From a bacterium (lineage in GTDB: Bacteria; Patescibacteriota; Minisyncoccia; Phycocordibacterales; UBA5272), in the NCBI GenBank assembly GCA_023267635.1, contig JAHFMX010000003.1:26139-90138 (forward strand): a stretch of DNA of 64,000 nt, in the 5' to 3' direction. Of this stretch, positions 1 to 64,000 are shown in pieces. A program made the translations under genes and the position numbers. Within the stretch, counting starts at the first letter, position 1, and every line of letters begins with the position of its first letter. The notes under the pieces were generated by a model, which saw only the letters and a program-made list of their open reading frames with translations, was not told the DNA's origin and searched no databases.

Positions 1-4
1 CTCC

Positions 5-622
5 ATGGCTACAGAAAATACAGTGCCACTTCTATGGATCCCAGGTACGAGCAGTCGTGCTTTAGATAAAATGCTTAAGCACAAGATTGATCCTCAGTAT
101 CTGCGGCCATCTCGTTTGGATATTGAAGCTCAAAAAGCGATTATTATTTCCAAACGTTGCACATGTCTTTTTTATGAAGTCGGTGCAACAATTTTCCATG
201 TGCATGAAAAAAATTTCTACCATCTTTCAGATGGCTATAACGGCGCCGCAAAAGGCGATGTTGACCCACGAATTGCTGGCTGTGCCCGCATCGTTGGGGG
301 TGAGCTCAAAGAAGGTGGCGGTCTTTGTCGGGGTTCACATGCAGAATTAAATGCAATCGGGAATTGCACAACTGACACTTCTCTCTATCAAGATGTGAGA
401 ATGATGGTAACTCTTCATCCTTGCAATGTTTGCGCCAAACAAATTGTGAATCGAGGCATACGCACGATTTACTATGTTTGGGAATATGGACGAGATGAAG
501 AGGCTGTTAATTACTTTAAAAGGATGGGTGTTACTGTTGAAAAGTACACATCATCATTTCTTGAAAACTGGATCAAGGTTAACAACTATGATCCCGATGG
601 TTTGAAGCACGGATCTTGTTAA
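5..622 (+). CDS. dCMP deaminase (CMP/dCMP deaminase zinc-binding family); may be 5'-truncated by window edge
   Basis: HAE...PCxxC zinc-binding motif (SHAELNAI, PCNVCAKQI); neighbours are dUTPase and thymidylate kinase. Confidence 0.75.
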   Translation: MATENTVPLLWIPGTSSRALDKMLKHKIDPQYLRPSRLDIEAQKAIIISKRCTCLFYEVGATIFHVHEKNFYHLSDGYNGAAKGDVDPRIAGCARIVGGELKEGGGLCRGSHAELNAIGNCTTDTSLYQDVRMMVTLHPCNVCAKQIVNRGIRTIYYVWEYGRDEEAVNYFKRMGVTVEKYTSSFLENWIKVNNYDPDGLKHGSC

Positions 623-642
623 TCATTTGGTTTCAAGTTCCA

Positions 643-672
643 AAAACCTGTCCTTGGGCAGGTTTTTTCTTT
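643..672 (+). terminator. Rho-independent terminator after dCMP deaminase
   Basis: GC stem aacctg(t)cc/ggcaggtt followed by T-run. Confidence 0.5.
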
Positions 673-690
673 TTGTTACAATGAAGATAC

Positions 691-1110
691 ATGAAATTAA
701 AAGTGAAAAAATTGCACGCTAATGCAAAGCTTCCAACTCGTGCACATCACGATGATGCAGGGCTTGATATTTATTGTTGTGAAGAAACAATCATTCCTCC
801 ACACACAACAGTAAAGGTCTCAACGGGGATTGCTTACGAAGTACCAGACGGGTATTGTGTGTTTGCTTGGGATAAAGGATCACTCGGTTCAAAAGGAATT
901 AAAACCTTAGGGGGTGTTCTTGATTCTGGATATCGAGGAGAATTATTTATTCCAATTCATAATTTAAATGATACGCCGTATACGTTTGAGTCAGGGGACA
1001 AGGTGGCACAAATGGTTATTCAGAAAGTTGAGCTGTGGGAAGTTGAAGAATCAGAAACTCTTTCAGAAACTAAACGCGGAGCGGGGAGTTTTGGAAGTAC
1101 GGGAAAGTAG
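691..1110 (+). CDS. dut: dUTP diphosphatase (dUTPase)
   Basis: AGLDI, GVLDSGYRGEL, KVAQMVI, RGAGSFGSTG motifs typical of trimeric dUTPase. Confidence 0.85.
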   Translation: MKLKVKKLHANAKLPTRAHHDDAGLDIYCCEETIIPPHTTVKVSTGIAYEVPDGYCVFAWDKGSLGSKGIKTLGGVLDSGYRGELFIPIHNLNDTPYTFESGDKVAQMVIQKVELWEVEESETLSETKRGAGSFGSTGK

Positions 1111-1190
1111 TTTTGCTTTTGCTCTCACAAACCTGTAGGATTGAGTACGGTAGTTTTTTCATCAATCTAAACCATATTTAGGAGGTCCTC

Positions 1191-2549
1191 ATGGACATTA
1201 GTCAACTTAAACATTTCACCCAAGGTGACCCAAGCAAGGGGCCTTTCGTTCTTGTTCTGTATGACGGAGCACTGATTACGGCCGAAGATTTGGCCATGCT
1301 TCAAGGGCTGTATTCTCGTTCGCCACAGTCGGTGCTCGGACATCTGAAGAAGCTGGCCGAAGTCGGCTCCGGCAAGTTCATGGTTCAGTACTATGTCGGC
1401 TATGGACACAAATCAATCGGCGACTGCGGCGACACAGCTATCTTTATTGAAGGTGTTTCCATGCTGGTTGCCAAGGCGATTCAGGACTGGGCACTCTACT
1501 GCGGACAGGAGGTGTCTACGCGCTACCTGGACTTTGCTGTTGCGGTATTTATCAATCAGCTTGGACTGTCGGATGAAGAAAATCCACAGGAATGGTTGCG
1601 CAAGTTCTATGTCGACGCCATGCCTAAACTCAAGGAGGAGTTGAGGGTAAGGTATCCGATGCAGCCAGAAGAAAAGGAAGCTGTCTATGAGAAGGCGATT
1701 GCGGCTCGTGCATTTGATATCCTTCGTGCGTTTTTGCCCGCAGGTGCTGCAACCAATTTGTCGTGGACCACAAACCTTCGGCAAGCGGCGGATAAGCTTG
1801 GCTGGTTGCGAGCTCATCCACTTTCGGAAGTGCACAACATTGCCGACATGATCGAGAAAGCTTTGCAGCAGGCGCATCCGAATTCGTTCGGTCATAAGCG
1901 TTATGCAGCAAGCGAGGCATATCGCGAAGTTTGCATGGAAAAGGATTACTACTTCTCGCCGATGTATTGGAAGGAAGAAGTGATCCTCACCCGCAATACG
2001 CTTGATGCCAAGCTTGTGCTTGAACACGCTGAAGCGATAAGTTCGCGTCCAGCGCGGACAGAATTGCCGAAGCATTTGGCTGAAGCGGGGACGCTCCAAT
2101 TCGAGTTTGCTCTCGATTTCGGATCTTTCCGTGATATCCAACGGCAGCGGGCTGTGATTCAGCGTATGCCGATGCTAACAGCGAAGATTGGGTTCCATGA
2201 CTGGTATCTTGATCAGTTGGGACCTGAACTTCGTGCGAAGGCGGAGAAGCTTGTCCTGGAAATCAAGCACTGGTGGGAACGAAACGTGAGAAATCACGGA
2301 GAAGTTGCCCTCCAGTATTACCTTCCAATGGGGCAGCAAGTTGCTTGCCGTGTTACGGGGGACCTTCCAGCATTGGTGTATCTTGTGGAGCTTCGCTCTG
2401 GTTCTACTGTGCATCCCACACTTCGTGAAGTTGCGCAGGAAATAGGTAAACAGATCCGCGAGATCGGTGTTCCTGTCTACATCGATGAATCCGACATGGG
2501 TCGGTTTGATGTGAATCGGGGCACTCAGGACATTGTGGCGAAAGCTTAA
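1191..2549 (+). CDS. ThyX-like protein (putative divergent or tandem-domain FAD-dependent thymidylate synthase); markedly GC-rich
   Basis: RBS aggagg upstream; segment FLPAGAATNLSWTTNLRQAADKL resembles the ThyX LPxxxxTxxxWTxNxR block; canonical RHR...SxRY motif not seen; sits between dut and tmk. Confidence 0.35.
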   Translation: MDISQLKHFTQGDPSKGPFVLVLYDGALITAEDLAMLQGLYSRSPQSVLGHLKKLAEVGSGKFMVQYYVGYGHKSIGDCGDTAIFIEGVSMLVAKAIQDWALYCGQEVSTRYLDFAVAVFINQLGLSDEENPQEWLRKFYVDAMPKLKEELRVRYPMQPEEKEAVYEKAIAARAFDILRAFLPAGAATNLSWTTNLRQAADKLGWLRAHPLSEVHNIADMIEKALQQAHPNSFGHKRYAASEAYREVCMEKDYYFSPMYWKEEVILTRNTLDAKLVLEHAEAISSRPARTELPKHLAEAGTLQFEFALDFGSFRDIQRQRAVIQRMPMLTAKIGFHDWYLDQLGPELRAKAEKLVLEIKHWWERNVRNHGEVALQYYLPMGQQVACRVTGDLPALVYLVELRSGSTVHPTLREVAQEIGKQIREIGVPVYIDESDMGRFDVNRGTQDIVAKA

Positions 2550-2565
2550 TGACCTGAAATCTTTC

Positions 2566-2596
2566 AAACAGGCACCTTGACGGTGCCTGTTTTTTA
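2566..2596 (+). terminator. Rho-independent terminator
   Basis: aaacaggcacc ttga cggtgcctgtttttt. Confidence 0.55.
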
Positions 2597-2679
2597 TTTG
2601 TTTGTGGCATTGTTTCCTTTCCTGTAGGCTTGATATAGGTTCATTTTTAAATTATTGCCGAAAGGCGAAGGAGATTCTC

Positions 2680-3405
2680 ATGACTTCAGATATCGTTCCA
2701 GTAGCGAAATACGTTGTTATCGATGGGATCGACGGTGGGGGCAAAGGGACAATTTTTAAGAGAATTGAAAAGGAGTTCCCTCGTCCGCCGTCTGAAATGG
2801 GGTATGAAAAAATTTTGATGGAGGGACCTGTCGGTAAATACTCCATCATTACTCGTGAGCCAGGCGGCACACCTCTTGCTGAAAAGTTGAGGGGCATGAT
2901 TTTGAGTGACGTCATGTCTTCCTTTTCTGAGTTCTGCTTGTTTCTTGGACAGCGGGATGATGGTCGCAAGCAGGTGATTCATCCTGCTTTGGCGGGCGGC
3001 GTGAACGTTATTTCGGACAGGTCAGATTCAGCAACGTTCGCTTACCAATTGCGGGGACGACAACTTGATCATCTGGAAGATTTGTATTGGAAGACGCGCC
3101 CTATGATGGCACCTCTTCCGAGTTTGTACGTCTTTTTAGATCTCGATCCGCTTGTTGCTGCTCAACGTATGACTGGTCGAGGTAATGAGGCGGATAACTT
3201 CGAGAAGCAGAACACCGAGTTCTTCGAGCGTGTAAGGAACGGATTCAAGGAATTTGCACAGAAAGTTGAAGCACCCTGCCGCTTTGTGAATGCTGAGCAA
3301 GGAAAAGATGAAGTGGCAGAAGATGTGCTCAAGATCCTTCGCGAGCACATCGGTGTCGCTCCGAAGGTGGAAGCAAATATTTTTCCGCTTGAGCGGCGAG
3401 CGTGA
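2680..3405 (+). CDS. tmk: thymidylate kinase
   Basis: P-loop IDGIDGGGKGT and REPGGTPLAEKLR lid-region motif; RBS aaggag; start moved to the ATG at 2680 inside ORF 2602..3405. Confidence 0.85.
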   Translation: MTSDIVPVAKYVVIDGIDGGGKGTIFKRIEKEFPRPPSEMGYEKILMEGPVGKYSIITREPGGTPLAEKLRGMILSDVMSSFSEFCLFLGQRDDGRKQVIHPALAGGVNVISDRSDSATFAYQLRGRQLDHLEDLYWKTRPMMAPLPSLYVFLDLDPLVAAQRMTGRGNEADNFEKQNTEFFERVRNGFKEFAQKVEAPCRFVNAEQGKDEVAEDVLKILREHIGVAPKVEANIFPLERRA

Positions 3406-3407
3406 AA

Positions 3408-3435
3408 CGAAACCAGCCCTTGTGCTGGTTTTTCT
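3408..3435 (+). terminator. Rho-independent terminator after tmk
   Basis: aaaccagccc ttgt gctggttttt. Confidence 0.5.
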
Positions 3436-3469
3436 TTTTATTAATTCTCAAATAAGGTAGTATAGATGC

Positions 3470-5224
3470 ATGAATTCGTACGAGACCATCAAAGACACAC
3501 TTGCAGAACTATGTCAGGAAAAAGGGGTTGAATCTTCTTTTTCTTTGGATATGCCAGAAGATAGTCTTCATGGTGATTACGCTACAAACGTAGCTTTTCT
3601 TCTTTCAAAACAAACAGGTGTGTCTCCCAAGGAAACTGCAGAGCAGCTTATCTCTACACTTATGACTGAGTTAGAAGATGTTGTAGAAAAAGCAGAAGTT
3701 GCTGGCCCTGGCTTTATTAATTTCTTTTTGAAAGATGACGTACGAACAGACGAAGCAGAATCAGTTGCGCTCAGTGATATCACAAACGTTGGCGGAAAAG
3801 GAAAAGTAATTGTTGAATATACCGACCCAAATCCATTTAAGCTTTTTCATATTGGACACCTTGTACCAAATGCGATTGGAGAGTCAGTCGCGCGTATCTA
3901 CGAGGCAGAAGGGTACGATGTAATACGAGTATGCTATCAGGGAGATGTTGGTATGCACGTTGCGCAGGCAATTTTTGGTATTCAGTGGAAGCTTGCTCAT
4001 GAAAATGAAAACAAAGAGATTGATCTGTTCTTTAACGATGAAACTGCACTTGTTCATAAAATACAATTTCTTGGCGCTTGTTACGCTCTTGGTAATACCA
4101 TGTTTACAGACGAAGAGCTGTATACCTTTGCAACATTAGAAGAGAAAAAGAACGCTTTTAAAGATATTAACAAAAAGATTTTTGAAAAGAGTGACTCAGA
4201 AATAAATCGTTTGTATGACCTCGGTAAGATGTGGAGCCTTGAGTACTTTGAAACGATCTATGAAAAACTTGGAACGCAGTTTGATCATTATATTTTTGAA
4301 AGCGAAGTTGGAAAAGATGGTGCTCAGATTGTTAAAGAGAATATCGGTACCATTTTCCACGAATCAGATGGGGCTGTTGTATTTAAGGGTGAAGATATTG
4401 GGCTGCATACTCGTGTATTCATAAACTCTCAAGGGCTTCCAACATATGAAGCGAAAGAATTAGGCAACACCTACAAGAAAGATCTTTTGGTCCCAGATTC
4501 AATCCTTTCTGTTGTGGTTACCGCAAATGAAGTCAATGAGTATTTTAAAGTTATGAAAGCAGTGTTTGAGCAAATTGATAAACCACTTGCTGATAAGTTA
4601 CTTCATGTTTCTCATGGCATGCTTCGTCTCCCAGAAGGGAAGATGTCATCTCGAAAAGGAAACGTGATTCCTGCAGAAGAGCTCATCGCCACAGTAAGTG
4701 AGCGTATTGCTGTACGATTGGAAGATATGAAGGTGCGAGAGGGACAGAAGGTGCAGCTTATTAACGATATTGCCGTTGGGGCAATTAAGTTTTCAATTCT
4801 TAAATCAGCCCCAGGGAAGGATATGATTTTTGATCTTGAGAAGTCTCTTTCGTTTGAAGGGGATTCAGGACCGTATCTTCAATACACACATGCTCGTCTC
4901 TCGGCGTTGCTTGATAAAGCAGAAGAAGCAGGAATCTCAATTGAGAGTTATGCGATAGAACATTCTGAACGAGAACTAGAGCAAGTTATCATTGGGTATA
5001 CACAAGTGCTACAGAAGGCGTACAAAGACATGGGTCCACATCACATCGTTCAGCACCTTCTTGTGCTTACTCGTGCGTTTAACAATATGTACGGTCGCGT
5101 GCAAATTGTGAATGAGGAGGATGCAGAAACTAGTGCGTATTACGTTATGTTAGCAACGGCTACCAAAAACATCTTGGCGCACGGACTCTATACACTCGGC
5201 ATTGTCGCTCCAAGTCGAATGTAG
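3470..5224 (+). CDS. argS: arginyl-tRNA synthetase
   Basis: Class I HIGH (HIGHLVP), MSSRKG KMSKS-like motif, N-terminal Add-1 domain, DALR-type C-terminus. Confidence 0.9.
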   Translation: MNSYETIKDTLAELCQEKGVESSFSLDMPEDSLHGDYATNVAFLLSKQTGVSPKETAEQLISTLMTELEDVVEKAEVAGPGFINFFLKDDVRTDEAESVALSDITNVGGKGKVIVEYTDPNPFKLFHIGHLVPNAIGESVARIYEAEGYDVIRVCYQGDVGMHVAQAIFGIQWKLAHENENKEIDLFFNDETALVHKIQFLGACYALGNTMFTDEELYTFATLEEKKNAFKDINKKIFEKSDSEINRLYDLGKMWSLEYFETIYEKLGTQFDHYIFESEVGKDGAQIVKENIGTIFHESDGAVVFKGEDIGLHTRVFINSQGLPTYEAKELGNTYKKDLLVPDSILSVVVTANEVNEYFKVMKAVFEQIDKPLADKLLHVSHGMLRLPEGKMSSRKGNVIPAEELIATVSERIAVRLEDMKVREGQKVQLINDIAVGAIKFSILKSAPGKDMIFDLEKSLSFEGDSGPYLQYTHARLSALLDKAEEAGISIESYAIEHSERELEQVIIGYTQVLQKAYKDMGPHHIVQHLLVLTRAFNNMYGRVQIVNEEDAETSAYYVMLATATKNILAHGLYTLGIVAPSRM

Positions 5225-5289
5225 TAGCCTGTTTACCTTTATCAATTAGTGAGGTATTATAAAGTCATAGCAGTGACGGGACCAATCAC

Positions 5290-5485
5290 CCCCGAGCTTC
5301 AGGAAGAACACCCAGCCCCAGTTTTGGAAACAGTGAAACAAAACTGGGGCTGGGTAAGTAGAACCTATCAATGAGGGGATAGAAATATCCTAAAAACAAG
5401 GTGGTACCACGATTTCAAACATGAAACTCGTCCTTGGAAAATAATAGCAATATTGTTTTCTGTGGACGAGTTTTATTTATTTACA
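5290..5485 (+). promoter_or_regulatory. T-box riboswitch leader upstream of ileS
   Basis: T-box consensus-like caaGGUGGUACCACG at 5397..5411 followed by terminator hairpin actcgtcc/ggacgagt (5426..5471) and U-run; 16-bp perfect hairpin 5310..5355 upstream. Confidence 0.55.
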
Positions 5486-5490
5486 CATCT

Positions 5491-8400
5491 ATGTCTGACA
5501 ATACTTTACCCAAACCAAAAACAATAAACGAGAAAGAACAGGAAACGCTTCTTTTCTGGCAACAGAATGACATCTTCGAGAAGTCAGTAGAAAATCCTGC
5601 AAGCGAAATACCGAAAGGGTCATTCTCTTTTTATGATGGGCCACCATTTGCTACAGGGCTTCCTCATCACGGACATATTCTCGCTGGAACAATCAAGGAT
5701 GCTATTCCTCGGTATCAGACAATGAAAGGTAATTCTGTTCGTCGTATTTGGGGGTGGGATTGTCACGGGCTTCCTATTGAGAATCTTATTGAAAAGAAAT
5801 TAGGTCTTGCTTCAAAAAAAGACATTGAAGCATTTGGAATTGATAAGTTCAATCAAGATGCATTTAATTCAGTGCTTCAGTATGAAGAAGAATGGAAAAA
5901 AGTTGTTCCACGAGTTGGACGTTTTGTTGATATGGAGCATGCCTACAAAACAATGGATTCAACGTATACAGAAAGTATTTGGTGGGCATGGAAAACATTA
6001 TACGAAAAAGGACTTGCCTATGAGGGGTACAAGATAATGCATATCTGTCCGAGATGTGAGACAACACTTGCTCAATCTGAGGTGGGTATGGAGTACCACG
6101 ATGTAACTGATCTTTCAGTAACTGCAAAGTTTGAACTGGTGGACGAACCAGGGACATACGTTCTTGCGTGGACTACAACACCATGGACACTTCCAGGAAA
6201 CACAGCGCTCGCACTTTGTGAGACCGCTCAATATATAAAGGTATTAATTGAGGGAATGGAAGGAATGTATGTTCTTGCTAACGAGAGAAAAGAAGACGTA
6301 TTAAAAGATATGAAGTATGAAGTGAAAGAAATGTTTGCAGGTTCAACGCTCATTGGAAAATCATACAAGCCAGTATTCCCATATTTCGTAGATAAAGAAA
6401 TTGATAATAAAGAAAATATCTGGAAAATCTGGCACGCTGATTTTATTACGCTTGATACTGGAACAGGTGTTGCACACGAAGCTCCAGCCTTTGGAGCAGA
6501 AGACATGGATCTTGCAAAGTTGCACAGAATTCCAGTTATCAAACACGTGAAGATGGATGGAACATTTACAACCGAGGTGATTGATTTTGTTGGAATGAAG
6601 GTAAAGCAAAAAGATGATACACAGTCAGCTGATATTGAAATTATTAAGTATCTAGCTCATAATGGAAAACTTTTTGAGAAGCATAAAATTATTCACTCAT
6701 ATCCACTTTGCTGGCGATGTAAGACGCCACTCCTTAATTACGCTACATCTTCATGGTTTGTTGATGTTCCTAAAATGAAAGAGAAACTTCTCTCAGAAAA
6801 TGAAAATATTGGTTGGACTCCGTCACATATTAGAGATGGAAGATTTGGTAAGTGGCTTGAAGGTGCTCATGAGTGGGCGGTATCACGCTCACGATATTGG
6901 GGCGCTCCTCTTCCTGTGTGGAAAAATGAAGCCGGAGATATGAAAATCATTGGCTCACTTAAAGAGCTTGCTGCACTGAATAAAAATAAACCAAAGAATA
7001 CGTATTTTGCTATTCGTCATGGCGAAGCGCAGAGTAATATTAATCGAGTGTTGGATAGTTATGGTGACCCACACAACCACCTTACTGAAACTGGTAAAGA
7101 ACAAGCTCGTCACGCTGGGCACTTTGCAAAAGAACAAGGGATAGATATTATCGTGTATTCACCATTGCTTCGAACAGAAGAAACAGCTCGCATTATAAAA
7201 GAGATGTGTGGAGCAGAATCAGTTGTTGATAAGCGGCTTCGTGAGTTTGATACGGGAATCTTTTCGGGCACAAGTGTTGATGAGTTCCATGTACGTCAGC
7301 GAGCTGATTTCATGGATCTCGACACTAAATTACCAGAAGGGGAATCTCATCGTGATCTCATGAACCGCACTATGCAGGTTCTTGAGGATTGTGAAAAAGA
7401 ATATGTGGGTAAAAAAATTCTCTTCGTAACACACGGATCTCCTGTGTGGATGCTTGAAGCAGCAGCTCATTTGCGTACTGATGAGGAAATTGTTGCGGAC
7501 ATGATGATGCACGAAGACACATCTCCTGCGCACGCCCATGTGGTGCCTGTGCATCCTCAACTCGTTCCGCGAGATGAAACAGGGGCTGTTAATCTTCACC
7601 GTCCGTATATTGATGAAATAGAACTGGAAATTGATGGAGTAATCTATAAACGAATTGGAGATGTTTTTGATTGTTGGTTTGAATCTGGGTCTATGCCGTT
7701 TGCGTCACTTCACTATCCATTTGAGAACAAAGAAATCTTTGAAAAGAACTATCCAGCTGAATTTATTGCTGAAGGATTAGATCAAACACGTGGATGGTTC
7801 TACTCGCTTATTAACTTAGGGGTTGGATTGTTTGATAAGGCTCCATATAAGCACGTTATTGTGAACGGTCTTGTGATGGCGGAATCAGGTCTTAAACTTT
7901 CAAAGAGCGATAAAAACTATACTGACCCTATGGAGCTTGTGGAGAAGTACGGGGCAGACGCAATGCGATACGCACTTCTTTCGAGTCCTGTGGTTAAGGG
8001 AGAAAATATCTTGTTTACAGATAAGACCGTGGAGGATGTGTACAAAAAAGTAATTTCTCGATTGGAGAACGTTCTCTCTTTGTATGAAATGAATAAAGAA
8101 GAAGGGGTGCAAGCGGTGGCCACTTCTACAAATGTTTTGGATAGATGGATTATTTCAAGGGTTCATGAGGTCGTTGCGAGAGTGACTAAAGGATACGACA
8201 CGTATATGCTTGATGAAGCTACGTACCCAATCGACCAACTTATTGATGACCTGTCTGTTTGGTATGTCAGACGCAGTCGAGACCGCCTTAAAGGAGATGC
8301 TGGTGCTGAAGAAAAGAAACAAGCATACGAAACAGTAACGTACGTACTGCTTACTCTTTCAAAAGTAATTGCTCCAGTAATGCCTTTCATTGCTGAAAGG

Positions 8401-8931
8401 GTGTACAGTACTGTTGGAGGAGAAAAAGAATCAGTGCATCTGGAAGTCTGGCCTCAGACTTTCTCAGTAGATACTGAATTATTGGTTACTATGAAAAAGG
8501 TTCGCGAACTTGTAACGGTAGCGCTGTCACTTCGCACACAAGCAAAGATTGCTGTAAGACAACCACTCCAGAAACTTATTCTTAAGGAGAAGGTTGGAGA
8601 GGAGTATGTTTCAACAATTCTTGACGAGCTTAACGTAAAGGAAATTTCATTTGATGAAACTCAGACAGAAGCTTGTGTACTTGATACTACGGTGACAGAC
8701 ATACTGCAAGCAGAAGGAGATGTTCGTAATCTTATGCGCGCGGTTCAAGATGCTCGCAAGGATAAAGGACTCACGCCGAAAGATTCAATTGTTCTTACTA
8801 CTGAGTTTGTGGTCCCAGAACAGTTCAAAGCTCTTCTCATGAATACGTGTCGAATTAGTTCAATAGAAAAGGGAAGCGGAACATATACAGCTGAAACATC
8901 AACGGGCACTATCTCCTTTGATATCCAATAA
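5491..8931 (+). CDS. ileS: isoleucyl-tRNA synthetase, type 2 (eukaryote/archaeal-like), with an inserted histidine phosphatase (PGAM-like) domain
   Basis: PPFATGLPHHGHIL HIGH region, WTTTPWTLPGN, HSYPLCWRCKTPL, KLSKS; ATG at 5491 preferred over the TTG at 5434 because 5434..5490 lies inside the T-box terminator; insertion carries RHGE...N and THGS motifs. Confidence 0.9.
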   Translation: MSDNTLPKPKTINEKEQETLLFWQQNDIFEKSVENPASEIPKGSFSFYDGPPFATGLPHHGHILAGTIKDAIPRYQTMKGNSVRRIWGWDCHGLPIENLIEKKLGLASKKDIEAFGIDKFNQDAFNSVLQYEEEWKKVVPRVGRFVDMEHAYKTMDSTYTESIWWAWKTLYEKGLAYEGYKIMHICPRCETTLAQSEVGMEYHDVTDLSVTAKFELVDEPGTYVLAWTTTPWTLPGNTALALCETAQYIKVLIEGMEGMYVLANERKEDVLKDMKYEVKEMFAGSTLIGKSYKPVFPYFVDKEIDNKENIWKIWHADFITLDTGTGVAHEAPAFGAEDMDLAKLHRIPVIKHVKMDGTFTTEVIDFVGMKVKQKDDTQSADIEIIKYLAHNGKLFEKHKIIHSYPLCWRCKTPLLNYATSSWFVDVPKMKEKLLSENENIGWTPSHIRDGRFGKWLEGAHEWAVSRSRYWGAPLPVWKNEAGDMKIIGSLKELAALNKNKPKNTYFAIRHGEAQSNINRVLDSYGDPHNHLTETGKEQARHAGHFAKEQGIDIIVYSPLLRTEETARIIKEMCGAESVVDKRLREFDTGIFSGTSVDEFHVRQRADFMDLDTKLPEGESHRDLMNRTMQVLEDCEKEYVGKKILFVTHGSPVWMLEAAAHLRTDEEIVADMMMHEDTSPAHAHVVPVHPQLVPRDETGAVNLHRPYIDEIELEIDGVIYKRIGDVFDCWFESGSMPFASLHYPFENKEIFEKNYPAEFIAEGLDQTRGWFYSLINLGVGLFDKAPYKHVIVNGLVMAESGLKLSKSDKNYTDPMELVEKYGADAMRYALLSSPVVKGENILFTDKTVEDVYKKVISRLENVLSLYEMNKEEGVQAVATSTNVLDRWIISRVHEVVARVTKGYDTYMLDEATYPIDQLIDDLSVWYVRRSRDRLKGDAGAEEKKQAYETVTYVLLTLSKVIAPVMPFIAERVYSTVGGEKESVHLEVWPQTFSVDTELLVTMKKVRELVTVALSLRTQAKIAVRQPLQKLILKEKVGEEYVSTILDELNVKEISFDETQTEACVLDTTVTDILQAEGDVRNLMRAVQDARKDKGLTPKDSIVLTTEFVVPEQFKALLMNTCRISSIEKGSGTYTAETSTGTISFDIQ

Positions 8932-9486
8932 ATGGCTATTGAAAAATACACCACAAAAGCAATTGTCATAGAATCCTTTGATCAAGGGGAGCATGACAGG
9001 GTGTATAAGGTGTTTACTCGTGAGTTTGGATTACTCATGGTTCACGCAAAAAGTGTACGTAAATTGGAGAGTAAGTTACGAGCCCATATAACTCCGCGAT
9101 CTATTGCGCTCATCACGCTTGTGCAAGGACGTGAAGTGTGGAGATTAACTGGGGCAGAAGAAGCAGAAAGTGTGGATGAAATGTTACATGAAGTAACCCA
9201 TCTTATTAAACGGTTCATTCGTGGTGAAGGTGCACACAAAGCACTCTACGATAGATTGATTCAGTTTCTTTCTGAAGCTTCTGTGTTCGATAAACAAAAA
9301 GCAAGATTACTCGTGCACTATATTGTGCTTGTTGAACTTGGATATGCTGATGCAAAAGTAATTGGTGCAAAAGATATTAAAGAGTACATTGATTGGAATG
9401 TAGGTGATTTGTATACACACCTTCTTCTTTCATATACACAGGTTCGAGCACATGTGCATGAAGTATTGAAGGAAACACAGTTATAA
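8932..9486 (+). CDS. recO: DNA repair protein RecO-like (short form)
   Basis: N-terminal OB-fold pattern KAIVIESFDQGEHDRVYKVFTREFGLLMVHAKSVRK matches the RecO N-terminus; start overlaps the ileS stop. Confidence 0.5.
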   Translation: MAIEKYTTKAIVIESFDQGEHDRVYKVFTREFGLLMVHAKSVRKLESKLRAHITPRSIALITLVQGREVWRLTGAEEAESVDEMLHEVTHLIKRFIRGEGAHKALYDRLIQFLSEASVFDKQKARLLVHYIVLVELGYADAKVIGAKDIKEYIDWNVGDLYTHLLLSYTQVRAHVHEVLKETQL

Positions 9487-9491
9487 GTGAG

Positions 9492-11402
9492 ATGTGGCTG
9501 AAGGGGTGGAGTGTTTTTACTGATATACTGGATACCATGGAAAGACCTGAAAATGAACAAAGTGCTTTAGAGACGCTCGAGCAAACGCTCTATGACCCGA
9601 AAGGGAAAATAGATAATACAGCAATGCATCATGTGCGTGACAGAAAAGAAAAGATCTTGCCTACTTCGTGGGGTGAAGATACACCTATTATACGAGAATC
9701 TAAAGATCAAACAGGCCTCTCATTTGGCGCAAAATTTCTTATTGGCGCAACGCTTCTTCTGATTGCAGTTCTTTCATTTACTGCATGGCGTGTTCTTTCG
9801 TCTCGAAACGTTGTATCTGATAAAAATATTGATATGACACTCGATGTTACTCCGTATATTGAAGGTGGAGTTGCTACACCATTTATTGTAAGTCTTCAAA
9901 ACAGAAATGAAGTAGCGCTCACTGAAGCATCGCTCACGCTTATGTACAAACAGGGGACAGGAGCTCAAGATGAACAGGAGAAGGTTCAGGTAAAGAAAGA
10001 GTTAGGGACTGTTGATCAGGGTGATTTCAAGAGGAGTGATTTCGAAGTGACTCTGTTTGGAAGTGAAGGTGAAGCACGAGATATAACAGTAAAATTGGAA
10101 TATAAAGTAAAAGGGTCTAATGCAAAGTTTAGTAAAGTTGGTGTGACGCAGGTTGTTCTTAAAAGTCCGCCGATTTCAGTTAATATAGAAGGCCCAACCA
10201 TTTTGTCTGTTGGGCAAATCGGAACATTTACGTTCACAGTGAAAAACAACACAGGAACAACAACGGCAGCAAGTTTGCTCTTGGCAACGCTCCCTACTAA
10301 TTTTCAAATTGAAAGTACTAACCCAAAATCAAGTACACGCGGAACATTGTGGCAAATAAAGTCGCTTGAAGCCGGGGCAACAGAAGTGGTGACACTCACA
10401 GGCTCTCTTACAGGAAGCCAAGGGGAAACAGCAACCATGAAAGCACTCATTGGTTCAGTTGGGGGCTCTCTTACAGATGTTGGTGTAGTATATTCATCAG
10501 AAACATTTGATATACAGTTACGTACCTCACCACTTTCTTTATCAATGACACTCGACACAGAACGAGGTAACGGAGAAAATGTTCGCTACGGTGATCGAGC
10601 GCTTCTTTCTATTCGTTATAAAAATGGAAGCGCCTCACCACTTTTAAACAATGAGATTACGTTAAAGATTGAAGGAACAGCGGCTGTTATTAAAGACGTA
10701 AGTGGCGATAGGGGGTATTATGATTCCACAACCGGTACCATAACCTGGAGTAGGGCAACAATGCAAGAATTAGGAACACTTGCACCTAACGCCGAAGGGA
10801 CACTTCTAGTTAACATTCCAATAGTTAACAAGGGATCAAATTCACCGAAGCTTATACTTACTGTTACAGGCAAAGGAACTTCTAATGAAGTTAATGATGT
10901 GGTTGCTACGCTCTCAAAAACATTCACGGTTCAAGGAAGCGCTAGTGTTTCTGCGGCAACACAGTACAAGAGTTCACCATTTCAAAATACAGGACCAATT
11001 CCACCAGAGCCAAATGTTGATACGACATATACTGTTCATCTCACCGTTTCAGCTCAGAACGCTCTTACAAATACAAAAGTATCATTCGTACTGCCTGCAT
11101 ATGTTTCATGGAGAAATGTAGTAACGGATTCTTCTAAAACGTCCTATGATTCGAAAACTCGCACAGTAACGTGGAATGTTGGAAATCTTGATGCAGGGAA
11201 AACAACGGCAACCGATATAGGTCTTTCAGTACGCCCTTCACAGGTTCATGTTAATACAAGTCCAAACATAACGGGGGGCATTGTGCTTGATGCTGATGAG
11301 GTTGAGTCTCGCGCACACATTCGTACAACAATCTCACCACTTACTACGTTTATTTCAGGAGAAACATGGAATGTTGATCCATCAAAGGTGGTTGACAGAT
11401 AA
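9492..11402 (+). CDS. membrane-anchored surface protein with DUF11/CARDB-like repeated beta-domains
   Basis: Single N-terminal TM helix, then Thr/Ser-rich repeated domains (PPISVNIEGPTILSVGQIGTFTFTVKNNTG...); alternative start ATG 9537. Confidence 0.5.
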   Translation: MWLKGWSVFTDILDTMERPENEQSALETLEQTLYDPKGKIDNTAMHHVRDRKEKILPTSWGEDTPIIRESKDQTGLSFGAKFLIGATLLLIAVLSFTAWRVLSSRNVVSDKNIDMTLDVTPYIEGGVATPFIVSLQNRNEVALTEASLTLMYKQGTGAQDEQEKVQVKKELGTVDQGDFKRSDFEVTLFGSEGEARDITVKLEYKVKGSNAKFSKVGVTQVVLKSPPISVNIEGPTILSVGQIGTFTFTVKNNTGTTTAASLLLATLPTNFQIESTNPKSSTRGTLWQIKSLEAGATEVVTLTGSLTGSQGETATMKALIGSVGGSLTDVGVVYSSETFDIQLRTSPLSLSMTLDTERGNGENVRYGDRALLSIRYKNGSASPLLNNEITLKIEGTAAVIKDVSGDRGYYDSTTGTITWSRATMQELGTLAPNAEGTLLVNIPIVNKGSNSPKLILTVTGKGTSNEVNDVVATLSKTFTVQGSASVSAATQYKSSPFQNTGPIPPEPNVDTTYTVHLTVSAQNALTNTKVSFVLPAYVSWRNVVTDSSKTSYDSKTRTVTWNVGNLDAGKTTATDIGLSVRPSQVHVNTSPNITGGIVLDADEVESRAHIRTTISPLTTFISGETWNVDPSKVVDR

Positions 11403-11445
11403 AAGCTCCGTGGCAAAGGGTGTCTGGCTATGTTAGGATACAAGT

Positions 11446-12495
11446 ATGAAAGAATCTATGAGGGTAACAATTACATCGGGGACAATTATCAAATTTATTT
11501 TGTGGATTGCTATATTTGCAGCGTTATTTTACGTTCGTGATTTCGTCATAGCGCTTCTTGTTGCGGTGGTGCTTGCTTCCGCTGCAGAGATGCCAGTGAA
11601 GACAATGATGAAGTGGGGATTATCACGCGGTATTTCTGTTTCTCTCCTTTTTCTTTCCTTCATTGCGATTATTGCTTCAATTGCGCTTATCTTTGTTCCA
11701 CCGCTCGCAGACGACATTGCACGTTTTGTTCAAACACTTCCGCAGCTTCTTAATTCAATAAGAATCTTTGGTAGCGATATGGGCTTCCGCGATCTCTCCC
11801 TTGCTGTGCAAGAACTCTCAAAAACTATTGATAAAGGCCAGATCCTTACTATCCTTAAAAACACCCTTGTGGGAACAACTGGTATCTTTGCAACCTCAGC
11901 TGCAGTAATCGGAGGAGTGGTAAATCTTCTTCTTACGTTTGTTCTCGCATTCTATCTCGCACTTGAAGAGCGGGGAGTACAAAAGTTTCTTTCTCTTATT
12001 GTGCCAAAGACAAACGAGAAATATGTAGAAGATCTCTGGATGCGCTCACAGCAAAAGATTGGACTCTGGATGCAGGGGCAACTTCTCCTATCGCTCCTTG
12101 TTGCACTTTTGGTCTATATTCCGATGCTCATCCTAGGTATGCCATACGCTGCACTTCTTGGTGTGCTTGCTTTTGGAGGTGAACTCATCCCAATGGTTGG
12201 TTTAACATTTGCGACTATTCCTGCACTCTTCATTGCATGGACTCATGGAGGGCTTCCATTACTTGGAATCGTAGCACTTATTTACTTCATTATTTCTCAG
12301 CTCGAGAATCATGTTCTGTATCCTCGTGTGATGAATAAAATGGTGGGCGTTCCATCAGTGATTGTTATTATTGCGCTGGTGATAGGGGCAAAGTTTGCAG
12401 GAATCTGGGGTGTAATCCTCTCAGTTCCTCTCGCTGCTATTTTTATGGAGCTGGCCTCAGATCATAATAAAAGAAAACAAGAACCACTCGGTTAA
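11446..12495 (+). CDS. AI-2E family transporter (PerM/UPF0118)
   Basis: About 350 aa, multiple TM helices, conserved GQLLLSLLVALLVYIPML and C-terminal core of AI-2E proteins. Confidence 0.6.
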   Translation: MKESMRVTITSGTIIKFILWIAIFAALFYVRDFVIALLVAVVLASAAEMPVKTMMKWGLSRGISVSLLFLSFIAIIASIALIFVPPLADDIARFVQTLPQLLNSIRIFGSDMGFRDLSLAVQELSKTIDKGQILTILKNTLVGTTGIFATSAAVIGGVVNLLLTFVLAFYLALEERGVQKFLSLIVPKTNEKYVEDLWMRSQQKIGLWMQGQLLLSLLVALLVYIPMLILGMPYAALLGVLAFGGELIPMVGLTFATIPALFIAWTHGGLPLLGIVALIYFIISQLENHVLYPRVMNKMVGVPSVIVIIALVIGAKFAGIWGVILSVPLAAIFMELASDHNKRKQEPLG

Positions 12496-12505
12496 GAGCT
12501 ATTCT

Positions 12506-13984
12506 ATGAGTGATAAGAAACCTTTCTACATTACAACAACACTTCCGTATGTGAATTCCGACCCGCATATTGGATTCGCTATGGAAATTATCCGTGCAGA
12601 TGTAATTGCTCGATGGAAACGAGCGCAAGGGTATGATGTATTTTTCAATACAGGTACCGACGAGCACGGTGCAAAGATTTATCAGAACGCAACGGCTCAA
12701 GGGGTGAGCGTACAGACATATGTCGATGGTTATGCGGCAACATTTAAAGAGCTTACCAAGGCGCTCAATATTAGTGATATACACTTTATTCGCACAACGG
12801 ATGAAAAACATGTACAGGCTGCAGTTGAAATGTGGAAGCGTTGCTATGACAATGGCTTCATCTATAAAAAAACATATCAGACAAAATATTGTGTTGGGTG
12901 TGAACTTAATAAAACTGATAGCGAGCTTGAGAACGGAAAATGTCCAATTCATCCAAATCGGGAGATTGAACTCATTGACGAAGAAAACTATTTCTTCAAG
13001 TTTTCAGAATTCCAAAAACCTCTTCTTGATTTTTATGCTAGTCACTCAGATTTTGTTATTCCAGATTTTCGTTTTAATGAAATAAAAAGTTTTATTGAGC
13101 GAGGTCTTGAAGATTTTTCTATTTCTCGTTTAAAGAGCAAGATGTCGTGGGGTGTTCCAGTTCCAGGAGACGACGATCATGTTATGTACGTGTGGTTTGA
13201 TGCGCTCACTAGTTATATTTCAACACTCGATTGGCCAGATGAAGCAGGGAGTTTCAACTACTGGAAAGAGGGTGCTCCAGTGCAGTATTGTGGTAAAGAT
13301 AATCTTCGTCAGCAATCTGCTATGTGGCAAGCTATGCTCATGGCTTCTGGTTTGCCAAACTCACGCCATATCGTTATTAACGGATTTATTATTTCAGGCG
13401 GACAGAAGATGAGTAAGTCTATTGGAAATGTTATCAATCCTTTTGATGTACTTGAGATGTTTAAAGAGGTGACTGACTACCCAGAAGATGTACTCCGATT
13501 TATTTTGCTCCACGAAGTGCCTTCGTTTGAAGACGGAGATATAACTATTGATTCAATTAAGACCGCCTACACGGCGTACCTTGCAAACGGAATCGGAAAT
13601 CTTACTAACAGAATTATGAAGATGGCTACTACCTATGGTGTTTTGTATACAGACTACCTAGGAGGGGGTGAGTTAGACGAAAAACAATATAATTATCCTG
13701 GCGTATGGTCTAAAGATTATGAATCTTTTAATTTAAATTCTGCAATTAAAAATCTCTTTGGAACTTTTGCTGCTCTAGATGTGTATATTCAACGCGAAGA
13801 ACCATTTAAAAAAATAAAATTAGATGAATCAGAAGCAAAAAAAGATGTCGCGTATTTACTACATCATCTTCTACAGTCTTCTTATGAGTTAGAGGTATTT
13901 TTGCCAAAAACAGCTATCTTTATAAGAAATTGTGTTCATGAGAATAAGATGCCAGAGAAGCCTCTCTTCGCACGGCTTCCATAA
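12506..13984 (+). CDS. metG: methionyl-tRNA synthetase (short form lacking C-terminal tRNA-binding domain)
   Basis: PYVNSDPHIGFA HIGH region, CxxC zinc knuckles, KMSKSIGNVI. Confidence 0.9.
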   Translation: MSDKKPFYITTTLPYVNSDPHIGFAMEIIRADVIARWKRAQGYDVFFNTGTDEHGAKIYQNATAQGVSVQTYVDGYAATFKELTKALNISDIHFIRTTDEKHVQAAVEMWKRCYDNGFIYKKTYQTKYCVGCELNKTDSELENGKCPIHPNREIELIDEENYFFKFSEFQKPLLDFYASHSDFVIPDFRFNEIKSFIERGLEDFSISRLKSKMSWGVPVPGDDDHVMYVWFDALTSYISTLDWPDEAGSFNYWKEGAPVQYCGKDNLRQQSAMWQAMLMASGLPNSRHIVINGFIISGGQKMSKSIGNVINPFDVLEMFKEVTDYPEDVLRFILLHEVPSFEDGDITIDSIKTAYTAYLANGIGNLTNRIMKMATTYGVLYTDYLGGGELDEKQYNYPGVWSKDYESFNLNSAIKNLFGTFAALDVYIQREEPFKKIKLDESEAKKDVAYLLHHLLQSSYELEVFLPKTAIFIRNCVHENKMPEKPLFARLP

Positions 13985-14356
13985 TTGACTATGAAAAAAA
14001 TCTACAACAAACTTGTGCGAGATAAGATGATTGATATCTACAAGCATGATGTTGAGAACAAGATAAGCGCAAGCGACTACAGTATTCGCTATATGGAGCG
14101 CGAAGAAACGCTGGAGCGTTTGAAAGATAAATTACTTGAAGAAGCTCAGGAAGTTTTTGAAGCCTACGGAAACGAGGATAAGACTCATCTTAAAGAAGAG
14201 ATTGCTGATGTGATTGAAGTTATTGATGCTATTTTATTTCATAATGATATTTCACTTTCGGAAGTTCTAGCTATTCGAGATGCAAAAAAGGAAAAGAAAG
14301 GGGGTTTTGAGAAGGGGCTATTTCTAGAAAGTATTGATTACTTTGATAAAGAATAA
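13985..14356 (+). CDS. MazG-like nucleotide pyrophosphohydrolase
   Basis: EEAQEVFEA...EEIADVIEVIDAIL double-EExxE/D all-alpha NTP-PPase pattern. Confidence 0.5.
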   Translation: MTMKKIYNKLVRDKMIDIYKHDVENKISASDYSIRYMEREETLERLKDKLLEEAQEVFEAYGNEDKTHLKEEIADVIEVIDAILFHNDISLSEVLAIRDAKKEKKGGFEKGLFLESIDYFDKE

Positions 14357-14358
14357 TT

Positions 14359-14967
14359 ATGATCTCAAATAAGCAAGGATTAATAGAAATCGGAAAGCTT
14401 GTTTTTGCTTTTGCACGAGTAAAGCGCGTAACGTTATACGAAGATGGAATAACTCCAGAATCTGATACTGATCACACGGTCATGTTATCCATTTGTGCGT
14501 GTTCTTTAGCTTCAAAACTATACCCGAACCTTGATATTGGTAAGGTTGCTCAATTTGCTATTATTCATGATTTGGTTGAAGCGTACGCTGGGGATACGAA
14601 TACATTTAATTTAAGTGACGCTGGAAGGGTTGAAAAAGAAAAGCGCGAAGAAGAAGCTCTTACAAGAATACAATCAGAATTTAATGGTGTGTATCCTTGG
14701 ATTCCGACAACGATAGAAGAGTATGAATCATTACAGACTGATGAAGCACAATTTGTGAAAGTCGTTGATAAAGTGATGACGAAGTTAACGCACCGAATGA
14801 ATGCGGGGGCATATTTAAAAAAGGAAGGTAAAACAAAAGAAGAAACACTGTCTCATTATGGAAATCAAACTAAATCATTAGGAGATACATATGGAGATAA
14901 GTTTCCAGAAATAATAGAAATTTTGACACAATTAACAGATGATATCCTTAAAGAAGCATATGCATAA
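14359..14967 (+). CDS. HD-domain phosphohydrolase (YfbR-like 5'-deoxynucleotidase)
   Basis: ESDTDHT and IHDLVEAYAGD (H...HD...D) HD motifs. Confidence 0.6.
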   Translation: MISNKQGLIEIGKLVFAFARVKRVTLYEDGITPESDTDHTVMLSICACSLASKLYPNLDIGKVAQFAIIHDLVEAYAGDTNTFNLSDAGRVEKEKREEEALTRIQSEFNGVYPWIPTTIEEYESLQTDEAQFVKVVDKVMTKLTHRMNAGAYLKKEGKTKEETLSHYGNQTKSLGDTYGDKFPEIIEILTQLTDDILKEAYA

Positions 14968-15769
14968 TTTTATTGATGTCCATTCACATATTCACGATAA
15001 AGCATTCGACGAAGATCGAGATGCGGTTATTTTAGAAATGGAGGAGAAAGGATTTGCAACAATTACTGTGGGAACAGATATAGTAGAAAGTAAAAAAGCA
15101 GTAGAGACTGCTGAGAAATATTCTCATGTGTGGGCAACGGTGGGAATGCACCCCGTTGATAATCGTACAGAAATATTTGATCGAGATGCATATAAAGCCT
15201 TACTTATACATCCAAAGGTTGTAGCACTCGGGGAGTGTGGGTTGGATTATTTTCACATTAAAGATTTTGAAGGAAACAAAGATGCAGAGATTGATAGGCA
15301 GCACACTCTTTTCATGGAGCAAATAGAATTAGCCGCAGAGTGTGATAAGCCACTTATGCTTCACGGGCGACCTGATGTTGAAATGGATGCATATGAGGAT
15401 ATGCTTTTCATTCTCAAAAATGCAAAAGCTCGCCTCGGAGACAAAGTACGAGGGAATGCTCATTTTTTCGTAGGGGACATGAATATTGCGCAGCAGTTCA
15501 ATGATCTTGGGTTTACTGTTTCTTTTTCTGGTGTGGTTACGTTTGCAAAAATGTATGAAGAACTGGTTCGTACTATTCCGCTCGATATGATTCATGCTGA
15601 AACAGATAGTCCATATGCAACACCTGTGCCTCATCGAGGAAAAAGGAACACCCCGCTCTATGTTGAACACATCTATGAGAAGATTGCAGAAATAAAAGGT
15701 ATCACCAAAGAAGAGGTGAGGGTGCAATTAGTGAAAAATGCCGTACGGGTATTTGGTTTGACAAACTAA
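14960..15769 (+). CDS. tatD: TatD family deoxyribonuclease
   Basis: FIDVHSHI N-terminal metal-binding motif, GECGLDY, HAETDSPY; typically follows metG; ATG 14960 chosen. Confidence 0.8.
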   Translation: MHNFIDVHSHIHDKAFDEDRDAVILEMEEKGFATITVGTDIVESKKAVETAEKYSHVWATVGMHPVDNRTEIFDRDAYKALLIHPKVVALGECGLDYFHIKDFEGNKDAEIDRQHTLFMEQIELAAECDKPLMLHGRPDVEMDAYEDMLFILKNAKARLGDKVRGNAHFFVGDMNIAQQFNDLGFTVSFSGVVTFAKMYEELVRTIPLDMIHAETDSPYATPVPHRGKRNTPLYVEHIYEKIAEIKGITKEEVRVQLVKNAVRVFGLTN

Positions 15770-15824
15770 GCGTAAAAGAGCAGGATAGGGGCAGTTGTAA
15801 CTTTCCCTTGAAAGGGGGTGTGTC

Positions 15825-16223
15825 ATGAGACAAAGAGATACCTCTTCTGAGGAGAGGCGCTATGAATGTTTGTGTGGAGTAATTGAGCCACCGCCGAACC
15901 CTCAGCTTTCTCTCGGAATGATAGGGCTCATGCGGGGTGGTGGATTGAGGGTGTCTCCCGATGACCCAGGACTTGCGAAAATTCAAGCTGGGAAAATGAG
16001 GATGATCATCGTCAAAGATGGAAGAATCATTGCTGTCTTTGGTCGTCCGCGCATCAAACTTTTGCGAATGCTTGAGCAAGGTGTTGCGGTCACTCAAGAT
16101 CTCATTGATTGCTTCAGTCCGATGTATCCAAAGCCAGAAAAGGTATTCCGTACGACGTATAAATGGAGGGGAAGCCCCGAATATCGTCGTTGGAAACGTA
16201 CGCAAGAAGGCAGCACCTTCTGA
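15825..16223 (+). CDS. hypothetical protein, GC-rich ORF (possible horizontally acquired gene or mis-called structured RNA)
   Basis: RBS aaggggg 7 nt before ATG; terminator immediately downstream; no recognisable family; GC content clearly above neighbours. Confidence 0.3.
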   Translation: MRQRDTSSEERRYECLCGVIEPPPNPQLSLGMIGLMRGGGLRVSPDDPGLAKIQAGKMRMIIVKDGRIIAVFGRPRIKLLRMLEQGVAVTQDLIDCFSPMYPKPEKVFRTTYKWRGSPEYRRWKRTQEGSTF

Positions 16224-16246
16224 AAATCTTTTCTGGAACAGAATGA

Positions 16247-16277
16247 GGCCCCACTTCGGTGGGGTCTTTCTTTTTGT
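16247..16277 (+). terminator. Rho-independent terminator (UUCG tetraloop)
   Basis: ggccccac uucg gtggggtc followed by tttctttttg. Confidence 0.6.
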
Positions 16278-16303
16278 CTAAAATCGTGTTATAATACAGC
16301 ACT

Positions 16304-16816
16304 ATGACAGAAATTAATGAAACCACAGTAGACAGTCGTGTATATGAAATATCTTTCATCTTTGATAACAAACTAGATGAGGGCACGGCGCTTGAAAAGA
16401 GTAACGCACTCAAGCAGTCTATTGCTACCCTAGGCGGTAGCTTCATTTCTGAGGAGACCCCGTACATGCGGGAGCTCGCTTATGAAATGATTCGCGTTGT
16501 TAACAATGTGAACGTTCGTTTTAATGAAGGATACTTCGGATGGATCAAGTTTGAACTTGATGGAGCCAAGATCAAGGACTTCGAAAAGGCTATCAAGCTC
16601 GACGAAGAAGTTGTTCGTTACATCGTTGTAAAGACAGTTCGCGACAACACTGTGTACACAAAGCGTGCGCCAGTGGTTAAAGCAGAATCTCTCGTTAACA
16701 ACGAAGATGATGTAAACATCGATACAACAAAGGAGGCAGACGTTGTTGCAACAGAAGCTCCGAAAGAAGTAGAAGAAACAAAGGTAGAATCAGTGCCTAG
16801 CGAGGAGACAAAATAA
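16304..16816 (+). CDS. rpsF: 30S ribosomal protein S6 with acidic C-terminal tail
   Basis: YEISFIF...GGSFISEE...RELAYEM pattern; -10 tataat upstream; rpsF-ssb-rpsR synteny. Confidence 0.8.
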   Translation: MTEINETTVDSRVYEISFIFDNKLDEGTALEKSNALKQSIATLGGSFISEETPYMRELAYEMIRVVNNVNVRFNEGYFGWIKFELDGAKIKDFEKAIKLDEEVVRYIVVKTVRDNTVYTKRAPVVKAESLVNNEDDVNIDTTKEADVVATEAPKEVEETKVESVPSEETK

Positions 16817-16832
16817 GGAGTAAACTTATTCT

Positions 16833-17303
16833 ATGTACCTCAATAAAGCATTTTTATTCGGAAACCTAACCCGTGACCCAGAGATGAAATCTCTTCCTAA
16901 CGGAAATAAGGTGACTTCGTTTTCTTTAGCAACTAATCGTGTCTACAAGGATCAGGCAGGAAACAAACAAGAACAAGTTGAATACCACAATATCGTAGTA
17001 TTCGGACGCCAAGCAGAGACAAGTGCTCAGTACCTTAAGAAAGGTCAGGGTGTGATGATCGAAGGCCGCATCCAAACTCGTTCTTGGGATGACAAGACGA
17101 CAGGTGAGAAGAAATACAGAACAGAAGTTGTTGCAGACGCTGTACAGTTTGGTCCAAAAGGACAAGGCGCAGCCGCTCCAGCCTCTGGTGAGTTTTCTCC
17201 AACACAGTCATCAAACGCACAAACTGCACCATCAACGATTCCTGATCTTGAAACAATCGATTACGGAGATGCAAACATCAATGTAGACGATATTCCATTC
17301 TAA
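16833..17303 (+). CDS. ssb: single-stranded DNA-binding protein
   Basis: OB-fold N-terminus, Gly/Pro/Gln-rich linker, C-terminal DDIPF acidic tip. Confidence 0.9.
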
Positions 17304-17314
17304 TTACCACCACT

Positions 17315-17518
17315 ATGCATAAACAAGATTATTTTAACCAAAACAACATCAAGTTCATCGACTACAAGGATACAGAAATCCTCGCTAAGTTCTTGAACCC
17401 ACATGCTCGTATTCTCAATCGTCGAAAGACTGGCCTTACGGCAAAGAATCAGCGATCTCTTGCGAACGCAATCAAGCGTTCACGGTTTATGGGGCTTCTC
17501 CCATACGTAGCTCACTAA
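17315..17518 (+). CDS. rpsR: 30S ribosomal protein S18
   Basis: [13 protein letters not shown]...[12 protein letters not shown]...[13 protein letters not shown]. Confidence 0.85.
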
Positions 17519-17661
17519 AACTACAAAATCACTTCATCTGCTTCGTTGCACAAGATTTTTTCTCCCGCGAAGTACTATTCGTACATCTTGGTCTAAAAAA
17601 TCTTGTGCGCCTCGCATCTAAAGCAATTTTCTAGTTTTAGCAAGAAATAGAGAGTTTAAGT

Positions 17662-17692
17662 AAAATCAGCCTTTACGGCTGATTTTACTTTC
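17662..17692 (+). terminator. putative terminator of the rpsF-ssb-rpsR operon
   Basis: atcagcc tttac ggctgat then ttttactttc. Confidence 0.4.
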
Positions 17693-17726
17693 TTGCTTGT
17701 AATTTGATATATATACTTCTTTACAT

Positions 17727-18032
17727 ATGGAACAAATGCCACAAAATCAGAACTCTCCATCTAAGCGAGAGTCAGTAATTGAAAACATAGGTTATGATAT
17801 CAAAGTTTTAGAAGGTGTAATAAATAGTAAGGAGGGGAAGCTTTATGCGGGACCTGATTTTCTTGAAAAGTTCAAGACAAATCTCTCTAAACTGCAAAAA
17901 GTTCAGCTTACAGATGAAGAGTGGAATAAATTATCTGAGCTCTCGGATAACTTAGAGTCTGCTGGCAATGAAAATGATATTCAGGCTCTTCATTATGCTA
18001 GCCTTATTATTGAGGTGCTTGAAAATAAATAA
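17727..18032 (+). CDS. hypothetical acidic protein
   Basis: ORF with downstream terminator; no SD; no recognisable family. Confidence 0.3.
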   Translation: MEQMPQNQNSPSKRESVIENIGYDIKVLEGVINSKEGKLYAGPDFLEKFKTNLSKLQKVQLTDEEWNKLSELSDNLESAGNENDIQALHYASLIIEVLENK

Positions 18033-18048
18033 CTTTGTATAATACAAA

Positions 18049-18082
18049 AAAGCAGCCTTCCAAAAAGGCTGCTTTTTTGTTA
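18049..18082 (+). terminator. Rho-independent terminator
   Basis: aaaaagcagcc ttccaaaaa ggctgcttttttg. Confidence 0.6.
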
Positions 18083-18125
18083 GTATTACAACTATTAATT
18101 AGGTACCACTAACCATCAAATTACT

Positions 18126-18737
18126 ATGCACCCAAAGAAAGAACGAACATTTGTTATTTTAAAGCCAGACACTATTCAGCGTGGACTTATTGGAGAAATT
18201 ATTTCTCGCTTTGAAAGAATTGGTCTTAAGGTTGTTGGTATGAAAATGCACATGGCAGACGAGGAAAAGCTCTGGGCTCACTACAACAAGGATGATGCAT
18301 GGTTCCTTAAGAAAGGTGAGAAGATTCTTATTAATAAGCAATCTCTAGGCCACACTATCGATAAGGAGGCGATTGAATATGGTAAGGATATTATCCGTGC
18401 TGTTGTGTCATACATGCGCGCAGGTCCAGTAGTTTCACTTGTCCTTGAAGGGAACAATGCTGCTGCGGTTGTGAAGCGTCTTGTTGGTGGAACAGAACCA
18501 GCAACAGCTGATAGTGGAACTATCCGCGGAGATTTCGCGATTGATTCATACTACCTATGTGATGTTGATGGTTCACGAGGAATGCGTAACCTTATTCACT
18601 GTACTGATCCAGCTGATGGAGAAGGGGCGCAGGAGCGAGAAATTGGTATCTGGTTTACAGAGGAAGAAATTGTAAAATATCGCCTTGTTTCAGAAGCAAT
18701 GCTTTATGATGTGAACTTGGACGGTATTCTCGAATAA
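18126..18737 (+). CDS. ndk: nucleoside diphosphate kinase (long form with insertions)
   Basis: ERTFVILKPD...QRGLIGEIISRFE, GTIRGDFAID, NLIHCTD (active-site His region). Confidence 0.8.
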   Translation: MHPKKERTFVILKPDTIQRGLIGEIISRFERIGLKVVGMKMHMADEEKLWAHYNKDDAWFLKKGEKILINKQSLGHTIDKEAIEYGKDIIRAVVSYMRAGPVVSLVLEGNNAAAVVKRLVGGTEPATADSGTIRGDFAIDSYYLCDVDGSRGMRNLIHCTDPADGEGAQEREIGIWFTEEEIVKYRLVSEAMLYDVNLDGILE

Positions 18738-18755
18738 TAAAATCATTAAAAAATA

Positions 18756-18780
18756 CAGACAGAAATGTCTGCATTTTTTT
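18756..18780 (+). terminator. Rho-independent terminator after ndk (GAAA loop)
   Basis: cagaca gaaa tgtctg ca ttttttt. Confidence 0.5.
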
Positions 18781-18816
18781 ATTTGTCTTTTTTAAAGAAC
18801 TAGATATAATAAAAAC

Positions 18817-18975
18817 AGGGAGGTTAGGTATTTTTCTGGATACTGCATCCTAGGGTTGTGGAATATTGAGAACTGCACTGTGGTGCTATTCGTTTCCTAC
18901 CCACCTGACTTAAAACATCAGGAAGATGCCCTAGTCTCCCAAGAAAAAAGCCGCTCATTTGAGCGGCTTTTTTCT
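18817..18975 (+). ncRNA. candidate small non-coding RNA or riboswitch-like leader (unassigned)
   Basis: Sigma70-like promoter TTGTCT-16-TATAAT (18783..18810), no ORF, 11-bp terminal helix 18818..18828/18930..18940, intrinsic terminator 18944..18974. Confidence 0.3.
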
Positions 18976-19017
18976 TTCCCACTAGTAACTACAGACTAGT
19001 AACTATATACTGTTAGC

Positions 19018-19374
19018 ATGAAACAGATTATTACTTCCGCGCTTTACCTCCTTACATTATTTGCTGTCTCCCGCTTCGTGTTTGAGCCAACCTATCTCTA
19101 TTATGAATTGCGATGGTTAGACATTCCGATGCATATCATGGGAGGCTTTGGGGTGGCGTCTCTTGCGTCTGCTGTGCTTACTTACTTCAATAAACCTGTA
19201 TCATTTTGGAAACTTTTCATTATATACACTGTTGTTGCTGTGGCGTGGGAATTATATGAATATGTACAAGATATCGTAACGTATGCAGAATGGAATGGAG
19301 TATTTGATACAGCACAAGATTATGTGAATGGCCTTATCGGTATGAGTATTGCTTATCTATTTGTTCGTAAATAA
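19018..19374 (+). CDS. small integral membrane protein (VanZ-like?)
   Basis: Three to four predicted TM helices; no strong motif. Confidence 0.35.
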   Translation: MKQIITSALYLLTLFAVSRFVFEPTYLYYELRWLDIPMHIMGGFGVASLASAVLTYFNKPVSFWKLFIIYTVVAVAWELYEYVQDIVTYAEWNGVFDTAQDYVNGLIGMSIAYLFVRK

Positions 19375-19376
19375 GT

Positions 19377-20750
19377 ATGTCTACATTCAAGATTACTTTT
19401 GCGGGTGGAGCACAGATGCCTACTGGGTCAAATTTCTTAGTTGAATTCGGAGGCAAGAAAATTCTTATTGATTGTGGACTCGTACAAGGGGAAAAATATT
19501 CACTACCGATTAACAGTGAACCGTTTACCTATGACCCAAAGAGCATTGATGCTCTCTTCGTTACACACGGTCACTTGGATCATGTAGGACGTATACCACG
19601 ACTCGTCCGTGACGGATTTAGGGGGACTATTATTAGTACAGAACCAACACGAGAGATGGGGGAACTCATCATGCTCGACTCTATGGGTGTGTTAGGCAAA
19701 GAAGCAGCAAATGCAAATGTGGAAATGTTATACGAAGAGAAAGATGTGTTCGAGTCTGTTCATCTTTGGACAACGACACTCGAGTATGAGAAGCCGTTTA
19801 CGTTTAAGACTGAAGACGAAGACGCTATTATTACACTTCATGACGCAGGACATATTTTAGGAAGTGCAATTATCGAGATTGCATACAAAGGAAAGAAACT
19901 CGCGTTTACTGGAGACCTCGGAAACACACCGTCTCCTTTAATGCGGGACACAACATTACTTCACGGCATAGATTATCTCGTTATGGAAAGTGTGTACGGT
20001 GACAGAAATCATAAAGACAAAGATAAGCGTGTAGAGATATTAAAAGAAGCGGTAACAACCACTATCCACAAAGGTGGCACAGTGATGATTCCTGCGTTCT
20101 CTATAGAGCGTACACAAGAAATTCTTCTGGCATTTAATGAGCTTGTCGAGAGTGGGCAGATTCCACCAGTTCCTGTATATCTTGATTCACCACTTGGGAT
20201 TAATATCACAAAAATATATAAGAAGTATGAGCACTGGTTTAATGAAAATACTGAAAAGATAATTAAAAGCGGAGATGATATTTTTGCCTTCAAAGGCCTT
20301 ATTCAAACTCCGTCACCTGAAGAAAGTAAGGCAATCAATCAAGATACACGACCAAAGATTATTATCGCGGGAAGTGGTATGAGTAATGGTGGCCGTATTG
20401 TTCATCATGAAGCGCGGTTGCTTCCTGATCCGAAGAACACGATTATCATTGTTGGGTATCAAGCCGCTAATACACTTGGGCGTCGTATTGTTGACGATGA
20501 GAAGGAAATATATATTCATAATCAACCAGTACAGATTCGTGCGCGAGTTATTAATATACACGGATTCTCAGCACACAAAGATTCGGATCATTTAGTTGAG
20601 TTTGTTAGCTCAACAAAAGACAGTCTTAAAAAAGTGATAGTTGTATTAGGTGAGCCAAAGAGTGCGTATCATTTGGCTCAAAGAATTCATGAGGAATATC
20701 AGGTTGACGTGACCGTTCCAGAAAAAGGGGATGTGATCGAGTTGGACTAG
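19377..20750 (+). CDS. MBL-fold beta-CASP ribonuclease (RNase J-like family)
   Basis: HGHLDH metallo-beta-lactamase motif plus beta-CASP C-terminal half (GFSAHKD). Confidence 0.6.
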   Translation: MSTFKITFAGGAQMPTGSNFLVEFGGKKILIDCGLVQGEKYSLPINSEPFTYDPKSIDALFVTHGHLDHVGRIPRLVRDGFRGTIISTEPTREMGELIMLDSMGVLGKEAANANVEMLYEEKDVFESVHLWTTTLEYEKPFTFKTEDEDAIITLHDAGHILGSAIIEIAYKGKKLAFTGDLGNTPSPLMRDTTLLHGIDYLVMESVYGDRNHKDKDKRVEILKEAVTTTIHKGGTVMIPAFSIERTQEILLAFNELVESGQIPPVPVYLDSPLGINITKIYKKYEHWFNENTEKIIKSGDDIFAFKGLIQTPSPEESKAINQDTRPKIIIAGSGMSNGGRIVHHEARLLPDPKNTIIIVGYQAANTLGRRIVDDEKEIYIHNQPVQIRARVINIHGFSAHKDSDHLVEFVSSTKDSLKKVIVVLGEPKSAYHLAQRIHEEYQVDVTVPEKGDVIELD

Positions 20751-20831
20751 CGAGTAGTATTGTAGTGAATAGAAATACATAAAATCCAATCCACTACTCA
20801 CTAATCACTACCTACTATATACTGTACTGTA

Positions 20832-21407
20832 ATGAAAGCTCAGAAAATTACCATCAGTGTCTCAGGCGCTGCAGAGATTGCACACTGTGGTCCAACTGTT
20901 ATTCCAATCGCAAAAGAAATTGGGCGTGAGATCGCGCGACAAGGTGCGCAAATTGTAACAGGGGCAACATCAGGCTTTCCAATGTATGCAGCGGAAGGGG
21001 CGAAGGAGGCTGGAGGATTTTCATTTGGATTATCTCCTGCGGCAAGTAAGAAAGAGCACGTCGAAGTATACAGACTTCCTCTTAAAGCAATGGATGCCGT
21101 TGTATACACTGGATTCGGTTTTCCAGGGCGTGACCTAATGCTTGTGAGGTCGTCAGATGCTATCGTTATCGGTTGTGGGCGCATTGGTACTATTCATGAG
21201 TTTACCGTTGCCTGGGAGGCAAATATGCCCATGGGAGTGCTAATAGGAGATTGGCCAACAGACGAAGTAATTCATAATATTATTGATAACAGTGATCGCA
21301 AGAATGAGAATGTAATCTTTGAAAAAGATCCAAAGGTTATGATTACAAAACTTATTGAAATGGTAAGGAAGAAGGAAGAATCAGGGGAGGTGGAAGTTCG
21401 ACTATAA
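20832..21407 (+). CDS. LOG family (TIGR00725-like) Rossmann-fold protein
   Basis: TGATSGFPMYAAEGAKEAGGFSFGLSP and GCGRIGTIHEF resemble LOG GGGxGxMG and PGGxGTxxE motifs. Confidence 0.5.
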   Translation: MKAQKITISVSGAAEIAHCGPTVIPIAKEIGREIARQGAQIVTGATSGFPMYAAEGAKEAGGFSFGLSPAASKKEHVEVYRLPLKAMDAVVYTGFGFPGRDLMLVRSSDAIVIGCGRIGTIHEFTVAWEANMPMGVLIGDWPTDEVIHNIIDNSDRKNENVIFEKDPKVMITKLIEMVRKKEESGEVEVRL

Positions 21408-21455
21408 AAAGAAAATAAAAATACGGACCAGTTGGTCCGTATTTTTATGTAGTAG

Positions 21456-21803
21456 TTAAGCGTTAACTGTTTCAACAACTCGCTTGAATGTTTCTGGGTT
21501 TTCTCCTGCGAGTTCAGAAAGCATCTTACGGTTGATAACAATTCCTTTCTTTGTCATCTTGTTGATGAATACACTGTATGTTACTCCGATTTCGCGTAGT
21601 CCAGCGTTAAGGCGAGTTGTCCAAAGACGACGCATGTCAGTCTTCTTATCCTTTCGGTGAGCAAACGCGTATGCGCCTGCCTTGCGAATAGCAACTTTTG
21701 CCTCAACTTCCTTCTTGCTGCGTCCAAAACGATATCCCTTTGCTTGCTTAAGGACATTACGTCGGTGCTTCATCGCTATTGTACTTCGTTTTACGCGTGA
21801 CAT
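21456..21803 (-). CDS. rplT: 50S ribosomal protein L20
   Basis: MSRVKRSTIAMKHRRNVLKQAKGYRFGRSK N-terminus. Confidence 0.9.
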   Translation of the reverse strand: MSRVKRSTIAMKHRRNVLKQAKGYRFGRSKKEVEAKVAIRKAGAYAFAHRKDKKTDMRRLWTTRLNAGLREIGVTYSVFINKMTKKGIVINRKMLSELAGENPETFKRVVETVNA

Positions 21804-21841
21804 AGTAGTAGATTTTAAATAAGTAAATGCTTACAAGGGGA

Positions 21842-22030
21842 TTATAGAAGACCAGGAAGGAAACGTGACTTTTCCTTACCTGTCATAACAAACTCCTGCC
21901 CACGCTTTCCTGCGAGTTGCTTGCGACGTGTGCTCTTTGCGTTGAAGTGGTTAAGTCCTGGCTTGCGACCAATGATTTTACCGTTTTTCGTCACTTTGAG
22001 ACGCTTTAAGAATGATTTGTTTGTCTTCAT
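21842..22030 (-). CDS. rpmI: 50S ribosomal protein L35
   Basis: MKTNKSFLKRLKVTKNGKI...; infC-rpmI-rplT synteny. Confidence 0.85.
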   Translation of the reverse strand: MKTNKSFLKRLKVTKNGKIIGRKPGLNHFNAKSTRRKQLAGKRGQEFVMTGKEKSRFLPGLL

Positions 22031-22134
22031 AATATTTCTGTACCTTCTAAGATAGTTTCGCTATTCTATCACGATTTATCTTTCTAATCAAGTAAAATTG
22101 AGGTTCTTTAGTAATAAACTAATCAAATGCTCAA

Positions 22135-22257
22135 ATAATCAAAAAACTGTTTTAGATACGAGGCGAGGGAGGATTTTGAAGAAAATGTACGAATAGTACT
22201 TTGACTGAAAAATATGGGCCCCTCAACAAAGTAGGTGAAACAGTTTTTTGATTATTT
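22135..22257 (-). promoter_or_regulatory. long-range inverted repeat spanning infC 3' end and rpmI leader (candidate L20 autoregulatory operator)
   Basis: 19-bp arms aataatcaaaaaactgttt (22135..22154) and aaacagttttttgattatt (22239..22257) enclosing 84 nt; 221-nt infC-rpmI intergenic. Confidence 0.3.
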
Positions 22258-22764
22258 TGCCTTTTCAATAACGATCATCATAGACTTTGGCACTTTTTTG
22301 AGCGGCTCCGCCACTTTGTACTCAGCAGGGATAACAGCCAGGATACGTTCCATGCGGCTTCTGAGGAAGCTTTCTTCCATGTATTTAGTGCGCCCTTTGA
22401 GCTGAAGCTCGATTTTTACACGGTGTCCTTCTTTAATCCACTCTGAGGCTTGCTTGGCCTTAATCATGATATCGTGTTCTCCAATCGAGACACTAATCTG
22501 AATATTTTTAGTTTCTGTAATGTGTGCTCGAGCCTTTACTTCCTTTTGTTTCTTAGACATTTCATAGGTGTACTTGCCGTAATCTGCGATACGAGCTACT
22601 GGAGGATCAGCTTGAGGTGATACTTCAATAAGATCAAGTCCCACTGCTTTTGCCGCAGCAAGAGCTTCTTCTTTAGTGATAACTCCAATGTTCTCACCTT
22701 GAGAACCGATAACACGGAGTTTCGGTGCACGTATGTTGTTGTTGATGCTTACTTTGTCTGCCAA
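22252..22764 (-). CDS. infC: translation initiation factor IF-3
   Basis: IRAPKLRVIGSQGENIGVI...; start is TTG with an ATT immediately upstream (IF-3 genes classically use an atypical AUU start). Confidence 0.9.
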   Translation of the reverse strand: MADKVSINNNIRAPKLRVIGSQGENIGVITKEEALAAAKAVGLDLIEVSPQADPPVARIADYGKYTYEMSKKQKEVKARAHITETKNIQISVSIGEHDIMIKAKQASEWIKEGHRVKIELQLKGRTKYMEESFLRSRMERILAVIPAEYKVAEPLKKVPKSMMIVIEKAK

Positions 22765-23052
22765 AATGGTGTGTAATTAGTTGTTGCTATAAGGTAATAC
22801 TAGCAAATAAACCCTTAAAAAACAATGAGAGGAGACTTCTTTTAGGTGCAGAAATTATCGCGGAGGTAATCTTCCACAAGTTTCATGTCGTCGACAACTT
22901 CCAAGAAGCGAACTTGCTAGTTCGTCCACGAAATCGCAAACCGCACCTCATTCAGCAGAATGACTCTTGGAGTATGGCATTTTGCATGCTTGCAAAATAT
23001 GCCTGCGGCCTTCGAACCCCTCACGTGAGTGAAACTGTTCACTCACTCGCTT

Positions 23053-23101
23053 CCACAAAATAAAAATAACCCCAATAGTTGGGGTTATTTTTATTTTGTG
23101 G
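23053..23101 (-). terminator. perfect 21-bp hairpin terminating ssrA (part of a longer inverted repeat 23011..23118)
   Basis: ccacaaaataaaaataacccc aatagtt ggggttatttttattttgtgg. Confidence 0.6.
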
Positions 23102-23487
23102 AAGCGGAGGGGTTCGAACCCTCGTGTATATCGGAACAATATATGACTCTACTAGTGTGTAGTTTGCTTCGTTGTAATCCTTATCTATAAGAAACAAACG
23201 AAAGCAGATAAGGATGTGCATGAATTATTTCAGTGAGTACCTCATGCGGAGTACTAACCTACATCTACTGTCATTATGCCGTTACCCTTCCCGTAGATGC
23301 GAAAAGATACGACACCAGGTCGGTCTAAATTAGACGAACGCTGGAACGAGTCCATTCACGTATGGTGAACGGATCGCTGTTGCAGAATTGTTTGCAACGT
23401 GTGTACATGAATGTTTACGAGTACTCATGCAGTCTCGACACAGCACATACAATCATTATCGATATATCAAAGCCAAAGTACGCTCCC
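23099..23487 (-). ncRNA. ssrA: probable tmRNA (SsrA)
   Basis: Minus-strand 5' GGGAGCG pairs with 3' CGCUUCC to give a 7-bp acceptor stem with G3-U70 and discriminator A; T-arm GAGGG-UUCGAAC-CCCUC; no long ORF in about 390 nt; immediately downstream of smpB; candidate tag frame from resume GCA at 23395. Confidence 0.6.
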
Positions 23488-23582
23488 CTAAAACATTTGT
23501 AACCAAATGTTCGGGCGTCCGTCTGCCATGGACCCTGCAGACGGATTAGCCGTTAAACCGCCCGAATAGTATCTCATTATAA

Positions 23583-23849
23583 TCAAATACTGTTCCGATT
23601 GTCTAAATATTTTTTCTTTATCTTCTTTTTTACATTTGCAGACCAGAGGGTTTTTAGAAAACGTTCTCTATTAAAGGCTTCAGCTTTTAAATCAAATGTT
23701 TCAGTGTGTATGCAAACTAAAGGGAGTCTTGTAGCGGTTGCGGGCACTTGCCCGCTGGAGTGTTTTTTAAAACGCTCACCAATGTCTGATGTACACCCTA
23801 CATATAGTTCTCCATCTTTCTCACTGTACAGGATGTATACAAAATACAT
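23583..23849 (-). CDS. GIY-YIG nuclease family protein
   Basis: YFVYILYSEKDGELYVGCTSDIGERFKKH GIY-YIG module. Confidence 0.6.
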   Translation of the reverse strand: MYFVYILYSEKDGELYVGCTSDIGERFKKHSSGQVPATATRLPLVCIHTETFDLKAEAFNRERFLKTLWSANVKKKIKKKYLDNRNSI

Positions 23850-23852
23850 ATT

Positions 23853-24287
23853 CTATTCCTTAAGACGCATTTCACGTCGTGAGATTTCTTCTTTTACCTT
23901 CTCTCGCTTGTCATGCTTTTGCAACTTTTTACAAAGCGCTACTTCGCACTTAACGAGGTTATTTTTAAGATACAACGAAATAGGGTGCAATGTCAAGTCT
24001 TTGTTTTCTTCCTCATAAGCCAGTTTTCCGATCTCTTCTTTCGTAAGGAGAAGTCGGCGAGTTCGGTGTTCGTCGTAAGATTTAGGCGTGTTGGCCGGCT
24101 GATAAGCAGGAATGTATGATCCAACCAAAAAAGCTTCGCCACCGCGAATGATAATTTTACTCCCATCTAAACTTCCAAGTTTTTGACGTAGTGATTTTAC
24201 TTCGTACCCCAGAAGCTCGATTCCAGCTTGGGAGGTATCCAATACGGTATATACCATGCGGAGTTTTTTGTTCTCAACCAGTTTCAT
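23853..24287 (-). CDS. smpB: SsrA-binding protein
   Basis: GIELLGYEVKSLR, HRTRRLLLTKEEI, C-terminal basic tail. Confidence 0.9.
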   Translation of the reverse strand: MKLVENKKLRMVYTVLDTSQAGIELLGYEVKSLRQKLGSLDGSKIIIRGGEAFLVGSYIPAYQPANTPKSYDEHRTRRLLLTKEEIGKLAYEEENKDLTLHPISLYLKNNLVKCEVALCKKLQKHDKREKVKEEISRREMRLKE

Positions 24288-24401
24288 AGTATAGACAGTA
24301 TATAGTAGGTAGTTTATAGTTGATAGTCGCCTACATAAGCAGAAATAAACTTCATGGGTTCACTACTTACTACCCACTATCAACTATGCTACTATTCTCA
24401 T

Positions 24402-26342
24402 ATGGCAAAAGACACTCGTAAAAATCAAGAAAAAAATAGTAGTAAGCGAGACATGTTACAGCAAGGTGTTTCAAAGAAAATCTCAGCCGCAAAAAAGGTG
24501 GGGGGTTTTTCTCAGCAACTCGTGGGCACGCTCATCATCTTTCTATTTCTCACGTGGGGGTATTCAATTATTACTGACAAAAAACAATCTCCAACAGTTC
24601 CACTTTCTGAGTTCGCGGCACTTGTTAACTCTCAAGAAATAACTTCTATTGTAGTAGAAGGCGACACACTCACTGGAACGAAAGCAGACAAGACGAGTGT
24701 TACAACAAAAAATGAAGCAGGTGCTTCAGTGTTAGATACATTGAGAAATTATAATGTTAGTACTTCAACATTAGCCGCAACTACTATTACGGTAAAAAAT
24801 GATAGAGGTCTTTCATTTTGGGGTTCACTTATCCCAATTCTTCTCCCAATTCTTTTTCTAGGATTTATGATCTGGTGGCTTGCTCGTGGAATCAAAGGTG
24901 CAAACATGCAAGCGCTTTCATTCGGACAGTCGAGAGCGAAGATGATTCACCCAGATGATGGAAAAGAAAAAGTAACCTTTAAAGATGTTGCAGGAGCAAA
25001 GGAGGCAAAAGAAGAGCTCTCAGAAATTGTGGAGTTCCTAAGAAACCCAAAGAAGTTTACTGACATTGGTGCGGTTATTCCAAAAGGAGTATTGCTTATG
25101 GGTGCACCAGGAACGGGTAAGACCATGCTTGCTCGTGCAGTAGCAGGAGAAGCAGGTGTTCCATTCTTCCACCTTTCAGGCTCTGAATTCGAAGAGATGT
25201 TCGTTGGAGTGGGAGCATCTCGCGTTCGTGATTTGTTTGATATGGCAAAGAAAAATGCGCCTGCAATTATTTTCATTGATGAAATCGACGCAGTAGGACG
25301 CGCACGTTCTCCTTCGATGGGGGGACAAGGGGAGGCACGGGAGCAAACACTCAATCAGATTCTTGTTGAGATGGATGGTTTTGAACAAACAGAAAATGTA
25401 ATTGTTATGGCTGCAACAAATAGGCCAGATGTGCTCGATACAGCACTTCTTCGCCCAGGGCGATTTGATCGTCGTGTGACGCTTGATTTACCAGATAGAA
25501 GTGATCGAGAAGCAATTCTTCAGGTGCATGTAAAAGTGAAACCACTTGCTGAAGATATTAATTTGAAAATTATTGCAGAACGAACACCTGGATTTTCGGG
25601 AGCAGATTTGTATTCATTGATGAATGAGGGGGCAATTCTCGCGGCACGAGAAGGAAGAAAATCAGTTGCTCAATTTGACCTTATCCGTGCAATTGAAAAG
25701 GTAATGCTCGGTCCCGAACGAAAGAGTCACGTGCTTTCTCCACAGGAGAAGAGGATTACTGCGTATCATGAAGCAGGACACGCGCTCGTTGCATCATGTC
25801 TTCCTGACGCTGATCCAGTACACAAGATATCCATCATTGCTCGAGGGCACGCTGGTGGGTACACACTTAAGCTCCCACTTGATGAGCGACGACTCATGAG
25901 TCGTGCTACCTTTTTAGATGATATTGCGATGTCACTTGGTGGGTACGTTGCTGAAAAAGAAATCTTTGGGGATATTACAACGGGTCCATCAAACGACCTT
26001 CAGGTAGCAACTGGAATGGCGCGTGACATGGTAACAAAGTACGGCATGAGTACGCTTGGACCAATTGCACTAGAGGGAAATGGAAAAGCATTGTACGGGG
26101 GAGGATTATACGGAAAAGAATACAGCGAAACCATGGGAACAAAAATTGATGATGAAGTGAAGCGTATTATGGACGACGCATGGTCTCGAGCGCGTAAAAT
26201 TATTATCGATAAGCGAGATGTGTTAAATGTTATCGCAGAAGAACTGATGCGTGTAGAAAATATTGAACGAGAAGAATTTGAAAAGATTCTTATTGTGCAC
26301 GGTATCAAACCGAAACGAAAAGAATCTGAACTTATAAATTGA
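24402..26342 (+). CDS. ftsH: ATP-dependent zinc metalloprotease FtsH
   Basis: Walker [12 protein letters not shown] region, HEAGHAL zinc motif; ATG 24402 preferred start; ends with TGA at the expected length. Confidence 0.9.
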
Positions 26343-26467
26343 CACACTGCTTTGTCGCTACAGGATTTTGCTCAGTCACCGTAGTTCTGTCTACGGCTCC
26401 TTCGCAAAATCCTTATGCTCCGCGCATTGTATTCAATTTCTAATTTAAGCAACTATTGTATAAAAAG

Positions 26468-26500
26468 AAAAACCGCCTCTACGATGGGGCGGTTTTTATT
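26468..26500 (+). terminator. bidirectional Rho-independent terminator
   Basis: aaccgcc...ggcggtttttatt. Confidence 0.5.
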
Positions 26501-26538
26501 TGCAGAGTATCTGCAAATAAATGTGATGGAGTAAAAAG

Positions 26539-26748
26539 TTATTTACCCATCGTTTGAACTTCTTTGAAGGCGTTCATGTCACCTGGGCAAGGGGAGCCAC
26601 CAGCGGCATGTACGTCGGCGAGATGGGAAGTGTCCACCTCTTCACCTGCTTGCGTGTTTGCGGCGGGAGGTAATGTTGATTCCCCGCGACCTGTTTGCCA
26701 GTTGCTGCGACCTTCTAGTCCGTCGCCTGGACTACCTGATACGAACAT
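26539..26748 (-). CDS. hypothetical small protein, GC-rich
   Basis: RBS aggag 7 nt upstream of ATG on minus strand; 69 aa, Gly/Pro/Ala-rich; terminator hairpin downstream. Confidence 0.35.
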   Translation of the reverse strand: MFVSGSPGDGLEGRSNWQTGRGESTLPPAANTQAGEEVDTSHLADVHAAGGSPCPGDMNAFKEVQTMGK

Positions 26749-26849
26749 GTCTCTTCTCCTGTTTTTTATGGTACAAAATGAGTGCTTTCACCATGAAGAG
26801 CACCTTTTGTGTATGGTACTACTTTTATAAAACTTGTAAAGATTACTTG

Positions 26850-26922
26850 TGCATCCACCTGGACTCGAACCAGGGACCAGTTGTGTATAAGACAACGGCT
26901 CTACCAACTGAGCTATGGATGC
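26850..26922 (-). tRNA. tRNA with anticodon UAU (reads AUA; tRNA-Ile, UAU-type), no encoded CCA
   Basis: Cloverleaf by hand: acceptor GCATCCA/TGGATGC, D-arm TAGCTCAGTTGGTAGAGC, anticodon stem GTTGT/ACAAC with loop CTTATAC, T-arm CCTGG-TTCGAGT-CCAGG. Confidence 0.7.
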
Positions 26923-27031
26923 TTGTACTTAATAGTTAAGTTCTCATACTATAGCAAATTATAGTGTATTTTTGTATTAGCTCTAAGCTATCAACTATTA
27001 CCTATAAGCTGATCTTTGCTATACTACAAAC

Positions 27032-27397
27032 ATGTTCAATATCTGGCCATATCTTCTCCGACTTGCAGTTTCTCTTTACTTTATATATCCACACGCACAA
27101 GCGGCTCTCCAAGGGGCTAAAAAGGGTTCTCTTGCAATGTTTGCATGTATTAATGAATATATCCCCACAACCATTGCTTTCACGCTCTGGCATTCATTTT
27201 TTGTTATCCTAGGAATTCTTATTCTTATTTGGCCACGTCCAATTCTTCCTCTTGTTGTAGCGCTCATCATTCTTTCTTCACAGCTGTATATCAATTTCGC
27301 ACAGCATAGTTACACCGTCGTTAATATGCTCTTGTTTGTTCTTGTGCTCGTAACGCTTTCACTTATCATCTACCACTCTCGTCCACAGTTTAGGTAA
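27032..27397 (+). CDS. hypothetical integral membrane protein
   Basis: Three or four hydrophobic helices; no motif. Confidence 0.4.
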   Translation: MFNIWPYLLRLAVSLYFIYPHAQAALQGAKKGSLAMFACINEYIPTTIAFTLWHSFFVILGILILIWPRPILPLVVALIILSSQLYINFAQHSYTVVNMLLFVLVLVTLSLIIYHSRPQFR

Positions 27398-27400
27398 TGT

Positions 27401-27958
27401 ATGAAATTATTTCTTTTAGCAGAGAAAGGGGAAGAGGTGTATTACAAGCCACTTATTGAACTTTGTAAACGTAATAATGTTTCTGTTGAAGTAATCTCTT
27501 ATCTTTGGAAATATTCTACACAAAAGCAAGTTGCTGAAAAAGTTGCGCTCAAGTTGAGAGACAGTAATTCCATCATCTTAGGTTTTTCGTTAGGAGCATT
27601 AGTTGCTCTATTGTCTGTTGCCAAGACAGGGTTAAAGTATAAACATTTAATTTTATGCTCCACTACGCCTCTTTTTTCTGGAACTATTTTTCCAAAAAAT
27701 GTAAAAGAGTATCTTGGTAAGAAGCGAATTCAAGAAGCGAGTAACACAAAGATATTGGACTTAGTTAAAAGTATTAATAATACACCAGTTACTATACTTG
27801 TTGGGGGAAATGAAGATAAAGAAATTATTAGACAAAACACAGCTCTTTCTAATAAGATATCTAAAAGTTATTTTATAAATATAAAAAATACTGGACATGA
27901 TATATACGCACCAGAGTATTTGAAGGAAATTAATTCTCTTTTATTAAAAATAAAATAG
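27401..27958 (+). CDS. small alpha/beta-hydrolase family esterase
   Basis: GFSLGA (GxSxG nucleophile elbow) and C-terminal GHD (possible catalytic His). Confidence 0.5.
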   Translation: MKLFLLAEKGEEVYYKPLIELCKRNNVSVEVISYLWKYSTQKQVAEKVALKLRDSNSIILGFSLGALVALLSVAKTGLKYKHLILCSTTPLFSGTIFPKNVKEYLGKKRIQEASNTKILDLVKSINNTPVTILVGGNEDKEIIRQNTALSNKISKSYFINIKNTGHDIYAPEYLKEINSLLLKIK

Positions 27959-28005
27959 GCCAAGTACGAATACTTAGCCTATTAGCTGGAGGGCGAGGCG
28001 AGGAC

Positions 28006-28269
28006 TTACTTCTGAAGATCAAATTCACCGTTTTTAACGCCTTCGATGAAAGCCTCCCACTCGGCATGGGTGTACTCCAGCGTTTTTTTGGTTAGATCTT
28101 TTGTATCCCGTACCGACACCTTGTCTGGTGAAATTCTCACCGAAACACAGAACCAGGTAGGGTTGCGGAGTCCAGGTGTGCCTGAAGCACAAATGAAGCC
28201 GTCTTCATCCACTTTGCGACCGTTAGGAAGCACCGTGAACTGTTGTCCGTTTGGACCAGTTACTTTCAT
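28006..28269 (-). CDS. DUF397-like domain protein (actinobacterial type), GC-rich
   Basis: FCVSVRISPDKVSVRDTKD...EWEAFIEGVKNGEFD closely matches the DUF397 pattern CVEVA...VRDSK...FT..EW.AF..GVK.GEFD. Confidence 0.5.
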   Translation of the reverse strand: MKVTGPNGQQFTVLPNGRKVDEDGFICASGTPGLRNPTWFCVSVRISPDKVSVRDTKDLTKKTLEYTHAEWEAFIEGVKNGEFDLQK

Positions 28270-28376
28270 GTCGTTCTCCTTTAAAAATTGACAAAGTATA
28301 GATAAAAATATCTACAACCGTATACTAATAAGCTTCTCGATAAAAAGCAAATGGAATTGGTATACTTAACTTTATA

Positions 28377-30560
28377 ATGATTTCTCTTACCTCTCCTATA
28401 GGCGATCTATCTAGAATTAATCAGATACATACTGACGCTTTTAAACGTCTTGGTTTTTCTTCCATTCGTGATCTTTTATTTCATTTCCCGACACGATACG
28501 CAGACAGTAGGGATGTAACCGCAACAACCCATCTGGAACAAGGGAAACCTGTAACGTTATATGGAATCATGGAAAAAGTTGCTGTCCGTAGAAGTTTTAA
28601 AGGTCACATACCAATGACAGAAGCGCATGTTGCGGATCAGACGGGGGTTGTTCGCGCTATTTGGTTTAACCAAGCGTATATCGGAAAGATGTATCCAGAC
28701 GGATCAAAAGTGAAAGTAAGTGGTGTGGTTCAATCAGATAGTAAAGGGTTCTTTTTATCTAACCCAAGCATTGAGCGTGCACCAGAAATTATTCCAGACG
28801 CAGAAGATTCTCTTTTCCACACTAACGTGGCGCCAGAATTTTTAACACCTGTGTATCGAGAGACAAAAGGCATCACGAGTAACTACATATACACGCTTAT
28901 TAAAAAGGCGGTTCAAGGTGGAGTCCTTGATGATATTACGGATCCGATACCACCGCATATTCTTAAGAAACTTAATTTACCTGAACTCAAAGAAGCATTA
29001 CTGTATATTCATTTTCCAAAAGAAGAAAAGCTCACCATAGCAGCTCGTAAGCGATTTGCCTTTGAAGAAATATTTTATATGCAGCTTAAGCAATATAAGG
29101 AACGAGTGCTCGCAAAACATTCTCATGCGTACGCTGTAACGACAAGCGATGAAGATGTTAAAAATTTTATGGATTCATTTTCATTTATTCCTACTAAAGC
29201 ACAAACCGATGCGGTGGAATCAATCACGCGTGATATGCGAGAGAAGTATCCAATGGGAAGACTCTTGGAAGGGGATGTGGGGAGTGGTAAAACATTTGTG
29301 GCTGCAACGGTTGCGTATGCGACGTTACTTACTTCTGTTTCAAAAAATGGCCTGCCTGCGCAGGCAGGACAACCACTTCAGGTTGCGTATATGGCTCCAA
29401 CTGAAATATTGGCGCGACAGCACTTTGAAAGCTTTATTAAATATTTTGAAGGAACTGGGGTTGAGATAGGACTCCTTACAGGAAGTGGATGTAAGAAATT
29501 CCCAAGTAAAGTAGACGCTGATGGATTTACTGATATATCACGAACGCAGCTTTTGAAGTGGTTAGAAGATGGACGAGTGTCTATTGTGATTGGAACTCAT
29601 GCACTTATTCAAAAATCTGTAACGTTCGCTAACTTGGCACTTGTTATTATCGACGAGCAGCATAGGTTTGGTGTGAAGCAGCGTAAAGCACTCGCCGAGA
29701 AGCAGGCAGGTAAAAGAAAAGAACTTCCACACTTACTTTCAATGACAGCGACTCCGATTCCGCGAACGCTTGCTCTTACACTATTCGGAGATTTGGACTT
29801 AACGGTTATTGATGAAATGCCAAAGGAAAGAAAGAAAATTATTACAGAAGTTATTCCAGCTTCAAAAAGAAAGAATGTGTATGATCATATTCGCAAAGAA
29901 CTTACGGATGGCCGACAGGTGTATGTTATCTGTCCAAGAATTGACGAACAAGATGAAGAAGAAAAACAAAAGAGAATGCTTAAGAGCGTAAAAGAAGAAG
30001 CAAGAAGACTAGGAGAAGAAATCTTTCCTGAATTCATTGTGGATATCTTACACAGCAAAATGAAGAAAGAGGAAAAAGAAGAAGTGATGCAGGATTTTTT
30101 AGACAAGAAATCCCACATCTTGGTTGCGACATCGGTTGTGGAAGTGGGAGTGAACGTACCAAACGCGACGATTATTGTTATTGAACACGCTGACAGATTT
30201 GGACTTGCTCAACTTCACCAATTGCGTGGACGTGTTGGAAGAAGTGTGTACCAGTCACATTGTTATCTTTTTACAGAGAGTACGGGTGAAGGAACAGAAA
30301 AACGACTTAAAAATCTAGTGGAAGCAAAGAACGGCTTTGAGCTTGCAGAACTTGATATGCAAACTAGGGGGATAGGAACACTTATGGACGGTAAGCAATG
30401 GGGGATGAGTGATTTAGCGATGGAAGCAATCAAGAACCCGAAGCTGGTTGAAGTAGCCCGAACAGAAGCTCGTGAACTTATTGATAATGACCCAGATTTA
30501 CAAAGTTATCCTGATTTAGCCACACTGGTCCACAAGCGGGATACGGTTCATATGGAATAA
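28377..30560 (+). CDS. recG: ATP-dependent DNA helicase RecG
   Basis: Wedge-domain N-terminus, Walker A GDVGSGKT, DEQH box, helicase C motifs QLRGRVGR. Confidence 0.9.
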   Translation: MISLTSPIGDLSRINQIHTDAFKRLGFSSIRDLLFHFPTRYADSRDVTATTHLEQGKPVTLYGIMEKVAVRRSFKGHIPMTEAHVADQTGVVRAIWFNQAYIGKMYPDGSKVKVSGVVQSDSKGFFLSNPSIERAPEIIPDAEDSLFHTNVAPEFLTPVYRETKGITSNYIYTLIKKAVQGGVLDDITDPIPPHILKKLNLPELKEALLYIHFPKEEKLTIAARKRFAFEEIFYMQLKQYKERVLAKHSHAYAVTTSDEDVKNFMDSFSFIPTKAQTDAVESITRDMREKYPMGRLLEGDVGSGKTFVAATVAYATLLTSVSKNGLPAQAGQPLQVAYMAPTEILARQHFESFIKYFEGTGVEIGLLTGSGCKKFPSKVDADGFTDISRTQLLKWLEDGRVSIVIGTHALIQKSVTFANLALVIIDEQHRFGVKQRKALAEKQAGKRKELPHLLSMTATPIPRTLALTLFGDLDLTVIDEMPKERKKIITEVIPASKRKNVYDHIRKELTDGRQVYVICPRIDEQDEEEKQKRMLKSVKEEARRLGEEIFPEFIVDILHSKMKKEEKEEVMQDFLDKKSHILVATSVVEVGVNVPNATIIVIEHADRFGLAQLHQLRGRVGRSVYQSHCYLFTESTGEGTEKRLKNLVEAKNGFELAELDMQTRGIGTLMDGKQWGMSDLAMEAIKNPKLVEVARTEARELIDNDPDLQSYPDLATLVHKRDTVHME

Positions 30561-30597
30561 AAAAAGAAAAACCTGAGGCATTGCCTCAGGTTTTTCT
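30561..30597. terminator. bidirectional terminator between recG and convergent gene
   Basis: A-run, cctgaggc att gcctcagg, T-run. Confidence 0.6.
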
Positions 30598-30616
30598 TTA
30601 CTGTAAGAGATTTTAA

Positions 30617-32059
30617 CTACCCTTCAACTCTATCTGTTACATAAATAATTGACTTAACTGGAGTAAACGTATTAGCTCCTGTTCCACACGATAATGTAAA
30701 GGTCGTAGAGTAATCGAGGGTAACTGACTTCTCCCCACGAGCGTACTGAGTAGAAGGAACTTTTGTTGTAAGAGCTGTTGTCATGTTTCTGTTTGCACCG
30801 TAGGGATCGTTTGCATTAGTCGTTCCTGAAGCAAGGGTAGAATTGAGGGCGGAAGATGCCGCAGCTCTTTCTGATTGACAAGTTCCATCACAGGTTGCAG
30901 GAATTTGTACTGCCGCAGTAATCTTACACTGCGTATTTGGGTAGTGAATTCCCCAAGCAATCTTCACCAAACCACCACGGTCCACTGAGCGAGGCGAGAT
31001 ATTAAATCCAACCAGACCACTATCAGATCCAGCGCCACCTGCCGTAATTGAAGCCGGCCCATCAACTACAAGGGCTCTATTTTGAGATGTCACAGAGCCG
31101 CTAGGTCCAGTACAAGTAACTGATTGAGTGTAGGTGCCTGGAGTTGTCATGACTGGAGTAGATATTGTAGAACCGGTACTTCCCAAATTTCCAGTTACAA
31201 TGCCAAACCCCGAACACGATGTTGTATCAGTTGAACTAAATGAAAAGGAAGATGAGTTTCCTGTAATGATGGTAGATGGTGAGAAAGGATTAAGAGTTAC
31301 CGTAGGGAGTGGTACACAAATCGAACCATTCCACGTTGGAGCTGATGCAGGACATACATTGAGTGTTACGGACTGTTGAGCTGATACTCCAACGACGTTG
31401 TAACAAATAAATGTCCATGTCTGACTACTGTAGTACGGACCATTCACTCCCCATGTGTATGATGTTGGACCATAGTTACAAGAGGTTGCATTAGAAGACC
31501 AGTATGACATTGAATTAAAGTTTCCTCCGTAGCTAACATAAGTAGGAGAAATGGAAGCTCCTACAGATGGAGGTAGAGGATATGGAGGACACGACTGTCC
31601 AAGTGAAGGAGTCACAACCGATCCATCCCAACAAGTTGTAGTTGGTCGCGCAGGACAAGATTGTCCAAGTGAAGGAGTTATGACTGAGCCATCCCAACAG
31701 GTAGTGGTAGGGCGTGCAGGGCAAGCACCAGGATTAAAATATGGATCATAGACAGTCCCATTCCAACAAGTTGTAACGCAGTCATTCCAAAAGTGACTAC
31801 CAGCAGTACCTCCTTGAGATGTTGGTGAAGTAAAGGGGCTTCCACTGTCACAGCTTGCAGGTATCACAGAGCCAGCGTTTTCTCCAAGTGTAGAATGCTC
31901 AATGTATGCCAGCTCTGATGTGTGTGGACTAATTCCACGAGTTATAAAAAACACCGCAATAAGTAAGAAACAAGAAACAAGAATACTTTTACCAGAATGT
32001 TTTTGGAGACATTTGATTATATGAGAAGAATTAGAAGTAAGAGCTTTATTAAGTTTCAT
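30617..32059 (-). CDS. membrane-anchored Cys-rich surface protein with tandem 22-aa repeats
   Basis: N-terminal TM; repeats CPARPTTTCWDGSV(I/V)TPSLGQS; Thr/Ser/Gly-rich. Confidence 0.5.
   Translation of the reverse strand: MKLNKALTSNSSHIIKCLQKHSGKSILVSCFLLIAVFFITRGISPHTSELAYIEHSTLGENAGSVIPASCDSGSPFTSPTSQGGTAGSHFWNDCVTTCWNGTVYDPYFNPGACPARPTTTCWDGSVITPSLGQSCPARPTTTCWDGSVVTPSLGQSCPPYPLPPSVGASISPTYVSYGGNFNSMSYWSSNATSCNYGPTSYTWGVNGPYYSSQTWTFICYNVVGVSAQQSVTLNVCPASAPTWNGSICVPLPTVTLNPFSPSTIITGNSSSFSFSSTDTTSCSGFGIVTGNLGSTGSTISTPVMTTPGTYTQSVTCTGPSGSVTSQNRALVVDGPASITAGGAGSDSGLVGFNISPRSVDRGGLVKIAWGIHYPNTQCKITAAVQIPATCDGTCQSERAAASSALNSTLASGTTNANDPYGANRNMTTALTTKVPSTQYARGEKSVTLDYSTTFTLSCGTGANTFTPVKSIIYVTDRVEG
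31593..31724. repeat. 2 x 66-nt tandem repeat inside CDS 30617..32059
   Basis: gactgtccaagtgaaggagt...cgcgcagg repeated with a few substitutions. Confidence 0.7.
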
Positions 32060-32139
32060 AGTTGATACTATAATGATACCCCATAATCTTTTTTATAGGA
32101 AAAGTTGTTCACATATTGAGTCTTGTGTTATGTGTCTGT

Positions 32140-32937
32140 TTAATTCTTAAGATTTTTTTCTATTAGGGTTAAGTTATGATCTATTGAAAGCTTCATAGCA
32201 CTAAGTCCGGTCATATATATGCGAGGGTCATTTCCAGGGTATGCATGCCCCCAATCTTCATTGTTCATTTTATTTGCTGCTTCTCTTGCATAACCACAAG
32301 CTTCTTTTGCCTCTGTAAACCTTTTTTTATTAATCAGTAAGGCACAGTATGTATTTTGTACCCAGACGGTATATTTAAAATTTTTAGCGATAGGTTCTAT
32401 GGTTTGCATGGCGCCATCTATATCTCCAACGCGAAATTGAAGCCAAGCTTTATCGTTTCTCCCTGCCCAAGTTTCAGGGTGTGCTTTTATATATATTGAA
32501 AACATATCAATCGCTTCATGGGTTCTGCCCATATATCCATAAGTAAGACCAAGGATATAGTACGTAGACAGACTGTCGGGGTAAATACTAAGTTCTTGTT
32601 CTGCCTCCTCTAACGCCTTTTCTAATTTTCCTTCTATAAAGTATGTTCTAGATAGTTGATAGTGAGCATAACGCGGAGGTGACTCTGATCCTATGGGGTG
32701 TGTTGCTGTATAATAGAAAAATTGAGCTAATTTTACGTTATAAAGTGACTTAGTTTTTCCAAAAAAAACATCTCCAATAGAGAAGGAGAAGGATGGGACT
32801 AGTAAAATACCAAAAGATATAAATAAAGTACTTCCTAGGAATATTTTGCCTATATTTCTAAACAAAAAATTCTCTTTAGAAGCCTTGTTAAAAAATTTTC
32901 TAAAGATTTGTTTATCATTTGTAAATAAACTACGCAT
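32140..32937 (-). CDS. membrane-anchored TPR-repeat protein
   Basis: N-terminal TM, then several degenerate TPR-like helical repeats (AxxY/W periodicity). Confidence 0.45.
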   Translation of the reverse strand: MRSLFTNDKQIFRKFFNKASKENFLFRNIGKIFLGSTLFISFGILLVPSFSFSIGDVFFGKTKSLYNVKLAQFFYYTATHPIGSESPPRYAHYQLSRTYFIEGKLEKALEEAEQELSIYPDSLSTYYILGLTYGYMGRTHEAIDMFSIYIKAHPETWAGRNDKAWLQFRVGDIDGAMQTIEPIAKNFKYTVWVQNTYCALLINKKRFTEAKEACGYAREAANKMNNEDWGHAYPGNDPRIYMTGLSAMKLSIDHNLTLIEKNLKN

Positions 32938-33030
32938 AAGTTATTTAATTTTAACATAGTTTTATAATTATTTTCTTCACTGTAAAATTCTTAGTATACG
33001 TATGCACATCAAATGCTTGGGGTTAAAATA

Positions 33031-33065
33031 AAAAAAGGGAGATGCCGAAGCATCTCCCTTGGAAC
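33031..33065. terminator. bidirectional terminator
   Basis: aaaaaa agggagatgc cgaa gcatctccct tgg. Confidence 0.6.
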
Positions 33066-33074
33066 CTCTTTCCT

Positions 33075-34205
33075 CTACTGGGCTTTTTTGAAAGTTGCAC
33101 TATTTCTACCGCCCGATGGATTGAAGTAAATTCCATCAATTGTACCCCCGCCTGCTTTGAAGGTACAAGTGCCACCAGTTTCACTGTTGCACATAAACGA
33201 CAACACTCCGTCTTTAATTTCTGAGGTTTTGAAAACGCTCGAAACAATTTTGGAGTTCGCATACGAATATTTTGCAACACATTTTGCATCCACTTCGACA
33301 ATACGAAGAAGTTGTTCGGGGATGCCATAGCCCCAGGTCCCAATCCAAGAACCATAGAAGTTTGCGCAAGCCAGAGGGACCTCTGATGATGGAGGAGTTG
33401 CTTTAGCACCCGCACCCTCTGTTATTCTTTGATTTGAGATTAGTCTGGATAAAGATCCCTCAGATACGTCAACCCTTGTAAAGGCTAATGTATCGTCGAT
33501 ACCAGAACCAATAAAGCGATCAAAAAGGTTATTTCCGCGGAATTCAAAATAATTGATGCCAGCAGATGTGGGGATTTCAAGGACACCCTTTTTTATTTGA
33601 CCCGTTAAGAAGTTTTTTGGCTTGGGATTTTTGCTGTATGCGTACTTGGCAACACAGTTGGTGTCCACGCTAACCACCCAAAGCCACACGACTCCTGAAT
33701 TAGCCCATGTCCCTGTCCATGCTCCAGCAAAAGCTGCGCACGTTGCAGGCACTTCCGCCGCAGGCTTCTCAAGAGCTGGTGAGCTATCTGTCCTTCTTGT
33801 TTGTAGCTCATTCTCGGCCGCCTTGGTTATCTTCACTTCCTTCGCTTGGTCATTTCTATCAAAAAATTTTCCAACAAATGACCCGTTGGCTGTTTGAGTG
33901 GCAGTAATCTTGGCGCCTGATTTGGCAACTAACTTCAATTCCTTTGTTACGGTATTAATTTCAGCTACAGACAGAGGTTGTTCCGTGCCAGACCACCCAA
34001 ACTTACCCTCGAGAGAGAGAGAGTCTTGAGATTTTTCCGATACGTTTACAACTATTAGCGCCCTGTCCCTATTGCTGCCCTCTACCTCCACCAACCAGGA
34101 GCCAATCATCTCGGCGCCCATTTTTGCCGTCACGGTTTGACCCATGGCAGATATAGTAAGAAGTGAAGAAATCACAAGAACCAGAAAAGTTTTAACAACA
34201 TGCAT
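33075..34205 (-). CDS. secreted protein with internally duplicated Cys-containing domain
   Basis: Signal peptide MHVVKTFLVLVISSLLTISAMG; two homologous segments (CAAFAGAWTGTWANSG...CVAKYAYS and CANFYGSWIGTWGYG...CVAKYSYAN); GC-rich. Confidence 0.5.
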   Translation of the reverse strand: MHVVKTFLVLVISSLLTISAMGQTVTAKMGAEMIGSWLVEVEGSNRDRALIVVNVSEKSQDSLSLEGKFGWSGTEQPLSVAEINTVTKELKLVAKSGAKITATQTANGSFVGKFFDRNDQAKEVKITKAAENELQTRRTDSSPALEKPAAEVPATCAAFAGAWTGTWANSGVVWLWVVSVDTNCVAKYAYSKNPKPKNFLTGQIKKGVLEIPTSAGINYFEFRGNNLFDRFIGSGIDDTLAFTRVDVSEGSLSRLISNQRITEGAGAKATPPSSEVPLACANFYGSWIGTWGYGIPEQLLRIVEVDAKCVAKYSYANSKIVSSVFKTSEIKDGVLSFMCNSETGGTCTFKAGGGTIDGIYFNPSGGRNSATFKKAQ

Positions 34206-34398
34206 AGCAGTCTCCTTAAGAGTTTAACAAAGTACTTTCGAGTCTTGATTGGTGTAGTTTTTAACAAACACCTATCAATATCTTCCATATTTTAGTATAT
34301 ACTATTTAAAATATTTGTCAAGTTCTGTAGCATTGCCTCATCAAGTTTAAATACGTAGATACAAGTTAGATGTTAGTATATATTTACTCTGTAATTGT

Positions 34399-36060
34399 AT
34401 GTCCCACGTATTATTCAGTCTTATTAAAGATAAAATCTTTAAAGATGATGTAATTAAAGAAGTTTCTTATAACTCTCAAGGGGAGACTTTAGCGTGGATC
34501 TTTGATTTTAAAAGCCAAGCCTTATCAAGGATTTTTCTCGAAGAATACGCAAAATCTTTTTGGAGTATTTTTCAGAGTAAATATGGAACATCTCTTCAAA
34601 TAGGGGGAATGGAAACAGGAGCTATTCCACTTATTGCAGGTGTCGCCACACACTCTCCACAAGGTGTAGATGTTTCTAGTTTTTATATACGTAAATCTAG
34701 GAAAAAAAGTGATCTTGCTAATCAGGTTGAGGGGGATATTCAAAAAGGTATATCCATTATTTTAGTGGACGACATTATAAATAATGGCAATACGGTACGA
34801 AAACAAATAAAGATCTTAGAGGAAATGGGGCATACTGTTTCTGCCATTTTTACTTGCCTTAGATTTAGAGATATTTCTCAGTATCAAGACTTATTGGATA
34901 AAGGTATAGAGATAGTGAGTATTTTCGAGCTGAACGATTTTAGCAGTAGTTTGCCTGTTAAAAATTTAGTTAACAAATCAGACGGTCCACCTGTTAAGAA
35001 ATATACAATAGAGTACAAGCTTACATTAACGACCAAGCCTAATTTGTACTTGGTTGTACCAAAGTCAGCTCCAGTTCTTTGGGGTGAGTTTGTTTACGCG
35101 GGAGTAGATGATGGTTTTTTTTACTGTATAAATGTGAATGATGGCAGTGTTGTATGGGTATACAAGATTTTTTTTGGAACGAAGGGTAAAAATATATTTT
35201 CGTCGCCCCAAATATATAGGGATAAAATCTTATTCGGAGCGTATGACGGTAACTTTTATTGCCTTAATCGGTTTTCTGGAAAACGAGAGTGGGTTTTTAG
35301 TGATGCAGATTGGATAGGCTCATCCCCAAGCATTGATTACGGCAGAGGGGTTGTGTATATAGGACTTGAGTTTGGGCTTTTAAAAAAGTCTGGAGGGGTT
35401 GTAGCTTTAGATATCCAAACAGGAAAAGTTAAGTGGAAGAATTACGATATGGTTGGACTCACTCATGCATCTCCTGCGTATAACAAAAGATATAACATTG
35501 TGGTGTGTGGTTGTAATGACAACTATATTTATGCCTTTAACGCAAAGAACGGGGAAATACTCTGGAAATTTGAAACTAAAGGTGAGGTGAAATACGGTGC
35601 TATTTTTGATGATAAAAGAGGATTAGTCATTATCGCCAGTATGGATGGTGGGGTGTATGTGTTGCGAGTAAAAGACGGTACTTTGTACCACAAGTTTGAA
35701 GCTCGTTTTGGTTTTTATGCAACAGCTGCAATGAGTGGAAACCTTATCATCATCGGATCGTTGGATAAGCTCGTATATTGTTATAATATTGTATCCAAAA
35801 AGACTGAGTGGGTATTTGAAACTTCAGGAAGAATATTTGCAAGTCCGTGTATCGATGGTCAAAGTGTTTTTATTGGGAGTAATGACGGTAGATTGTACGA
35901 AATAGATGTCCCGTCGGGTAAGCTTATTGGAAGTGTTCAGTTAACAGAGAGAATTGTTAATAAAATCCAAATTGAACATGACCCAGATGGGAGTATGTTT
36001 TTATATGTTCCTACACATGCAGGGGAGTTATATAAAATAAGAGCGATGAATGTTAATTAA
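34399..36060 (+). CDS. fusion protein: type I phosphoribosyltransferase domain plus PQQ-like beta-propeller
   Basis: PRPP-binding motif ISIILVDDIINNGNTV (aa about 119-134); C-terminal repeats of the form GxxYxxNxxxGxxxWxF (PQQ/BamB-like). Confidence 0.55.
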   Translation: MSHVLFSLIKDKIFKDDVIKEVSYNSQGETLAWIFDFKSQALSRIFLEEYAKSFWSIFQSKYGTSLQIGGMETGAIPLIAGVATHSPQGVDVSSFYIRKSRKKSDLANQVEGDIQKGISIILVDDIINNGNTVRKQIKILEEMGHTVSAIFTCLRFRDISQYQDLLDKGIEIVSIFELNDFSSSLPVKNLVNKSDGPPVKKYTIEYKLTLTTKPNLYLVVPKSAPVLWGEFVYAGVDDGFFYCINVNDGSVVWVYKIFFGTKGKNIFSSPQIYRDKILFGAYDGNFYCLNRFSGKREWVFSDADWIGSSPSIDYGRGVVYIGLEFGLLKKSGGVVALDIQTGKVKWKNYDMVGLTHASPAYNKRYNIVVCGCNDNYIYAFNAKNGEILWKFETKGEVKYGAIFDDKRGLVIIASMDGGVYVLRVKDGTLYHKFEARFGFYATAAMSGNLIIIGSLDKLVYCYNIVSKKTEWVFETSGRIFASPCIDGQSVFIGSNDGRLYEIDVPSGKLIGSVQLTERIVNKIQIEHDPDGSMFLYVPTHAGELYKIRAMNVN

Positions 36061-36808
36061 TAGTTGTAGTTCTGATAGCTTCTTTATTTTTTGCACTTAT
36101 ACCATCTACGATAGTCCTGTTTATCATAGGATGCTCATTGTCTTCTGGTCCAAAATCACTATCAGGATGGAAGACAATAATGTCCATTGTTTCTGAAGAG
36201 GTGTTAAAACTATGTATTACCTCTTCTGCTAAAAGGAAGACACTCCCCTTAGAAAGCAAAACCACTTCGCCGTTATCAAGAAGGCATTCGCCGTTACCTT
36301 TATACACAAGTCCTACGCGTATTGAAGGGTGAGTATGAGGGGTCTGGGTAATATTTTTTGGAAAATGTAGATGATTTAAACAGGGGTTTCCTTTAATAAC
36401 AGGGGGTATAAGTAGTGAGTCGCTACAGCCATCTATGTACTTGAGTCTTCCTAGATTTTCTACTGGTCCACCAAAAACATTAACGCCCTTGTAACTGTTT
36501 GTGGACACTATAAAACAGATACCAGCTGATTCTACTTTGACTCTTCCCTTGCAGGAAAAATAGTCTCCTCCAAAAAAAGTCCGCTTCCTTCCATCTATAG
36601 TAACGACGACCTCACCTTCTGAAACTATTCCAAAATGAGTAAAAGAAAGAGGTAATTCTATTTCATAAGCGTGCATAGCTCCGTATAATTGAGTTGTGCC
36701 AAACTCACCAGTGTGTTCAGTGATAAGACCATTTGCAACCATTGAAACTATTAAGCCAGGGATATTTTTCATATAGGGAAAGTGTAACAAATTAGTTTCT
36801 AAAATCAA
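36053..36808 (-). CDS. bicupin domain protein
   Basis: Two cupin-like halves; QTPHTHPSIRVGLVYKGNGE matches the G(x)5HxH(x)3-4E(x)6G cupin motif. Confidence 0.5.
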   Translation of the reverse strand: MILETNLLHFPYMKNIPGLIVSMVANGLITEHTGEFGTTQLYGAMHAYEIELPLSFTHFGIVSEGEVVVTIDGRKRTFFGGDYFSCKGRVKVESAGICFIVSTNSYKGVNVFGGPVENLGRLKYIDGCSDSLLIPPVIKGNPCLNHLHFPKNITQTPHTHPSIRVGLVYKGNGECLLDNGEVVLLSKGSVFLLAEEVIHSFNTSSETMDIIVFHPDSDFGPEDNEHPMINRTIVDGISAKNKEAIRTTTIN

Positions 36809-36967
36809 AAATTACTCTGTTTTGGTTTCTATTTTATTTTTACAAAGAGTATTTTCACAGAACCTTTTTATTAGATAGTAAGGATTTCTTAGGTTTATCT
36901 GGTATTTTTTTTGTTAAAAATTAATTAATTTACAGGAGATTATTTTTATGTAATAGTTATAAATACA

Positions 36968-37705
36968 ATGACTGCTTTTCTTTATAATTTTTTTCACAAT
37001 GAGACCAATGATAGAACGGAGAAAGGTCTCATTAGTATTCCTGAGGATAAAAATGATTGGCCAGATTCATGGAAGAAAATAGAGTATAAACACTATTCTA
37101 CTTTTAAGTCTATAGTTCTTCCGAAAAGTAACGGAGCTCTGTTTAAAGAGTTATTGGTTAAAAGGAGATCTAGTGAGGGGTATATGTTAGATAATAACAT
37201 CACCTTATCGGCATTATCGTATATATTGCAATGTGGGTACGGGTTGCAGGGTGGAACAAAAGAAGAGGGGCGTGAAGAATCTAGGACTGTTCCCTCGGGG
37301 GGCAAGAGATACCCCCTTGAGGTATACGTATATCTGTTTAAGCGTGTTAATGAATGTAAGCCAGGGGTGTATCATTACGGGGTAAAGAGCCATACTCTAG
37401 AGCCTATTTTTTTTAAAGATTTTTCATACGAAGATATTTCACTATTTACTCCTCAAAAATGGTTACATGATAGTGTGGGCATGATTTCCGTAACGAGTGT
37501 TTTCAGTAGAACTATTGAAAAATATGGCAGTATGGGGTATCGTCTTATTTTGCTTGAGGCTGGTCACGTTGCTCAGAATATGATATTAGCAGGAACTGAA
37601 AAGGGGATAAATATTATTCCAATCGCAGGCATTAACTCAGAGGAGATAGAAAAAGTAATAGGGTTAGGTAGTCGAGAAAGGGTTGTGTACACTCTTTTTC
37701 TATAA
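36968..37705 (+). CDS. SagB-type dehydrogenase (TOMM FMN-dependent dehydrogenase, McbC-like)
   Basis: RRSSEGY, PSGGKRYPLEVYV, GVYHY, KYGSMGYRLILLEAGHVAQNMILA nitroreductase-like SagB signature. Confidence 0.7.
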   Translation: MTAFLYNFFHNETNDRTEKGLISIPEDKNDWPDSWKKIEYKHYSTFKSIVLPKSNGALFKELLVKRRSSEGYMLDNNITLSALSYILQCGYGLQGGTKEEGREESRTVPSGGKRYPLEVYVYLFKRVNECKPGVYHYGVKSHTLEPIFFKDFSYEDISLFTPQKWLHDSVGMISVTSVFSRTIEKYGSMGYRLILLEAGHVAQNMILAGTEKGINIIPIAGINSEEIEKVIGLGSRERVVYTLFL

Positions 37706-37711
37706 ATAGTT

Positions 37712-46846: not shown

Positions 46847-47857
46847 ATGAACAAGAACATAAAAATACACACCCAATCCAGTGGCAAAAATGAGAAGCCT
46901 ATTATTTATCAAGCTGCAAATGGTGCTGTTGAGCTGCGTATGGATATGAGTAAAGAGACAGTGTGGGCAAACCTCAATCAAATTGCAGATATTTTCAATG
47001 TTCAGAAAGCAGCAGTTTCAAAACACCTTAAAAATATCTTTGAGTCTGGGGAGTTAGATCAGAGGGGAACTGTTTCCAAAATGGAAACAGTTCAAATTGA
47101 AGGAAAACGTTCAATTATTCGAGAAATTGAGTATTATAATCTTGACGCCCTTATTTCCGTTGGCTACAGAGTAAATTCAAAGCAGGCGACTGAATTCCGT
47201 AAATGGGCAACGAAGACTCTCAAGGAACATATTACAAAAGGGTATACGATTAATAAGAAAATGATAGGTAAAAACTGGGAAGAATTTTCTCATGCAGTAG
47301 AATCTGCTAAGAAATTCCTTCCTAAAGAATATCAGGCGCTCACAGGTGGACAGGCACTTGATTTGGCCGAACTCTTTGCTCGTACATGGCTATCACTTGA
47401 TGCCTATGACAAACAGTCTCTTGTGATTAAGAAACCGACCAAGAAAAATGTAAAGCTCACTGCGAAGGAGTTACTCACCGCGCTTTCTGATCTGAAATCA
47501 AAGCTCATTACAAAAGGTGAGGCAACAGAACTTTTTGCGACAGACAGACACAAGGAGAGTCTAGAAGGAATTGTTGGGAATGTCATGCAGTCACTTGGAG
47601 GAAAGTATGTATATGAGACTGTAGAAGCAAAAGCAGCACATTTGCTGTACTTTGTTGTGAAGAATCATCCATTTGTCGATGGCAATAAACGAAGCGGTGC
47701 GTTTGCCTTTGTGTGGTTTTTGTAAAAAACTAAATGTTTAGATGTCGGACGTATGACACCTGAAGCACTCACCGCACTCACACTTTTGGTTGCGGAAAGT
47801 AATCCTAGAGACAAGGAAAATATTGTAGCCCTTATTATGAAATTAATAGAGAGATAA
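46847..47857 (+). pseudogene. RhuM-family / Fic-Doc protein interrupted by an in-frame TAA (47723..47725)
   Basis: RhuM-like block IEYYNLDALISVGYRVNSKQATEFRKWAT; Fic/Doc motif HPFVDGNKRSGAF; reading continues in the same frame after the TAA for 43 more codons of Doc-like sequence. Confidence 0.6.
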
Positions 47858-47952
47858 AACTTCCACTTTTCACGTTAATAGAAAAAGAAATGTTAAAGGC
47901 TACTATAAAGCGGCGCCTGTGCCGGTTTATATTGTTTATATTTATACACAGC

Positions 47953-47996
47953 CTCTACAAGGGTACCCCTTGCTAGCAAGGGGTACCCTTGTAGAG
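47953..47996. repeat. 44-bp perfect palindrome
   Basis: ctctacaagggtaccccttgc ta gcaaggggtacccttgtagag; lies 26 bp upstream of the intact secD start. Confidence 0.9.
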
Positions 47997-48021
47997 TGAA
48001 TAGTGATAGAATTGGCGCACT

Positions 48022-49431
48022 ATGAAGCAGAAAATTAAGGCATTGTGGGTACTGGCAGTGGTTGTGGCGCTTGGCGTCTTTTTACTAAAAGGGGATAAAG
48101 ATTTCGTTTTAGGTCTTGATTTAGCAGGTGGATCAGCTCTTACTTACAGAATTGAGACGTCATCTCTCCCAGAAGGCAGCGATGTTTCTGAAAGTGTAAA
48201 CGCACTTCGAGATGTTGTTGAACGTCGAGTAAACCTCTTCGGTGTTACAGAAGCAGGTGTTATGACTTCATACAGTCGTCTTGCTTCTGAATGGAGACTC
48301 GTTGTTGAACTTCCTGGTGTTACTGATGTCAAACAAGCGGCAACACTTATCGGAGAAACTCCTGTCCTTGATTTTCGTACAGCAAAGAAAGACTCTGTAG
48401 TTGGAACTTCTACAGCGGAATTTATTGCAGCGTACGAGCAAACCGCTCTTACTGGTAGATACCTTAAGCGCTCCGCTCTTGTCTTTGACCCAACTACTAA
48501 TCGCCCGATGGTTGAACTTACGTTTGATGATACTGGTGCAAAACTTTTTGCACAGATCACTAAAGCAAATATTGGAAAACAAGTTGCTATCTTCCTAGAC
48601 GGCATGCCTATCTCTGTACCTACTGTTAATGAAGAAATTACAGGCGGGAAAGCCGTAATCTCAGGAACATTCACCATTGAAGAAGCTCGTGTATTAGTTG
48701 GAAGACTAAACGCTGGAGCACTTCCACTCCCAATCACACTCGCTGGAACATCAGTTGTTGGACCATCTCTCGGAGCTGTGTCTGTAGAGAAGGGTATCAA
48801 TGCTGCTATTATCGGCTTCCTCCTCGTTTCAGCTTTCATGCTTCTTTGGTACCGTTTACCTGGACTTGTAGCGGTTGTAGCGCTCGTTTGTTACACCATT
48901 ATCAACCTTGTTGTGTTTAAGGTTGGAATTTCTCCTGCAATGATTATTATCACAGCTACATGTGTTGGATTAGCAATTGCTGTTCACAGATCAATACTAT
49001 TCGGTATTCCTGTTGCGTACGTTATTCTTGCCCTCATTCCAGGTGGACTTGTTCCAGTAACACTTACTGCAGCTGGAATTGCAGGGTTCATCATTTCAGT
49101 TGGTCTTGCAGTGGACGCAAACGTTCTCACATTTGAACGTATGAAAGAAGAGCTTCGAAACGGAAGAAGTCTTAAGGACGCAATCGATATTGGATTCACG
49201 CGTGCGTGGACCTCAATCCGTGATTCGCATACAGCGGCTGTTATTGTGGCAGTTGTTCTCTACATGTTCGGAACATCAATCGTGAAAGGATTTGCGATTA
49301 CATTCTTCCTAGGAGCAATTCTTTCTCTTGTGTCTGCGCAAATGATTACTCGTGTATTCCTCGCGTCACTTGTTCCAGCAAAGTTGGGAAGATTTATGAG
49401 GTTCTTGTTTGGTAGCGGCTTTAGCAAATAA
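48022..49431 (+). CDS. secD: protein translocase subunit SecD
   Basis: N-terminal TM, periplasmic domain, C-terminal six TM helices with SecD/SecF signature. Confidence 0.85.
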   Translation: MKQKIKALWVLAVVVALGVFLLKGDKDFVLGLDLAGGSALTYRIETSSLPEGSDVSESVNALRDVVERRVNLFGVTEAGVMTSYSRLASEWRLVVELPGVTDVKQAATLIGETPVLDFRTAKKDSVVGTSTAEFIAAYEQTALTGRYLKRSALVFDPTTNRPMVELTFDDTGAKLFAQITKANIGKQVAIFLDGMPISVPTVNEEITGGKAVISGTFTIEEARVLVGRLNAGALPLPITLAGTSVVGPSLGAVSVEKGINAAIIGFLLVSAFMLLWYRLPGLVAVVALVCYTIINLVVFKVGISPAMIIITATCVGLAIAVHRSILFGIPVAYVILALIPGGLVPVTLTAAGIAGFIISVGLAVDANVLTFERMKEELRNGRSLKDAIDIGFTRAWTSIRDSHTAAVIVAVVLYMFGTSIVKGFAITFFLGAILSLVSAQMITRVFLASLVPAKLGRFMRFLFGSGFSK

Positions 49432-49441
49432 TTAAATACGT

Positions 49442-50311
49442 ATGTTTATCGTCAAATACAAATCAATCTTTATCGGTCTCGCAGTTGTTCTTGTGCTTAC
49501 ATCGTTTGCTCTTATGGCAAAGTTCGGCATTCGACAGGGAGTTGATTTCACAGGTGGAACAGTTATCGAAACAAGATACGTTGCTGATATGCCAGAGACT
49601 ATCGATGTCGCAGGATTGCAGGCACAGGACATTAGAAGTTTCAAAACAGGGACATCAACGTATAAGTTTATTTCTACAAAGTCATATGACGAACTTCGAC
49701 CTGTCCTTATCGAAGCTGTAGCGCAGGGAAAGTATATATATGAGGAGACACAGGTAAACACAGTTGGTCCAACCCTTGGTCTTGAGCTTAAAAGAAAAGC
49801 AGGTATCGCGATTGCGGTTGTGGTACTTGCTATTCTAGCCTTTATTGCTTTCTCATTCCGTGAAGTATCACGCCCAGTGTCATCATGGAAGTATGGAGTT
49901 ATCGCGATGGTAACGCTCCTTCATGACATTATCGTGCCAACAGGAGTGTACGTCCTCCTCTCGTACTACTTTGGAGCAGAAATCGACACGCTCTTTGTAA
50001 TCGCTCTCCTTACAATATTGGGTATTTCTATCTCTGACAAGATTGTGGTGTTCGACAGAATTCGTGAAAACCTTAAGAGTGGGAATATCAAAAACTTTGA
50101 TGACGTTGTAGGGGTTAGTCTCAAGCAGACGTTTACTCGTTCAATCAATACATCAGTTACAGTGATCCTAGCTCTCGTAGCGTTATTCTACTTCGGCCCA
50201 GAGGCAACAAAGTTCTTCGCACTCACTCTTACCATTGGTATGATTGTGGGAACATATTCTTCAATCTTCGTAGCATCTCCTTTGCTTACGGTGTGGAATA
50301 AGGGTAAGTAA
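49442..50311 (+). CDS. secF: protein translocase subunit SecF
   Basis: DFTGGT motif and SecF TM bundle; immediately follows secD. Confidence 0.85.
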   Translation: MFIVKYKSIFIGLAVVLVLTSFALMAKFGIRQGVDFTGGTVIETRYVADMPETIDVAGLQAQDIRSFKTGTSTYKFISTKSYDELRPVLIEAVAQGKYIYEETQVNTVGPTLGLELKRKAGIAIAVVVLAILAFIAFSFREVSRPVSSWKYGVIAMVTLLHDIIVPTGVYVLLSYYFGAEIDTLFVIALLTILGISISDKIVVFDRIRENLKSGNIKNFDDVVGVSLKQTFTRSINTSVTVILALVALFYFGPEATKFFALTLTIGMIVGTYSSIFVASPLLTVWNKGK

Positions 50312-50349
50312 ATAGCTAATAGCACACAGGAAATAGTGAATACAGTAAG

Positions 50350-50376
50350 CCGCCCCGTAGGGGCGGCTTTTGGTTT
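50350..50376 (+). terminator. Rho-independent terminator after secF
   Basis: gccgcccc gta ggggcggc tttt. Confidence 0.6.
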
Positions 50377-50524
50377 CTGTCAGGGCGCTAAGGCGAACTA
50401 CGGGGTTGGACCTTATAGTTCAATATCTCCGCATTGCGGTACGGTAACGATTTTGTCTATTCGGTGTTTGTTGTATATGCCATACTTTTAGTGTATATGG
50501 AGCAGGTGGTTAATTTATAAAAAT

Positions 50525-51724
50525 ATGGAACCAATAAAAACAACAAGTAGTTCTTCTTATAAAAGAATAGGCACCATTGCCTTAAGTGTAATTGTTGTAT
50601 TTTCTCTTTTATATATTTATATATATAATGCATCAAAAAATAAAACCCCTAAAAATGGAACTTCAAATGAAGAGCGTGTTAATGCTTATCGAATGAGTCT
50701 GCTTAGCAATGAGCCAGCCGCTCTTCAGGAAAATTTTGTAAAGGATGTTAAATTAGGGGTTAACGATATGTACACAAAATCAGATGTGTATTTTATCACA
50801 CATAGATTTTTTGATAATAATGGAAATATATATGAGATATATGATTTTATAGAACTTCACCCAGAACTTGCTTTCTTAAAAGAAGCCGAGACTATTTATC
50901 CAGGAGTCTTTGAAAAAATAAAAAACAGAACCCTCTCTTCTATTGCTACAGATTCTGGTTACTATGCTTATCTTGCATATGTAGAAATCTTAATGAAATA
51001 TGGCTATACAGATATTGCAGCAGTCGGAACTGCTGCTGGTCAGTATGCTAAACTTGCTTATGTTACAACAGAAATAGCAAAAGAAATGCCTAAAAATGAA
51101 GGGGTTGAACGTTCAAAATACGCAAAAAGAAATATTAAAAAATCTGCAGATTTTTTAGTGTTTGCTACAAAAGATGTTGAAAGAATACTCAACGGAGAAT
51201 TAACTTCAAAGGATATCATCCCTCAAGATATTCTCGTGGGACTTAATCAATATGCTGCCGCGCTACGATATCGTGAAGCGCTCGGGTTTAAACATTTTTC
51301 ACCTAAAATGGTAGAGTCACTTAACAAAATTGGAGTTAAGGCATCTTCAATAAAAACACCAGAACAGATCTTTGCTTTCACAACAGAGTACTCTCATCGC
51401 TTTGTGCCTGAATTAAATCTATTTACGTCTCTCTTAAATGCTTCGACACTGGCCATTTTAGCATCAAGCACTCCTCAGGATATAAAAGTTGCCCTGTATC
51501 CTCTTCTTGATTTTGATACAAAGAATACTAGAAATGCTAATTTTTTAAAGATAGGAATTATTCCTAAAATATTAGACTCAAGATTTGAGAAAAAGCCTGA
51601 TAACATAGGGGAAACCGCAATGGATATTTATAGCAAAAGAAATACCTTAAGACTTGCAAACAAAGTCCCAGAATTCAAAGCCTGGCTCATGTTAAATGGG
51701 TGGGTTGAAGCTGATTTTAAGTAA
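50525..51724 (+). CDS. copy 2 of membrane-anchored paralog A
   Basis: Identical to 39523..40722. Confidence 0.5.
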   Translation: MEPIKTTSSSSYKRIGTIALSVIVVFSLLYIYIYNASKNKTPKNGTSNEERVNAYRMSLLSNEPAALQENFVKDVKLGVNDMYTKSDVYFITHRFFDNNGNIYEIYDFIELHPELAFLKEAETIYPGVFEKIKNRTLSSIATDSGYYAYLAYVEILMKYGYTDIAAVGTAAGQYAKLAYVTTEIAKEMPKNEGVERSKYAKRNIKKSADFLVFATKDVERILNGELTSKDIIPQDILVGLNQYAAALRYREALGFKHFSPKMVESLNKIGVKASSIKTPEQIFAFTTEYSHRFVPELNLFTSLLNASTLAILASSTPQDIKVALYPLLDFDTKNTRNANFLKIGIIPKILDSRFEKKPDNIGETAMDIYSKRNTLRLANKVPEFKAWLMLNGWVEADFK

Positions 51725-52856
51725 TTTCTTGAAAGCTAAACTACTAAAAAGTCTAAAAAAGAGGAAAAATGTAGCCCTCCTATGTCTAGCGGTATTGTTT
51801 CTTACGTCAGGGGTGCTTTTCTATGAGAAAGTTATTTTGTCACAAATTAGAGCAACAGAGTATCAAAACGCCATTCAGGAAAATCTTTTCCAAAATAACC
51901 CACAATCACTTCAAGCTTTTTTTGTAAGAGACATTGCAAATGGTGTGAATGATATGTATACAAAATCAGTTGCGCATTTTCTTGTCCGTAGATATTTTAA
52001 TAACGGTGGAAATATTTACGAGGTATTTAATTATGTGGATAGCCACAAAGAATTAGCTTTCTTAAAAGAAGCCGAGACTATTTATCCTGAAATGTTTGAA
52101 TTTGTGAAAAATAAACGATTACCTTTTACATATTCTGATCAAGGTATGTACGCTTCTCTTGCTTATTTTGAAATCTTAGAAAGAAATAATTATGCAGATA
52201 TTTCAACACTCGGGACAGTTGCAAATCAGTATGCAAAAATGGCCTATTACAAAGAGCTTATTCTAGACAATCAGTCTAAAGGTAAAGATCTAGATTACCC
52301 AAAATATAGTAAAAGCCAAGTTCAAAACGACACCAATAAAGCTATTCTTTTTATAAAAAAATCTCAAGGAACCATCACAAAAATTGTTGAAGAAAAATTA
52401 ACCGCAAAAGACATTCCTAGTTTTAATATCTTGATTGGTGCCGTGGAGTATGCTTCTGCTTTAAGATATTTTCAAGCCCTAAATGTTGATTTCTCTTCAG
52501 TAATTTCATCAGAAAAAGTTTTCGTCTTCGCAGTATCGTATTCGTATCACTTTCTCCCAGAGGCTTATTTATCTACGTCTCTTACAAATGCTGCGACTCT
52601 CCTTTTGATTGAATCAACTAACAGCAATCAGCTACGATCTGCAATCTACCCCTTTCTTGACCTTAGTTCAAAGGTAAATAAAAAAACAGGAAGTATTTTA
52701 GATAAGGTTTTGAAAGCAAAATTTAAAGAATCTGTATCAAGATTTGAAGATTTGAATATATATAGCACTATTAATATAGTAAAAATTGCAAACATAGTCC
52801 CAGAATTCAAAGCCTGGCTTATGTTAAATGGATGGGTTGAAGCTGATTTTAAGTAA
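51696..52856 (+). CDS. copy 2 of membrane-anchored paralog B
   Basis: Identical to 40694..41854. Confidence 0.45.
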   Translation: MGGLKLILSNFLKAKLLKSLKKRKNVALLCLAVLFLTSGVLFYEKVILSQIRATEYQNAIQENLFQNNPQSLQAFFVRDIANGVNDMYTKSVAHFLVRRYFNNGGNIYEVFNYVDSHKELAFLKEAETIYPEMFEFVKNKRLPFTYSDQGMYASLAYFEILERNNYADISTLGTVANQYAKMAYYKELILDNQSKGKDLDYPKYSKSQVQNDTNKAILFIKKSQGTITKIVEEKLTAKDIPSFNILIGAVEYASALRYFQALNVDFSSVISSEKVFVFAVSYSYHFLPEAYLSTSLTNAATLLLIESTNSNQLRSAIYPFLDLSSKVNKKTGSILDKVLKAKFKESVSRFEDLNIYSTINIVKIANIVPEFKAWLMLNGWVEADFK

Positions 52857-52871
52857 TTTCTTGAAAGCTAA

Positions 52872-53579
52872 CTAACTATTTTTAATAGTTATTCTTGGAA
52901 TTGTTATACCATTTGAGAGTGAAAGTATGAGCTCTATTGTGTCAACAGTTCTTTCAACGTACATAATCTCAAGAGCTTCCTTTCTTAGGGTATCTTTTGT
53001 ATATAATTTTCTATTTACCTTCTCGTAAAGTATTTCAGTTACTGGTATTGAGTCCTTTTTTAGATTTTTTGTTAAAAATCTACTAAACGAAGTTACTGTA
53101 CCATTGCTTAAACTATTTATTAGTCCTGTATTTTTTGAACGAAAATCACTATACAAATTCATGTTAATAATTAATCCACCTGCCTGCTTTTTCATTAAAG
53201 GTATCACAGCTTTAGAAACAAGTATTGGCCCTAAAAGATTCATCTCTAGAAGTTTTTTTATTTCTTTTTCATTGCTATTTTCTAGTTTAGTATCAGCAAC
53301 TAAATAACTACCGTTAATCAAACAATCAATTGATCCGTAGGTTTCCATGATTTTTTGCAGGACACTTTCTATGTTTAAGAGACTTGTTGTATCCATTGCA
53401 ATACCCTCACACTTTACTCCTTGAGTAGTTTTTACACCCTGTTCCACAGGGTGAGGTGTACATATTATTACTCTATACTTAGAAGTAAGTCTTTTTGCTA
53501 AAGCTTTTGCAAGATCGTCTATGCCATTGATAATAAGTATAACCTTCATATTCAATAGTTTACCATATTGAGATGGCAA
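52872..53579 (-). CDS. copy 2 of SDR-like protein
   Basis: Identical to 41870..42577. Confidence 0.45.
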   Translation of the reverse strand: MPSQYGKLLNMKVILIINGIDDLAKALAKRLTSKYRVIICTPHPVEQGVKTTQGVKCEGIAMDTTSLLNIESVLQKIMETYGSIDCLINGSYLVADTKLENSNEKEIKKLLEMNLLGPILVSKAVIPLMKKQAGGLIINMNLYSDFRSKNTGLINSLSNGTVTSFSRFLTKNLKKDSIPVTEILYEKVNRKLYTKDTLRKEALEIMYVERTVDTIELILSLSNGITIPRITIKNS

Positions 53580-53854
53580 TAAATAAAATCTTCACAGCAA
53601 GCTGACGAGATGTCATGTGTCGTTGGCAGGGGATCAATATCCAAATCCCCGATCTGTTTATGGTCGACAGACATCCGGGGGGGGGTATTTGTTACACAGT
53701 GAGTTGTATTGGAGTTAGACTATAAAAAAATGGATTAAAAATCAAATAAACCTTGTAAGGCTTTGATTAAAGTAGTGTACTTTGAATACTGTTATTTTAT
53801 GTTGATTAGTGTGTGGTATGTTAGTATGTAGAAGTAAGTTCTTTTAAATAGGAG

Positions 53855-55285
53855 ATGAAAATGCAAATGTTTACGCAAACTCAAGGCCTTGTCATATTAG
53901 CTGTATACGCTCTTATGCTTTACGCTGTCATCTGGTCTTTCTCAAGAGGATTCCGTTTCAGTAAGCTAAACTTTTTAGTAGCTGGGAGGGAAATAGGTAA
54001 AATCCCAGCTGCTTTTTCAATCGCCGCCACATGGATTTGGGCACCCTCCCTTTTTGTGTCTTCGGAAAAAGCCTACACCCAAGGTTGGGTTGGTTTGTTT
54101 TGGTTCCTTGTGCCAAACATAAGTTGTTTGATCTTGTTTTCCTTTTTCGCTAAGAAAATCCGATCGTTGTTTCCAGATGGTTTTACGCTGTCTGGTTATA
54201 TGAAAGAACGTTATTCCAAGCGAGTTCACTTTGTTTATTTGTTTGCTTTAACAGGTTTGGCTACTTGTTCTTTTGCTGTTCAACTGCTTGCTGGAGGACA
54301 AATAATCTCAACAATAAGTGGTTTGCCTTATGTAACGGTAACAATCATCCTGGCCTTAATACCCGTTGGCTATTCGTTATATTCTGGACTTAGGGCTTCA
54401 ATCATTAGTGATTTTGTTCAAATGGTTGTGATTTTGCTTGTTGGACTAGGAGTGGTTTTGGGGGCTGTTTATGCAAGCGGTGGTATCGAAACGGTCTGGA
54501 AAGGCTTAAATGGAAAAACTGGCACGTATACAGATTTGTTTTCTGGCGATGGTTTGAATGTTTTTTACACGTTTGGCATACCAGTTACTATCGGTTTGTT
54601 GTCTGGGCCATTTGGAGATCAGAGCTTTTGGCAAAGAGCCTTTTCGATAAAAAGAAAAGTTGTACAACCTGCTTTTGTGATTGCCGCCTTTGTGTTTGGG
54701 GTTGTGCCGCTGACTCTTTCGGTGCTTGGTTTTATCGCTGCAGGGACAGGGATAAACATAAAAAATACATCCCAAGTGAATATGGAAGTGGTGGCAAATT
54801 TCCTCCCGGGATGGGTGATTGTTCCTTTTGTTTATTTGTTGCTTTCTGGTTTAGTGTCGACTCTTGACTCTAACCTGTCGGCAATATCAAGTCTTGCCGG
54901 ACATGATATCCTTGAACGGAAGAAAGGGGACAGTGCCAACAGGAGAGACGTCCTAAGGTATTCAAAAGGCTCGATGTTGATTTTGGTCGTTGGTGGCATT
55001 GCCATTGCCAATATTCCAGGACTGACCATTCTCTACTTGTTTCTGTTTTATGGAACACTTAGGTCGTCGACATTGCTCCCGACAATTATTACCCTCCTGA
55101 AGAAAGATGTGAGTGAAGTTGGAATGTTCTGGGGCATAATCACATCTCTTTCCGTTGGACTTCCGATTTTTGCTTATGGGAATCTACATAAAGTTGTTCC
55201 AATGGTTATCGGGGGTTCCTTGTTTACTGTTCTGGCCTCTGGGGTAATAGTTCTTGTGGTTAGTTTTGCTGTAAGAAAAAAATAG
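53855..55285 (+). CDS. copy 2 of SSF transporter
   Basis: Identical to 42853..44283. Confidence 0.55.
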   Translation: MKMQMFTQTQGLVILAVYALMLYAVIWSFSRGFRFSKLNFLVAGREIGKIPAAFSIAATWIWAPSLFVSSEKAYTQGWVGLFWFLVPNISCLILFSFFAKKIRSLFPDGFTLSGYMKERYSKRVHFVYLFALTGLATCSFAVQLLAGGQIISTISGLPYVTVTIILALIPVGYSLYSGLRASIISDFVQMVVILLVGLGVVLGAVYASGGIETVWKGLNGKTGTYTDLFSGDGLNVFYTFGIPVTIGLLSGPFGDQSFWQRAFSIKRKVVQPAFVIAAFVFGVVPLTLSVLGFIAAGTGINIKNTSQVNMEVVANFLPGWVIVPFVYLLLSGLVSTLDSNLSAISSLAGHDILERKKGDSANRRDVLRYSKGSMLILVVGGIAIANIPGLTILYLFLFYGTLRSSTLLPTIITLLKKDVSEVGMFWGIITSLSVGLPIFAYGNLHKVVPMVIGGSLFTVLASGVIVLVVSFAVRKK

Positions 55286-55362
55286 TAGGAGGTGTTTCCT
55301 TTAGTAAGGGGCGATATTTAATTTATATCGCCCTTTTTATTTTTTTAAGTTATAATTAAAAA

Positions 55363-56055
55363 ATGAACATCCTAAAATTTTTTAGTAAAAGAAAAAAAGA
55401 AAAAGACTTCACCTACAAGTATTATTGTTTATTAGACATCAATACTAGCGGTTTATTAGTTATAAGAAAAAATTTTCAGTGCATGAATTTTCTTAAAGAA
55501 TATACACTAGACACCACTTTGGTTGGGCTTTTTTCCTCAAATTTTTTTGAGGAAAAGTTTTTCTCTAGGTTAGAAACTTCATCTGACTGTTACCGTTTTC
55601 GTTGGGATTCTAGTAAAAATCTATTTGTGAAAAATAAAAATATTACTAATTTATTACAGGAAAAATCTTTTCTTGCTAGTACGAAATATGATCTGTTGGA
55701 GGATATTTCTTCACGGATAATCTCTTTTAGAGGTCGTGTAAAAAAAACTTTACCTTATCAAGAAACAATATATTTAACAAAAAAACATCAAGCAGAGAGA
55801 TTTAAGGACAGAGGATATCCTGAGAGTGAATTGCTAGAATACCCCTATGTTTTACAATATGCTGATTTGAAAAAAATATCACTCAAACAAGCAGCAGATA
55901 CGATATTACTCAAATCAAGTATTGATGATGGAATGTTAGCAAAAACAGAGCTTTTACGACTCAAGTATTTTAATAAAGTAAGAGAATCCTCTTCTAAGGA
56001 AGAATTAGAAAATACGCACAAAGAATTTTTGTTAGATTTTAATATTAAAATATGA
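55363..56055 (+). CDS. copy 2 of hypothetical protein
   Basis: Identical to 44361..45053. Confidence 0.4.
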   Translation: MNILKFFSKRKKEKDFTYKYYCLLDINTSGLLVIRKNFQCMNFLKEYTLDTTLVGLFSSNFFEEKFFSRLETSSDCYRFRWDSSKNLFVKNKNITNLLQEKSFLASTKYDLLEDISSRIISFRGRVKKTLPYQETIYLTKKHQAERFKDRGYPESELLEYPYVLQYADLKKISLKQAADTILLKSSIDDGMLAKTELLRLKYFNKVRESSSKEELENTHKEFLLDFNIKI

Positions 56056-57146
56056 ATAAATTGTTGTATTATAAACCGCGGATAGTTAATGATGTCGAAA
56101 ATTATGATCTCCCAGGAATTAAAAAATTCTCTCATTTTTTCAAGATTTTCGCACATGACGTTGTTATTGTAGACAGAACAAAAACAATAAAAGTACCAGT
56201 TCATACCAAAATTTTATTTCCAATACCAAAATTTAGGTTAATGTCTAAGACATACGAAGAAATTTGTAACGAAAGAGCGATAGAGTTGTTAAATAAAGCA
56301 GACACAATGAAAGTAAGTCTATGTGTTTTCTACTCGGGAGGCATTGATTCTACACTGGTTATGGTTTCCTTGCTTAAAAATGCTACGGAAGAGCAAAAGA
56401 AAAATATAGTAGTATTACTCTCCGAGGAGTCAATTTCAGAAAATCCTAATTTTTACAAAGAGTACATACAAGGAAAACTTAAAGTGGAGTCGTCTGCAAA
56501 TTTCCCGTATATAGTCGGGACAAATGCTCTACTTGTAACAGGGGAGCACAATGATCAATTATTTGGCTCTGATGCTGTTGGTAATCTTATGAGAATTTTT
56601 GGAGAAGAGATTATAAATAAACCCTATGATAGAAATTTATTTATAAAATTTTTCAATACTATTGAGAATGATATTGAAATGAATACTTTCTATGTAGATT
56701 TGTTTGAAAAATTGTGTGCTAATGCTCCAGTTCAAATAAAAACAAATTTTCAGTTTCTTTGGTGGATTAATTTTTCTTTGAAATGGCAAACTGTTTTTAT
56801 GAGAGTTCTTGTGTTCACCGCTAATCGTAATGTATCAAAAATTACACCAGAATATATAAGTACAAATTATTTTACTTTTTACAATACTGAGGATTTTCAA
56901 TTATGGAGCATGAATAATTTAGATAAAAGAATAAAAAACACTTGGAGCAGTTATAAATGGGTATGTAAAGATATTATTTACGAATACACAAAGGATGCAG
57001 ATTATCGAGATAACAAAACAAAGGTTGGGTCATTAGCTAAAATAATGATTGGTAGCGGCTCTTACAATTTTATAGATGATGCTTATCATTTCTATAAAGA
57101 ATTACCTGTAGAAGAATATTATAACGAGGATAATGATTTTGTATAA
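56052..57146 (+). CDS. copy 2 of AsnB-like PP-loop protein
   Basis: Identical to 45050..46144. Confidence 0.5.
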   Translation: MNKLLYYKPRIVNDVENYDLPGIKKFSHFFKIFAHDVVIVDRTKTIKVPVHTKILFPIPKFRLMSKTYEEICNERAIELLNKADTMKVSLCVFYSGGIDSTLVMVSLLKNATEEQKKNIVVLLSEESISENPNFYKEYIQGKLKVESSANFPYIVGTNALLVTGEHNDQLFGSDAVGNLMRIFGEEIINKPYDRNLFIKFFNTIENDIEMNTFYVDLFEKLCANAPVQIKTNFQFLWWINFSLKWQTVFMRVLVFTANRNVSKITPEYISTNYFTFYNTEDFQLWSMNNLDKRIKNTWSSYKWVCKDIIYEYTKDADYRDNKTKVGSLAKIMIGSGSYNFIDDAYHFYKELPVEEYYNEDNDFV

Positions 57147-57213
57147 ACTACTTTAAATTTTGGAATTTGTACTATATGTGATGTAAATCTTTTTAGGATA
57201 GAATACGGCCACT

Positions 57214-57390
57214 ATGAAGCAGAAAATTAAGGCATTGTGGGTACTGTTAGCAGTTGTGGCGCTTGGCGTCTTTTTACTAAAGGCTAATCCATCTGCTGGA
57301 TCTCTTGCAGATGGACGCCCGTCCGCCGTAGGCGGATTAGGGGGAGGGTTCGTTTTAGGTCTTGATTTAGCAGGTGGATCAGCACTCTAA
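57214..57390 (+). pseudogene. copy 2 of secD 5' fragment
   Basis: Identical to 46212..46388. Confidence 0.7.
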
Positions 57391-57555
57391 CTAAATAACC
57401 ATTGATTTTCTGAAACGAAAAGCACGACACCGAAGGTGTTGTGCTTTTTAATTTATTGCGCGTAGCTTTTCTTTAGGTATTAACTGCTTGGGTGTTGATG
57501 TATTGGTTAAAGTAGTGTACTCTCCTGTAAAGTACTAACTTTACAGGAGAGTACA

Positions 57556-57744
57556 ATGAAGGTTCGTAAGATGAAGCATAGGCTTCCCTCGATAACTGAT
57601 GTTATCTGCTACCGAGATAGGCACGGCGTAGTGACCAAGACGTGTCATAAAACTCCTCAAGGTCACTACATTACTACAATTGCAGTTGGTCCGCCTTCCA
57701 TGTCAACCAAAGAGGCTATACGGTTGGCAAAGTTGCAAACGTGA
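57556..57744 (+). CDS. copy 2 of small basic hypothetical protein
   Basis: Identical to 46554..46742. Confidence 0.35.
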   Translation: MKVRKMKHRLPSITDVICYRDRHGVVTKTCHKTPQGHYITTIAVGPPSMSTKEAIRLAKLQT

Positions 57745-57848
57745 GGAGGATAATTGTTTACTTTGCGAGCGCGGACTACGTCCGCGCTTTTCTTTTTATC
57801 CCCACAAAATTATTGTATATAGAACGAATGTTCTAGTATACTTACACC

Positions 57849-64000: not shown

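Follow-up and report, generated by a model that had tools for sequence, protein, structure and literature searches.

Results

The ileS locus and the identity of its synthetase

The window, that is, the whole 64,000-nucleotide stretch of DNA analysed here, carries the genes argS, ileS and recO (the last a recO-like gene) in this order, with a T-box-like leader preceding ileS and a histidine-phosphatase domain nested within it (Table 1). A single unbroken open reading frame (5434..8931, +) spans ileS and was assigned a TTG start at 5434 by the ORF finder; ATG at 5491 is the probable true start because TTG 5434 falls within the leader hairpin. The encoded protein scored 814.5 bits against TIGR00392, the NCBIfam ileS equivalog (cut-off 621.4), in two stretches with the insert between them, and the tRNA-synt_1 Pfam match likewise resumes on either side of the phosphatase. 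The top matches to solved structures were IleRS2 (8c8u and 8c8v), yeast IleRS and 1ile (E ~1e-87 to 1e-71, 30-32% identity), with weaker matches to the type-1 IleRS structures 8c9e and 1qu2 (E ~1e-58 to 1e-53, 21-22% identity). In the full-length AF2 model (pLDDT 90.9, pTM 0.83) the chain folds as one coherent protein, whose best structural matches were the type-2 enzymes 8c8u, 7d5c and 1ile (target-normalised TM-score 0.81-0.83). Judged by these alignments and models, the synthetase is an otherwise intact type-2 rather than type-1 IleRS. Two special identities were rejected: the mupirocin-resistant MupA/MupB type (650-656 bits against an exception-model cut-off of 1900) and IleRS with GNAT (NF040702; 301.4 bits against a cut-off of 1999, with no acetyltransferase Pfam match).

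Table 1. Coordinates of the genes, leader elements, synthetase motifs and phosphatase residues at the ileS locus.
Feature	Position (nt)	Strand	Basis or remark
argS, upstream of ileS	3470..5224	+	ORF; part of argS-(phosphatase)-ileS-recO block
T-box-like leader of ileS	5264..5438	+	RF00230 31.5 bits, below gathering 93
Conserved T-box sequence GGTGGTACCACG	~5401-5412	+	RF00230 alignment
Terminator-like hairpin, then U-rich run to ~5483	5421..5476	+	RNA fold -31.4 kcal/mol
ileS, type-2 IleRS with nested phosphatase	5491..8931	+	1146 aa from ATG at 5491
HIGH-type signature HHGH, Rossmann fold	5665..5676	+	Motif search
WTTTPWT, CP1 editing domain motif	6169..6189	+	Motif search
WAVSRSRYWG, CP2-CP3 linker	6874..6903	+	Motif search
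CP3 N-terminal half, APLPVWKNEAGDMKIIGSLKELAALNKNKP	6904..6993	+	Alignment; CP3 definition from PMC7191050
Nested histidine-phosphatase domain (branch 1), ~199 aa, ORF aa 521-719	6994..7590	+	Family-profile envelope
RHG motif, Arg528 and His529 (predicted phospho-accepting nucleophile)	7015..7023	+	Arg and His in 88/88 complete site-1a copies
Asn535 of RHG...N signature	7036-7038	+	Motif search
Arg580, second phosphate-pocket arginine, in PLLRTEE	7171..7173	+	88/88 conserved
Glu604, predicted general acid, in RLREFDTG	7243..7245	+	Glu 81/88, Asp 7/88
His667-Gly668, second catalytic histidine, in FVTHGS	7432..7437	+	His 88/88
CP3 C-terminal half and return to Rossmann fold, NLHRPYIDE ... DCWFESG	7591..7689	+	Motif searches, alignment; NLHRPYIDE at 7591-7617
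KMSKS-type signature KLSKS	7894..7908	+	Motif search
recO-like gene, downstream of ileS	8932..9486	+	ORF; part of argS-(phosphatase)-ileS-recO block

The leader was not found at the gathering threshold of RF00230 (E = 1.4e-5 in a 271-nt search). In the alignment to that model, posterior probability is high over the GA/K-turn segment and the T-box sequence, and stem I is heavily truncated. A canonical GGUGGUACCACG box is followed by a strong hairpin (z = -6.2 against 200 shuffles) and a U-run. An earlier note, made from the sequence of this stretch, had called the synthetase T-box-controlled; this is plausible, but the score stays under the threshold of the family model. Wherever the T-box core was seen, it preceded ileS: this was so in the window, at L008 and at several loci of Firmicutes and Actinobacteria. 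No T-box was found upstream of the phosphatase gene where phosphatase and ileS are two genes.

A histidine phosphatase nested in the CP3 subdomain

His_Phos_1 (PF00300) matched ORF aa 526-679 (nt 7009-7470) at 111.8 bits (cut-off 21.7; E = 4.2e-32) when the whole protein was searched, and at 115.9 bits (E = 2.4e-33) with the insert alone. The insert-only AF2 model was confident (pLDDT 95.8, pTM 0.92), and Foldseek matched it with probability 1.00 and TM 0.7-0.77 to PspA, PhoE, Rv2419c and dPGMs; the nearest solved folds were PspA (4ij5/4ij6), PhoE (1h2e/1ebb), Rv2419c, Rv3214 and HFP (9mmh), together with the dPGM/BPGM mutases. A chance match is excluded by these E-values and the confident fold prediction, and we regard it as confirmed that the domain is real, in-frame and nested inside the IleRS catalytic body. 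The earlier note's central claim, an in-frame histidine-phosphatase insert in IleRS, is thus borne out by profile score, fold prediction and continuous reading frame alike; its bounds of 7000-7581 were right to a few codons, and the motifs that it quoted, FAIRHGEAQSN (nt 7006-7038) and ILFVTHGSPV (7417-7446), lie where it had put them.

The same note took the insert to replace a short linker, which proved incorrect: the host position is CP3, a structurally variable subdomain (PMC7191050) of 50-60 aa that carries a zinc knuckle in many relatives (alignment; PMC7191050). In our alignment the CxxC of this knuckle, retained by most relatives, is absent from the window IleRS, and the CP3 cysteines are lost in its clade. 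The distance from P-x-P-x-W to DCWFESG is 249 aa in the window ileS; its median rises from 55 aa in 45 IleRS genes that lack the domain to 249 aa in 41 single-copy genes, and it is ~435 aa in genes with two CP3 copies, which gives a net insertion of ~195 aa. The CP2-3 linker lies ~35 residues upstream of the insert, and in the yeast enzyme the segment equivalent to its WAVSRSRYWG, ARDWNVSRNRYWG, lines the binding pocket of the tRNA CCA end (PMC7955072).

Conservation of the catalytic residues

The insert holds the full branch-1 catalytic core, R528-H529-G530, R580, E604 and H667. This catalytic set is kept also in the copies at other insertion sites. Against P0128, identity was 39% for the insert vs 74% and 61% for the flanking IleRS cores, and column conservation was 0.61 for the insert vs 0.85 and 0.72 for the cores. 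Sequence change is much faster in the insert than in the synthetase, yet the pocket is kept, a pattern that suggests selection on catalysis. A basic tRNA-binding surface was not found on the embedded copies (pI 7.1 vs 7.3 for free-standing ones, p = 0.46).

Distribution of nested copies

PF00300 is carried by all 120 of the closest full-length IleRS relatives (64-95% identity), and of 600 loci sampled from GTDB species genomes ~24 carry the nested domain in intact genes of 1150-1220 aa, from Paceibacteria/Minisyncoccia, Yanofskybacteria, Peregrinibacteria/Peribacteria and others. The nested architecture is therefore not rare but lineage-wide. In IleRS the domain occupies at least four different sites, each protein having one copy or two; it is also found inside ValRS (~25 clusters), there in up to four copies, the four-copy case being a protein fragment. 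The large host proteins that were checked among the best 150 matches were IleRS or ValRS. In an identity-based comparison of 191 domain copies, embedded and free-standing forms could not be separated and the sites were not resolved, identity being ~32-34% throughout. A rough neighbour-joining tree of the IleRS cores, drawn without bootstrap, gave a patchy distribution of the domain. An extra 127-aa CP3 segment in L040, a possible decayed phosphatase, scored 1.7 bits. The idea of CP3 as a general hotspot for foreign domains was not supported: the GNAT domain of P0033 lies elsewhere, and the 'TMP-TENI' match of P0076 is a fragment of just 32 residues where a partial ORF begins.

In public databases such proteins bear names like 'class I tRNA ligase family protein', with the phosphatase unremarked. 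A literature search, in which subscription journals were thinly covered so that absence is not proof, found no publication that describes a histidine phosphatase within or next to an aminoacyl-tRNA synthetase.

Free-standing relatives beside ileS

Among eight free-standing relatives of the phosphatase that were sampled, seven had flanking sequence, and six of these seven directly adjoin ileS. The two-gene order argS-phosphatase-ileS-recO is that of the window block, with gaps down to 1-3 nt. ArgRS homologues stand at the position of the window's argS in L001, L002, L086, L088, L093 and L094, and RecO_N lies downstream of ileS in L001, L088 and L094. The free-standing orthologues have 190-205 aa, a normal enzyme size. 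One close relative, P0135, is not beside an aminoacyl-tRNA synthetase gene and lies between adk and secY. Phosphatase and IleRS are thus a fusion/neighbour ("Rosetta stone") pair; in the small, compact genomes of Patescibacteria such neighbourhood is weaker evidence than it is in large genomes.

Discussion

A probable bifunctional synthetase

Cumulatively, our findings make it probable that the ileS product is a bifunctional protein, an IleRS with a catalytically competent small histidine phosphatase, and that it is the fused form of a conserved pair of components serving IleRS and ValRS. The insert would form an independently folding excursion in CP3. His529 is predicted to form a phospho-His intermediate in phosphomonoester hydrolysis, with Arg528, Arg580 and His667 holding the phosphate and Glu604 acting as the acid; we infer this catalysis from residue conservation and family precedent. 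The phosphatase activity would serve the function of IleRS/ValRS rather than being an unrelated passenger, and in related Patescibacteria this phosphatase is encoded by a gene of its own, located between argS and ileS. Keeping in mind that there are at least four insertion sites, a separate-protein form, no basic enrichment and conservation of the pocket only, we interpret these traits as pointing to a small diffusible substrate and to a need for co-localisation or stoichiometry rather than precise geometry. Variable sites combined with a surface that is neither conserved nor basic argue against precise action in cis on tRNA. Our best guess is that the substrate is a nucleotide-type phosphomonoester with a link to the aminoacylation cycle, or else a tRNA 3' end that is phosphorylated.

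It is possible, if somewhat unlikely, that the fusion only secures expression and that the chemistry of the two activities is unrelated. An ordinary housekeeping phosphatase (for example, for a sugar phosphate, phosphoserine or a cofactor precursor) would then have been captured, in a streamlined genome, by an essential gene whose expression is high and constitutive. The characterised close structural neighbours (PspA, PhoE, Rv2419c, HFP) all use small metabolites, and the variable position over four sites, the rapid divergence of a surface that shows no basic patch, and the location of P0135 away from ileS all fit such a capture. However, passive cargo would be expected in terminal fusions or in many different hosts, whereas the pairing is repeatedly and specifically with IleRS and its closest paralogue ValRS, by fusion at several sites, the large hosts checked among the best 150 matches are confined to these two enzymes, and tightly coupled neighbours were seen in six of the seven sampled cases.

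A more specific proposal, that the phosphatase gives the class Ia synthetases of Patescibacteria a third catalytic site, which acts on the aminoacylation cycle itself, we consider quite doubtful. Such a site might, for example, perform 'end-healing', ridding tRNA-Ile or tRNA-Val that is damaged or modified by a toxin of a 2'/3'-terminal phosphate or pyrophosphate ahead of charging, or it might destroy a phosphorylated nucleotide or an adenylate-mimicking inhibitor; the neighbouring-gene form would then do an equal job in trans.

The conserved residue set would also suit a pure ligand-binding sensor, and binding alone would conserve the phosphate pocket. That the domain is a non-catalytic module nevertheless seems to us improbable. 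In this reading it would regulate or stabilise IleRS without turnover, either by sensing a phospho-ligand or as a structural element, in the manner of an allosteric switch that responds to a phosphorylated metabolite. This would agree with the replacement of part of a variable CP3 whose zinc knuckle is lost in the clade (PMC7191050), but the nucleophilic His and the acid Glu/Asp, which binding alone does not require, are also invariant in 88/88 copies, the free-standing orthologues exist as normal enzyme-sized proteins, and a sensor role hardly accounts for as many as four copies in one chain.

The chance that ileS and a separate gene for the phosphatase were wrongly joined by assembly or gene calling is negligible: the insert has a slightly higher GC content (0.449 vs 0.402) and a codon usage ~2.5 SD away from that of stretches of equal size in the gene, and the gene is in pieces in some long-read assemblies, but GC3 equals that of the rest of the gene (0.34 vs 0.32), the reading frame is conserved along with the motifs at both junctions, AF2 folds the chain coherently, and a mis-join is excluded because the architecture recurs in the 120 relatives, from many independent samples and with one copy 95% identical, and as single intact ORFs in GTDB genomes with conserved argS-ileS-recO synteny, all of which bears out the earlier note's view of a genuine insertion rather than a chimera.

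Aminoacyl-tRNA synthetases are among the best-studied enzymes, and to our knowledge extra catalytic domains within the bacterial class I catalytic body, the editing domain aside, are very unusual. Here a whole bacterial radiation couples a histidine phosphatase to IleRS and ValRS, nested or as a linked upstream gene, with an intact active site in all coupled forms. For the bifunctional reading that we favour, this pattern points to an unrecognised need in translation, or in nucleotide or tRNA maintenance, of small-genome, host-dependent organisms. Because 'class I tRNA ligase family protein' is the only annotation that these proteins now bear, the phosphatase may be overlooked or wrongly assigned when the metabolism of Patescibacteria is reconstructed. 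The fusion/neighbour pair also offers a clean experimental handle, requiring one domain and one point mutant.

Comparison with known systems

The window protein belongs to the same enzyme family as the type-2 IleRS of Priestia megaterium (IleRS2, 8C8U), Thermus thermophilus (1ILE) and yeast (7D5C, 8WND), and shares with them the HIGH- and KMSKS-type motifs, CP1, CP2, CP3, the anticodon-binding domain and the C-terminal DUF5915 domain. The solved IleRS (longest target 1061 aa) have no domain inside CP3, whereas in the window protein CP3 is split by a 199-aa phosphatase.

With the small branch-1 phosphatases PhoE/YhfR (1H2E, 1EBB), the phosphoserine phosphatase PspA (4IJ5), Rv2419c, Rv3214 and HFP (9MMH) the insert shares the fold, a size of ~190-210 aa and the RHG, Arg, Glu and His-Gly elements (sequence E 7.5e-11 to 1e-6); PhoE, PspA, HFP and the like are free-standing with defined small-molecule substrates, unlike the insert, which is nested in a synthetase. 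The cut-offs of the named equivalogs in this group were not reached (GpmB, 88.2 vs 261 bits; CobC TIGR03162, 78.3 vs 162.9; PspA, 66.7 vs 350; SixA, 38 vs 74.5). The dPGM/PGAM enzymes have the superfamily and the catalytic histidine chemistry in common with the insert, but the mutases among its structural matches have 230-250 aa, ~50 aa more than the insert, and the insert has a phosphatase-type 'RLREFDTGxxxG' segment where the mutases carry 'ERHYG'. Assignment to dPGM was rejected (TIGR01258, 31.4 vs 81.7 bits; NF010713, 27.6 vs 305; NF002339, 44 vs 316; dPGM equivalog models overall, 19-44 vs cut-offs of 82-421), as was the archaeal dPGM model NF038349 (81 vs 225). The 'PGAM-like' label of the earlier note therefore applies at the superfamily level only, and since the mutase scores are far under their cut-offs the insert is of the small phosphatase type; the best reading of these profile scores is a PhoE/PspA/GpmB/CobC-like phosphomonoesterase, not a phosphoglycerate mutase.

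The best NCBIfam match of the insert was NF005567, the RnhC/Rv2228c-type RNase H/acid phosphatase, at 90 bits; with a cut-off of 326, the insert is not a member. There too a phosphatase of like type is joined to a nucleic-acid enzyme, but by terminal fusion and with RNase H as the partner, whereas in the window the domain is nested and the partner is IleRS. Synthetases are recognised as preferred hosts of domain insertion (PMC13114784), and the CP1 editing domain and GNAT-IleRS (NF040702) set a precedent for the nesting of a further enzymatic domain in the class Ia catalytic body: CP1 is a universal aminoacyl-ester hydrolase with a fold unlike that of the phosphatase insert, and the GNAT domain occupies another site, upstream of the GRFGKWLE block.

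Results

The earlier note had read a histidine-phosphatase domain into the window's type-2 isoleucyl-tRNA synthetase (IleRS) gene, ileS, and this insertion is confirmed by Pfam, by NCBIfam, by spacer length and by the continuity of the ORF; the motifs that it quoted also lie where it placed them, and its reading as a whole is supported, with the corrections described below. In Pfam, the tRNA-synt_1 match is interrupted by His_Phos_1 (PF00300), with Anticodon_1 and DUF5915 lying C-terminal to the split domain, and the whole ORF scores above the NCBIfam ileS equivalog cut-off (814.5 vs 621.4 bits). Across 45 IleRS genes lacking the phosphatase domain, a median spacer of 55 aa separates P-x-P-x-W from DCWFESG; in 41 one-copy genes the median is 249 aa, which is also the window's own value, and where two copies share the same place in connective subdomain CP3 the spacer measures ~435 aa. 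The insertion therefore amounts to ~195 aa, added in discrete units.

Coordinates of the features discussed (in the window unless a locus is named; residues numbered from TTG 5434)
Feature	Position	Details
T-box-like leader	5264-5476	RF00230, local search upstream of ileS: 31.5 bits vs gathering 93
Leader hairpin	5421-5476	-31.4 kcal/mol, z=-6.2, followed by a U-run
ileS ORF	5434..8931 (+)	single and uninterrupted
Likely ileS start	ATG 5491	preferred because TTG 5434, the ORF finder's choice, sits in the leader hairpin
PF00300 match	aa 526-679	E=4.2e-32, 111.8 bits vs cut-off 21.7
Phosphatase envelope	6994-7590 (aa 521-719)	profile built from orthologues
CP3 knuckle, four cysteines gone	6904-6993 and 7591-7689	window's clade
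tmRNA gene	23096-23487 (-)	77.9 bits
tRNA gene	26850-26922 (-)	
Tandem repeat, 11.0 kb	39484-50521 and 50486-61523	offset 11,002 nt, 99.8% identity, 20 mismatches
23S_rRNA_IVP gene	L093 2526-3140	four-helix bundle
ileS called as 3-4 overlapping ORFs	L001 4745-8243; L002 4470-8047	one study, ERZ250394xx

An assembly artefact, in which a separate phosphatase gene had been mis-joined into ileS, is excluded by recurrence in relatives, intact GTDB ORFs, shared synteny and equal GC3. A junction-spanning query returned dozens of Patescibacteria IleRS fragments with PF00133 and PF00300 (38-48% identity), and PF00300 is present in all 120 cluster representatives found with the full protein (1138-1214 aa, 64-95% identity; named members are Nomurabacteria, Parcubacteria or Pacebacteria). 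In a sample of GTDB species genomes, ~24 of the 600 type-2 ileS loci among the matches listed span roughly 1 kb at the insertion site; they are intact single ORFs, measuring 1150-1220 aa with one copy, and two-copy GTDB ileS ORFs, found in Peribacteria/Peregrinibacteria, measure 1470-1490 aa. The window's argS-ileS-recO synteny is seen again in independent assemblies, and the insert and the remaining gene have equal GC3. The fragmented ORF calls in the phosphatase-bearing ileS of loci L001 and L002 probably reflect frameshift errors of long-read assembly, not a truly split gene.

The label 'PGAM-like' given in the note holds for the histidine-phosphatase fold but not for phosphoglycerate mutase. 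Sequence and structure neighbours of the insert include the ~200-aa phosphatases PspA, PhoE/YhfR, Rv2419c, Rv3214 and HFP; dPGM/BPGM mutases obtain Foldseek scores similar to those of the small phosphatases, so that structural matches alone cannot tell phosphatase from mutase. Profile scores, unlike structural matches, do separate the two. In NCBIfam the insert falls far below the cut-offs of all phosphoglycerate-mutase equivalog models and of all named-phosphatase equivalogs, which argues for a phosphatase-type member of the superfamily without assignable substrate, and against PGAM.

The insertion site is the CP3 subdomain of standard IleRS nomenclature, which bridges CP2 and the Rossmann fold's second half; CP3 topology differs between solved IleRS structures, and zinc is bound only in the Thermus enzyme (PMC7191050). 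Most phosphatase-bearing orthologues retain a CxxC...CxC zinc knuckle around the insert. Further, WAVSRSRYWG, ~35 residues upstream of the insert, is the counterpart of the yeast CP2-3 linker, which lines the pocket that takes up the CCA end of the tRNA (PMC7955072). The whole chain was modelled confidently by AlphaFold2 (pLDDT 90.9, pTM 0.83), with the insert mostly at pLDDT 90-98 and an intact IleRS body whose target-normalised TM-score against type-2 IleRS structures is 0.81-0.83; structural comparison of the model found no comparable insert in any solved IleRS. Modelled alone, the insert forms a complete histidine-phosphatase fold (pLDDT 95.8, pTM 0.92), and it is predicted to fold independently.

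Across 88 complete orthologous copies at the window's site, neither the Arg and His of RHG nor the second Arg or second His varies, and the acid residue is Glu in 81 and Asp in seven; copies at other IleRS sites and in valyl-type (ValRS) enzymes have an equal catalytic pattern. Compared with P0128, the nearest 50%-cluster relative, the window's protein shows 74% and 61% identity in the IleRS cores and 39% in the insert. Mean column conservation among 50 relatives (>=65% identity) is 0.85 in the N-terminal core, 0.61 in the insert and 0.72 in the C-terminal core. Constraint on the phosphatase domain is limited to the pocket, with the remainder diverging quickly. Embedded copies are not more basic than free-standing ones. 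In five embedded and free-standing proteins (P0016, P0018, P0024, P0044, P0226) the catalytic core is kept but the cap that separates the acid from the second His is deleted, which would give a more open active site. One IleRS without recognisable phosphatase (L040, GTDB MAG JAYWFX010000094.1) has a CP3 spacer of 182 aa, ~127 aa above the usual; the extra segment has no Pfam match, scores a weak 1.7 bits against the phosphatase profile in register with its C-terminal third, has the catalytic His replaced, and may be a decayed phosphatase remnant.

With the insert as query, exhaustive searching by HMMER gave 11,739 relatives at E<=1e-3, of which 832 also passed E<=1e-10. When the best 150 matches and earlier matches were mapped on the IleRS core, phosphatase copies were found to occupy at least four sites: before HRPYID (1a, the window's site, with 99 copies assigned in this sample), between HRPYID and DCWFESG (1b), after WFESGSMPYAS (2) and in the helical region after KMSKS (3). 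Each of these IleRS proteins bears one or two copies, every one with its catalytic set intact; a ValRS fragment (P0121) bears four, and a dedicated search found ~25 ValRS clusters with PF00300 in Gracilibacteria, Doudnabacteria, Colwellbacteria and other Patescibacteria. Two IleRS proteins, P0171 (locus L003, with biosynthetic surroundings that include POR, SufBD, PurA, DAHP synthase and an SLH-domain protein) and P0203, carry copies at sites 2 and 3 and none in CP3. Since both group with non-Patescibacteria IleRS in a rough tree, the trait may reach beyond the Patescibacteria radiation. A separate IleRS fragment (P0033) has a GNAT acetyltransferase inserted ahead of the GRFGKWLE block rather than where the phosphatase lies, an architecture that agrees with the one recognised by NCBIfam NF040702.

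The closest free-standing relatives (187-208 aa) are 35-42% identical to the insert, as similar to it as other embedded copies are. Genomic context was retrieved for eight of these relatives, and in six of the seven with flanking sequence the phosphatase gene directly adjoins ileS, with argS directly upstream in four of these six. The gene orders are smpB-infC-rpmI-rplT-argS-phosphatase-ileS(931 aa)-x-recO, its gaps measuring 3 and 1 nt (L088/L089); argS-phosphatase-ileS(984 aa)-x-recO (L094/L095); argS-x-phosphatase-(23S_rRNA_IVP)-ileS (L093), where the additional gene breaks the otherwise tight pair; argS-phosphatase convergent with ileS (L086); and phosphatase immediately upstream of ileS (L084/L085 and L096). 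The exception, P0135, lies between adk and secY. The ileS genes checked in two-gene loci all lack an insertion in CP3: in L086 PF00133 runs unbroken through the site, L093 has a spacer of 54 aa, and the genes of L088 and L094 reach only 931 and 984 aa. Because the two-gene loci and the window share this chromosomal block, the nested domain and the adjacent gene are alternative forms of a single association, a Rosetta-stone pair. Adjacent, nested and absent states are interleaved in a rough, non-robust NJ tree of IleRS cores, which suggests that the phosphatase was repeatedly relocated or lost.

T-box control of the window's ileS, taken as given in the note, is plausible. The GA motif and GGUGGUACCACG box align to RF00230 with high posterior probability and a strong terminator hairpin with U-run follows, but stem I is truncated and the Rfam scan of the window gave no T-box at gathering threshold. 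A T-box is not general among phosphatase-bearing ileS genes, nor in the two-gene form. Of the window's features, only the tmRNA and tRNA genes reach the gathering threshold in Rfam. Elsewhere in the window, an 11.0-kb tandem repeat with all ORFs duplicated may be either a true duplication of recent date or a product of misassembly.

Discussion

The domain combines a complete predicted phosphatase fold and an invariant active site with an intact IleRS, and its association with IleRS and ValRS is conserved. To the earlier note our analysis adds occurrence at multiple sites and in multiple copies in both synthetases, a neighbouring-gene counterpart and the fixation of the domain across the lineage with its active site invariant. 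By the family's established mechanism, His529 would attack a phosphomonoester to give a phospho-enzyme, with Arg528, Arg580 and His667 holding the phosphate and Glu604 giving a proton to the leaving group. The main rival reading takes the domain for a housekeeping phosphatase carried as a passenger; a sensor without catalysis has a lower probability. We favour an activity tied to the synthetase over an accidental link, since it is IleRS and ValRS specifically to which the phosphatase is repeatedly fused or tightly linked as a neighbour. Exact geometry would seem unneeded, given the variety of workable arrangements, with several insertion sites and a free-standing form, and the substrate is probably small, as the pocket alone is conserved and a basic surface is absent. 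Our tentative candidate is a nucleotide-type phosphomonoester linked to the cycle of aminoacylation, or else a tRNA whose 3' end is phosphorylated.

Public databases already contain this architecture, with precomputed Pfam matches and under names like 'class I tRNA ligase family protein'; a full-text literature search found no description of a histidine phosphatase in or beside a synthetase. A nested phosphatase would surprise a synthetase specialist and is directly testable. Keeping in mind that class Ia enzymes already provide precedents for nested domains, namely CP1 and the NCBIfam model of IleRS with a GNAT domain, and that synthetases are recognised as preferred insertion hosts (PMC13114784), the nesting of a phosphatase is not wholly new in kind.
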